A stretch of 64,000 nucleotides of DNA. Source: Eledone cirrhosa (Eukaryota). Where the stretch lies: NCBI GenBank assembly GCA_964016885.1, contig CAXHJY010000267.1:1-64000 (forward strand). The letters run 5' to 3'. This document shows, in pieces, positions 1 to 64,000 of the stretch (within the stretch, counting starts at the first letter, position 1; each line of letters starts with the position of its first letter). The position numbers and the translations under genes were made by a program. The notes under the pieces are model-generated. The model was not told the origin of the DNA and made no database searches. It saw nothing but the letters and a program-made list of their open reading frames with translations.

Positions 1-3000
1 AGCATGGAAGGCCTCTGGGGATGAACTGTTGATGGATAACAGCATGGCAGGCCTCTGTGGATGAACTGTTGATGGATAACAGCATGGCAGGCCTCTGTGG
101 ATGAACTGTTGATGGATAACAGCATGGCAGGGCTCTGTGGATGAACTGTTGATGGATAACAGCATGGAAGGGCTCTGGGATGAACTGTTGATGGATAACA
201 GCATGGAAGGGCTCTGTGGATGAACTGTTGATGGATAACAGCATGGAAGGGCTCTGGGGATGAACTGTTGATGGATAACAGCATGGAAGGGCTCTGTGGA
301 TGAACTGTTGATGGATAACAGCATGGCAGGGCTCTGGGGATGAACTGTTGATGGATAACAGCATGGAAGGGCTCTGTGGATGAACTGTTGATGGATAACA
401 GCATGGAAGGGCTCTGGGGATGAACTGTTGATGGATAACAGCATGGCAGGCCTCTGTGGATGAACTGTTGATGGATAACAGCATGGCAGGCCTCTGTGGA
501 TGAACTGTTGATGGATAACAGCATGGCAGGCCTCTGTGGATGAACTGTTGATGGATAACAGCATGGCAGGCCTCTGTGGATGAACTGTTGATGGATAACA
601 GCATGGAAGGCCTCTGTGGATGAACTGTTGATGGATAACAGCATGGAAGGGCTCTGTGGATGAACTGTTGATGGATAACAGCATGGAAGGGCTCTGTGGA
701 TGAACTGTTGATGGATAACAGCATGGCAGGGCTCTGTGGATGAACTGTTGATGGATAACAGCATGGCAGGGCTCTGTGGATGAACTGTTGATGGATAACA
801 GCATGGCAGGCCTCTGTGGATGAACTGTTGATGGATAACAGCATGGCAGGCCTCTGGGGATGAACTGTTGATGGATAACAGCATGGAAGGGCTCTGTGGA
901 TGAACTGTTGATGGATAACAGCATGGAAGGGCTCTGTGGATGAACTGTTGATGGATAACAGCATGGAAGGGCTCTGTGGATGAACTGTTGATGGATAACA
1001 GCATGGCAGGGCTCTGTGGATGAACTGTTGATGGATAACAGCATGGCAGGGCTCTGTGGATGAACTGTTGATGGATAACAGCATGGCAGGCTCTGGGGAT
1101 GAACTGTTGATGGATAACAGCATGGCAGGGCCTCTGGGGATGAACTGTTGATGGATAACAGCATGGAAGGGCTCTGTGGATGAACTGTTGATGGATAACA
1201 GCATGGAAGGGCTCTGTGGATGAACTGTTGATGGATAACAGCATGGAAGGGCTCTGGGGATGAACTGTTGATGGATAACAGCATGGAAGGGCTCTGTGGA
1301 TGAACTGTTGATGGATAACAGCATGGAAGGGCTCTGGGGATGAACTGTTGATGGATAACAGCATGGCAGGCCTCTGTGGATGAACTGTTGATGGATAACA
1401 GCATGGAAGGGCTCTGGGGATGAACTGTTGATGGATAACAGCATGGCAGGCCTCTGGGGATGAACTGTTGATGGATAACAGCATGGCAGGGCTCTGGGGA
1501 TGAACTGTTGATGGATAACAGCATGGCAGGCCTCTGGGGATGAACTGTTGATGGATAACAGCATGGAAGGGCTCTGTGGATGAACTGTTGATGGATAACA
1601 GCATGGCAGGCCTCTGTGGATGAACTGTTGATGGATAACAGCATGGAAGGGCTCTGTGGATGAACTGTTGATGGATAACAGCATGGCAGGCCTCTGGGGA
1701 TGAACTGTTGATGGATAACAGCATGGCAGGCCTCTGTGGATGAACTGTTGATGGATAACAGCATGGCAGGGCTCTGTGGATGAACTGTTGATGGATAACA
1801 GCATGGCAGGCCTCTGGGGATGAACTGTTGATGGATAACAGCATGGAAGGCCTCTGTGGATGAACTGTTGATGGATAACAGCATGGCAGGGCTCTGTGGA
1901 TGAACTGTTGATGGATAACAGCATGGAAGGGCTCTGTGGATGAACTGTTGATGGATAACAGCATGGAAGGGCTCTGTGGATGAACTGTTGATGGATAACA
2001 GCATGGCAGGGCTCTGTGGATGAACTGTTGATGGATAACAGCATGGAAGGGCTCTGTGGATGAACTGTTGATGGATAACAGCATGGCAGGCCTCTGTGGA
2101 TGAACTGTTGATGGATAACAGCATGGCAGGGCTCTGGGGATGAACTGTTGATGGATAACAGCATGGCAGGGCTCTGTGGATGAACTGTTGATGGATAACA
2201 GCATGGAAGGGCTCTGGGGATGAACTGTTGATGGATAACAGCATGGCAGGCCTCTGGGGATGAACTGTTGATGGATAACAGCATGGAAGGGCTCTGGGGA
2301 TGAACTGTTGATGGATAACAGCATGGCAGGCCTCTGGGGATGAACTGTTGATGGATAACAGCATGGCAGGGCTCTGTGGATGAACTGTTGATGGATAACA
2401 GCATGGAAGGGCTCTGGGGATGAACTGTTGATGGATAACAGCATGGAAGGGCTCTGGGGATGAACTGTTGATGGATAACAGCATGGCAGGGCTCTGTGGA
2501 TGAACTGTTGATGGATAACAGCATGGCAGGCCTCTGGGGATGAACTGTTGATGGATAACAGCATGGCAGGGCTCTGGGGATGAACTGTTGATGGATAACA
2601 GCATGGCAGGGCTCTGTGGATGAACTGTTGATGGATAACAGCATGGAAGGGCTCTGGGGATGAACTGTTGATGGATAACAGCATGGCAGGCCTCTGGGGA
2701 TGAACTGTTGATGGATAACAGCATGGAAGGGCTCTGGGGATGAACTGTTGATGGATAACAGCATGGCAGGCCTCTGGGGATGAACTGTTGATGGATAACA
2801 GCATGGCAGGGCTCTGTGGATGAACTGTTGATGGATAACAGCATGGAAGGGCTCTGGGGATGAACTGTTGATGGATAACAGCATGGAAGGCCTCTGGGGA
2901 TGAACTGTTGATGGATAACAGCATGGAAGGCCTCTGGGGATGAACTGTTGATGGATAACAGCATGGCAGGGCTCTGGGGATGAACTGTTGATGGATAACA

Positions 3001-6000
3001 GCATGGAAGGCCTCTGTGGATGAACTGTTGATGGATAACAGCATGGCAGGGCTCTGTGGATGAACTGTTGATGGATAACAGCATGGCAGGGCTCTGGGGA
3101 TGAACTGTTGATGGATAACAGCATGGAAGGCCTCTGTGGATGAACTGTTGATGGATAACAGCATGGCAGGCCTCTGTGGATGAACTGTTGATGGATAACA
3201 GCATGGCAGGGCTCTGGGGATGAACTGTTGATGGATAACAGCATGGCAGGCCTCTGTGGATGAACTCTTGATGGATAACAGCATGGCAGGGCTCTGTGGA
3301 TGAACTGTTGATGGATAACAGCATGGCAGGCCTCTGTGGATGAACTGTTGATGGATAACAGCATGGCAGGGCTCTGTGGATGAACTGTTGATGGATAACA
3401 GCATGGCAGGCCTCTGTGGATGAACTGTTGATGGATAACAGCATGGCAGGGCTCTGGCGATGAACTGTTGATGGATAACAGCATGGAAGGGCTCTGTGGA
3501 TGAACTGTTGATGGATAACAGCATGGCAGGCCTCTGTGGATGAACTGTTGATGGATAACAGCATGGCAGGCCTCTGTGGATGAACTGTTGATGGATAACA
3601 GCATGGCAGGGCTCTGGGGATGAACTGTTGATGGATAACAGCATGGCAGGCCTCTGTGGATGAACTGTTGATGGATAACAGCATGGCAGGGCTCTGTGGA
3701 TGAACTGTTGATGGATAACAGCATGGCAGGGCTCTGTGGATGAACTGTTGATGGATAACAGCATGGCAGGCCTCTGGGGATGAACTGTTGATGGATAACA
3801 GCATGGCAGGCCTCTGTGGATGAACTGTTGATGGATAACAGCATGGCAGGCCTCTGGGGATGAACTGTTGATGGATAACAGCATGGCAGGCCTCTGTGGA
3901 TGAACTGTTGATGGATAACAGCATGGCAGGCCTCTGTGGATGAACTGTTGATGGATAACAGCATGGCAGGCCTCTGTGGATGAACTGTTGATGGATAACA
4001 GCATGGCAGGCCTCTGGGGATGAACTGTTGATGGATAACAGCATGGCAGGCCTCTGGGGATGAACTGTTGATGGATAACAGCATGGCAGGCCTCTGTGGA
4101 TGAACTGTTGATGGATAACAGCATGGCAGGCCTCTGTGGATGAACTGTTGATGGATAACAGCATGGCAGGCCTCTGTGGATGAACTGTTGATGGATAACA
4201 GCATGGAAGGGCTCTGTGGATGAACTGTTGATGGATAACAGCATGGAAGGGCTCTGTGGATGAACTGTTGATGGATAACAGCATGGCAGGGCTCTGTGGA
4301 TGAACTGTTGATGGATAACAGCATGGAAGGCCTCTGTGGATGAACTGTTGATGGATAACAGCATGGAAGGGCTCTGGGGATGAACTGTTGATGGATAACA
4401 GCATGGAAGGCCTCTGGGGATGAACTGTTGATGTATAACAGCATGGCAGGCCTCTGTGGATGAACTGTTGATGGATAACAGCATGGCAGGCCTCTGTGGA
4501 TGAACTGTTGATGGATAACAGCATGGAAGGGCTCTGTGGATGAACTGTTGATGGATAACAGCATGGAAGGGCTCTGTGGATGAACTGTTGATGGATAACA
4601 GCATGGCAGGGCTCTGGGGATGAACTGTTGATGGATAACAGCATGGAAGGGCTCTGGGGATGAACTGTTGATGGATAACAGCATGGCAGGCCTCTGTGGA
4701 TGAACTGTTGATGGATAACAGCATGGCAGGCCTCTGTGGATGAACTGTTGATGGATAACAGCATGGAAGGGCTCTGTGGATGAACTGTTGATGGATAACA
4801 GCATGGCAGGCCTCTGGGGATGAACTGTTGATGGATAACAGCATGGCAGGGCTCTGGGGATGAACTGTTGATGGATAACAGCATGGAAGGGCTCTGGGGA
4901 TGAACTGTTGATGGATAACAGCATGGAAGGCCTCTGGGGATGAACTGTTGATGTATAACAGCATGGCAGGGCTCTGGGGATGAACTGTTGATGGATAACA
5001 GCATGGAAGGCCTCTGGGGATGAACTGTTGATGGATAACAGCATGGAAGGGCTCTGGGGATGAACTGTTGATGGATAACAGCATGGCAGGCCTCTGTGGA
5101 TGAACTGTTGATGGATAACAGCATGGCAGGGCTCTGGGGATGAACTGTTGATGGATAACAGCATGGAAGGCCTCTGGGGATGAACTGTTGATGGATAACA
5201 GCATGGAAGGCCTCTGGGGATGAACTGTTGATGGATAACAGCATGGAAGGCCTCTGGGGATGAACTGTTGATGGATAACAGCATGGCAGGCCTCTGTGGA
5301 TGAACTGTTGATGGATAACAGCATGGCAGGGCTCTGGGGATGAACTGTTGATGGATAACAGCATGGCAGGGCTCTGGGGATGAACTGTTGATGGATAACA
5401 GCATGGAAGGCCTCTGGGGATGAACTGTTGATGGATAACAGCATGGAAGGCCTCTGGGGATGAACTGTTGATGGATAACAGCATGGAAGGGCTCTGTGGA
5501 TGAACTGTTGATGGATAACAGCATGGAAGGGCTCTGTGGATGAACTGTTGATGGATAACAGCATGGCAGGGCTCTGGGGATGAACTGTTGATGGATAACA
5601 GCATGGAAGGGCTCTGGGGATGAACTGTTGATGGATAACAGCATGGCAGGCCTCTGTGGATGAACTGTTGATGGATAACAGCATGGCAGGCCTCTGTGGA
5701 TGAACTGTTGATGGATAACAGCATGGAAGGGCTCTGTGGATGAACTGTTGATGGATAACAGCATGGCAGGCCTCTGGGGATGAACTGTTGATGGATAACA
5801 GCATGGCAGGGCTCTGGGGATGAACTGTTGATGGATAACAGCATGGAAGGGCTCTGGGGATGAACTGTTGATGGATAACAGCATGGAAGGCCTCTGGGGA
5901 TGAACTGTTGATGTATAACAGCATGGCAGGGCTCTGGGGATGAACTGTTGATGGATAACAGCATGGAAGGCCTCTGGGATGAACTGTTGATGGATAACAG

Positions 6001-9000
6001 CATGGAAGGGCTCTGGGGATGAACTGTTGATGGATAACAGCATGGCAGGCCTCTGGGGATGAACTGTTGATGGATAACAGCATGGAAGGGCTCTGGGGAT
6101 GAACTGTTGATGGATAACAGCATGGCAGGCCTCTGGGGATGAACTGTTGATGGATAACAGCATGGAAGGGCTCTGGGGATGAACTGTTGATGGATAACAG
6201 CATGGAAGGGCTCTGGGGATGAACTGTTGATGGATAACAGCATGGCAGGCCTCTGGGGATGAACTGTTGATGGATAACAGCATGGAAGGCCTCTGGGGAT
6301 GAACTGTTGATGGATAACAGCATGGAAGGGCTCTGGGGATGAACTGTTGATGGATAACAGCATGGCAGGCCTCTGGGGATGAACTGTTGATGGATAACAG
6401 CATGGAAGGGCTCTGGGGATGAACTGTTGATGGATAACAGCATGGAAGGGCTCTGTGGATGAACTGTTGATGGATAACAGCATGGCAGGCCTCTGGGGAT
6501 GAACTGTTGATGGATAACAGCATGGAAGGGCTCTGGGGATGAACTGTTGATGGATAACAGCATGGAAGGCCTCTGGGGATGAACTGTTGATGTGCATGGC
6601 AGGGCTCTGTGGATGAACTGTTGATGGATAACAGCATGGAAGGCCTCTGGGGATGAACTGTTGATGGATAACAGCATGGAAGGGCTCTGGGGATGAACTG
6701 TTGATGGATAACAGCATGGCAGGCCTCTGGGGATGAACTGTTGATGGATAACAGCATGGAAGGGCTCTGGGGATGAACTGTTGATGGATAACAGCATGGA
6801 AGGGCTCTGGGGATGAACTGTTGATGGATAACAGCATGGCAGGCCTCTGGGGATGAACTGTTGATGGATAACAGCATGGAAGGGCTCTGGGGATGAACTG
6901 TGATGGATAACAGCATGGAAGGCCTCTGGGGATGAACTGTTGATGTATAACAGCATGGCAGGGCTCTGTGGATGAACTGTTGATGGATAACAGCATGGAA
7001 GGCCTCTGGGGATGAACTGTTGATGGATAACAGCATGGAAGGGCTCTGGGGATGAACTGTTGATGGATAACAGCATGGCAGGCCTCTGGGGATGAACTGT
7101 TGATGGATAACAGCATGGCAGGCCTCTGTGGATGAACTGTTGATGGATAACAGCATGGAAGGCCTCTGGGGATGAACTGTTGATGGATAACAGCATGGAA
7201 GGCCTCTGGGGATGAACTGTTGATGGATAACAGCATGGCAGGCCTCTGTGGATGAACTGTTGATGGATAACAGCATGGAAGGGCTCTGTGGATGAACTGT
7301 TGATGGATAACAGCATGGAAGGGCTCTGGGGATGAACTGTTGATGGATAACAGCATGGAAGGCCTCTGGGGATGAACTGTTGATGGATAACAGCATGGAA
7401 GGCCTCTGGGGATGAACTGTTGATGGATAACAGCATGGCAGGCCTCTGTGGATGAACTGTTGATGGATAACAGCATGGAAGGGCTCTGTGGATGAACTGT
7501 TGATGGATAACAGCATGGCAGGGCTCTGTGGATGAACTGTTGATGGATAACAGCATGGAAGGCCTCTGGGGATGAACTGTTGATGGATAACAGCATGGAA
7601 GGCCTCTGGGGATGAACTGTTGATGGATAACAGCATGGCAGGCCTCTGTGGATGAACTGTTGATGGATAACAGCATGGAAGGGCTCTGTGGATGAACTGT
7701 TGATGGATAACAGCATGGCAGGCCTCTGTGGATGAACTGTTGATGGATAACAGCATGGAAGGCCTCTGGGGATGAACTGTTGATGGATAACAGCATGGAA
7801 GGCCTCTGGGGATGAACTGTTGATGGATAACAGCATGGCAGGCCTCTGTGGATGAACTGTTGATGGATAACAGCATGGAAGGGCTCTGTGGATGAACTGT
7901 TGATGGATAACAGCATGGCAGGCCTCTGTGGATGAACTGTTGATGGATAACAGCATGGAAGGCCTCTGGGGATGAACTGTTGATGGATAACAGCATGGAA
8001 GGCCTCTGGGGATGAACTGTTGATGGATAACAGCATGGCAGGCCTCTGTGGATGAACTGTTGATGGATAACAGCATGGAAGGGCTCTGTGGATGAACTGT
8101 TGATGGATAACAGCATGGCAGGCCTCTGTGGATGAACTGTTGATGGATAACAGCATGGAAGGCCTCTGGGGATGAACTGTTGATGGATAACAGCATGGAA
8201 GGCCTCTGGGATGAACTGTTGATGGATAACAGCATGGCAGGCTCTGTGGATGAACTGTTGATGGATAACAGCATGGAAGGGCTCTGTGGATGAACTGTTG
8301 ATGGATAACAGCATGGCAGGCCTCTGTGGATGAACTGTTGATGGATAACAGCATGGAAGGCCTCTGGGGATGAACTGTTGATGGATAACAGCATGGAAGG
8401 CCTCTGGGGATGAACTGTTGATGGATAACAGCATGGCAGGCCTCTGTGGATGAACTGTTGATGGATAACAGCATGGAAGGGCTCTGGGGATGAACTGTTG
8501 ATGGATAACAGCATGGAAGGGCTCTGTGGATGAACTGTTGATGGATAACAGCATGGAAGGGCTCTGGGGATGAACTGTTGATGGATAACAGCATGGCAGG
8601 CCTCTGTGGATGAACTGTTGATGGATAACAGCATGGAAGGGCTCTGGGGATGAACTGTTGATGGATAACAGCATGGAAGGGCTCTGTGGATGAACTGTTG
8701 ATGGATAACAGCATGGAAGGGCTCTGGGGATGAACTGTTGATGGATAACAGCATGGAAGGCCTCTGTGGATGAACTGTTGATGGATAACAGCATGGAAGG
8801 CCTCTGGGGATGAACTGTTGATGGATAACAGCATGGCAGGGCTCTGGGGATGAACTGTTGATGGATAACAGCATGGAAGGGCTCTGGGGATGAACTGTTG
8901 ATGGATAACAGCATGGAAGGCCTCTGGGGATGAACTGTTGATGTATAACAGCATGGCAGGGCTCTGTGGATGAACTGTTGATGGATAACAGCATGGAAGG

Positions 9001-12000
9001 CCTCTGGGGATGAACTGTTGATGGATAACAGCATGGAAGGGCTCTGGGGATGAACTGTTGATGGATAACAGCATGGCAGGCCTCTGTGGATGAACTGTTG
9101 ATGGATAACAGCATGGAAGGGCTCTGTGGATGAACTGTTGATGGATAACAGCATGGCAGGGCTCTGTGGATGAACTGTTGATGGATAACAGCATGGCAGG
9201 CCTCTGGGGATGAAGTGTTGATGGATAACAGCATGGCAGGGCTCTGGGGATGAACTGTTGATGGATAACAGCATGGCAGGGCTCTGTGGATGAACTGTTG
9301 ATGGATAACAGCATGGAAGGGCTCTGGGGATGAACTGTTGATGGATAACAGCATGGCAGGGCTCTGTGGATGAACTGTTGATGGATAACAGCATGGAAGG
9401 CCTCTGGGGATGAACTGTTGATGGATAACAGCATGGAAGGGCTCTGGGGATGAACTGTTGATGGATAACAGCATGGAAGGGCTCTGGGGATGAACTGTTG
9501 ATGGATAACAGCATGGAAGGCCTCTGGGGATGAACTGTTGATGGATAACAGCATGGAAGGCCTCTGGGGATGAACTGTTGATGGATAACAGCATGGAAGG
9601 GCTCTGGGGATGAACTGTTGATGGATAACAGCATGGAAGGCCTCTGGGGATGAACTGTTGATGGATAACAGCATGGAAGGGCTCTGGGGATGAACTGTTG
9701 ATGGATAACAGCATGGAAGGGCTCTGGGGATGAACTGTTGATGGATAACAGCATGGAAGGCCTCTGGGGATGAACTGTTGATGGATAACAGCATGGCAGG
9801 CCTCTGGGGATGAACTGTTGATGGATAACAGCATGGAAGGGCTCTGGGGATGAACTGTTGATGGATAACAGCATGGAAGGGCTCTGGGGATGAACTGTTG
9901 ATGGATAACAGCATGGAAGGCCTCTGGGGATGAACTGTTGATGGATAACAGCATGGCAGGCCTCTGGGGATGAACTGTTGATGGATAACAGCATGGAAGG
10001 GCTCTGGGGATGAACTGTTGATGGATAACAGCATGGAAGGGCTCTGGGGATGAACTGTTGATGGATAACAGCATGGAAGGGCTCTGGGGATGAACTGTTG
10101 ATGGATAACAGCATGGAAGGGCTCTGTGGATGAACTGTTGATGGATAACAGCATGGCAGGCCTCTGTGGATGAACTGTTGATGGATAACAGCATGGCAGG
10201 CCTCTGTGGATGAACTGTTGATGGATAACAGCATGGCAGGGCTCTGTGGATGAACTGTTGATGGATAACAGCATGGCAGGCCTCTGTGGATGAACTGTTG
10301 ATGGATAACAGCATGGAAGGCCTCTGGGGATGAACTGTTGATGGATAACAGCATGGAAGGGCTCTGGGGATGAACTGTTGATGGATAACAGCATGGAAGG
10401 GCTCTGGGGATGAACTGTTGATGGATAACAGCATGGAAGGCCTCTGGGGATGAACTGTTGATGGATAACAGCATGGCAGGCCTCTGGGGATGAACTGTTG
10501 ATGGATAACAGCATGGAAGGGCTCTGGGGATGAACTGTTGATGGATAACAGCATGGAAGGGCTCTGGGGATGAACTGTTGATGGATAACAGCATGGCAGG
10601 GCTCTGTGGATGAACTGTTGATGGATAACAGCATGGCAGGCCTCTGTGGATGAACTGTTGATGGATAACAGCATGGCAGGCCTCTGTGGATGAACTGTTG
10701 ATGGATAACAGCATGGAAGGGCTCTGGGGATGAACTGTTGATGGATAACAGCATGGAAGGCCTCTGGGGATGAACTGTTGATGGATAACAGCATGGCAGG
10801 CCTCTGGGGATGAACTGTTGATGGATAACAGCATGGAAGGGCTCTGGGGATGAACTGTTGATGGATAACAGCATGGAAGGGCTCTGGGGATGAACTGTTG
10901 ATGGATAACAGCATGGAAGGGCTCTGGGGATGAACTGTTGATGGATAACAGCATGGAAGGGCTCTGTGGATGAACTGTTGATGGATAACAGCATGGCAGG
11001 CCTCTGTGGATGAACTGTTGATGGATAACAGCATGGCAGGCCTCTGTGGATGAACTGTTGATGGATAACAGCATGGCAGGGCTCTGTGGATGAACTGTTG
11101 ATGGATAACAGCATGGCAGGCCTCTGTGGATGAACTGTTGATGGATAACAGCATGGAAGGGCTCTGTGGATGAACTGTTGATGGATAACAGCATGGCAGG
11201 CCTCTGTGGATGAACTGTTGATGGATAACAGCATGGCAGGCCTCTGTGGATGAACTGTTGATGGATAACAGCATGGCAGGCCTCTGTGGATGAACTGTTG
11301 ATGGATAACAGCATGGCAGGCCTCTGTGGATGAACTGTTGATGGATAACAGCATGGCAGGGCTCTGGGGATGAACTGTTGATGGATAACAGCATGGAAGG
11401 GCTCTGTGGATGAACTGTTGATGGATAACAGCATGGCAGGCCTCTGTGGATGAACTGTTGATGGATAACAGCATGGCAGGCCTCTGTGGATGAACTGTTG
11501 ATGGATAACAGCATGGCAGGCCTCTGTGGATGAACTGTTGATGGATAACAGCATGGCAGGCCTCTGTGGATGAACTGTTGATGGATAACAGCATGGCAGG
11601 CCTCTGTGGATGAACTGTTGATGGATAACAGCATGGCAGGCCTCTGTGGATGAACTGTTGATGGATAACAGCATGGCAGGCCTCTGTGGATGAACTGTTG
11701 ATGGATAACAGCATGGCAGGCCTCTGTGGATGAACTGTTGATGGATAACAGCATGGCAGGCCTCTGTGGATGAACTGTTGATGGATAACAGCATGGCAGG
11801 CCTCTGTGGATGAACTGTTGATGGATAACAGCATGGCAGGGCTCTGGGGATGAACTGTTGATGGATAACAGCATGGAAGGGCTCTGTGGATGAACTGTTG
11901 ATGGATAACAGCATGGCAGGCCTCTGTGGATGAACTGTTGATGGATAACAGCATGGCAGGCCTCTGTGGATGAACTGTTGATGGATAACAGCATGGCAGG

Positions 12001-14235
12001 GCTCTGGGGATGAACTGTTGATGGATAACAGCATGGCAGGCCTCTGTGGATGAACTCTTGATGGATAACAGCATGGCAGGGCTCTGTGGATGAACTGTTG
12101 ATGGATAACAGCATGGCAGGGCTCTGGGGATGAACTGTTGATGGATAACAGCATGGAAGGGCTCTGGGGATGAACTGTTGATGGATAACAGCATGGCAGG
12201 CCTCTGTGGATGAACTGTTGATGGATAACAGCATGGAAGGGCTCTGGGGATGAACTGTTGATGGATAACAGCATGGCAGGCCTCTGTGGATGAACTCTTG
12301 ATGGATAACAGCATGGCAGGGCTCTGTGGATGAACTGTTGATGGATAACAGCATGGCAGGGCTCTGTGGATGAACTGTTGATGGATAACAGCATGGCAGG
12401 CCTCTGTGGATGAACTGTTGATGGATAACAGCATGGAAGGGCTCTGTGGATGAACTGTTGATGGATAACAGCATGGAAGGGCTCTGTGGATGAACTGTTG
12501 ATGGATAACAGCATGGCAGGCCTCTGTGGATGAACTGTTGATGGATAACAGCATGGAAGGGCTCTGTGGATGAACTGTTGATGGATAACAGCATGGAAGG
12601 GCTCTGTGGATGAACTGTTGATGGATAACAGCATGGAAGGGCTCTGTGGATGAACTGTTGATGGATAACAGCATGGAAGGGCTCTGTGGATGAACTGTTG
12701 ATGGATAACAGCATGAAAGGGCTCTGGGGATGAACTGTTGATGGATAACAGCATGGAAGGGCTCTGTGGATGAACTGTTGATGGATAACAGCATGGAAGG
12801 GCTCTGTGGATGAACTGTTGATGGATAACAGCATGGAAGGGCTCTGTGGATGAACTGTTGATGGATAACAGCATGGAAGGCCTCTGGGGATGAACTGTTG
12901 ATGGATAACAGCATGGCAGGGCTCTGTGGATGAACTGTTGATGGATAACAGCATGGAAGGGCTCTGGGGATGAACTGTTGATGGATAACAGCATGGAAGG
13001 GCTCTGGGGATGAACTGTTGATGGATAACAGCATGGAAGGGCTCTGTGGATGAACTGTTGATGGATAACAGCATGGCAGGCCTCTGTGGATGAACTGTTG
13101 ATGGATAACAGCATGGAAGGGCTCTGGGGATGAACTGTTGATGGATAACAGCATGGAAGGGCTCTGTGGATGAACTGTTGATGGATAACAGCATGGAAGG
13201 CCTCTGGGGATGAACTGTTGATGGATAACAGCATGGCAGGGCTCTGTGGATGAACTGTTGATGGATAACAGCATGGAAGGGCTCTGGGGATGAACTGTTG
13301 ATGGATAACAGCATGGAAGGGCTCTGTGGATGAACTGTTGATGGATAACAGCATGGAAGGGCTCTGGGGATGAACTGTTGATGGATAACAGCATGGAAGG
13401 GCTCTGTGGATGAACTGTTGATGGATAACAGCATGGAAGGGCTCTGTGGATGAACTGTTGATGGATAACAGCATGGCAGGCCTCTGTGGATGAACTGTTG
13501 ATGGATAACAGCATGGAAGGGCTCTGGGGATGAACTGTTGATGGATAACAGCATGGAAGGGCTCTGGGGATGAACTGTTGATGGATAACAGCATGGCAGG
13601 GCTCTGTGGATGAACTGTTGATGGATAACAGCATGGCAGGCCTCTGTGGATGAACTGTTGATGGATAACAGCATGGAAGGGCTCTGGGGATGAACTGTTG
13701 ATGGATAACAGCATGGCAGGGCTCTGGGGATGAACTGTTGATGGATAACAGCATGGCAGGCCTCTGTGGATGAACTGTTGATGGATAACAGCATGGCAGG
13801 CCTCTGTGGATGAACTGTTGATGGATAACAGCATGGAAGGGCTCTGTGGATGAACTGTTGATGGATAACAGCATGGAAGGCCTCTGGGGATGAACTGTTG
13901 ATGGATAACAGCATGGCAGGGCTCTGTGGATGAACTGTTGATGGATAACAGCATGGAAGGGCTCTGGGGATGAACTGTTGATGGATAACAGCATGGAAGG
14001 GCTCTGTGGATGAACTGTTGATGGATAACAGCATGGCAGGCCTCTGTGGATGAACTGTTGATGGATAACAGCATGGAAGGGCTCTGGGGATGAACTGTTG
14101 ATGGATAACAGCATGGAAGGGCTCTGGGGATGAACTGTTGATGGATAACAGCATGGCAGGCCTCTGTGGATGAACTGTTGATGGATAACAGCATGGCAGG
14201 GCTCTGTGGATGAACTCTTGATGGATAACAGCATG
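1..14235. repeat. 40-bp tandem satellite (~355 copies, runs off the window start)
   Basis: Unit AGCATGG[A/C]AGG[G/C]CTCTG[G/T]GGATGAACTGTTGATGGATAAC repeated head-to-tail; variation is almost confined to three positions. Confidence 0.98.
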
Positions 14236-14838
14236 ATAGGACTGGGGTCCCTATTAATACAACAGTGTAGGGGACCAGGGTCCCTATTAATACAACAGTG
14301 TAGGGGACCAGCTAAACCTACATAGATGTGCAGTGTAACAACATGATAGGACTGGGGTCCCTATTAATACAACAGTGTAGGGGACCAGCTAAACCTACAT
14401 AGCTGAGGGGTGTAACAACATGATAAGACTGGGGTCCCTATTAATACAACAGTGTAGGGGACCAGCTAAACCTACATAGCTGTGAGGTGTAACAACATGA
14501 TAGGACTGGGGTCCCTATTAATACAACAGTGTAGGGGACCAGGGTCCCTATTAATACAACAGTGTAGGGGACCAGCTAAACCTACATAGCTGAGGGGTGT
14601 AACAACATGATAGGACCGGGGTCCCTATTAATACAACAGTGTAGGGGACCAGCTAAACCTACATAGCTGTGAGGTGTAACAACATGATAGGACTGGGGTC
14701 CCTATTAATACAACAGTGTAGGGGACCAGCTAAAGCTACATAGCTGTGAGGTGTAACTACATGATAGGACCGGGGTCCCTATTAATACAACAGTGTAGGG
14801 GACCAGCTAAAGCTACATAGCTGAGGGCTGTAACAACA
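14227..14838. repeat. 77-bp minisatellite (~7 copies), two units with an internal 33-bp duplication
   Basis: Unit AACAACATGATAGGACTGGGGTCCCTATTAATACAACAGTGTAGGGGACCAGCTAAACCTACATAGCTGAGGGGTGT starts at 14227, 14337, 14414, 14491, 14601, 14678 and 14755. It contains the imperfect inverted repeat GGTCCCTA...TAGGGGACC. Confidence 0.93.
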
Positions 14839-15128
14839 GGGTGATATATAGATACGAATGGTGACATCTGTAATTAACACAACAACCTGTGGATGAGAGA
14901 GAGAATTCATTTGTAGGAGTGGGTGAAGAAGTCTGGGTTAAGCCACCGAATGTGTGTTGCACATTTGAATGGGGGAAGGGGACTGTAAGGGCTGTAAATC
15001 CCTAAAACAACGTGTCGGTGGATGGAATGTCACGTTATGGTCTCCTCAGTATCGTTGATTTGACGAATGGTAGATCACAATGGGAGAGCTGTCTACCCAG
15101 TTGGATGACAGACCGTGACATAGAGTAA
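14838..15128 (+). pseudogene. Decayed Ty3/gypsy-type Pol (integrase C-terminal region) fragment
   Basis: Manual translation in one frame: RVIYRYEW*HL*LTQQPVDERENSFVGVGEEVWVKPPNVCCTFEWGKGTVRAVNP*NNVSVDGMSRYG...LPSWMTDRDIE*. The motifs YEWxH, VGEEVWVKPP, WxKGxV, NNVxVDGMxR and PxWMxD resemble the C-terminus of invertebrate gypsy integrases (recalled). It has three internal stops and is absent from the ORF track. Confidence 0.72.
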
Positions 15129-15138
15129 TATGATGGGG

Positions 15139-15483
15139 TGATGGCTCCTTGGAATCGGGGAATGCATGTGAAGCTGGTGAAAAAGGGACAGCTGTAAGTT
15201 AGGGGGACGTCTTACCGGAGGCGAAGGACGGCATATCAGGGTTCGGGTGCTGTCAAAGAGGAAGTGTCTTAGTGGAATTGTGGGGATGTCTTACCTGAAG
15301 TGTATGATGAGTGACATCACATCAGTGTTCAGGTGCTGATTATGGCCTTGTGTGCGGACATGTTTATGAAAGTGAGTGAGTGAGGCTCTGTAATTGTCAG
15401 TTGGATGTTGGTGCAGTTGACAGTTGTCATTTGGTCTGGATTTAAGTGGAGACACAAGGTAAGTCTGTTTGTTTCCCACCACA
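15139..15483 (+). mobile_element. Putative 3' LTR of the gypsy remnant
   Basis: Begins TG after a short G-rich run (GATGGGG) about 10 nt past the Pol stop and ends ...CCACCACA before AT-rich flank. No second LTR copy in the window to confirm the boundaries. Confidence 0.4.
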
Positions 15484-15503
15484 GTTTTAAATATTACAGT
15501 ATT

Positions 15504-15695
15504 TTAACCCTTTAGTGTTCAAACCGGCCAGAATTCTCTACCTCTCTCTGTTGAAACTGGTTGTAACTGGTCGCTCAAACTGATGTTGAGGTATTGTTCT
15601 CAAAATACATACATTCAAAATCTCATAGATTCGATATTATGTGACGTAAAGCCTTTACCATGAAAGTACAATAGTAAATACAGAGTAATGTAAAT
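15504..15695 (+). mobile_element. piggyBac-type (TTAA) MITE, copy 1; right end replaced by tandem expansion
   Basis: Starts TTAA|CCCTTTAGTGTTCA. 15562-15695 is the diverged reverse complement of 38302-38443, which supplies the other terminus TTAA|CCCTTTAGCATTCA. Confidence 0.75.
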
Positions 15696-16352
15696 GTTAT
15701 GTGAGGTAAAGCCTTTACTGTGAAAATACAATAGTATATATAGAGTAATGTAAATGTTATGTGAGGTATTATGTGAGGTAAAGCCTTTACTATGAAAATA
15801 CAATAGTATATATAGAGTAATGTAAATGTTATGTGAGATATTATGTGAGGTAAAGCCTTTACTGTGAAAATACAATAGTATATATAGAGTAATGTAAATG
15901 TTATGTGAGATATTATGTGAGGTAAAGCCTTTACTGTGAAAATACAATAGTATATATAGAGTAATGTAAATGTTATGTGAGGTAAAGCCTTTACTGTGAA
16001 AATACAATAGTATATATAGAGTAATGTAAATGTTATGTGAGATATTATGTGAGGTAAAGCCTTTACTGTGAAAATACAATAGTATATATAGAGTAATGTA
16101 AATGTTATGTGAGATATTATGTGAGGTAAAGCCTTTACTGTGAAAATACAATAGTATATATAGAGTAATGTAAATGTTATGTGAGATATTATGTGAGGTA
16201 AAGCCTTTACTGTGAAAATACAATAGTATATATAGAGTAATGTAAATGTTATGTGAGATATTATGTGAGGTAAAGCCTTTACTGTGAAAATACAATAGTA
16301 TATATAGAGTAATATAAATGTTATGTGAGGTAAAGCCTTTACTGTGAAAATA
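15634..16352. repeat. 72/60-bp minisatellite derived from the MITE interior (~10 copies)
   Basis: Unit TTATGTGAGGTAAAGCCTTTACTGTGAAAATACAATAGTATATATAGAGTAATGTAAATG plus an optional 12-bp TTATGTGAGATA. It explains the repetitive ORFs at 15615-16471. Confidence 0.95.
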
Positions 16353-19300
16353 CCAGGTGAGGGTTTATATGTCCTATAGTACCGCCTACAGCTAGATAAA
16401 CCCTGGTCAATACCAGGTGAGGGTTGTATATGTCCTATAGTATCTCCTACAGCTAGATAAACCCTGGTCACTACCAGATGAGGGGGTGTATATGTCCTAT
16501 AGTATCTCCTACAGCTAGATAAACCCTGGTCACTACCAGGTGAGAGGGTGTATATGTCCTATAGTACCTCCTACAGCTAGATAAACCCTGGTCAATACCA
16601 GGTGAGGGGGTGTATATGTCCGATAGTACCAGGTTAGGGGGTGTATATGTCCTATAGGATCTCCTACAGCTAGATAAACCCTGGTCAATACCAGGTAAGG
16701 GGGTGTATATGTCCTATAGTATCTCCTACAGCTAGATAAACCCTGGTCAATACCAGGTAAGGGGGTGTATATGTCCTATAGTACCTCCTACAGCTAGATA
16801 AACCCTGGTCAATACCAGGTAAGGGGGTGTATATGTCCTATAGTATCTCCTACAGCTAGATAAACCCTGGTCAATACCAGGTAAGAGGGTGTATATGTCC
16901 TATAGTACCTCCTACAGCTAGATAAACCCTGGTCAATACCGGGTAAGGGGGTGTATATGTCCTATAGGATCTCCTACAGCTAGATAAACCCGAGTCAATA
17001 CCAGGTGAGTGGTGTATATGTCCTATAGTATCTCCTACAGCTAGATAAACCCTGGTCACTACCAGGTGAGAGGGTGTATATGTCCTATAGTATCTCCTAC
17101 AGCTAGATAAATCCTGGTCAAAACCAGGTAACAGGGTGTATATGTCCTATAGTACCTCCTACAGCTAGATAAACCCTGGTCAATACCAGGTGAGAGGGTG
17201 TATATGTCCTATAGTACCTCCTACAGCTAGATAAACCCTGGTCAATACCAGGTGAGGCGGGTGTACATGTCCTATAGTATCTCCTACAGCTAGATAAACC
17301 CTGGTCAATACCAGGTGAGAGGGTGTATATGTCCTATAGTACCTCCTACAGCTAGATAAACCCTGGTAAATACCAGGTGAGGGGTGTATATGTCCTATAG
17401 TACCTCCTACAGCTAGATAAACCCTGGTCAATACCAGGTGAGAGGGTGTATATGTCCGATAGTACCAGGTTAAGGGGTGTATATGTCCTATAGGATCTCC
17501 TACAGCTAGATAAACCCGAGTCAATACCAGGTGAGTGGTGTATATGTCCTATAGTATCTCCTACAGCTAGATAAATCCTCGTCAATACCAGGTGAGGGTG
17601 TATATGTCCTATAGTATCTCCTACAGCTAGATAAATCCTGGTCAATACCAGGTGAGGGTGTATATGTCCTATAGTATCTCCTACAGCTAGATAAACCCTC
17701 GTCAATACCAGGTGAGGGTGTATATGTCCTATAGTATCTCCTACAGCTAGATAAATCCTGGTCAATACCAGGTGAGAGGGTGTATATGTCCTATAGTACC
17801 TCTTACAGCTAGATAAACCCTGGTCAATACCAGGTGAGAGGGTGTATATGTCCTATAGTACCTCTTACAGCTAGATAAACCCTGGTCAATACCAGGTGAG
17901 AGGGTGTATATGTCCTATAGGATCTCCTACAGCTAGATAAACCCTGGTCAATACCAGGTGAGGGGGTGTATATGTCCTATAGTATCTCCTACAGCTAGAT
18001 AAACCCTGGTCAATACCTGGTGAGGGGGTGTATATGTCCTATAGTATCTCCTACAGCTAGATAAACCCTGGTCAATACCAGGTGAGAGGGTGTATATGTC
18101 CTATAGTATCTCCTACAGCTAGATAAACCCTGGTCAATACCAGGTGAGGGGGTGTATATGTCCTATAGTATCTCCTACAGCTAGATAAACCCTGGTCAAT
18201 ACCAGGTGAGAGGGTGTATATGTCCTATAGTATCTCCTACAGCTAGATAAACCCTGGTCAATACCAGGTTAGGGGGTGTATATGTCCTATAGTACCTCCT
18301 ACAGCTAGATAAACCCTGGTCAATACCAGCTTAGGGTGTATATGTCCGATAGTACCAGGTTAGGGGGTGTATATGTCCTATAGGATCTCCTACAGCTAGA
18401 TAAACCCTAGTCAATACCAGGTGAGAGGGTGTATATGTCCTATAGTACCTCCTACAGCTAGATAAACCCGAGTCAATACCAGGTGAGTGGTGTATATGTC
18501 CTATAGTATCTCCTACAGCTAGATAAACCCTGGTCACTACCAGGTGAGAGGGTGTATATGTCCTATAGTATCTCCTACAGCTAGATAAACCCTGGTCACT
18601 ACCAGGTGAGAGGGTGTATATGTCCTATAGTATCTCCTACAGCTAGATAAACCCTGGTCACTACCAGGTGAGAGGGTGTATATGTCCTATAGTACCTCCT
18701 ACAGTTAGATAAATCCTGGTCAATACCAGGTGAGAGGGTGTATATGTCCTATAGTACCTCCTACAGCTAGATAAACCCTGGTCAATACCAGGTGAGAGGG
18801 TGTATATGTCCTATAGTACCTCTTACAGCTAGATAGACCCTGGTCAATACCAGGTGAGGGGGTGTATATGTCCTATAGTACCTCCTACAGCTAGATAAAC
18901 CCTGGTCAATACCAGGTGAGAGGGTGTATATGTCCTATAGTACCTCCTACAGCTAGATAGACCCTGGTCAATACCAGGTGAGGGGGTGTATATGTCCTAT
19001 AGTACATCTTACAGCTAGATAAACCCTGGTCAATACCAGGTGAGAGGGTGTATATGTCCTATAGTACCTCTTACAGCTAGATAAAGCCTGGTCAATACCA
19101 GGTGAGAGGGTGTATATGTCCTATAGTATCTCCTACAGCTAGATAAATCCTGGTCAATACCAGGTGAGAGGGTGTATATGTCCTATAGTACCTCCTACAG
19201 CTAGATAAACCCTGGTCAATACCAGGTGAGGGGGTGTATATGTCCTATAGTACCTCCTACAGCTAGATAAACCCTGGTCAATACCAGGTGAGGGGGTGTA

Positions 19301-22300
19301 TATGTCCTATAGTACCTCCTACAGCTAGATAAACCCTGGTCAATACCAGGTTAGGGTGTATATGTCCTATAGTACCAGGTTAGGGTGTATATGTCCTATA
19401 GTACCAGGTTAGGGGGTGTATATGTCATATAGGATCTCCTACAGCTAAATAAACCCTGGTCAATACCAGGTGAGAGGTGTATATGTCCTATAGTATCTCC
19501 TACAGTTAGATAAACCCTGGTCAATACCAGGTGAGAGGGTGTATATGTCCTATAGTATCTCCTACAGCTAGATAAACCCTGGTCAATACCAGGTGAGGGT
19601 GTGTATATGTCCTATAGTACCTCCTATAGCTAGTTAAACCCTGGTCAATACCAGGTGAGGGGGTGTATATGTCCTATAGGATCTCCTACAGCTAGATAAA
19701 TCCTGGTCAATACCAGGTGAGAGGGTGTATATGTCCTATAGGATCTCCTACAGCTAGATAAACCCTGGTCAATACCAGGTGAGGGTGTGTATATGTCCTA
19801 TAGTACCTCCTACAGCTAGATAAACCCTGGTCAATACCAGGTGAGGGGGTGTATATGTCCTATAGTATCTCCTACAGCTAGATAAACCCTGGTCAATACC
19901 AGGTTAGGGGATATATGTCCTATAGTATCTCCTACAGTTAGATAAACCCTGGTCAATACCAGATGAGAGGGGTATGTGTCCTATAGTATCTCCTACAGCT
20001 AGATAAACCCTGGTCAATACCAGGTTAGGGGGTATATGTCCTATAGTATCTCCTACAGTTAGATAAACCCTGGTCAATACCAGGTGAGAGGGGCTATATG
20101 TCCTATAGTATCTCCTACAGCTAGATAAACCCTGGTCAATACCAGGTGAGAGGGTGTATATGTCCTATAGTATCTCCTACAGTTAGATAAACCCTGGTCA
20201 ATACCAGATGAGAGGGTGTATATGTCCTATAGTACCTCCTACAGCTAGATAAACCCTGGTCAATACCAGGTGAGAGGGTGTATATGTCCTATAGTATCTC
20301 CTACAGTTAGATAAACCCTGGTCAATACCAGGTGAGAGGGTGTATATGTCCTATAGTATCTCCTACAGCTAGATAAACCATGGTCAATACCAGGTGAGGG
20401 GCTGTATATGTCCTATAGTATCTCCTACAGTTAGATAAACCCTGGTCAATACCAGGTAAGGGGGTGTATATGTCCTATAGTATCTCCTACAGCTAGATAA
20501 ACCCTGGTCAATACCAGGTGAGAGGGTGTATATGTCCTATAGTACCTCCTACAGCTAGATAAACCCTGGTCAATACCAGATGAGAGGGTGTATATGTCCT
20601 ATAGTACCTCCTACAGCTAGATAAACCCTGGTCAATACCAGGTGAGGGGGTGTATATGTCCTATAGTATCTCCTACAGCTAGATAAACCCTGGTCAATAC
20701 CAGGTGAGAGGGTGTATATGTCCTATAGTACCTCCTACAGCTAGATAAACCCTGGTCAATACCAGGTGAGAGGGTGTATATGTCCTATAGTATCTCCTAC
20801 AGTTAGATAAACCCTGGTCAATACCAGGTGAGAGGGTGTATATGTCCTATAGTACCTCCTACAGCTAGATAAACCCTGGTCAATACCAGGTGAGAGGGTG
20901 TATATGTCCTATAGTATCTCCTACAGTTAGATAAACCCTGGTCAATACCAGGTGAGAGGGTGTATATGTCCTATAGTATCTCCTACAGCTAGATAAACCC
21001 TGGTCAATACCAGGTGAGAGGGTGTATATGTCCTATAGTACCTCCTACAGCTAGATAAACCCTGGTCAATACCAGGTGAGAGGGTGTATATGTCCTATAG
21101 TATCTCCTACAGTTAGATAAACCCTGGTCAATACCAGGTGAGGGGGTGTATATGTCCTATAGTATCTCCTACAGTTAGATAAACCCTGGTCAATACCAGG
21201 TGAGGGGGTGTATATGTCCTATAGTATCTCCTACAGCTAGATAAACCCTGGTCAATACCAGGTGAGAGGGTGTATATGTCCTATAGTATCTCCTACAGCT
21301 AGATAAACCCTGGTCAATACCAGGTGAGAGGGTGTATATGTCCTATAGTATCTCCTACAGTTAGATAAACCCTGGTCAATACCAGGTGAGAGGGTGTATA
21401 TGTCCTATAGTATCTCCTACAGCTAGATAAACCCTGGTCAATACCAGGTGAGAGGGTGTATATGTCCTATAGTACCTCCTACAGCTAGATAAACCCTGGT
21501 CAATACCAGGTTAGGGTGTATATGTCCTATAGTATCTCCTACAGCTAGATAAACCCTGGTCAATACCAGGTGAGAGGGTGTATATGTCCTATAGTATCAC
21601 CTACAGCTAGATAAACCCTGGTCAATACCAGGTGAGGGTGTATGTCCTATAGTACCTCCTACAGCTAGATAAACCCTGGTCAATACCAGGTGAGAGGGTG
21701 TATATGTCCTATAGTACCTCTTACAGCTAGATAAACCCTGGTCAATACCAGGTGAGGGGGTGTATATGTCCTATAGTACCAGGTTAGGGGGTGTATATGT
21801 CCTATAGTACCTCATACAGCTAGATAAACCCTGGTCAATACCAGGTTAGGGGGTATATGTCCTATAGTACCTCCTACAGCTAGATAAATCCTGGTCAATA
21901 CCAGGTGAGGGGTGTATATGTCCTATAGTACCTCCTACAGCTAGATAAATCCTGGTCAATACCAGGTGAGGGGTGTATATGTCCTATAGTACCTCCTACA
22001 GCTAGATAAATCCTGGTCAATACCAGGTGAGGGGTGTATATGTCCTATAGTATCTCCTACAGCTAGATAAACCCTGGTCAATACCAGGTTAGGGTGTATA
22101 TGTCCTATAGTACCTCCTACAGCTAGATAAACCCTGGTCAATACCAGGTGAGAGGGTGTATATGTCCTATAGTACCTCCTACAGCTAGATAAACCCTGGT
22201 CAATACCAGGTTAGGGTGTATATGTCCTATAGTATCTCCTACAGCTAAATAAACCCTGGTCAATACCAGGTGAGGGGGTGTATATGTCCGATAGTACCAG

Positions 22301-25300
22301 GTTAAGGGGTGTATATGTCCTATAGTACCTCCTACAGCTAGATAAACCCTGGTCAATACCAGGTGAGAGGGTGTACATGTCCTATAGTACCTCCTACAGC
22401 TAGATAAACCCTGGTCAATACCAGGTGAGAGGGTGTATATGTCCTATAGTATCTCCTACAGTTAGATAAACCCTGGTCAATACCAGGTGAGAGGGTGTAT
22501 ATGTCCTATAGTACCTCCTACAGCTAGATAAACCCTGGTCAATACCAGGTGAGAGGGTGTATATGTCCTATAGTATCTCCTACAGTTAGATAAACCCTGG
22601 TCAATACCAGGTGAGAGGGTGTATATGTCCTATAGTATCTCCTACAGCTAGATAAACCCTGGTCAATACCAGGTGAGAGGGTGTATATGTCCTATAGTAC
22701 CTCCTACAGCTAGATAAACCCTGGTCAATACCAGGTGAGAGGGTGTATATGTCCTATAGTATCTCCTACAGTTAGATAAACCCTGGTCAATACCAGGTGA
22801 GGGGGTGTATATGTCCTATAGTATCTCCTACAGTTAGATAAACCCTGGTCAATACCAGGTGAGGGGGTGTATATGTCCTATAGTATCTCCTACAGCTAGA
22901 TAAACCCTGGTCAATACCAGGTGAGAGGGTGTATATGTCCTATAGTATCTCCTACAGCTAGATAAACCCTGGTCAATACCAGGTGAGAGGGTGTATATGT
23001 CCTATAGTATCTCCTACAGTTAGATAAACCCTGGTCAATACCAGGTGAGAGGGTGTATATGTCCTATAGTATCTCCTACAGCTAGATAAACCCTGGTCAA
23101 TACCAGGTGAGAGGGTGTATATGTCCTATAGTACCTCCTACAGCTAGATAAACCCTGGTCAATACCAGGTTAGGGTGTATATGTCCTATAGTATCTCCTA
23201 CAGCTAGATAAACCCTGGTCAATACCAGGTGAGAGGGTGTATATGTCCTATAGTATCACCTACAGCTAGATAAACCCTGGTCAATACCAGGTGAGGGTGT
23301 ATGTCCTATAGTACCTCCTACAGCTAGATAAACCCTGGTCAATACCAGGTGAGAGGGTGTATATGTCCTATAGTACCTCCTACAGCTAGATAAACCCTGG
23401 TCAATACCAGGTGAGGGGGTGTATATGTCCTATAGTACCAGGTTAGGGGGTGTATATGTCCTATAGTACCTCATACAGCTAGATAAACCCTGGTCAATAC
23501 CAGGTTAGGGGGTATATGTCCTATAGTACCTCCTACAGCTAGATAAATCCTGGTCAATACCAGGTGAGGGGTGTATATGTCCTATAGTACCTCCTACAGC
23601 TAGATAAATCCTGGTCAATACCAGGTGAGGGGTGTATATGTCCTATAGTACCTCCTACAGCTAGATAAATCCTGGTCAATACCAGGTGAGGGGTGTATAT
23701 GTCCTATAGTATCTCCTACAGCTAGATAAACCCTGGTCAATACCAGGTTAGGGTGTATATGTCCTATAGTACCTCCTACAGCTAGATAAACCCTGGTCAA
23801 TACCAGGTGAGAGGGTGTATATGTCCTATAGTACCTCCTACAGCTAGATAAACCCTGGTCAATACCAGGTTAGGGTGTATATGTCCTATAGTATCTCCTA
23901 CAGCTAAATAAACCCTGGTCAATACCAGGTGAGGGGGTGTATATGTCCGATAGTACCAGGTTAAGGGGTGTATATGTCCTATAGTACCTCCTACAGCTAG
24001 ATAAACCCTGGTCAATACCAGGTGAGAGGGTGTACATGTCCTATAGTACCTCCTACAGCTACATAAACCCTGGTCACTACCAGGTGAGAGGGTGTATATG
24101 TCCTATAGTACCTCCTACAGCTAGATAAATCCTGGTCAAAACCAGGTAAGAGGGTGTATATGTCCTATAATACCTCCTACAGCTAGATAAACCCTGGTCA
24201 ATACCAGGTGAGGGGGTGTATATGTCCTATAGTATCTCCTACAGCTAGATAAACCCTGGTCAATACCAGGTGAGAGGGTGTATATGTCCTATAGTATCTC
24301 CTACAGCTAGATAAACCCTGGTCAATACCAGGTGAGAGGGTGTATATGTCCTATAGTACCTCCTACAGCTAGATAAACCCGAGTCAATACCAGGTGAGTG
24401 GTGTATATGTCCTATAGTATCTCCTACAGCTAGATAAACCCTGGTCACTACCAGGTGAGAGGGTGTATATGTCCTATAGTATCTCCTACAGCTAGATAAA
24501 CCCTGGTCAATACCAGGTGAGGGGTGTATATGTCCTATAGTACCTCCTACAGCTAGATAAACCCTGGTCAATACCAGGTGAGGGGTGTATATGTCCTATA
24601 GTACCTCCTACAGCTAGATAAACCCTGGTAAATACCAGGTGAGGGGTGTATATGTCCTATAGTACCTCCTACAGCTAGATAAACCCTGGTCAATACCAGG
24701 TGAGAGGGTGTATATGTCCGATAGTACCAGGTTAAGGGGTGTATATGTCCTATAGGATCTCCTACAGCTAGATAAACCCGAGTCAATACCAGGTGAGTGG
24801 TGTATATGTCCTATAGTATCTCCTACAGCTAGATAAACCCTGGTCAATACCAGGTGAGGGTGTATATGTCCTATAGTATCTCCTACAGCTAGATAAATCC
24901 TGGTCAATACCAGGTGAGAGGGTGTATATGTCCTATAGTACCTCCTACAGCTAGATAAACCCTGGTCAATACCAGGTGAGGGTGTATATGTCCTATAGTA
25001 TCTCCTACAGCTAGATAAACCCTGGTCAATACCAGGTGAGAGGGTGTATATGTCCTATAGTACCTCTTACAGCTAGATAGACCCTGGTCAATACCAGGTG
25101 AGGGGGTGTATATGTCCTATAGTACCTCCTACAGCTAGATAAACCCTGGTCAATACCAGGTGAGAGGGTGTATATGTCCTATAGTACCTCCTACAGCTAG
25201 ATAAACCCTGGTCAATACCAGCTTAGGGTGTATATGTCCTATAGTACCTCCTACAGCTAGATAAACCCTGGTCAATACCAGCTTAGGGTGTATATGTCCG

Positions 25301-28300
25301 ATAGTACCAGGTTAGGGTGTATATGTCCTATAGGATCTCCTACAGCTAGATAAACCCGAGTCAATACCAGGTGAGTGGTGTATATGTCCTATAGTACCTC
25401 CTACAGCTAGATAAACCCTGGTCAATGCCAGGTTAGGGGGTGTATATGTCCTATAGTACCTCCTACAGCTAGATAAACCCGAGTCAATACCAGGTGAGTG
25501 GTGTATATGTCCTATAGGATCTCCTACAGCTAGATAAACCCTGGTCAATACCAGGTGAGAGGGTGTATATGTCCTATAGTATCTCCTACAGCTAGATAAA
25601 CCCTGGTCAATACCAGGTGAGGGGGTGTATATGTCCTATAGTACCTCCTACAGCTAGATAAACCTTGGTTAATACCAGGTTAGAGGGTGTATATGTCCTA
25701 TAGTACCTCCTACAGCTAGATAAACCCTGGTCAATACCAGGTGAGGGTGTATATGTCCTATAGTATCTCCTACAGCTAGATAAATCCTGGTCAATACCAG
25801 GTGAGAGGGTGTATATGTCCTATAGTACCTCTTACAGCTAGATAAACCCTGGTCAATACCAGGTGAGAGGGGGTATATGTCCTATAGTACCTCTTACAGC
25901 TAGATAAACCCTGGTCAATACCAGGTGAGAGGGTGTATATGTCCTATAGTACCTCTTACAGCTAGATAAACCCTGGTCAATACCAGGTGAGAGGGTGTAT
26001 ATGTCCTATAGTACCTCCTACAGCTAGATAAACCCTGGTCAATACCAGGTGAGGGTGTATATGTCCTATAGTACCTCTTACAGCTAGATAGACCCTGGTC
26101 AATACCAGGTGAGAGGGTGTATATGTCCTATAGTATCTCCTACAGCTAGATAGACCCTGGTCAATACCAGGTGAGAGGGTGTATATGTCCTATAGTACCT
26201 CCTACAGCTAGATAAACCCTGGTCAATACCAGGTGAGAGGGTGTATATGTCCTATAGTACCTCCTACAGCTAGATAGACTCTGGTCAATACCAGGTGAGG
26301 GGGTGTATATGTCCTATAGTACATCTTACAGCTAGATAAACCCTGGTCAATACCAGGTGAGAGGGTGTATATGTCCTATAGTACCTCTTACAGCTAGATA
26401 AAGCCTGGTCAATACCAGGTGAGAGGGTGTATATGTCCTATAGTATCTCCTACAGCTAGATAAATCCTGGTCAATACCAGGTGAGAGGGTGTATATGTCC
26501 TATAGTACCTCCTACAGCTAGATAAACCCTGGTCAATACCAGGTGAGGGGGTGTATATGTCCTATAGTACCTCCTACAGCTAGATAAACCCTGGTCAATA
26601 CCAGGTGAGGGGGTGTACATGTCCTATAGTATCTCCTACAGCTAGATAAATCCTGGTCAATACCAGGTGAGGGGGTGTATATGTCCTATAGTACCTCCTA
26701 CAGCTAGATAAACCCTGGTCAATACCAGGTGAGAGGGTGTATATGTCCTATAGTATCTCCTACAGCTAGATAGACCCTGGTCAATACCAGGTGAGGGGGT
26801 GTATATGTCCTATAGTATCTCCTACAGCTAGATAAATCCTGGTCAATACCAGGTGAGGGTTGTATATGTCCTATAGTACCTCCTACAGCTAGATAAACCC
26901 TGGTCAATACCAGGTGAGGGTGTATATGTCCTATAGTATCTCCTACAGCTAGATAAATCCTGGTCAATACCAGGTGAGAGGGTGTATATGTCCTATAGTA
27001 CCTCTTACAGCTAGATAAACCCTGGTCAATACCAGGTGAGAGGGTGTATATGTCCTATAGTACCTCTTACAGCTAGATAGACCCTGGTCAATACCAGGTG
27101 AGGGGGTGTATATGTCCTATAGTACCTCCTAGAGCTAGATAAAGCCTGGTCAATACCAGGTGAGAGGGTGTATATGTCCTATAGTATCTCCTACAGCTAG
27201 ATAAACCCTGGTCAATACCAGGTGAGAGGGTGTATATGTCCTATAGTATCTCCTACAGCTAGATAAATCCTGGTCAATACCAGGTGAGAGGGTGTATATG
27301 TCCTATAGTACCTCCTACAGCTAGATAAACCCTGGTCAATACCAGGTGAGGGGGTGTATATGTCCTATAGTACCTCCTACAGCTAGATAAACCCTGGTCA
27401 ATACCAGATGAGGGGGTGTATATGTCCTATAGTATCTCCTACAGCTAGATAAATCCTGGTCAATACCAGGTGAGGGGTGTATATGTCCTATAGTACCTCC
27501 TACAGCTAGATAAACCCTGGTAAATACCAGGTGAGAGGGTGTATATGTCCTATAGTACCTCATACAGCTAGATAAAGCCTGGTCAATACCAGGTGAGAGG
27601 GTGTATATGTCAATACCAGCTTAGGGTGTATATGTCCTATAGTACCTCCTACAGCTAGATAAACCCTGGTCAATACCAGCTTAGGGTGTATATGTCCGAT
27701 AGTACCAGGTTAGGGTGTATATGTCCTATAGGATCTCCTACAGCTAGATAAACCCGAGTCAATACCAGGTGAGTGGTGTATATGTCCTATAGTACCTCCT
27801 ACAGCTAGATAAACCCTGGTCAATGCCAGGTTAGGGGGTGTATATGTCCTATAGTACCTCCTACAGCTAGATAAACCCGAGTCAATACCAGGTGAGTGGT
27901 GTATATGTCCTATAGGATCTCCTACAGCTAGATAAACCCTGGTCAATACCAGGTGAGAGGGTGTATATGTCCTATAGTATCTCCTACAGCTAGATAAACC
28001 CTGGTCAATACCAGGTGAGGGGGTGTATATGTCCTATAGTACCTCCTACAGCTAGATAAACCTTGGTTAATACCAGGTTAGAGGGTGTATATGTCCTATA
28101 GTACCTCCTACAGCTAGATAAACCCTGGTCAATACCAGGTGAGGGTGTATATGTCCTATAGTATCTCCTACAGCTAGATAAATCCTGGTCAATACCAGGT
28201 GAGAGGGTGTATATGTCCTATAGTACCTCTTACAGCTAGATAAACCCTGGTCAATACCAGGTGAGAGGGGGTATATGTCCTATAGTACCTCTTACAGCTA

Positions 28301-31300
28301 GATAAACCCTGGTCAATACCAGGTGAGAGGGTGTATATGTCCTATAGTACCTCTTACAGCTAGATAAACCCTGGTCAATACCAGGTGAGAGGGTGTATAT
28401 GTCCTATAGTACCTCCTACAGCTAGATAAACCCTGGTCAATACCAGGTGAGGGTGTATATGTCCTATAGTACCTCTTACAGCTAGATAGACCCTGGTCAA
28501 TACCAGGTGAGAGGGTGTATATGTCCTATAGTATCTCCTACAGCTAGATAGACCCTGGTCAATACCAGGTGAGAGGGTGTATATGTCCTATAGTACCTCC
28601 TACAGCTAGATAAACCCTGGTCAATACCAGGTGAGAGGGTGTATATGTCCTATAGTACCTCCTACAGCTAGATAGACTCTGGTCAATACCAGGTGAGGGG
28701 GTGTATATGTCCTATAGTACATCTTACAGCTAGATAAACCCTGGTCAATACCAGGTGAGAGGGTGTATATGTCCTATAGTACCTCTTACAGCTAGATAAA
28801 GCCTGGTCAATACCAGGTGAGAGGGTGTATATGTCCTATAGTATCTCCTACAGCTAGATAAATCCTGGTCAATACCAGGTGAGAGGGTGTATATGTCCTA
28901 TAGTACCTCCTACAGCTAGATAAACCCTGGTCAATACCAGGTGAGGGGGTGTATATGTCCTATAGTACCTCCTACAGCTAGATAAACCCTGGTCAATACC
29001 AGGTGAGGGGGTGTACATGTCCTATAGTATCTCCTACAGCTAGATAAATCCTGGTCAATACCAGGTGAGGGGGTGTATATGTCCTATAGTACCTCCTACA
29101 GCTAGATAAACCCTGGTCAATACCAGGTGAGAGGGTGTATATGTCCTATAGTATCTCCTACAGCTAGATAGACCCTGGTCAATACCAGGTGAGGGGGTGT
29201 ATATGTCCTATAGTATCTCCTACAGCTAGATAAATCCTGGTCAATACCAGGTGAGGGTTGTATATGTCCTATAGTACCTCCTACAGCTAGATAAACCCTG
29301 GTCAATACCAGGTGAGGGTGTATATGTCCTATAGTATCTCCTACAGCTAGATAAATCCTGGTCAATACCAGGTGAGAGGGTGTATATGTCCTATAGTACC
29401 TCTTACAGCTAGATAAACCCTGGTCAATACCAGGTGAGAGGGTGTATATGTCCTATAGTACCTCTTACAGCTAGATAGACCCTGGTCAATACCAGGTGAG
29501 GGGGTGTATATGTCCTATAGTACCTCCTACAGCTAGATAAAGCCTGGTCAATACCAGGTGAGAGGGTGTATATGTCCTATAGTATCTCCTACAGCTAGAT
29601 AAACCCTGGTCAATACCAGGTGAGAGGGTGTATATGTCCTATAGTATCTCCTACAGCTAGATAAATCCTGGTCAATACCAGGTGAGAGGGTGTATATGTC
29701 CTATAGTACCTCCTACAGCTAGATAAACCCTGGTCAATACCAGGTGAGGGGGTGTATATGTCCTATAGTACCTCCTACAGCTAGATAAACCCTGGTCAAT
29801 ACCAGATGAGGGGGTGTATATGTCCTATAGTATCTCCTACAGCTAGATAAATCCTGGTCAATACCAGGTGAGGGGTGTATATGTCCTATAGTACCTCCTA
29901 CAGCTAGATAAACCCTGGTAAATACCAGGTGAGAGGGTGTATATGTCCTATAGTACCTCATACAGCTAGATAAAGCCTGGTCAATACCAGGTGAGAGGGT
30001 GTATATGTCCTATAGTATCTCCTACAGCTAGATAAATCCTGGTCAATACCAGGTGAGAGGGTGTATATGTCCTATAGTACCTCCTACAGCTAGATAAACC
30101 CTGGTAAATACCAGGTGAGAGGGTGTATATGTCCTATAGTACCTCCTACAGCTAGATAAACCCTGGTCAATACCAGGTGAGGGGGTGTATATGTCCTATA
30201 GTACCTCCTACAGCTAGATAAACCCTGGTCAATACCAGGTGAGGGGGTGTACATGTCCTATAGTATCTCCTACAGCTAGATAAATCCTGGTCAATACCAG
30301 GTGAGGGGGTGTATATGTCCTATAGTACCTCCTACAGCTAGATAAACCCTGGTCAATACCAGGTGAGAGGGTGTATATGTCCTATAGTATCTCCTACAGC
30401 TAGATAGACCCTGGTCAATACCAGGTGAGGGGGTGTATATGTCCTATAGTACATCTTACAGCTAGATAAACCCTGGTCAATACCAGGTGAGAGGGTGTAT
30501 ATGTCCTATAGTATCTCCTACAGCTAGATAAACCCTGGTCAATACCAGGTGAGGGGTGTATATGTCCTATAGTACCTCCTACAGCTAGATAAACCCTGGT
30601 AAATACCAGGTGAGAGGGTGTATATGTCCTATAGTACCTCCTACAGCTAGATAAACCCTGGTCAATACCAGGTGAGGGGGTGTATATGTCCTATAGTACC
30701 TCCTACAGCTAGATAAACCCTGGTCAATACCAGGTGAGGGGGTGTACATGTCCTATAGTATCTCCTACAGCTAGATAAATCCTGGTCAATACCAGGTGAG
30801 GGGGTGTATATGTCCTATAGTACCTCCTACAGCTAGATAAACCCTGGTCAATACCAGGTGAGAGGGTGTATATGTCCTATAGTATCTCCTACAGCTAGAT
30901 AGACCCTGGTCAATACCAGGTGAGGGGGTGTATATGTCCTATAGTACATCTTACAGCTAGATAAACCCTGGTCAATACCAGGTGAGAGGGTGTATATGTC
31001 CTATAGTATCTCCTACAGCTAGATAAACCCTGGTCAATACCAGGTGAGGGGTCTATATGTCCTATAGTACCTCCTACAGCTAGATAAACCCTGGTCAATA
31101 CCAGGTGAGGGGTGTATATGTCCTATAGTACCTCCTACAGCTAGATAAACCCTGGTAAATACCAGGTGAGGGGTGTATATGTCCTATAGTACCTCCTACA
31201 GCTAGATAAACCCTGGTCAATACCAGGTGAGAGGGTGTATATGTCCGATAGTACCAGGTTAAGGGGTGTATATGTCCTATAGGATCTCCTACAGCTAGAT

Positions 31301-34300
31301 AAACCCGAGTCAATACCAGGTGAGTGGTGTATATGTCCTATAGTATCTCCTACAGCTAGATAAACCCTGGTCAATACCAGGTGAGGGTGTATATGTCCTA
31401 TAGTATCTCCTACAGCTAGATAAATCCTGGTCAATACCAGGTGAGAGGGTGTATATGTCCTATAGTACCTCCTACAGCTAGATAAACCCTGGTCAATACC
31501 AGGTGAGGGTGTATATGTCCTATAGTATCTCCTACAGCTAGATAAACCCTGGTCAATACCAGGTGAGAGGGTGTATATGTCCTATAGTACCTCTTACAGC
31601 TAGATAGACCCTGGTCAATACCAGGTGAGGGGGTGTATATGTCCTATAGTACCTCCTACAGCTAGATAAACCCTGGTCAATACCAGGTGAGAGGGTGTAT
31701 ATGTCCTATAGTACCTCCTACAGCTAGATAAACCCTGGTCAATACCAGCTTAGGGTGTATATGTCCTATAGTACCTCCTACAGCTAGATAAACCCTGGTC
31801 AATACCAGCTTAGGGTGTATATGTCCGATAGTACCAGGTTAGGGTGTATATGTCCTATAGGATCTCCTACAGCTAGATAAACCCGAGTCAATACCAGGTG
31901 AGTGGTGTATATGTCCTATAGTACCTCCTACAGCTAGATAAACCCTGGTCAATGCCAGGTTAGGGGGTGTATATGTCCTATAGTACCTCCTACAGCTAGA
32001 TAAACCCGAGTCAATACCAGGTGAGTGGTGTATATGTCCTATAGGATCTCCTACAGCTAGATAAACCCTGGTCAATACCAGGTGAGAGGGTGTATATGTC
32101 CTATAGTATCTCCTACAGCTAGATAAACCCTGGTCAATACCAGGTGAGGGGGTGTATATGTCCTATAGTACCTCCTACAGCTAGATAAACCTTGGTTAAT
32201 ACCAGGTTAGAGGGTGTATATGTCCTATAGTACCTCCTACAGCTAGATAAACCCTGGTCAATACCAGGTGAGGGTGTATATGTCCTATAGTATCTCCTAC
32301 AGCTAGATAAATCCTGGTCAATACCAGGTGAGAGGGTGTATATGTCCTATAGTACCTCTTACAGCTAGATAAACCCTGGTCAATACCAGGTGAGAGGGGG
32401 TATATGTCCTATAGTACCTCTTACAGCTAGATAAACCCTGGTCAATACCAGGTGAGAGGGTGTATATGTCCTATAGTACCTCTTACAGCTAGATAAACCC
32501 TGGTCAATACCAGGTGAGAGGGTGTATATGTCCTATAGTACCTCCTACAGCTAGATAAACCCTGGTCAATACCAGGTGAGGGTGTATATGTCCTATAGTA
32601 CCTCTTACAGCTAGATAGACCCTGGTCAATACCAGGTGAGAGGGTGTATATGTCCTATAGTATCTCCTACAGCTAGATAGACCCTGGTCAATACCAGGTG
32701 AGAGGGTGTATATGTCCTATAGTACCTCCTACAGCTAGATAAACCCTGGTCAATACCAGGTGAGAGGGTGTATATGTCCTATAGTACCTCCTACAGCTAG
32801 ATAGACTCTGGTCAATACCAGGTGAGGGGGTGTATATGTCCTATAGTACATCTTACAGCTAGATAAACCCTGGTCAATACCAGGTGAGAGGGTGTATATG
32901 TCCTATAGTACCTCTTACAGCTAGATAAAGCCTGGTCAATACCAGGTGAGAGGGTGTATATGTCCTATAGTATCTCCTACAGCTAGATAAATCCTGGTCA
33001 ATACCAGGTGAGAGGGTGTATATGTCCTATAGTACCTCCTACAGCTAGATAAACCCTGGTCAATACCAGGTGAGGGGGTGTATATGTCCTATAGTACCTC
33101 CTACAGCTAGATAAACCCTGGTCAATACCAGGTGAGGGGGTGTACATGTCCTATAGTATCTCCTACAGCTAGATAAATCCTGGTCAATACCAGGTGAGGG
33201 GGTGTATATGTCCTATAGTACCTCCTACAGCTAGATAAACCCTGGTCAATACCAGGTGAGAGGGTGTATATGTCCTATAGTATCTCCTACAGCTAGATAG
33301 ACCCTGGTCAATACCAGGTGAGGGGGTGTATATGTCCTATAGTATCTCCTACAGCTAGATAAATCCTGGTCAATACCAGGTGAGGGTTGTATATGTCCTA
33401 TAGTACCTCCTACAGCTAGATAAACCCTGGTCAATACCAGGTGAGGGTGTATATGTCCTATAGTATCTCCTACAGCTAGATAAATCCTGGTCAATACCAG
33501 GTGAGAGGGTGTATATGTCCTATAGTACCTCTTACAGCTAGATAAACCCTGGTCAATACCAGGTGAGAGGGTGTATATGTCCTATAGTACCTCTTACAGC
33601 TAGATAGACCCTGGTCAATACCAGGTGAGGGGGTGTATATGTCCTATAGTACCTCCTACAGCTAGATAAAGCCTGGTCAATACCAGGTGAGAGGGTGTAT
33701 ATGTCCTATAGTATCTCCTACAGCTAGATAAACCCTGGTCAATACCAGGTGAGAGGGTGTATATGTCCTATAGTATCTCCTACAGCTAGATAAATCCTGG
33801 TCAATACCAGGTGAGAGGGTGTATATGTCCTATAGTACCTCCTACAGCTAGATAAACCCTGGTCAATACCAGGTGAGGGGGTGTATATGTCCTATAGTAC
33901 CTCCTACAGCTAGATAAACCCTGGTCAATACCAGATGAGGGGGTGTATATGTCCTATAGTATCTCCTACAGCTAGATAAATCCTGGTCAATACCAGGTGA
34001 GGGGTGTATATGTCCTATAGTACCTCCTACAGCTAGATAAACCCTGGTAAATACCAGGTGAGAGGGTGTATATGTCCTATAGTACCTCATACAGCTAGAT
34101 AAAGCCTGGTCAATACCAGGTGAGAGGGTGTATATGTCCTATAGTATCTCCTACAGCTAGATAAATCCTGGTCAATACCAGGTGAGAGGGTGTATATGTC
34201 CTATAGTACCTCCTACAGCTAGATAAACCCTGGTAAATACCAGGTGAGAGGGTGTATATGTCCTATAGTACCTCCTACAGCTAGATAAACCCTGGTCAAT

Positions 34301-37161
34301 ACCAGGTGAGAGGGTGTATATGTCCTATAGTACCTCATACAGCTAGATAAATCCTGGTCAATACCAGGTGAGAGGGTGTATATGTCCTATAGTACCTCCT
34401 ACAGCTAGATAAACCCTGGTCAATACCAGGTGAGAGGGTGTATATGTCCTATAGTACCTCTTACAGCTAGATAGACCCTGGTCAATACCAGGTGAGGGGT
34501 GTATATGTCCTATAGGATCTCCTACAGCTAGATAAACCCTGGTCAATACCAGGTGAGAGGGTGTATATGTCCTATAGTACCTCCTACAGCTAGATAAACC
34601 TTGGTCAATACCAGGTGAGAGGGTGTATATGTCCTATAGTATCTCCTACAGCTAGATAAACCTTGGTTAATACCAGGTTAGAGGGTGTATATGTCCTATA
34701 GTACCTCCTACAGCAAGATAAACCCTGGTCAATACCAGGTTAGGGGGTATATGTCCTATAGGATCTCCTACAGCTAGATAAACCCTGGTCAATACCAGGT
34801 GAGGGGGTATATGTCCTATAGGATCTCCTACAGCTAGATAAACCCTGGTCAATACCAGGTGAGAGGGTGTATATGTCCTATAGTACCTCCTACAGCTAGA
34901 TAAACCTTGGTCAATACCAGGTGAGAGGGTGTATATGTCCTATAGTATCTCCTACAGCTAGATAAACCTTGGTTAATACCAGGTTAGAGGGTGTATATGT
35001 CCTATAGTACCTCCTACAGCAAGATAAACCCTGGTCAATACCAGGTTAGGGGGTATATGTCCTATAGGATCTCCTACAGCTAGATAAACCCTGGTCAATA
35101 CCAGGTGAGGGGGTATATGTCCTATAGGATCTCCTACAGCTAGATAAACCCTGGTCAATACCAGGTGAGAGGGTGTATATGTCCTATAGTATCTCCTACA
35201 GCTAGATAAACCCTGGTCAATACCAGGTGAGAGGGTGTATATGTCCTATAGTACCTCCTACAGCTAGATAGACCCTGGTCAATACCAGGTGAGGGGGTGT
35301 ATATGTCCTATAGTACCTCCTACAGCTAGATAAACCCTGGTCAATACCAGGTGAGAGGGTGTATATGTCCTATAGTACCTCCTACAGCTAGATAGACCCC
35401 TGGTCAATACCAGGTGAGGGGGTGTATATGTCCTATAGTACATCTTACAGCTAGATAAACCCTGGTCAATACCAGGTGAGTGGTGTATATGTCCTATAGT
35501 ACCTCCTACAGCTAGATAAACCCTGGTCAATACCAGGTGAGAGGGTGTATATGTCCTATAGTATCTCCTACAGCTAGATAAACCCTGGTCAATACCAGGT
35601 GAGAGGGTGTATATGTCCTATAGTACCTCCTACAGCTAGATAAACCCTGGTCAATACCAGGTTAGAGGGTGTATATGTTCCTATAGTACCTCCTACAGCT
35701 AGATAAACCCTGGTCAATACCAGGTGAGAGGGTGTATATGTCCTATAGTATCTCCTACAGCTAGATAAACCCTGGTCAATACCAGGTGAGGGGTGTATAT
35801 GTCCTATAGGATCTCCTACAGCTAGATAAACCCTGGTCAATACCAGGTGAGGGGTGTATATGTCCTATAGTATCTCCTACAGCTAGATAAACCCTGGTCA
35901 ATACCAGGTGAGAGGGTGTATATGTCCTATAGTATCTCCTACAGCTAGATAAACCCTGGTCAATACCAGGTGAGAGGGTGTATATGTCCTATAGTACCTC
36001 CTACAGCTAGATAAACCCTGGTAAATACCAGGTGAGAGGGTGTATATGTCCTATAGTACCTCCTACAGCTAGATAAACCCTGGTCAATACCAGGTGAGAG
36101 GGTGTATATGTCCTATAGTACCTCCTACAGCTAGATAAACCCTGGTCAATACCAGGTGAGAGGGTGTATATGTCCTATAGTATCTCCTACAGCTAGATAA
36201 ACCCTGGTCAATACCAGGTGAGAGGGTGTATATGTCCTATAGTATCTCCTACAGCTAGATAAACCCTGGTCAATACCAGGTGAGAGGGTGTATATGTCCT
36301 ATAGTACCTCCTACAGCTAGATAAACCCTGGTCAATACCAGGTGAGAGGGTGTATGTCCTATAGTACCTCCTACAGCTAGATAAACCTTGGTTAATACCA
36401 GGTGAGAGGGTGTATATGTCCTATAGTATCTCCTACAGCTAGATAAACCCTGGTCAATACCAGGTGAGAGGGTGTATATGTCCTATAGTACCTCCTACAG
36501 CTAGATAAACCCTGGTCAATACCAGATGAGAAGGCGTATGTCCTATAGTATCTCCTACAGCTAGATAAACCCTGGTCAATACCAGGTGAGAGGGTGTATG
36601 TCCTATAGTACCTCCTACAGCTAGATAAACCCTGGTCAATACCAGGTGAGAGGGTGTATATGTCCGATAGTACCAGGTTAGGGGGTGTATATGTCCTATA
36701 GGATCTCCTACAGCTAGATAAACCCTGGTCAATACCAGGTGAGTGGTGTATATGTCCTATAGTACCTCCTACAGCTAGATAAACCCTGGTCAATACCAGG
36801 TGAGAGGGTGTATATGTCCTATAGTATCTCCTACAGCTAGATAAATCCTGGTCAATACCAGGTTAGAGGGTGTATATGTCCTATAGTACCTCCTACAGCT
36901 AGATAAACCTTGGTCAATACCAGGTGAGAGGGTGTATATGTCCTATAGTACCTCCTACAGCTAGATAAACCCTGGTCAATACCAGGTGAGGGGGTGTATA
37001 TGTCCTATAGTACCTCCTATAGCTAGATAAACCCTGGTCAATCCCAGATGAGGGGGTGTATATGTCCTATAGTACATCCTACAGCTAGATAAACCCTGGT
37101 CAATACCAGGTGAGGGGGTGTATATGTCCTATAGTACCTCCTACAGCTAGATAAACCCTGG
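16349..37161. repeat. 62-bp tandem satellite (~340 copies) with 60/61-bp and ~31-bp half-unit variants
   Basis: Unit AATACCAGGTGAGAGGGTGTATATGTCCTATAGTA[C/T]CTCCTACAGCTAGATAAACCCTGGTC. Most unit junctions form the hairpin CCTGGT-CAAT-ACCAGG. Confidence 0.98.
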
Positions 37162-38112
37162 CCAGAATTCTCTCACTTCTATCTGTTCAAACCAGCTGTA
37201 TCTGGCCAGAATTCTCTCACTTCTTTCTATTCAAACCAGCCAGAATTCTCTCCCCTCTTTCTGTTCAAACCAGCTGTATCTGGCCAGAATTCTCTCCCCT
37301 CTTTCTGTTCAAATCAGCTGTATCTGGCCAGAATTCTCTCCCCTCTTTCTGTTCAAACCAGCTGTATCTGGCCAGAATTCTCTCCCCTCTTTCTGTTCAA
37401 ACCAGCTGTATCTGGCCAGAATTCTCTCCCCTCTTTCTGTTCAAACCAGCTGTATCTGGCCAGAATTCTCTCCCCTCTTTCTGTTCAAACCAGCCATATC
37501 TGGCCAGAATTCTCTCACCTCTTTCTGTTCAAGCCAGCCATATCTGGCCAGAATTCTCTCACTTCTTTCTGTTCAAGCCAGCCATATCTGGCCAGAATTC
37601 TCTCACTTCTTTCTGTTCAAGCCAGCCATATCTGGCCACAATTCTCTCACCTCTTTCTGTTCAAACCAGCTGTATCTGGCCAGAATTCTCTCACTTCTTT
37701 CTGTTCAAGCCAGCCATATCTGGCCAGAATTCTCTCACCTCTTTCTGTTCAAACCAGCTGTATCTGGCCAGAATTCTCTCACTTCTTTCTCTTCAAACCA
37801 GCCATATCTGGCCAGAATTCTCTCACCTCTTTCTGTTCAAACCAGCCATATCTGGCCAGAATTCTCTCACTTCTTTCTGTTCAAGCCAGCCATATCTGGC
37901 CAGAATTCTCTCACCTCTTTCTGTTCAAACCAGCTGTATCTGGCCAGAATTCTCTCACTTCTTTCTCTTCAAACCAGCCATATCTGGCCAGAATTCTCTC
38001 ACCTCTTTCTGTTCAAACCAGCCATATTTGGCCAGAATTCTCTCACCTCTTTCTGTTCAAACCAGCCATATCTGGCCAGAATTCTCTCGCCTCTTTCTGT
38101 TCAAACCAGCCA
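37158..38112. repeat. 44-bp minisatellite (~22 copies) related to the MITE left end
   Basis: Unit GGCCAGAATTCTCTC[A/C]C[C/T]TCTTTCTGTTCAA[A/G]CCAGC[TG/CA]TATCT, period 44 (37282 to 37326). Similar to 15517-15570. Confidence 0.95.
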
Positions 38113-38192
38113 CTCGTAGGAAGGCTGCAGTAGAGGTAGACCTAGGTTTAAGAGGAATCTGAGGTGACGTGCAAGAGAGACGACTGATGAAC

Positions 38193-38301
38193 GCCAGGTA
38201 AGAATGTGAAAGAAGCCATTTAAGGCTGTGTACTTCCTATAAGATCTCCCAAGGCCAGCTAAACCATAGTCAATGCCAGGTTAGAAGGTGAAAGAAACGT
38301 T
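38193..38301. repeat. Diverged 82/83-bp repeat units (longer relative of the 62-bp satellite), interrupted by MITE copy 2
   Basis: GCCAGGTAAGAATGTGAAAGAAGCCATTTAAGGCTGTGTACTTCCTATAAGATCTCCCAAGGCCAGCTAAACCATAGTCAATGCCAGG aligns with 39045-39330. Confidence 0.75.
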
Positions 38302-38443
38302 TTAACCCTTTAGCATTCACATTATATATACTATTCTATTTTCATGGTAAAGGCTTTATCTCCCATAATATCGAATCTATGAGATTTTGAAAGTATTTAT
38401 TTTGAGAACACTACCTTAACATCAGTATGAGCGACCAGTTACA
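38302..38443 (-). mobile_element. piggyBac-type (TTAA) MITE, copy 2 (inverted, truncated)
   Basis: TTAA|CCCTTTAGCATTCA terminus; the body is the reverse complement of 15562-15695. Confidence 0.75.
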
Positions 38444-39044
38444 GCAGAAAGAATAATGACTCTTGGGTGAAGATGTGCCATGAAATCCCAGTGGAAGGAA
38501 GTCACAGTAGAGGTAGACCTTGGCAGAGGTGGTGAGAGATGACCTCAGTAGAGGTTGCGAGGCTATCACCTCATCAGTTGCGCACTCCATTGAGTGCTTT
38601 ACAATGTAATTAACTAACATATACTCAAATTTATATATTTATATGGTCAGAAATACACATGCTTAAAAAGATCAACAAAAATAAACCCTTGTACACTTTA
38701 TTTCACTGCTCTGAATGGACCAACAACTAACACAGAGACACATGCTTATAGCTTCATACTTACACACACACTCTTATACTTACATATCCTCTTAGCTCCG
38801 TACAGATGAATAATAAACCCACATGTACAGCCTTATATACTAAACAATTTGTCTTCCTTTTCAGCTAGACACGTTCAATCACTGCCTTTTAAAACAACAT
38901 CATCTAACACAAAACGCCAGCATCAACGAGAGACGTGTTTTTTCTTTAGAAAATTTCTTATTTCATTTCTGCCACTGACCAGTCTCTGCAATCTTTCTAT
39001 ATTTTCTTTAAATCTATGGTCAACATCTGGTTAGTAGACGATAG

Positions 39045-39330
39045 AAGCAGTTTAGGATCTACTACAGACAGTTAAACCCTGGTCAATACCAGGTTAAAGG
39101 GGAGAAAGAAGCAGTTTAAGGGTGTGTACTTCTCATAGGATCTCCTCCGGCCAGCTAAACCCTGGTCAATGCCAGGCTAGAGAGTGATTCAAGCAGTTTA
39201 AGGGTGTGTAGTTGTCATAAGATATCCTACGGCCAGCTAAACCCTGGTCAATACCAGGTTAGAGGGTGAAAGAAACAGTTTAAGGGTGTATACTTCTCAT
39301 ATGATCTCATACGGCCATATTAAGGGTGTG
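39045..39330. repeat. 82/83-bp diverged tandem repeat (~3.5 copies)
   Basis: AAACCCTGGTCAAT[A/G]CCAGG recurs at 39074, 39157 and 39239. Confidence 0.85.
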
Positions 39331-39379
39331 TGTATATATTTATATATATATGTGTGTGTGTGTATATTGCCAAGTGGGC

Positions 39380-39850
39380 CTGGGACTATCTGAGTCGACA
39401 CGTAGATGCTGGTCCGTCCCAGACCAACTTGAAGTTAATTCACAGACTTATTACTAAAAGAAAAAAAATGTTTTTGTTTTTTTTAATGTGACTTATCTCC
39501 CCTTGGATATTACCTCCCTTGATTCGAAGAACTCATGTTTTTTTCGACACGCCTTGGATTACCTTTGGTCTGGAACTTCTCTGGGAGACTGGCCCGCCTA
39601 GTGTGGCCCTTCAAGGAGCAATATTTCCAGATGGATATTTACCTAATTAACCCACCGCCGACTACATTATCGAGCCCCATTTTTACAGCATTTATATTTT
39701 GGATATGTCTTCCTAATAAATGTAGCGAGACTGGTGTCAGTACGGAGGTAAGTAATCTATATTTTTAATTATTAATTGAAGAAAAAAATATAAATGAAGT
39801 GAATGGATGTATTTCGTTCGGAATATAGATTTTCATGAGAAGATTGTTAG
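39380..39850. repeat. Unclassified dispersed repeat, modules X (39380-39550) and Y (39705-39850)
   Basis: X matches 41047-41170 (TGGGACT...CCGTCCCAGACC...TTATCTCCCCTTGGA...TTACCTCCCTTGATT). Y matches 40572-40720. Confidence 0.75.
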
Positions 39851-39945
39851 TTGTATATATAAACACTTGTCTTTGTTGTTCTGAGCGAAAGTCTGGAGAA
39901 TAAGTGGAAGAAAAAAAGGGTTGATAGTGTAAAAATATACACAGA

Positions 39946-40220
39946 TGTACACCAGTTCCGAACACAGAGGAACCCAACGCCCACTGTCATCACATCTGTC
40001 TCTCCCCATCCCTCATGTACACCAGGTTCGAACACAAAGGAACCAAACTTCATCGCCTCTGTCTCTCACACCCTCCCCATCTCTCATGTACACCAGGTCC
40101 TAACACAGGGGAACCAAACTTCATCGCCTCTGTCTCTCACACCCTCCCCATCTCTCATGTACACCAGGTCCTAACACAGAGGAACCAAACTCCCACTGTC
40201 ATCGCCTCCGGTTCTCTCAC
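39946..40220. repeat. ~71-bp minisatellite (4 copies)
   Basis: TGTACACCAG... starts at 39946, 40016, 40087 and 40158. Confidence 0.9.
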
Positions 40221-40365
40221 TATGATGAGCAAATGGGGTCCTTTGCGTTGGCCGCCCCACAGCCCCGGAGGATGGTGTGAGAGATGCCCTGGAAGAGCCG
40301 TTCCAGCATGCGAGGCTCACACCTTGCGGCTGACCAGCTCAGTGCCTATAGTGTATATATAAATT

Positions 40366-40527
40366 TAGTAATAATAATAAATATGAGGACTAAAATCTGA
40401 AGAGGGCTCGATAAGGATAAATATAGATATCAAATATATAAGAACCGTAGAATTTCAGAAGATCCCGTTAAGGGTGAAAACAGCGATTCTTTGCTTAAAC
40501 TTTAATATGTTATTTTAATAAATATGT
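40366..40527. repeat. Dispersed repeat family A+B, copy 1 (others at 56096-56242 and 61172-61326)
   Basis: Shared blocks AGAGGGCTCGATAAGG...ATATATAAGAACC[G/C]TAGA and TCAGAAGATCC...AAGGGTGAAA[A/G]CAGCGATTCTTTGCTT. Confidence 0.8.
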
Positions 40528-40571
40528 AAAAGTTTATATATATATATATGCACATGTACGTATATGTCTAT

Positions 40572-41170
40572 ATGCGTCTCCCTAATAAATGTAGCGGTCC
40601 TGGCGTCAGTATAGAGGTAAGTAATCTATATTTTTAATTATTTATTGAAGAAAAAAATATAAACGAAATGAATGGAGGTAATTCGTTCGGAATAGAGATT
40701 TTCATGAGAAAATTGTTAGTGCGTTGGTCTGAAGACGATATTTTTTATGAATATAATTTCATAATTTATAGAGACAAAAAGGTTCAGAGGTCGAATCCCT
40801 CATCGTCTCAGTACCACCAATGCGCTAATAAGTTTCTTGTAGAAATATCTCTACTCAGAACCCCAAATTACCTCCCTTCGTTTCGTTTATTTTTTTTTAA
40901 ACAAAAATTGTGAAAAGTACCTATAAGTATGTGTTTGGAACTCAGTAGAATTGCGGCCTTCGAGGTGGCGCGCGAGCTGCGTCTCGTATCGCCGGTCCCA
41001 GTGACTGACGTTCGTTTCGTAGTGGCGTGCGACTGCTAAAAGGGCCTGGGACTGTCTGGGCCGGTACGTAGATACTGGCCCGTCCCAGACCACCTCGGAG
41101 AATTTTTTTGCTAAAAAAAACCTCGATTATCTCCCCTTGGATTTTACCTCCCTTGATTTTAAGAATTCAT
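40572..41170. repeat. Second copy of modules Y (40572-40720) and X (41047-41170) with a CpG-rich spacer
   Basis: Direct similarity to 39705-39850 and 39380-39550. Confidence 0.75.
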
Positions 41171-41189
41171 TTTGATTTTAAGAATTGAT

Positions 41190-42512
41190 TTAGATTTTTC
41201 GACTTTTCAAATAGATTTATTTTGGACATTTTGAACGCATTTCACATGGAATTCTTCTTCTCGACTTTTCAGAAACACTAATTTAATATAGAATTTGTTT
41301 TCGACTTTTCAAAAACACTCGTTTCATATAGATTTTTTTTTCGACTTTTCAAAAACACCCGTTTCATATAGATTTTTTTTTGACACTTTCAAAAACACTC
41401 ATTTCATATAGATTTTTTTTTCGACTTTTCAAAAACACCCGTTTCATATAGATTTTTTTTTTGACACTTTCAAAAACACTCATTTCATATAGATTTTTTT
41501 TTCGACTTTTCAAAAACACTCATTTCATATAGATTTTTTTTTCGACTTTTCAAAAACACCCGTTTCATATAGATTTTTTTTTGACACTTTCAAAAACACT
41601 CATTTCATATAGAATTTTTTTTCGACTTTTCAAAAACACCCGTTTCATATAGATTTTTTTTTCGACTTTTCAAAAACACCCGTTTCATATAGATTTTTTT
41701 TTTGACACTTTCAAAAACACTCATTTCATATAGATTTTTTTTTCGACTTTTCAAAAACACCCGTTTCATATAGATTTTTTTTTTCGACTTTTCAAAAACA
41801 CCCGTTTCATATAGATTTTTTTTTCGACTTTTCAAAAACACCCGTTTCATATAGATTTTTTTTTTGACACTTTCAAAAACACTCATTTCATATAGATTTT
41901 TTTTTCGACTTTTCAAAAACACCCGTTTCATATAGATTTTTTTTTTCGACTTTTCAAAAACACCCGTTTCATATAGATTTTTTTTTCGACTTTTCAAAAA
42001 CACCCGTTTCATATAGATTTTTTTTTGACACTTTCAAAAACACTCATTTCATATAGATTTTTTTTTTCGACTTTTCAAAAACACCCGTTTCATATAGATT
42101 TTTTTTTCGACTTTTCAAAAACACCCGTTTCATATAGATTTTTTTTTTGACACTTTCAAAAACACTCATTTCATATAGATTTTTTTTTCGACTTTTCAAA
42201 AACACTCATTTCATATAGATTTTTTTTTCGACTTTTCAAAAACACCCGTTTCATATAGATTTTTTTTTGACACTTTCAAAAACACTCATTTCATATAAAT
42301 TTTTTTTTCGACTTTTCAAAAACACCCGTCTCATATAGATTTTTTTTTCGACTTTTCAAAAACACCCGTTTCATATAGATTTTTTTTTTGACACTTTCAA
42401 AAACACTCATTTCATACAGATTTTTTTTTCGACTTTTCAAAAACACCCGTTTCATATAGATTTTTTTTTTGACACTTTCAAAAACACCCGTTTCATATAG
42501 ATTTTTTTTTTT
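41190..42512. repeat. ~40-bp poly-T-containing minisatellite (~32 copies)
   Basis: Unit GA(T)8-11[CGACT/GACAC]TTTCAAAAACAC[CCG/TCA]TTTCATATA; the 5' edge is degenerate. Confidence 0.95.
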
Positions 42513-42515
42513 TTT

Positions 42516-43005
42516 TAGACACTTCATTTAGTTTCTTGTTTTAGACACTTCATTTACATTCTTAATTTGTTTTCAGACACTTCATTTAGATTCTTAATTT
42601 CTTTTCAGACACTTCATGTAGATTCTTAGTTTCTTTTTTTAGACACTTCATTTAGATTCTTAATTTGTTTTCAGACACTTCATCTAGATTCTTAATTTCT
42701 TTTCAGACACTTCATTTAGATTCTTAATTTGTTTTCAGACACTTCATCTAGATTCTTAATTTCTTTTCAGACACTTCATTTAGATTCTTAGTTTGTTTTC
42801 ATACACTTCATCTAGATTCTTAATTTCTTTTCAGACACTTCATTTAGATTCTTAATTTTTTTCTTTTTAGACACTTAATTTGTTTTCAGACACTTCATTT
42901 AGATTCTTAATTTTTTTCTTTTTAGACACTTCATTTAGATTCTTAATTTGTTTTCAGACACTTCATCGAGATTCTTAGTTTCTTTTTCTAGACTCTTAAT
43001 TTGTT
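42516..43005. repeat. 32-bp minisatellite (~15 copies)
   Basis: Unit AGACACTTCAT[T/C]TAGATTCTTAATTT[G/C]TTTTC, period 32 (42672 to 42704). Confidence 0.93.
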
Positions 43006-43309
43006 CCAGGGCGACAACTCTTTAGTTTTTTTCAAGAGTTACCTCCCTTTATCCGAACTATGGAGTTACCTCCCTTACTTTGAAATATGATGTTGGAGTT
43101 ACCTCCCTTACTTTGTTCGAGGGAGGTAACTCTTTATTTATTTTTTTTTTTTGCAAGTTACCTCCCTTTATACGAACTATGATAATGGACTTAGATCCGT
43201 TTGCAATACGAATTATTACGTCTTACCCAGTTTAATAACTTCTTTTAAGGAGAATTGATTAGAAGCTATTCATGAGGCTTAATTTCTTCTTTTCACCGTC
43301 AAAATAGTA

Positions 43310-43475
43310 AACACAACTCGTATATAATATGTAAAGATTTCTTTATTCACGGCAAATTAAGCTGAACACAATTCATATATAATATGTAAACTTTATTATT
43401 AACACAATTCATATATAATATGTAAACATTTTTATTAACACAATTCTTATATAATATGTAAACTTTTTTATTAAC
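43310..43475. repeat. Short AT-rich ~36-bp tandem repeat (4 copies, the first longer)
   Basis: ACACAATTCATATATAATATGTAAAC...TTATTA repeated. Confidence 0.8.
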
Positions 43476-43990
43476 AGACAGTTCGTCAGGAAATTTCACA
43501 GCGGCAAACAACACAGCAAGTGACCGAGCAGGACATCTGTAACGAAAATGATATAAGAAAAACTATGAAAGTCATTTATATACGTTGTCAATAAAAAAAA
43601 AAGTTAAACTTTATTAAATTCTTCCAGTTTTGTCTTTTATTATAAATATATACACATTCAAATATATATACATGTAAGCACATCAAAGGCTGAGGCCCCA
43701 GGTTACGACGTTGAGCAAGGCGTGGTGTTGGGAGGTCGAGCGAAAACATGCCAGACAGTCCTGGTCAAACCAACCTGTCCGGGTGGCATCAAAGAAGCCA
43801 AGTTGGTTCTATGTCACGTAGGTTAAAAGTTAAGCGATATCGATCTAGTTAACACCGATTGCGATGATGATATCTAAAAATAAAAATTCATTCAAAACTT
43901 AAAGATGCTGGTTAATATTAATAACCAGAATATAGCAACCAACATCAGGGTGAACACCTTCCAGTAGTTAGTTGATCAACCCTGACTGAA

Positions 43991-44070
43991 GGAGGTACTG
44001 CTAACACTCACCCTGGTCACTTCTGCCAAAGGAGGTACTGCTAAGACTCACCCTGGTCACTTCTGCCAAG
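43991..44070. repeat. 40-bp tandem duplication (2 copies)
   Basis: GGAGGTACTGCTAA[C/G]ACTCACCCTGGTCACTTCTGCCAA at 43991 and 44031. Confidence 0.9.
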
Positions 44071-44609
44071 GTAAAGCTGAATATCTTATGGAAAAGAAAC
44101 TCCATCAGTTTTCCAACAAAGCCAAATATTTAATTATTTCACAGGTAAAGTATGTCTTACATTTACAGGTAGAAACAAACAATATTTAATATAGAAAATC
44201 TAACAAGATGTCATGAAAAGATATTGATATTATATAAATATTTATTGAGCAGTATCTAATAAAAACAAAAGCCTATTCAATATATACAAAGTTTAATATA
44301 TACACATGTGTTCATATATAAATAAATAGAAACAAAATACTCTATTAAAGGAACAGAAATGGAAAAAAGGGGATCCGCATCCAACGAAAGGGAGAGGGGG
44401 GACATTACAGTCTGAGTCGTTCCTCGCAGACAAAAGGGGAAAGGCTGAGCTGAAATATGTAAGAAACCTGATTCGAACACAAGTCCTTCAGAAGGTTGCT
44501 ACGTGTGGTACCCCAGAAGGGTCTCTATGGTGACAACTAACTGCAGCAGTGGCACTACTAGTGGGGAACCACGTCTGGTTGCATTAGTGTCACCCCAAAG
44601 ACAGGCTGC

Positions 44610-47600
44610 TAATATATACAAAGTTTAATATATACAAAGTTTAATATATACAAAGTTTAATATATACAAAGTTTAATATATACAAAGTTTAATATATACA
44701 AAGTTTAATATATGCAAAGTTTAATATATACAAACTTTAATATATACAAAGTTTAATATATACAAAGTTTAATATATGCAAAGTTTAATATATACAAAGT
44801 TTAATATATACAAACTTTAATATATACAAAGTTTAATATATACAAAGTTTAATATATGCAAAGTTTAATATATACAAAGTTTAATATATGCAAAGTTTAA
44901 TATATACAAAGTTTAATATATGCAAAGTTTAATATATACAAAGTTTAATATATGCAAAGTTTAATATATGCAAAGTTTAATATATACAAAGTTTAATATA
45001 TACAAAGTTTAATATATACAAAGTTTAATATATGCAAAGTTTAATATATACAAAGTTTAATATATACAAACTTTAATATATACAAAGTTTAATATATACA
45101 AAGTTTAATATATGCAAAGTTTAATATATACAAAGTTTAATATATGCAAAGTTTAATATATACAAAGTTTAATATATACAAAGTTTAATATATACAAAGT
45201 TTAATATATACAAAGTTTAATATATACAAACTTTAATATATACAAAGTTTAATATATACAAACTTTAATATATACAAAGTTTAATATATACAAAGTTTAA
45301 TATATACAAAGTTTAATATATACAAAGTTTAATATATACAAAGTTTAATATATACAAAGTTTAATATATACAAACTTTAATATATACAAAGTTTAATATA
45401 TACAAAGTTTAATATATGCAAAGTTTAATATATGCAAAGTTTAATATATACAAAGTTTAATATATACAAAGTTTAATATATACAAACTTTAATATATACA
45501 AAGTTTAATATATACAAAGTTTAATATATGCAAAGTTTAATATATACAAAGTTTAATATATACAAACTTTAATATATACAAAGTTTAATATATACAAAGT
45601 TTAATATATACAAAGTTTAATATATGCAAAGTTTAATATATACAAAGTTTAATATATGCAAAGTTTAATATATGCAAAGTTTAATATATACAAAGTTTAA
45701 TATATACAAAGTTTAATATATACAAAGTTTAATATATACAAAGTTTAATATATACAAAGTTTAATATATGCAAAGTTTAATATATACAAACTTTAATATA
45801 TACAAAGTTTAATATATACAAAGTTTAATATATGCAAAGTTTAATATATACAAAGTTTAATATATACAAACTTTAATATATACAAAGTTTAATATATACA
45901 AAGTTTAATATATGCAAAGTTTAATATATGCAAAGTTTAATATATACAAACTTTAATATATACAAACTTTAATATATACAAAGTTTAATATATACAAAGT
46001 TTAATATATGCAAAGTTTAATATATGCAAAGTTTAATATATACAAAGTTTAATATATACAAAGTTTAATATATACAAAGTTTAATATATACAAAGTTTAA
46101 TATATGCAAAGTTTAATATATACAAACTTTAATATATACAAAGTTTAATATATACAAAGTTTAATATATGCAAAGTTTAATATATACAAAGTTTAATATA
46201 TACAAACTTTAATATATACAAAGTTTAATATATACAAAGTTTAATATATACAAAGTTTAATATATACAAACTTTAATATATACAAACTTTAATATATACA
46301 AACTTTAATATATGCAAAGTTTAATATATGCAAACTTTAATATATACAAAGTTTAATATATACAAACTTTAATATATACAAAGTTTAATATATACAAAGT
46401 TTAATATATACAAAGTTTAATATATACAAAGTTTAATATATACAAAGTTTAATATATGCAAAGTTTAATATATACAAACTTTAATATATACAAAGTTTAA
46501 TATATACAAAGTTTAATATATGCAAAGTTTAATATATACAAAGTTTAATATATACAAACTTTAATATATACAAACTTTAATATATACAAAGTTTAATATA
46601 TACAAAGTTTAATATATACAAAGTTTAATATATACAAACTTTAATATATACAAACTTTAATATATACAAAGTTTAATATATACAAAGTTTAATATATACA
46701 AAGTTTAATATATACAAACTTTAATATATACAAACTTTAATATATACAAAGTTTAATATATACAAAGTTTAATATATACAAAGTTTAATATATACAAACT
46801 TTAATATATACAAACTTTAATATATACAAAGTTTAATATATACAAAGTTTAATATATACAAACTTTAATATATACAAACTTTAATATATACAAAGTTTAA
46901 TATATACAAACTTTAATATATACAAAGTTTAATATATACAAAGTTTAATATATACAAACTTTAATATATACAAACTTTAATATATACAAAGTTTAATATA
47001 TACAAACTTTAATATATGCAAAGTTTAATATATGCAAACTTTAATATATACAAAGTTTAATATATACAAACTTTAATATATACAAACTTTAATATATACA
47101 AACTTTAATATATACAAAGTTTAATATATACAAACTTTAATATATACAAACTTTAATATATACAAAGTTTAATATATACAAACTTTAATATATACAAAGT
47201 TTAATATATACAAAGTTTAATATATACAAAGTTTAATATATACAAAGTTTAATATATACAAAGTTTAATATATACAAAGTTTAATATATACAAACTTTAA
47301 TATATACAAAGTTTAATATATACAAAGTTTAATATATGCAAAGTTTAATATATGCAGAGTTTAATATATACAAAGTTTAATATATACAAAGTTTAATATA
47401 TACAAACTTTAATATATACAAAGTTTAATATATACAAAGTTTAATATATACAAAGTTTAATATATACAAAGTTTAATATATACAAACTTTAATATATACA
47501 AACTTTAATATATACAAAGTTTAATATATACAAAGTTTAATATATGCAAAGTTTAATATATACAAAGTTTAATATATGCAAAGTTTAATATATGCAAAGT

Positions 47601-49290
47601 TTAATATATACAAAGTTTAATATATACAAAGTTTAATATATACAAAGTTTAATATATACAAAGTTTAATATATACAAAGTTTAATATATGCAAAGTTTAA
47701 TATATACAAACTTTAATATATACAAAGTTTAATATATACAAAGTTTAATATATGCAAAGTTTAATATATACAAAGTTTAATATATACAAACTTTAATATA
47801 TACAAAGTTTAATATATACAAAGTTTAATATATGCAAAGTTTAATATATGCAAAGTTTAATATATACAAACTTTAATATATACAAACTTTAATATATACA
47901 AAGTTTAATATATACAAAGTTTAATATATGCAAAGTTTAATATATGCAAAGTTTAATATATACAAAGTTTAATATATACAAAGTTTAATATATACAAAGT
48001 TTAATATATACAAAGTTTAATATATGCAAAGTTTAATATATACAAACTTTAATATATACAAAGTTTAATATATACAAAGTTTAATATATGCAAAGTTTAA
48101 TATATACAAAGTTTAATATATACAAACTTTAATATATACAAAGTTTAATATATACAAAGTTTAATATATACAAAGTTTAATATATACAAACTTTAATATA
48201 TACAAACTTTAATATATACAAACTTTAATATATGCAAAGTTTAATATATGCAAACTTTAATATATACAAAGTTTAATATATACAAACTTTAATATATACA
48301 AAGTTTAATATATACAAAGTTTAATATATACAAAGTTTAATATATACAAAGTTTAATATATACAAAGTTTAATATATGCAAAGTTTAATATATACAAACT
48401 TTAATATATACAAAGTTTAATATATACAAAGTTTAATATATGCAAAGTTTAATATATACAAAGTTTAATATATACAAACTTTAATATATACAAACTTTAA
48501 TATATACAAAGTTTAATATATACAAAGTTTAATATATACAAAGTTTAATATATACAAACTTTAATATATACAAACTTTAATATATACAAAGTTTAATATA
48601 TACAAAGTTTAATATATACAAAGTTTAATATATACAAACTTTAATATATACAAACTTTAATATATACAAAGTTTAATATATACAAAGTTTAATATATACA
48701 AAGTTTAATATATACAAACTTTAATATATACAAACTTTAATATATACAAAGTTTAATATATACAAAGTTTAATATATACAAACTTTAATATATACAAACT
48801 TTAATATATACAAAGTTTAATATATACAAACTTTAATATATACAAAGTTTAATATATACAAAGTTTAATATATACAAACTTTAATATATACAAACTTTAA
48901 TATATACAAAGTTTAATATATACAAACTTTAATATATGCAAAGTTTAATATATGCAAACTTTAATATATACAAAGTTTAATATATACAAACTTTAATATA
49001 TACAAACTTTAATATATACAAACTTTAATATATACAAAGTTTAATATATACAAACTTTAATATATACAAACTTTAATATATACAAAGTTTAATATATACA
49101 AAGTTTAATATATACAAAGTTTAATATATACAAACTTTAATATATACAAACTTTAATATATACAAAGTTTAATATATACAAACTTTAATATATACAAACT
49201 TTAATATATACAAAGTTTAATATATACAAAGTTTAATATATACAAAGTTTAATATATACAAAGTTTAATATATACAAAGTTTAATATATA
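44610..49290. repeat. 16-bp AT-rich satellite (~292 copies)
   Basis: Unit TAATATAT[A/G]CAAA[G/C]TT. Confidence 0.98.
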
Positions 49291-49569
49291 ATGTCTTTGA
49301 AATGCTCTGCATTATCGATTACTCAAAGGTTAGTGTGTATTAATTTTATATTTCTAATATGAATGTCCATAGGTAGCTGACATAACTTTAATCATTTATC
49401 AATGTTTTAGATCTCTGGAAGGAATACTTGGCTGTAGGCTCAGGTATGATGCAATCATTTGAAAACTTTCACAAAGGTCCTCCGTCTCTGAGAGGGAGGA
49501 GTTGATTGAAATAAAAAATTGCGAGCAATCGAGTGCGAAAAAGCATTTTGGGCACTACCATGCAATTAA

Positions 49570-50080
49570 GTTTAAGTTAATTAGAAAACAAGTCATGGTT
49601 ATCAAATCAAATTTTGTTCACCTACAGTGGAGTTAACTTAAATTAAAATATAGGTGACCCTTAAAAGGGCCAGAGTAGAAAACTAATTTAAGTTAATTAG
49701 AAAACTAATTTAAGTTAATTAGACAACAAGTCATGGTTATCAAATCAAATTGTTTTCACCAACAGTGGAGTTAACTTAAATTAAAATATAGGTGACCCCT
49801 AAAAGGGCCAGAGTAGAAAAGATATTTAAGTTAATTAGAAAACTAATTTAAGTTAATTAGAAAACAAGTCATGGTTATCAAATGAAATTTTGTTCACCTA
49901 CAGTGGAGTTAACTTAAATTAAAATATAGGTGACCCCTAAAAGGGCCAGAGTAGAAAACTAATTTAAGTTAATTAGAAAACAAGTCATGGTTATCAAATC
50001 AAATTTTGTTCACCAACAGTGGAGTCAACTTAAATTAAAATATAGGTGACCCTTAAAAGGGCCAGAGTAGGTGACCCTTA
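49570..50080. repeat. 116/138-bp minisatellite (4 copies plus a partial)
   Basis: GGTGACCC[T/C]TAAAAGGGCC at 49653, 49791, 49929 and 50045; an optional 22-bp internal duplication gives the two periods. Confidence 0.92.
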
Positions 50081-50169
50081 CATCGATATGCTTTAAAATT
50101 AGAAAACAAATAAATGGTTATCAAATTCTTTTCACCAACCCTTTACATGAAATTAATTGTTTCTAATTT

Positions 50170-50278
50170 AGGCACAAGGCCAGCAATTAACCCAGTGTAT
50201 TACTGGTACTTTATTTTATTGACCCCGTAAGGATGAAAGGCAAAGTTAACCTCGGTGGGATTTGAACTCAGAATGGCA
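50170..50278 (-). mobile_element. tRNA-derived SINE fragment with Meta-domain-like core
   Basis: Minus strand reads GAGTTCAAATCCC (B-box-like) then ACCGAGGTTAACTTTGCCTTTCATCCTTACGGGGTCAATAAAATAAAGTACCAG, resembling the MetaSINE/Sauria-type core (recalled). Several copies occur in the window. Confidence 0.75.
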
Positions 50279-50279
50279 T

Positions 50280-50443
50280 ATATAATGAATATATAATGTA
50301 TATATAATGAAAGGACTGAGACAGGTATATAATATATACATACATACAAGTATATTTATATGTTCATAGACAATATATATGTATATATACACACATATAT
50401 GTATATATATAATGAAATGATTGAGACATAGGTATATAATATA

Positions 50444-50451
<8 letters not shown>
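50280..50451. repeat. TA-rich ~100-bp minisatellite, left part (split by the LINE)
   Basis: TATAATGAAA[T/G]GA[C/T]TGAGACA...GGTATATAATATATA units match 53986-54365. Confidence 0.8.
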
Positions 50452-50475
<24 letters not shown>

Positions 50476-50745
50476 AATTATTGTGTACAGTGCTCAGGTG
50501 CACTACAACTCATCAAAGGTGCATGTATAATACATAGAATAATGTACAAATGTCAGGAAAATGAACAGTGTATGAGTCATGATATAATAACAATAACAAT
50601 AATGAAATATTTGTACAGTGCCCAGGTGCACCACAACTCATCAAAAAAGTGCATGTACAGTACATAGGGCAATACACAAACATCAGTAAAATGAAAAGTG
50701 CACGAGTCATGATACACATGTGTGCATGTGTATGGAAGGGGTACA

Positions 50746-53511
50746 TCAGGTGTAGTTTTGGCGTATTTCGGGAAGCATAAGTGTCTTAAAGGATGCAGTG
50801 TCTCGGCAGCTAACAACTGACGCAGGCAGTTTGTTCCATGCTTCAGCAACTCTGAGCGTGAAAAAATGTCTACGAAAGTCATGGGAGCTGTGCTGTTTTC
50901 TGATCTTGTAGGCATGTCCACGTGTGTTAGACACATGGAGATCAAAGAGGCGCTCAGGGTTGCAGTTGGCGAGATGGTTAAAAACTTTGTGGGTATTCAC
51001 CAAGTTCATTGCCAGACGTCAGAGCTTCAATGAATCCATGCCCAGGGAAGCAAGGCGTTCAGAGTATGGTAGGTGTCTGATGGAGGGTATGCGCTTGGTT
51101 GCACGTCTCTGAACAGTTTCCAGGAGGTCAATGTTCCGAGCAAGATAGGGGTTCCAGACTGATGATGCGAATTCCAAGTGTGGTCGCACCATAGCTGTAT
51201 ACAGTTTTAAATAGATGGCTGGAGAGCGGCTAACAAAGGTCTTGCTGAGTGATGCCAAGACACCCTCGGCCTTCTTGACAATCTTAGAGACATGCTTTGT
51301 CCAACGCAAATCGTTGCTGACAGTAATGCCCAGGTCACGTTCACAAGAGGACTTTTTGATATCAGTGTTGTGGAGGGAGTATGTGGACGCTGGATTTTTC
51401 CTTCCAAAATGCATGGTGGTACACTTGTCCACAGCCAGCTTCAGTTGCCAGTCTGTGATCCATTGCTGCATTGTGTCCAGGTCTGATTGTAGGAAAGAGT
51501 TGTAAATTTCAGGATCAGCCTTTTTGATTTCAAGGTACAGCTTGATGTCATCTGCATATTTTAGTACCGTGGCATTCTGTAAGTTGGCATCTATGTCATT
51601 AATATATGCCACAAACAAAAGAGGACCAAGAACAGATCCCTGTGGTACACCAGATGATATCGCATATGGTGAAGAATGCTGTCCTAGAACCGTGACTACT
51701 TCCTTTCGGCTGAGAATGAAGGATTTCAACCAGTCGAAAAGATCATCCCTCACACCCATTGCAGAGAGTTTTGCCATAAGTCTTTTGTGTGGCACAGAAT
51801 TAAAAGCCTTAGCAAAGTCAAGGTAAACAACATCCACCCATGAGCCGCTGTCAGTGATCCGGGTGATGTCCTCAAGGAACTCGATAAGCTGATCACAGGA
51901 GCTGGAGTTAGGGATAAATCCAAACTGTGAGGGCCGGATGAGGCTGTGAGAGCTCCAGAAGTTCCAAAGTGTTTCTCTGACACAGGATTCCATCAGTTTG
52001 GCCATACAGCTAGTAAGACTGACTGGACGATAGTTGACAGGTGACATGCGGTTGCCCTTTTTGAACAGGGGAATGACACTGGCAGTTTTCCACTGCTCCG
52101 GAGTAGCACCATTGTTGAGACAGTATTGAAAGAAGAAAGAAAGCTGGCGCAAAAGGAAATACCCGCCACGTTTGAGAAGCAGGTATGTCACACCATCAAG
52201 ACCAGGGGAGGCATAGTTGCGCTTATTCTTAAGGTGACGTCGCAACATTGCAGGTGTAAATTCCATAGTTGTTATGGAATTTGATGTTAGAGATGGTGGA
52301 GATGGTACATTCTGGTTTTCAACAGTAAAAATACTTGCATAGCACTCAGCAATGAGTTCTGCACATTCCTTGGGATCGTCAGTGATCTGGTTTGTGTGGG
52401 GATTGCGAAGAGGACCAACTGGAGAGTGAGGTCTCTGCTTTGAATGAACATATTTCCAGAACACCTTACTGTCAGGATTGGTTGCGATGCACTGTTCAAA
52501 TTCAAGCACTGCCTTCTTTGTCACTTGCTTGAGATGGTTAGAAGATTTATTCCACTTTTTTCTGTTGGCATCTGATTTATGCAGTTTATATTCCCGTTCA
52601 GCGTTCCGACGTTCTTTCCTGGCAAGTCGGACCGCTGAAGTTTCCCAGATTGCACTTTTGGGGTGGTTATTTTTCCGCTTCCGTGGCATTGATGCTGCAC
52701 ATGCTATCCATATTGAGTCCAGGATGCTCTGGAGTATAGAGTTCACATCTCCAGAGTTATACATCTCATGCCAGTTTGAGCGCTGTAGCTCAGTGCAGTA
52801 CAAGTTCCAATCCGCCCTCTTCCAATCAAAGCAAGCAGATTGGAGATGGCTCTGGTTTTTGTTGCTGCCCTCAAGTGCCAGATTGGCAATGATCATAGCA
52901 TGATCATAGTCGCCTAGAGGTTCCTCAGTAGTACAACTGATAACCACTTCAGGAGTAGTGGTGAAGATCAGGTCCAAAGTGTTGTCACCTCTTGTTGGAG
53001 AGGTGACTACTTGTGACCAGTTTGAGTCCAGCACTAGTTCAAGGAAATCGTTTGCACCTTGTGGCCAACGAAAGGTTTCCCAATCGATCTCAGGATGATT
53101 GAAGTCACCTGCAATAAACACATAAGTGGCTGTTTTCTTGGCAGCAACTCTGAGGATATCGCAAAGCTGTGTGTCCTGATGGTAGTTTGGGGGACGATAA
53201 ACAACACCAAGCAGAAGTGTTGACATGGTCATACGTATGTCACAGAAAAAAACTTCTTCCTGTGATTCGTTCAAATCAACGCAAGGAATTACTGAAAAGT
53301 TTGAACGAACGTAGACCATCACACCACCACCACGGCGGTTAATGCGGTCCTTGCGGAAAAGGTTGTACCCAGTAATGCTGAAAACCCCATCACAGAGTAA
53401 GGAATGTGCCCATGTTTCCGTGACTGTGATGAAGTCAGGGTCGATGCTTCTCACGTAGGATTCGAACAGATGTATCTTGTTGCATAAACTGCGAGCATTT
53501 AAGGACAACAA
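50746..53511 (-). CDS. LINE ORF2: apurinic endonuclease + reverse transcriptase (~920 codons, one premature TGA at 51019-51021)
   Basis: APE motifs LNARS, ITVTETW, GVVYRPP, AGDFNHP, TLDLIFT, DH. RT motifs NYRPVSLTS, QFGF, YLDFAKAFNSV, GVPQGSVLGPLLF, YADD, ERDLGI. The CR1-type tail (TRGHAYK...RRHFFTLRVAEAWNKLP) continues in frame past the stop to 50746. Confidence 0.95.
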
Positions 53512-53567
53512 TTTGTACCCTGCTCGCAGTTTATGATGGTGTGTAGAGGGTGGCAGGTTGTTCTGGT

Positions 53568-53985
53568 TTAGTTTCCCAGAGTTGTAGCAGTTTTTACATT
53601 GCCAGTTATTGTGGGTAGATCACACTCAGACCAGCTGGTATCTCTCTTCCACGTTTCACCAGCCTTGACAAACCTCCAGATCTGCCCATCATCACGCAGA
53701 CTAAAACTTTCATCTTGTGCTGAGTTCCGATTCAAGGAAGCTGCAGCACGTAGCTTTGGACGTACATGGGGTGGTAGGCCTGGGCGTGTTCGGAAGGTAA
53801 TCCGATTTTCACGCCCAGCTTTAGCAGAGGCCAGATGATATGAGGTTGCCTCTGCGGGGTCCGAAAAAGACAGCCTGATGAGTCTGGGTTTTGGACCAGG
53901 TCGACCAAGGCGGAGAGCACCCGTTGGGGGAACACAGCCTAGGTCTTTGGCTGAGCTGGCAGCAAATGCCTGAAGATCAGCCTTG
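53568..53985 (-). CDS. LINE ORF1 C-terminal portion (5'-truncated)
   Basis: [16 protein letters not shown]...[20 protein letters not shown]...TTLGN*. The RLGR...PRLIRLxF motif is typical of CR1/L2-type ORF1 proteins. The upstream part of the called ORF is microsatellite. Confidence 0.75.
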
Positions 53986-54027
53986 TATATATATACATAC
54001 AAGTATATACAATAGACGTGTATATAT

Positions 54028-54060
<33 letters not shown>

Positions 54061-54365
54061 GAAATGACTGAGACATAGGTATATAATATATATATATATA
54101 TACATACAAGTATATACAATAGACGTGTATATATACACATATATATATATATATATATATATAATGAAATGACTGAGACATAGGTATATAATATATATAT
54201 ATACATACAAGTATATACAATAGACGTGTATATATACACATATATATATATATAATGAAATGACTGAGACATAGGTATATAATATATATATATATATATA
54301 CATACAAGTATATACAATAGACGTGTATATATACACACATATATATAATGAAATGACTGAGACAT
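53986..54365. repeat. TA-rich ~90-105-bp minisatellite, right part (4 copies)
   Basis: CATACAAGTATATACAATAGACGTGTATATATACACAT(AT)nAATGAAATGACTGAGACATA repeated. Confidence 0.92.
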
Positions 54366-54560
54366 AAAGTGAGATATGTTGTATTGTAAACACAACTATC
54401 GTATAAACAATTGTTGCTGTCAAAATGGAGGGAAATAAAGAGAAAATGTTTCAATAAACCTCTCCAACATTAAATAAAACTTTACTTTACCTTCTTAAAA
54501 ATGGTAAAATCCGAGTTTTTTAAAGTTTTTTTATTCAGCTTAGAAAATATCGACTTCTTC

Positions 54561-54640
54561 CAGCGGCCATTTTGATTTTACTAAACAGAGTAGACTCAAT
54601 TACGCATGCGCAGAATTTTGGTCCGCAAAGCGCATGCGCG
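54561..54640 (-). promoter_or_regulatory. Candidate promoter: two NRF1-like palindromes and a YY1-like motif
   Basis: ACGCATGCGCA (54602-54612) and GCGCATGCGCG (54630-54640). The minus strand reads CAAAATGGCCGCTG at 54574-54561, with a possible donor AAG|GTAAAG at 54490. Confidence 0.45.
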
Positions 54641-54719
54641 AAGTATATATTATATTATATTATATTATAAACAATTATATTATATTATATTATATAGTAA
54701 TAATAATTGTTTTTACTTT

Positions 54720-54840
54720 TGGCACAAGGCCAGCTATTACCCAGTGCATTACTGGTACTTTATTTTATCGACCCCGTAAGGATGAAAGGCAAAGTTAACC
54801 TCGGCGGGATTTGAACTCAGATCATACAGGGAGGTAACTC
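54720..54840 (-). mobile_element. SINE copy (same family as 50170)
   Basis: GGCACAAGGCCAG...CGACCCCGTAAGGATGAAAGGCAAAGTTAACCTCGGCGGGATTTGAACTCAG. Confidence 0.78.
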
Positions 54841-54859
54841 TGTGCTTCAAAGCATATAT

Positions 54860-55176
54860 AATTATTAATAATGTATATAAATATGTATATATATATATAT
54901 AATATAATTATTAATAATATATATACATATAAATATGTATATATATATATATATAATATAACTATTAATAATATATATACATATAAATATGTATATAATA
55001 TAATTATTAATAATGTATACACATATAAATATGTATATATATATAATATAATTATTAATAGTGTATACACATATAAATATGTATATATATACATATAAAT
55101 ATGTATATAATATAATTATTAATAATGTATACACATATAAATATGTATATATATATAATATAATTATTTATACTTA
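54860..55176. repeat. AT-rich tandem repeats attached to the SINE 3' end
   Basis: AATATAATTATTAATAAT...CATATAAATATGTATA units; the reverse complement occurs at 56416-56628. Confidence 0.8.
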
Positions 55177-55298
55177 TGGCACAAGGCCAGCAATATACCA
55201 GTGTATTACTGGTACTTTATTTTATCGACCCCGTAAGGATGAAAGGCAAAGTCAACCTCGGTGGGATTTGAACTCAGAATGGCAAGGGCCGTAACTCA
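55177..55298 (-). mobile_element. SINE copy (a further partial copy at 55325-55370)
   Basis: Same core as 50170 and 54720. Confidence 0.78.
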
Positions 55299-55379
55299 AT
55301 GCGTCAAAAATTCTTTCTACTATTGGCACAAGGCCAGCAATTAACTAGTACATTACTGGTATTTATTTTATAGTAATAA

Positions 55380-56024
55380 CTAGCAGTAAAGCCCGGCGTT
55401 GCTCGGGGTCGCTCAGTAGCTGTGTTAAAGTTACAATGTTAAGTTTCTTTTTTGGCTTAAAGTCTGTCTGCACGACTATCTGTCTGCACGACTATCTGTC
55501 TGCACGCCTAACGAAATTTACAGATACATATATTTTAAATAAACTTATATAATTTTTGCTTTTTTTAACGAAATATTTGCTTGTTTTACGTAGTCTTTAA
55601 ATAGACTTGTTTTCAAGTAAAAATATTGTTTTAAAAGGCTTTTAAATGGAAATGAAGCAAAACGGAAGCTTAGTGTTCGAACTGATGAATTTTGCTGGCT
55701 CGACAACTGTTCGTGTATTGTGGTAATGTCCTTTTAAACGCTGAGAAAGCCAGCGTAATTTATTTAATTTTTGCACGCAGAAAATGTAAACAGAACGTAA
55801 GACGCTCAATGTAAACAGAACAAAGGGAAATAACTCGTCACTTACGCTCAAAAATCGATACATTAGATTCGATTTCGTCACATAGGGTGGGTCAATTTGA
55901 AATATTTTTTTCCGATGTCTTCGCTAGGGCTCAATGTACGAGTATAGCAATTTCGGTGCAATTCCGTCAGAGATTCTAAGAGGAGATGTGTGCCAAAAAT
56001 CGATAGACAGACAGACAACCACAG

Positions 56025-56095
<71 letters not shown>
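55380..56095 (-). mobile_element. Non-autonomous Helitron (716 bp)
   Basis: Minus strand: 5' A|TCTATATA(TA)n...AAAGCTGTGGTTGTCTGTCTGTCT; 3' GC-rich hairpin CCCGAGCAACGCCGGG, 8 nt, then CTAG|T. Inserted between A and T with no target duplication; the empty site is seen at 40366-40390. Confidence 0.88.
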
Positions 56096-56242
56096 TAATA
56101 AATTTGAAGACTAAACTCCAAAGAGGGCTCGATAAGGAAAATATATATCAGATATATAAGAACCCTAGAGCAAGTATTTAATAAAATAACAGATTAAAGC
56201 AAAGAATCGCTGCTTTCACCCTTAACAGGATCTTCTGAAACT
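56096..56242. repeat. Dispersed repeat family A+B, copy 2 (module B inverted relative to copy 1)
   Basis: AGAGGGCTCGATAAGG...AAGAACCCTAGAGC followed by AAGCAAAGAATCGCTGCTTTCACCCTTAACAGGATCTTCTGAAA. Confidence 0.8.
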
Positions 56243-56254
56243 AGTTATTTTAAT

Positions 56255-56415
56255 AGTATCGGTAGAGGGTCGGACGCCATGCTTTGCAGCGAAGAGTTAC
56301 GTCCCTTTATGGTCTGAGTTCCAATCCCACCGAGGTTAACTTTGCCTTTCATCCTTACGGGGTCGATAAAATAACGTACCTGTAATACACTGGGTATTTG
56401 CTGGCCTTGTGCCAT
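56255..56415 (+). mobile_element. SINE copy with a longer tRNA-like head
   Basis: AGTATCGGTAGAGGGTCGGAC...CTGAGTTCCAATCCCACCGAGGTTAACTTTGCCTTTCATCCTTACGGGGTCGATAAAATAACGTACC...GGCCTTGTGCC. Confidence 0.78.
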
Positions 56416-56988
56416 AAGTATAAATAATTATATTATATATATATACATATTTATATGTATATATATTATTAATAATTATATTATATATATATACATTATT
56501 AATAATTATATTATATATATATACATATTTATATGTATATATATTATTAATAATTATATTATATATATATACATTATTAATAATTATATTATATATATAT
56601 ACATATTTATATGTATATATATTATTAATGTTCGATATAACACATACGTACATATGTATGTGTGTGTGTGTATATATATATATGCGTGTGTACATGTGCA
56701 TAATTACATTTATGTATACATAAATAAATGTATGCATACATCTGTATACATATATACACACATATGTATGTTTGTACACTATATATATATATATGGATGA
56801 ATGCACATATTTATAGAGAGATAGACAAAGCTTTTTCTTTCTTTTCCTCATCATATTGCAGTTTGAGTGGTCTTATACACGCATAACCTCGTAGGTAGCA
56901 ACCTTATAGTCAAGGCTAGATAAACTCAACAGCAGAGGACAACCTTGAGGAGATTAATGTGGAAGTTGAAGAACCCCACCGCCAGTAG

Positions 56989-57742
56989 ACCACTTTACAG
57001 TGTGGACTGGGTACTTTTTGTCGTGACACCTACACAACCACTTTACAGTGTGGACTGGGTACTTTTTGTCATGACACCTACATGACCACTTTACAGTGTG
57101 GACTGGGTACTTTTTGTCATGACACCTACATGACCACTCTACAGTGTGGACTGGGTACTTTTTGTCGTGACACCTACACAACCACTTTACAGTGTGGACT
57201 GGGTACTTTTTGTCGTGACACCTACATGACCACTTTACAGTGTGGACTGGGTACTTTTTGTCGTGACACCTACACAACCACTTTACAGTGTGGACTGGGT
57301 ACATTTTGTCGTGACACCTACACAACCACTTTACAGTGTGGACTGGGTACATTTTGTCGTGACACCTACACAACCACTTTACAGTGTGGACTGGGTACTT
57401 TTTGTCGTGACACATACACAACCACTTTACAGTGTGGACTGGGTACTTTTTGTCGTGACACCTACACAACCACTTTACAGTGTGGACTGGGTACTTTTTG
57501 TCGTGACACCTACACAACCACTTTACAGTGTGGACTGGGTACTTTTTGTCGTGACACCTACACAACCACTTTACAGTGTGGACTGGGTACTTTTTGTCGT
57601 GACACCTACACAACCACTTTACAGTGTGGATTGGGTGCTTTTTGTTGTGTCACCTACACAAGCACTTTTCATGGTGGACTGGGTACTTTTTGTTGTGTCA
57701 CCTACACAACCACTTTTCAGTGTGGACTGAGTACTTTTTGTC
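56989..57742. repeat. 48-bp minisatellite (~16 copies)
   Basis: Unit ACCACTTTACAGTGTGGACTGGGTACTTTTTGTCGTGACACCTACACA. It explains the 16-aa periodic ORFs. Confidence 0.96.
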
Positions 57743-57756
57743 AGACATATAATGAT

Positions 57757-58552
57757 ATAATAATGAAATTATTGTGTACAGTGCTCAGGTGCACTACAAC
57801 TCATCAAAGGTGCATGTATAGTACATAGAATAATGTACTAATGTCAGGAAAATGAACAGTGTAACAGTCATGATTTACACACAGATACATGTATGCGTGT
57901 GTATGGAGGGGGGATCTCAGGAAGCATGGAGGTTTTAAAGGATGCAGTGTCTCAACAGCTAACAACTGATGCAGGTAGTTTGCTCCATGGAGGTTTTAAA
58001 GGATGCAGTGTCTCCACAGCTAACAACTGATGCAGGTAGTTTGTTCCAAGGAGGTTTTAAAGGATGCAGTGTCTCGACAGCTAACAACTGATGCAGGTAG
58101 TTTGTTCCATGGAGGTTTTAAAGGATGCAGTGTCTCGACAGCTAACAACTGATGCAGGTAGTTTGTTCCATGGAGGCCTTAAAGGATGCAGTGTCTCCAC
58201 AACTAACAACTAATGCAGGCAGTTTGTTCCATGCTTCAGCAACTTTGAGCGTAAAAAAATATTTCCGAAAGTCATGGGAGCTGTGCTGTTTTCTGACTTT
58301 GTGGGCATGTCCACGTGCGATAGACACATGGAATTCAAAAAGGTGCTCAGGATTGTTGTTGGAAAGATGGTTAATCATTTTGTGGGTGTCTACCAAGTCA
58401 GTTGCCAGGCGTCGGAGCTTCAATGTATCCATGCCCAGGGCAGCAAGGCGCTCAAAGTATGGTAGATGCCTTATGGAGGGTATTCGCTTGGTTGCACGAC
58501 TCTGAACAGTTTCCAGGAGGTCAATGTTCTGAGCAAGATAGGGGTTCCAGAC
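57757..58552 (-). mobile_element. Second, heavily 5'-truncated copy of the CR1 LINE (ORF2 C-terminus + 3' UTR)
   Basis: VWNPYLAQNIDLLETVQSRATKRIPSIRHLPY...AEAWNKLP aligns with 51159-50780; the 3' UTR matches 50470-50582. Confidence 0.92.
57925..58229. repeat. 61-bp tandem amplification (5 copies) of a LINE ORF2 segment
   Basis: CATGGAGGTTTTAAAGGATGCAGTGTCTC...CAGCTAACAACTGATGCAGGTAGTTTGTTC at 57925, 57986, 58047, 58108 and 58169; single copy in the long LINE (~50776-50840). Confidence 0.93.
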
Positions 58553-58857
58553 AACCAAACATACACAACCCAATCACAAAATATTTACAACAACAAATGT
58601 TAATAGTTTTATTTTGAAATTTGATATTTATTCAATTTTTTTGCCATATATGGTAATTTGTATATAGATATCAAAAAGAAAGAAAGAAATGAAAAAAAAA
58701 AGAAAAAGAAAAACAAGTTTTATTGAATGTATTAATAATACATTGATTGTTGTTGTTGTTGGATTAATTTAATAATTTTTTTTTAGGTTTTTAAAAAATT
58801 TTTTTTATTGTAAACTGCTCCTGTGATATGACATAAAAAAACAGAGGTTATCTACAT

Positions 58858-59537
<680 letters not shown>

Positions 59538-59549
59538 TTGAGTGGTGGA

Positions 59550-60330
59550 GGTAGATAGATAGATATATTGATGGGAGGGGGATAGACAGATTGGTAGATA
59601 GAGAGAGAGAGGGAGATAAATAGATAGAGAAAGAGAGCGAGAGAGAGGGAGAGATAGATAGAGAGAGAGAGGGAAAGATTTATAGATAGAGAGAGAGTGA
59701 CAGAGATAGAGAGAGAGGGAGATAGATAGAGAGAGAGTGAGAGAGAGAGGGAGAAAGACAGATAGAGAGATAGAGAGAGAGAGAAAAAGAGAGAGAGAGG
59801 GATAGAGAGGGAGGGTGAGATAGAAAGAGAGCAAGAGATATATAGAGAGAGGGAGGGATAGAGAGAGAGGGAGAGATAGATACATGGTAGGTAGAAGAGA
59901 GAGAGAGAGACATTTAATTAGGTACAGGTGTGGGTAGATAGAGAGAGAGATAGAGAGAGGGAGAGGGAGAGAGAGAGATAGATAGATACATGGTAGATAG
60001 AAGAGAGAGAGAGAGATACATGGTAGGTAGAAGAGAGAGAGAGAGATACATGGTTAGGTAGAAGAGAGAGAGAGAGAGACATTTAATTAGGTACAGGTGT
60101 GGGTAGATAGAGAGAGAGAGAGAGATACATGGATAGGTAGAAGAGAGAGAGAGAGAGACATTTAATTAGGTACAGGTGTGGGTAGCTGGGTATATAGATA
60201 GAGAGATAGATAGATAGAAAGACAGGTAGATAGATACATGGATAGGTAGATAGATAACAAGATGGATAGATGGGGGGAAAGATAGAAAAGTTGATAGATA
60301 GATAAGTTGGTAGGTAGATAGATAGACAGA
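59550..60330. repeat. Polypurine (GA)n/(GATA)n tract with three embedded copies of GACATTTAATTAGGTACAGGTGTGGGTAG
   Basis: The embedded motif is at ~59908, ~60078 and ~60157. Confidence 0.92.
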
Positions 60331-60755
60331 CTAATCTTTTAGGCAAGCTTTATTTCAAAATGGTAACTAAAACTTTAGTTTTAATTATATCAAAAGATTA
60401 AAATCAACGTTGCATTGTGAAATATATATATTTTTTTCTAACTCATTCAAAACTATTTGAAAGGAAGCTGTGTTGTTGCTGTTGTTGTTGTTATTGTTAA
60501 TGTTGTTCTTGTCCTTGTTGCTGTTGTTTAGCCAAAGGACAGTCCTTATCATGCAGGGTTTCTACAAGAGACTTTCCAGTCCATCAATAGGAATTTCTTG
60601 TTATGAGGGCAACATGTGAAAACATCTTCTCTATTGTGTCTGAGCCCCTTGTATTGTGTATTAAATATTTTTGGTGGTAAGGTTGTGTAATTTGAGGCAG
60701 GCATAGCTACCATTTCTAGCCACTCAATCCATTTACAGCATGGAGGCTTCCTCGT

Positions 60756-60983
60756 TATATATATGTGTGTGTATGTTTGTGTGTCTATACATGTGCATGT
60801 ATCTATCCGTGTGTGTGTGTGTGTGTATCTATATATATATGTATATATAAATATATATATGTATATATCTATATATATATATGTATATATAAATATATAT
60901 ATGTATATATATCTATATATATATATGTATATATAAATATATGTATATATATATATATATATATGTATGTATATATAAATATA

Positions 60984-61015
<32 letters not shown>

Positions 61016-61176
61016 AATATATATATGTATATATAAATATATATATGTATATATATATATATATATGTATGTATATATATATGTATGTATAAATGTATAT
61101 AAATGCATAAATGTATATATATATATATGTATATATATAGATATATATATATATATACACATACATATATATATAT
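60756..61176. repeat. (TA)n-rich microsatellite
   Basis: Direct inspection. Confidence 0.93.
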
Positions 61177-61201
61177 AAAACCGTAGAGCAAATATTTATT
61201 A

Positions 61202-61326
61202 TAAGAACAGATTAAAGTTTAAGCAAAGAATCGCTGCTTTCACCCATAACAAGATCTTCTGAGTTTCAGAAGATCCCGTTAAGGGTGAAAGCAGCGATTC
61301 TTTGCTTAAACTTTAATCTATTCTTA
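61202..61326. repeat. Long palindrome: 61-bp arms, 3-nt spacer (module B in both orientations)
   Basis: 61202-61262 versus 61266-61326, 4 mismatches by manual comparison. Confidence 0.92.
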
Positions 61327-61426
61327 CAATATATATATATATATATATAACGAAGGAGGTGTGGTAAGGAACCAGATGGACCATAACGCACCAGAGTACT
61401 CAATACTTAGGGTAGTAGAGTGGGTA

Positions 61427-61507
61427 ATAGGAAAATGTTTGACACTGACGGAAAATGTTTGACCGTCGAAACGGCTTGAGCTCTGTTGTCGGGGTCAAAC
61501 ATTTTCC

Positions 61508-61510
<3 letters not shown>
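61427..61510. mobile_element. 84-bp segment bounded by perfect 17-bp inverted repeats (mini-MITE-like)
   Basis: ATAGGAAAATGTTTGAC (61427-61443) and GTCAAACATTTTCCTAT (61494-61510), with an extra direct copy of the core at 61450-61463. Confidence 0.55.
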
Positions 61511-61539
<29 letters not shown>

Positions 61540-61551
61540 TATATATATATA

Positions 61552-61601
<50 letters not shown>

Positions 61602-61609
61602 TATATATA

Positions 61610-61684
<75 letters not shown>

Positions 61685-61780
61685 ATTTATATATATATAT
61701 ATTTATATATATATATATTTATATATATATATATTTATATATATATATTTATATATATATATATATATATATATAAATAC

Positions 61781-61876
<96 letters not shown>

Positions 61877-62106
61877 ATTGAATATAAATGTATACACACA
61901 CATATATATCTGTGTTTGTGAGTGTATGTTTGCGTACTACATGCATGTGTGTGTGTATGTATATATATATATGTGCGTGTGTGTGTGTGCGGGAGGTAAA
62001 TGATATTTCAAAGTGAATTGGAAAGGGAGTCATCGCGACCCGGGCAAGCAAATCGTCTTTTTATGTTCAGTATAAAAGAAATGTGTGTACACATGTATGT
62101 ATATGA

Positions 62107-62166
<60 letters not shown>

Positions 62167-62207
62167 GTGTGTATGTGTGTGTATGCGTGTTCATATATAC
62201 ATATATA

Positions 62208-62255
<48 letters not shown>

Positions 62256-62351
62256 TATAAAAACGTATCTATATACATATATGTATCAATATGCATACAT
62301 ATATATACATATATACATATATATACATATATATATACATATATATATATG

Positions 62352-62419
<68 letters not shown>

Positions 62420-62790
62420 CATATACACACATATATATACATATATATATACACACATATATATACATATATATATATACATATATATAAATATACACAT
62501 ACACATATATATATACACAAACACATATACATATATATATACACACACATACATATATATATACACACATATACATATATATATACATACACATACATAT
62601 ATATATATATACTTACATACATATATATATATAGACATACATACACACATACATATATATATATATACATACATACATATATATATACATACATATATAT
62701 ATATATATATACACACATAGATACATATATATATACACACATACATATATATATATATACACACATACATACATATATATATATATATAT
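61508..62790. repeat. (TA)n and (TA/CA)n microsatellite tracts with short unique interruptions
   Basis: Near-pure A/T tract 61508-61878; TA/CA tract 62095-62790. Confidence 0.93.
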
Positions 62791-62841
62791 AAGAAGAGAA
62801 AAAACACATGAGGTAGAAATACATTCCTGTTGTTGTTGTTC

Positions 62842-62872
<31 letters not shown>

Positions 62873-62925
62873 CAGTCGTAATCCATAAAAAAAAAAAATC
62901 AACATTATTATATAGGTTCCCCGTA

Positions 62926-63020
62926 GTCACCGCCACCGCCACCATCACCAGCATTATCATCACCATCATCATCATCATCACCAACATAGTCACCATCATC
63001 ACCAACATCATCATCATCAT
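62926..63020. repeat. (CAC/CAT)n trinucleotide microsatellite
   Basis: Direct inspection. Confidence 0.85.
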
Positions 63021-63088
63021 GTCCCTCGCAGTATTCTTCTATAAAATTATTGTAAAGCTGCTTTTTTTCCATTTAATATTTAAAAAGG

Positions 63089-64000
63089 TGTAATAAATGT
63101 TTCTACTTTTGGCACAAGGCCAGCAATTACCCCAGTGTATTACTGGTACTTTATTTTATCAACCCTGTAATAATTGTTTCTACTTTTGGGGGCACAAGGC
63201 CAGCAATTACCCCAGTGTATTACTGGTACTTTATTTTATCAACCCTGTAATAAATGTTTCTACTTTTGGCACAAGGCCAGCAATTACCCCAGTGTATTAC
63301 TGGTACTTTATTTTATCAACCCTGTAATAATTGTTTCTACTTTTGGGGGCACAAGGCCAGCAATTACCCCAGTGTATTACTGGTACTTTATTTTATCAAC
63401 CCTGTAATAAATGTTTCTACTTTTGGCACAAGGCCAGCAATTACCCCAGTGTATTACTGGTACTTTATTTTATCAACCCTGTAATAATTGTTTCTACTTT
63501 TGGGGGCACAAGGCCAGCAATTACCCCAGTGTATTACTGGTACTTTATTTTATCAACCCTGTAATAATTGTTTCTACTTTTGGGGGCACAAGGCCAGCAA
63601 TTACCCCAGTGTATTACTGGTACTTTATTTTATCAACCCTGTAATAATTGTTTCTACTTTTGGGGGCACAAGGCCAGCAATTACCCCAGTGTATTACTGG
63701 TACTTTATTTTATCGACCCTGTAATAACTGTTTCTACTTTTGGCACAAGGCCAGCAATTACCCCAGTGTATTACTGGTACTTTATTTTATCAACCCTGTA
63801 ATAAATGTTTCTACTTTTGGCACAAGGCCAGCAATTACCCCAGTGTATTACTGGTACTTTATTTTATCAACCCTGTAATAATTGTTTCTACTTTTGGGGG
63901 CACAAGGCCAGCAATTACCCCAGTGTATTACTGGTACTTTATTTTATCAACCCTGTAATAATTGTTTCTACTTTTGGGGGCACAAGGCCAGCAATTACCC
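63089..64000. repeat. 77/80-bp minisatellite derived from the SINE 3' part (runs off the window end)
   Basis: Unit TGTTTCTACTTTT(GGG)GGCACAAGGCCAGCAATTACCCCAGTGTATTACTGGTACTTTATTTTATCAACCCTGTAATAA[A/T] matches 50158-50229 and 54708-54779. Confidence 0.95.

Follow-up and report, generated by a model that had tools for sequence, protein, structure and literature searches.

Translation of the second open reading frame (ORF2) of LINEs is understood for few elements, namely L1 and SART1, both of which use reinitiation. How ORF2 might be reached otherwise is the question raised by a LINE copy on the minus strand of a 64,000-nucleotide stretch of Eledone cirrhosa DNA (contig CAXHJY010000267.1, hereafter the window), which we presume to be CR1-like from its C-terminal motifs and 3' tail. 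The ORF1 frame of this copy ends CTG GGA AAC TAA, in which G_GGA_AAC is a slippery heptamer of the X_XXY_YYZ type in the zero-frame phase of the upstream ORF1, while ORF2 occupies the -1 frame. The heptamer and stop at the end of ORF1, together with a -1 ORF2 that has no AUG before its endonuclease motifs, make it likely, judging from sequence, that this CR1-like LINE family produces ORF2 by programmed -1 frameshifting, as an ORF1-ORF2 fusion of ~1,400 residues.

Table 1. Coordinates of the features of the CR1-like LINE copy in the window.
Feature	Position	Strand	Basis or remark
ORF1 3' part of the 5'-truncated CR1-like LINE copy, ending ...TLGN*	53568..53986	-	reading frames; purifying selection between subfamilies
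TGA of the -1 (ORF2) frame, bounding the ORF1/ORF2 overlap on its 5' side	53620..53622	-	
33-nt island around heptamer and stop	53551..53583	-	A vs B comparison
G_GGA_AAC slippery heptamer, X_XXY_YYZ phase of ORF1	53571..53577	-	
ORF1 stop TAA, directly 3' of the heptamer	53568..53570	-	
In-frame CTG, 14 nt past the heptamer; candidate non-AUG start	53554..53556	-	in A and B, not in L145
Stimulator candidate of the earlier note, ACAAC...GTTGT	53505..53561	-	not significant, not formed in B
Hairpin with perfect 15-bp stem, 35 nt past the heptamer	53483..53535	-	-28 kcal/mol, z -5.4 to -7.3
ORF2 from the heptamer (short linker, APE endonuclease, RT) to the premature stop	51019..53577	-	
Endonuclease N of LNARS; E of TETW	53499-53497; 53418-53416	-	
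First ATG of the ORF2 frame	53317..53319	-	
ORF2 remainder past the premature stop	50746..51018	-	
3' UTR with duplicated segment and ATT repeats at its end; limits approximate	50440..50745	-	read directly

The ORF2 frame is open from position 53619 for 866 codons, as far as a premature stop at 51021-51019 (intact copies encode 957 residues), and Pfam recognises Exo_endo_phos (PF03372), PF14529 and RVT_1 (PF00078) along it. This confirms what an earlier note on this DNA had read from the letters, namely an in-frame heptamer and TAA ending ORF1 and a -1 ORF2 open through endonuclease and reverse transcriptase (RT). The note had also placed the first ORF2-frame ATG (GGGVM) after the LNARS and TETW motifs, which is correct, and at about residue 65, which is not; it is residue 101 of the open frame, or codon 87 from the heptamer, and lies within the endonuclease domain. 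LNARS and TETW correspond by profile match to the stretches around N14 and E43 in human L1 ORF2p, whose residues we take to be catalytic, and a single-sequence PDB search with the endonuclease region returned chance matches only. The window holds the last ~139 codons of ORF1. Since the copy is 5'-truncated and carries a premature stop, any mechanism concerns full-length members of the family. That ORF1 is real is indicated by frames of 440-480 codons in fuller copies and by the codon differences that separate subfamilies A and B (see below), of which 47 are synonymous and 21 non-synonymous. A (TA)-rich microsatellite lies upstream of the ORF1 piece.

A private 1-nt indel in the window copy, within a family that otherwise has a single ORF or an ATG, could give the same picture. 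The window copy is decayed, with its premature stop and 5' truncation, and some CR1/L2 subgroups are described as single-ORF in a survey of their ORF1 proteins (PMC4120745). This explanation is nevertheless wholly improbable, refuted as it is by 40 of 40 scored DNA matches without a net indel over the junction, and by retention of the junction in 69 of 73 distinct copies chosen by endonuclease queries alone (three further loci, without the endonuclease start, were dropped) and in 47 of 50 chosen by the ORF1 query alone. The junction is also present in all 30 of the best DNA matches, a sample biased to the query. Every copy that retains an ORF1 tail lacks an in-frame ATG from the heptamer up to LNARS, and no fused ORF1-ORF2 consensus was found for the family. 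An upstream ATG or a fused ORF in the family, and a heptamer that is not conserved, were the two computationally accessible findings that the earlier note had named as contrary to its frameshift reading; neither is borne out, and the reading is supported. The heptamer and the -1 overlap are a state of the family and not a private indel.

The family comprises two subfamilies, A and B, that are ~82% identical in nucleotide sequence. Both keep the heptamer and stop, the ORF1/ORF2 overlap being 52 nt in A and 19 nt in B, where the -1 frame is open for only 3 codons ahead of the heptamer. A 33-nt island around heptamer and stop contains a single A/B difference, as against 27 in 102 flanking sites (26%; binomial P 5e-4, for a window picked after the fact), and neither flank is constrained in its protein sequence, with 1 synonymous to 9 non-synonymous differences in one and 2 to 8 in the other. 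In contigs of two other organisms, likewise, no change within heptamer and stop reaches a share of 25%. Among the loci of its own genome examined with queries P0001, P0002, P0003, P0130 and the 58150-58580 fragment, only subfamilies A and B turned up, and no third family; because only the best candidates were scored, others may exist. Viral contigs and plasmids yielded no relatives. At G000:C5, a frame of 2633 codons proved to be a microsatellite. As to expression, coverage in runs X9 and X10 was slight or absent.

Locus L145, a distant relative that is 54% identical over the endonuclease region, has an ORF1 ending CAG GGA AAC TAG and an ORF2 in the -1 frame that opens 2 codons before the heptamer, in unrelated flanks; it has an ATG 2 codons before its NARS motif. 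G_GGA_AAC at the end of ORF1 was seen in the DNA of three lineages, A, B and L145. The conservation of heptamer, phase and -1 overlap that the earlier note had proposed to check extends to subfamily B, the contigs of two other organisms and L145, and it is further backed by a Gly-Asn footprint in distant ORF1 proteins; for heptamer and phase it goes further than the protein would require. Of the 104 ORF1 relatives, taken one from each 50% cluster, 92 extend to the end of the last conserved domain; in these, compared as protein sequences only, Gly-Asn occurs in the variable tail of 70, against 11.9 +/- 3.0 in shuffles (maximum 23 in 2000) and 20 for the reversed Asn-Gly. The dipeptide GN is swapped for KN or EN in 17 more tails, bringing those with GN, EN or KN to 87 (shuffles 31). 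The residue before GN is never one whose codons are unable to end in G (0 of 70, with a background of 20%; P 2e-7). GN lies 2-36 residues past the domain and 0-23 before the stop, abutting the latter in just 13 of 70 tails, a floating position that has the pattern of an elongation signal and not of one coupled to the stop. Called starts 2-6 codons before the NARS motif, whatever their start codon, occur in 18 of 120 ORF2 relatives, and a weak search of 1146 candidates found no fused, longer ORF1 relatives.

The residue before GN is Ser or Gln in 54 of the 70 tails, and S/Q-G-N could be a protein motif. ORF2 might come from another RNA (spliced, internally started or IRES-like), with the junction kept for that motif or for another reason such as RNA packaging. 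In A as in B, heptamer and stop are enclosed by a small hairpin. The island could thus serve as a structural element of the RNA, which would accord with such a role. However, the 17 tails with KN or EN fit X_XXA_AAC nucleotides and are not a conservative protein change, the bias towards the -1 phase is left unaccounted for, and the AG dinucleotides past the stop, read by eye, have no preceding polypyrimidine tract. We consider this origin of ORF2 quite improbable.

The phase bias emerges from a survey of CR1-like loci in 51 clusters, where ORF2, judged against the last piece of ORF1, is in -1 in 41, purely +1 in none, in the same frame in 2 and mixed in 1, with no call in 7; the ORF1 profile used for this tally was trained on the same loci, and the frame was read on the last ORF1 piece because of indels inside ORF1 at some loci, including L145. 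Where ORF1 is long and -1, as in 30 clusters, a canonical heptamer occupies the slip phase in 18 and the two other phases in 4 and 2, with 7.8 expected for the slip phase from synonymous resampling (P 3e-6), and relaxed slippery sites in slip phase number 27 against 14.2 expected; the clusters, defined at 70% identity, are related (19 at 50%), so these P values are optimistic. Some in-frame ATG precedes the NARS motif in 18 of the 41 -1 clusters. On balance we favour a wider role for -1 frameshifting, by which a large share of CR1-like LINEs would as a default make their endonuclease/RT, in the form of a Gag-Pol-like fusion. LINEs would then have a third widespread way of expressing ORF2, in addition to AUG reinitiation and single-ORF/2A arrangements.

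The frames could also be fused by polymerase slippage on a nearby A run, which would add a base in some transcripts or copies and leave the fused ones to supply ORF2. Subfamily B has GA6 just upstream of the junction, and copies with an altered run length exist (L091, L092 with a 1381-codon fused frame, and L247). Subfamily A, however, has no such run beside the junction, L145 has a -1 frame stop between A run and heptamer, and the changes in L091 and L092, which are 2 among the 150 matches listed per search, differ from one another, making slippage a very unlikely source of ORF2.

The main rival to frameshifting is reinitiation at CUG, which we judge unlikely though well ahead of the explanations above. 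Ribosomes would stop at TAA and a few would restart at the in-frame CTG 11 nt on, giving a separate ORF2p as in SART1 or L1; the 15-bp hairpin, 18 nt past the CTG, would assist, and the part of the heptamer would be incidental or that of a protein motif in ORF1. Both A and B retain the CTG, preceded by A at -3, within the conserved island, and near-cognate CTG/TTG codons are present in the ORF2 frame. SART1 needs a downstream structure (PMC5972666, PMC3708506), and in A a strong hairpin lies downstream of the CTG; initiation of L1 ORF2 is described in a recoding review as AUG-independent (PMC5009743). As in SART1 and L1, a bicistronic LINE RNA is involved; unlike SART1, which has UAAUG, and L1, whose ORF2 AUG follows a 63-nt spacer (PMC5972666), the CR1-like element has no UAAUG overlap and no in-frame ATG until codon 87, past the endonuclease motifs, and the -1 overlap of its ORFs spans a conserved heptamer. 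Nor would reinitiation explain the retention of G_GGA_AAC in L145, which lacks the CTG, the Gly-Asn that precedes the stop by up to 23 residues in relatives, or the near-constant -1 position of ORF2 with long open overlaps. The hairpin is, moreover, weak in B, with its 9-bp base left only (z -1.8, against about -5.5 in A), and two of its pairs are broken in organism C. Two other routes to a start were rejected: the one UGGGA (TURBS core) in the 150 nt upstream shares letters with the heptamer in A and B and is 8 nt from the stop instead of 40-90 nt, and L145 has none; A-to-I editing to AUG would need an in-frame ATA, of which there is none between stop and LNARS in A or B.

The weak point of the frameshift reading, and one that counts for reinitiation, is the lack of a canonical frameshift stimulator in A or B. 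We found no conserved structure 5-9 nt past the heptamer in either subfamily, the best hairpins there reaching -0.7 (A) and -1.2 (B) kcal/mol, with 30 and 24 of 40 shuffles as good; most known stimulators begin 6-9 nt downstream (PMC5009743). The candidate that the earlier note had put forward is present as a sequence, but its role as stimulator is not supported, as it gives the best fold for a 60-nt segment only (-9.8 kcal/mol, z -0.84), loses to the 15-bp hairpin and does not form in B. The latter hairpin was rejected as a classical stimulator for its spacer, and an apparent compensatory pair within it (+40/+84) is not robust, T occurring at +40 in some B copies. In A, 5 bp between a segment starting at +10 and the loop of the hairpin could make a pseudoknot, which B does not preserve. 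In L145 a hairpin starting at +6 reaches -14.7 kcal/mol, with none of 40 shuffles as good.

If ORF2 is made by -1 frameshifting, most ribosomes would decode Gly-Asn and then the stop, releasing ORF1p, while a minority would slip one base back, tRNA-Gly and tRNA-Asn re-pairing on GGG AAA. G_GGA_AAC is among the shiftiest heptamers for mammalian ribosomes, according to the recoding review (PMC5009743). Shifted ribosomes would read ...TLGNLNQNN and go on through a free linker some 25 residues long to the endonuclease and RT. Given the lack of structure at the usual distance in A and B, shifts probably occur at a low rate, a few percent or less, and might rest on the heptamer itself, the adjoining stop or the conserved single-stranded 3' sequence. 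L1 needs far more ORF1p than ORF2p, and a low shift rate would suit an element with such a requirement.

The sites of SRV-1, HERV-K, lentiviruses and PEG10 are also G_GGA_AAC. X_XXY_YYZ sites for -1 frameshifting are reviewed for retroviral gag-pro/gag-pol, PEG10 and PNMA3 (PMC5009743). The CR1-like junction resembles the retroviral and PEG10 sites in heptamer class and phase, in the order of an RNA-binding structural ORF followed by a polymerase ORF in -1, and in a -1 frame that opens just before the heptamer. It differs in belonging to a non-LTR element with no protease to cleave the fusion, in having no stimulator at 5-9 nt in A or B, in the stop that adjoins the heptamer, and in being known from sequence alone. 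Dictyostelium TRE5-A and TRE3-A are APE-type non-LTR elements whose ORF2 requires a -1 frameshift according to the legend of a review figure (PMC5911963); they belong to another clade and host. The gag of HeT-A, a non-LTR telomeric element of Drosophila, is said to need frameshifting (PMC5009743). That shift lies inside gag, and HeT-A has no RT ORF. Older descriptions of single insect LINEs suggested frameshifting. Slippery-site frameshifting for CR1 ORF2 was neither proposed nor tested in the titles and abstract openings that we searched, in which older and subscription literature is thinly covered, and the word 'frameshift' is absent from the main text of the CR1/L2 ORF1 survey (PMC4120745).

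In the 2016 recoding review HeT-A is the non-LTR case of frameshifting, and mammalian LINE ORF2 a puzzle of initiation (PMC5009743). If our reading is correct, it would answer how CR1-like LINEs produce their copying enzyme. The transposition enzyme of many animal LINEs would be fused to the RNA-binding ORF1 part of the same element, a matter of consequence for cis preference and for the ORF1p:ORF2p ratio, and LINEs would become accessible to the host factors and tRNA states by which frameshifting is tuned. Repeat libraries contain ORF2s without an ATG and -1 overlaps; these would then be functional and not decay, and their annotation could be corrected. A slippery site active without nearby structure would by itself interest the recoding field.

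As for ORF1, Pfam gave no match above the cut-off. The type IIC ORF1 of CR1/L2 elements consists of PHD, coiled coil, RRM and CTD (PMC4120745), and the present family is similar in its ORF2 of APE and RT and may be so in its ORF1, with a Cys-rich N-terminus (the pattern being seen by eye), a low-complexity middle and a basic C-terminal domain. The best ORF1 Atlas match scores 0.90, and PF25298, on 36% of one cluster, offers a lead only.

On the minus strand of the window, ORF1 of the LINE ends in CTG GGA AAC TAA, with the heptamer G_GGA_AAC directly before the stop and ORF2 in the −1 frame, an arrangement the earlier note had read correctly. The element is presumably a CR1, an assignment that draws on the CR1 motif signature. 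Both an APE endonuclease and a reverse transcriptase are found in the ORF2 frame, and no ATG precedes the endonuclease motifs LNARS and TETW, which in the family profile align with the N14 and E43 regions of human L1 ORF2p; the first ATG, earlier placed at about residue 65, lies behind both motifs, at codon 87 counted from the heptamer and residue 101 in the open frame. The window copy is dead: it begins within ORF1, and a premature stop cuts ORF2 to 866 codons, where intact copies have 957.

Features of the junction and its surroundings in the window
Feature	Position	Strand	Remark
ORF1 3' end, CTG GGA AAC TAA	heptamer 53577-53571, stop 53570-53568	minus	sequence reading
Start of LINE copy	~53986	minus	within ORF1
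ORF2 frame, open from	53619	minus	−1 relative to ORF1
Premature ORF2 stop	51021	minus	
5-bp hairpin	53582-53564	minus	
15-bp hairpin	53535-53483	minus	
Subfamily B 3' fragment, then 61-nt tandem repeats	58175-58552	minus	
SINE-like repeat copies	55170-55345, 54710-54820, 50170-50275 (approximate)	minus	B-box-like GAGTTCAAATCC start
Stretch at 50% GC	1-14000		GC skew ~+0.4
Uniform 44% GC stretch	16000-36000		
39-nt minisatellite	56954-57828		source of spurious repeat ORFs

The junction is real and conserved. A DNA search of the 3.0-Gb source genome gave 1295 candidates, and none of the 40 scored has a net indel over the junction; heptamer, stop and overlap are kept in all 30 loci fetched from this search. 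To avoid the bias of a DNA search, copies were also chosen by endonuclease queries only (90 loci, 3 without the endonuclease start, the remainder collapsing to 73 distinct copies), and heptamer and stop are in place in 69 of the 73; of the other four, two are truncated, one has a point change and one a 1-nt deletion downstream. A single ORF1 query gave 50 copies, 47 of which keep the junction (two internal deletions, one point change). A private indel in the window copy as the cause of the −1 arrangement is refuted by all three sets, and no endonuclease-picked copy having the ORF1 tail carries an in-frame ATG upstream of LNARS, another finding the earlier note had named as contrary to its reading. 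In contigs from organisms C and H, heptamer and stop show no change at a share of at least 25%; cover from runs X9 and X10 was slight or absent.

The simplest reading of the conserved junction is a −1 frameshift signal. Judging from the sequence, a minority of ribosomes quite likely slips back one base on G_GGA_AAC, which would give an ORF1-ORF2 fusion of ~1,400 residues (457 + ~940, the ORF1 start being uncertain); the rate of slippage is probably low. The same heptamer is used at retroviral frameshift sites, and the junction would work like a retroviral gag-pol site, although the source-genome family has no 3' structure at 5–9 nt. The stem ACAAC...GTTGT once proposed as stimulator does not hold up, being the best fold in a 60-nt window only (z −0.84) and not forming in B, the second subfamily. 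The earlier note overlooked a perfect 15-bp hairpin (−28 kcal/mol, 0/200 shuffles), of which B keeps the base alone (z −1.8) and organism C has lost two pairs; a candidate pseudoknot in A, the window copy's own subfamily, takes its energy from this long stem and is not shared by B. The canonical frameshift cassette is incomplete in this family, since no hairpin from +4 to +13 is better than shuffles in A or B and the 15-bp hairpin starts 35 nt 3' of the heptamer, whereas known stimulators mostly start at 6–9 nt, some at 12–15, and some act single-stranded (PMC5009743). The stop and part of the heptamer are enclosed by a 5-bp hairpin that folds in A as well as in B, a G-C pair in A being G-U in B.

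Subfamilies A and B are ~82% identical, with purifying selection on ORF1 (47 synonymous vs 21 non-synonymous codon differences over 129 codons); neither the last 23 ORF1 codons (1 and 9, respectively) nor the ORF2 linker (2 and 8) is constrained. These two stretches enclose a 33-nt island in which A and B differ at one site, synonymous in the ORF2 frame; its flanks differ at 27/102 sites (P 5e-4, post hoc), and the endonuclease has windows just as conserved at two places. B has a −1-frame stop 3 codons upstream of the heptamer, so any shift there is confined to the 19-nt overlap. In three B copies (L091, G000:C4:367.25 Mb; L092, C3:19.22 Mb; L247) an altered length of the A run before the heptamer puts both ORFs in one frame, with a 1381-codon fused ORF in two. 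Slippage on the A run, another way in which ORF1 and ORF2 could be fused, made these few naturally fused copies, usable as in-frame controls, but it cannot serve A or the metagenome locus L145.

L145, among the closest outside relatives (54% identical over the endonuclease region), has an ORF1 ending CAG GGA AAC TAG and ORF2 in −1, opening 2 codons before the heptamer. Its junction flanks are unrelated to those of the source-genome family, heptamer-to-NARS spacing is 25 codons vs 26, a hairpin from +6 reaches −14.7 kcal/mol (0/40 shuffles as good), and ORF1 has one frame break farther upstream. An ATG stands 2 codons upstream of the NARS asparagine. The main rival to frameshifting, reinitiation at a CTG 11 nt past the ORF1 stop, hairpin-aided as in SART1, is compatible with A and B but does not fit L145, which is without the CTG. 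No TURBS core was found at the right distance from the stop, and we consider CTG reinitiation improbable.

A footprint of the heptamer, in which GGA AAC encodes Gly-Asn, was sought in ORF1 proteins. From a profile search came 104 relatives, each standing for one 50% cluster; 12 without the end of the last domain were left out and 92 retained, including P0121, a query member (66% identical in the last domain) that ends VGN. Their tails vary in sequence and length, and Gly-Asn occurs in 70 (shuffled 11.9 ± 3.0, maximum 23 in 2000; reversed NG 20), while GN, EN or KN is present in 87 vs 31 in shuffles. A residue unable to end in G precedes GN in 0/70 (background 20%). The pair floats, 2–36 residues past the last domain and 0–23 before the stop, which it adjoins in 13; CTG reinitiation does not fit this. 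The comparison covers the 92 at protein level alone, and Gly-Asn may be a protein motif rather than a nucleotide signal. Non-terminal Gly-Asn is followed by G, E, D, A or V in 42/57 (P0121-P0224 tails), and therefore the base 3' of the heptamer is mostly G, possibly a 3' context effect.

Among 80 metagenome loci, 70 have an intact endonuclease start; together with A and B these fall into 51 clusters at 70% identity and 19 at 50%. Relative to the last ORF1 piece, ORF2 is in −1 in 41 of the 51 (same frame 2, mixed 1, uncalled 7, purely +1 none), as called with an ORF1 profile trained on the very loci tallied; this −1 bias, too, CTG reinitiation does not fit. A longest-ORF tally (31, 8, 12), misled by indels, was discarded. 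An in-frame ATG before NARS is absent in 23 of the −1 clusters and present in 18. Of the 30 clusters that have a long −1 ORF1 (one further dropped for ambiguous bases), 18 carry a canonical heptamer in slip phase; the other two phases have one in 4 and 2 clusters, and codon resampling with the protein fixed predicts 7.8 (P 3e-6). Relaxed slippery sites are in slip phase in 27 vs 14.2 (P 5e-8), both P values being optimistic because the clusters are kin. The site is often 1–5 codons past the −1 frame opening, and the overlap continues 60–210 nt. The esterase-type element L227 has the U_UUA_AAC form, its ORF1 ending T TTA AAC TAG with ORF2 in −1; a single base within a G run sets the near twin L226 apart from it. 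Both sit on contigs of two bacterial MAGs, evidently animal DNA in the bins. One related group (L150, L152, L158, L159, L174, L176) keeps an 82-nt −1 overlap with no canonical heptamer at the homologous site, only G-rich or U-rich runs, and might shift at a different site or reinitiate.

TRE5-A and TRE3-A are stated to require a −1 frameshift (PMC5911963). PMC5009743 treats heptamers, spacers, HeT-A and L1, PMC5972666 and PMC3708506 treat SART1, L1, TURBS and 2A translation, and PMC4120745 LINE ORF1 types; the passages covered of PMC1925062, PMC5006619 and PMC7175516 hold nothing on this frameshift question. Among the papers listed in the literature searches none deals with a slippery-site frameshift in CR1; older or subscription papers may propose one.

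At least 31 subfamily A copies, at G000:C28:124.71-126.35 Mb and also on C178 and C1185, are spaced roughly 35–70 kb; those listed share a single strand and mostly retain an intact 957-codon ORF2, and the element seems to be inside a large tandem repeat unit. Through the ORF1 middle (L002-L030) run CAG/CAA-type poly-Gln and poly-His repeats whose length varies greatly (~70 Gln in L014), along with a repeated PATVSSPAIPVEEHHHH unit. The window's stretches at 50% and 44% GC are probably two satellite arrays. Its SINE-like repeat probably resembles an octopus SINE, and the flanking repeats are likewise presumably octopus-like in look.
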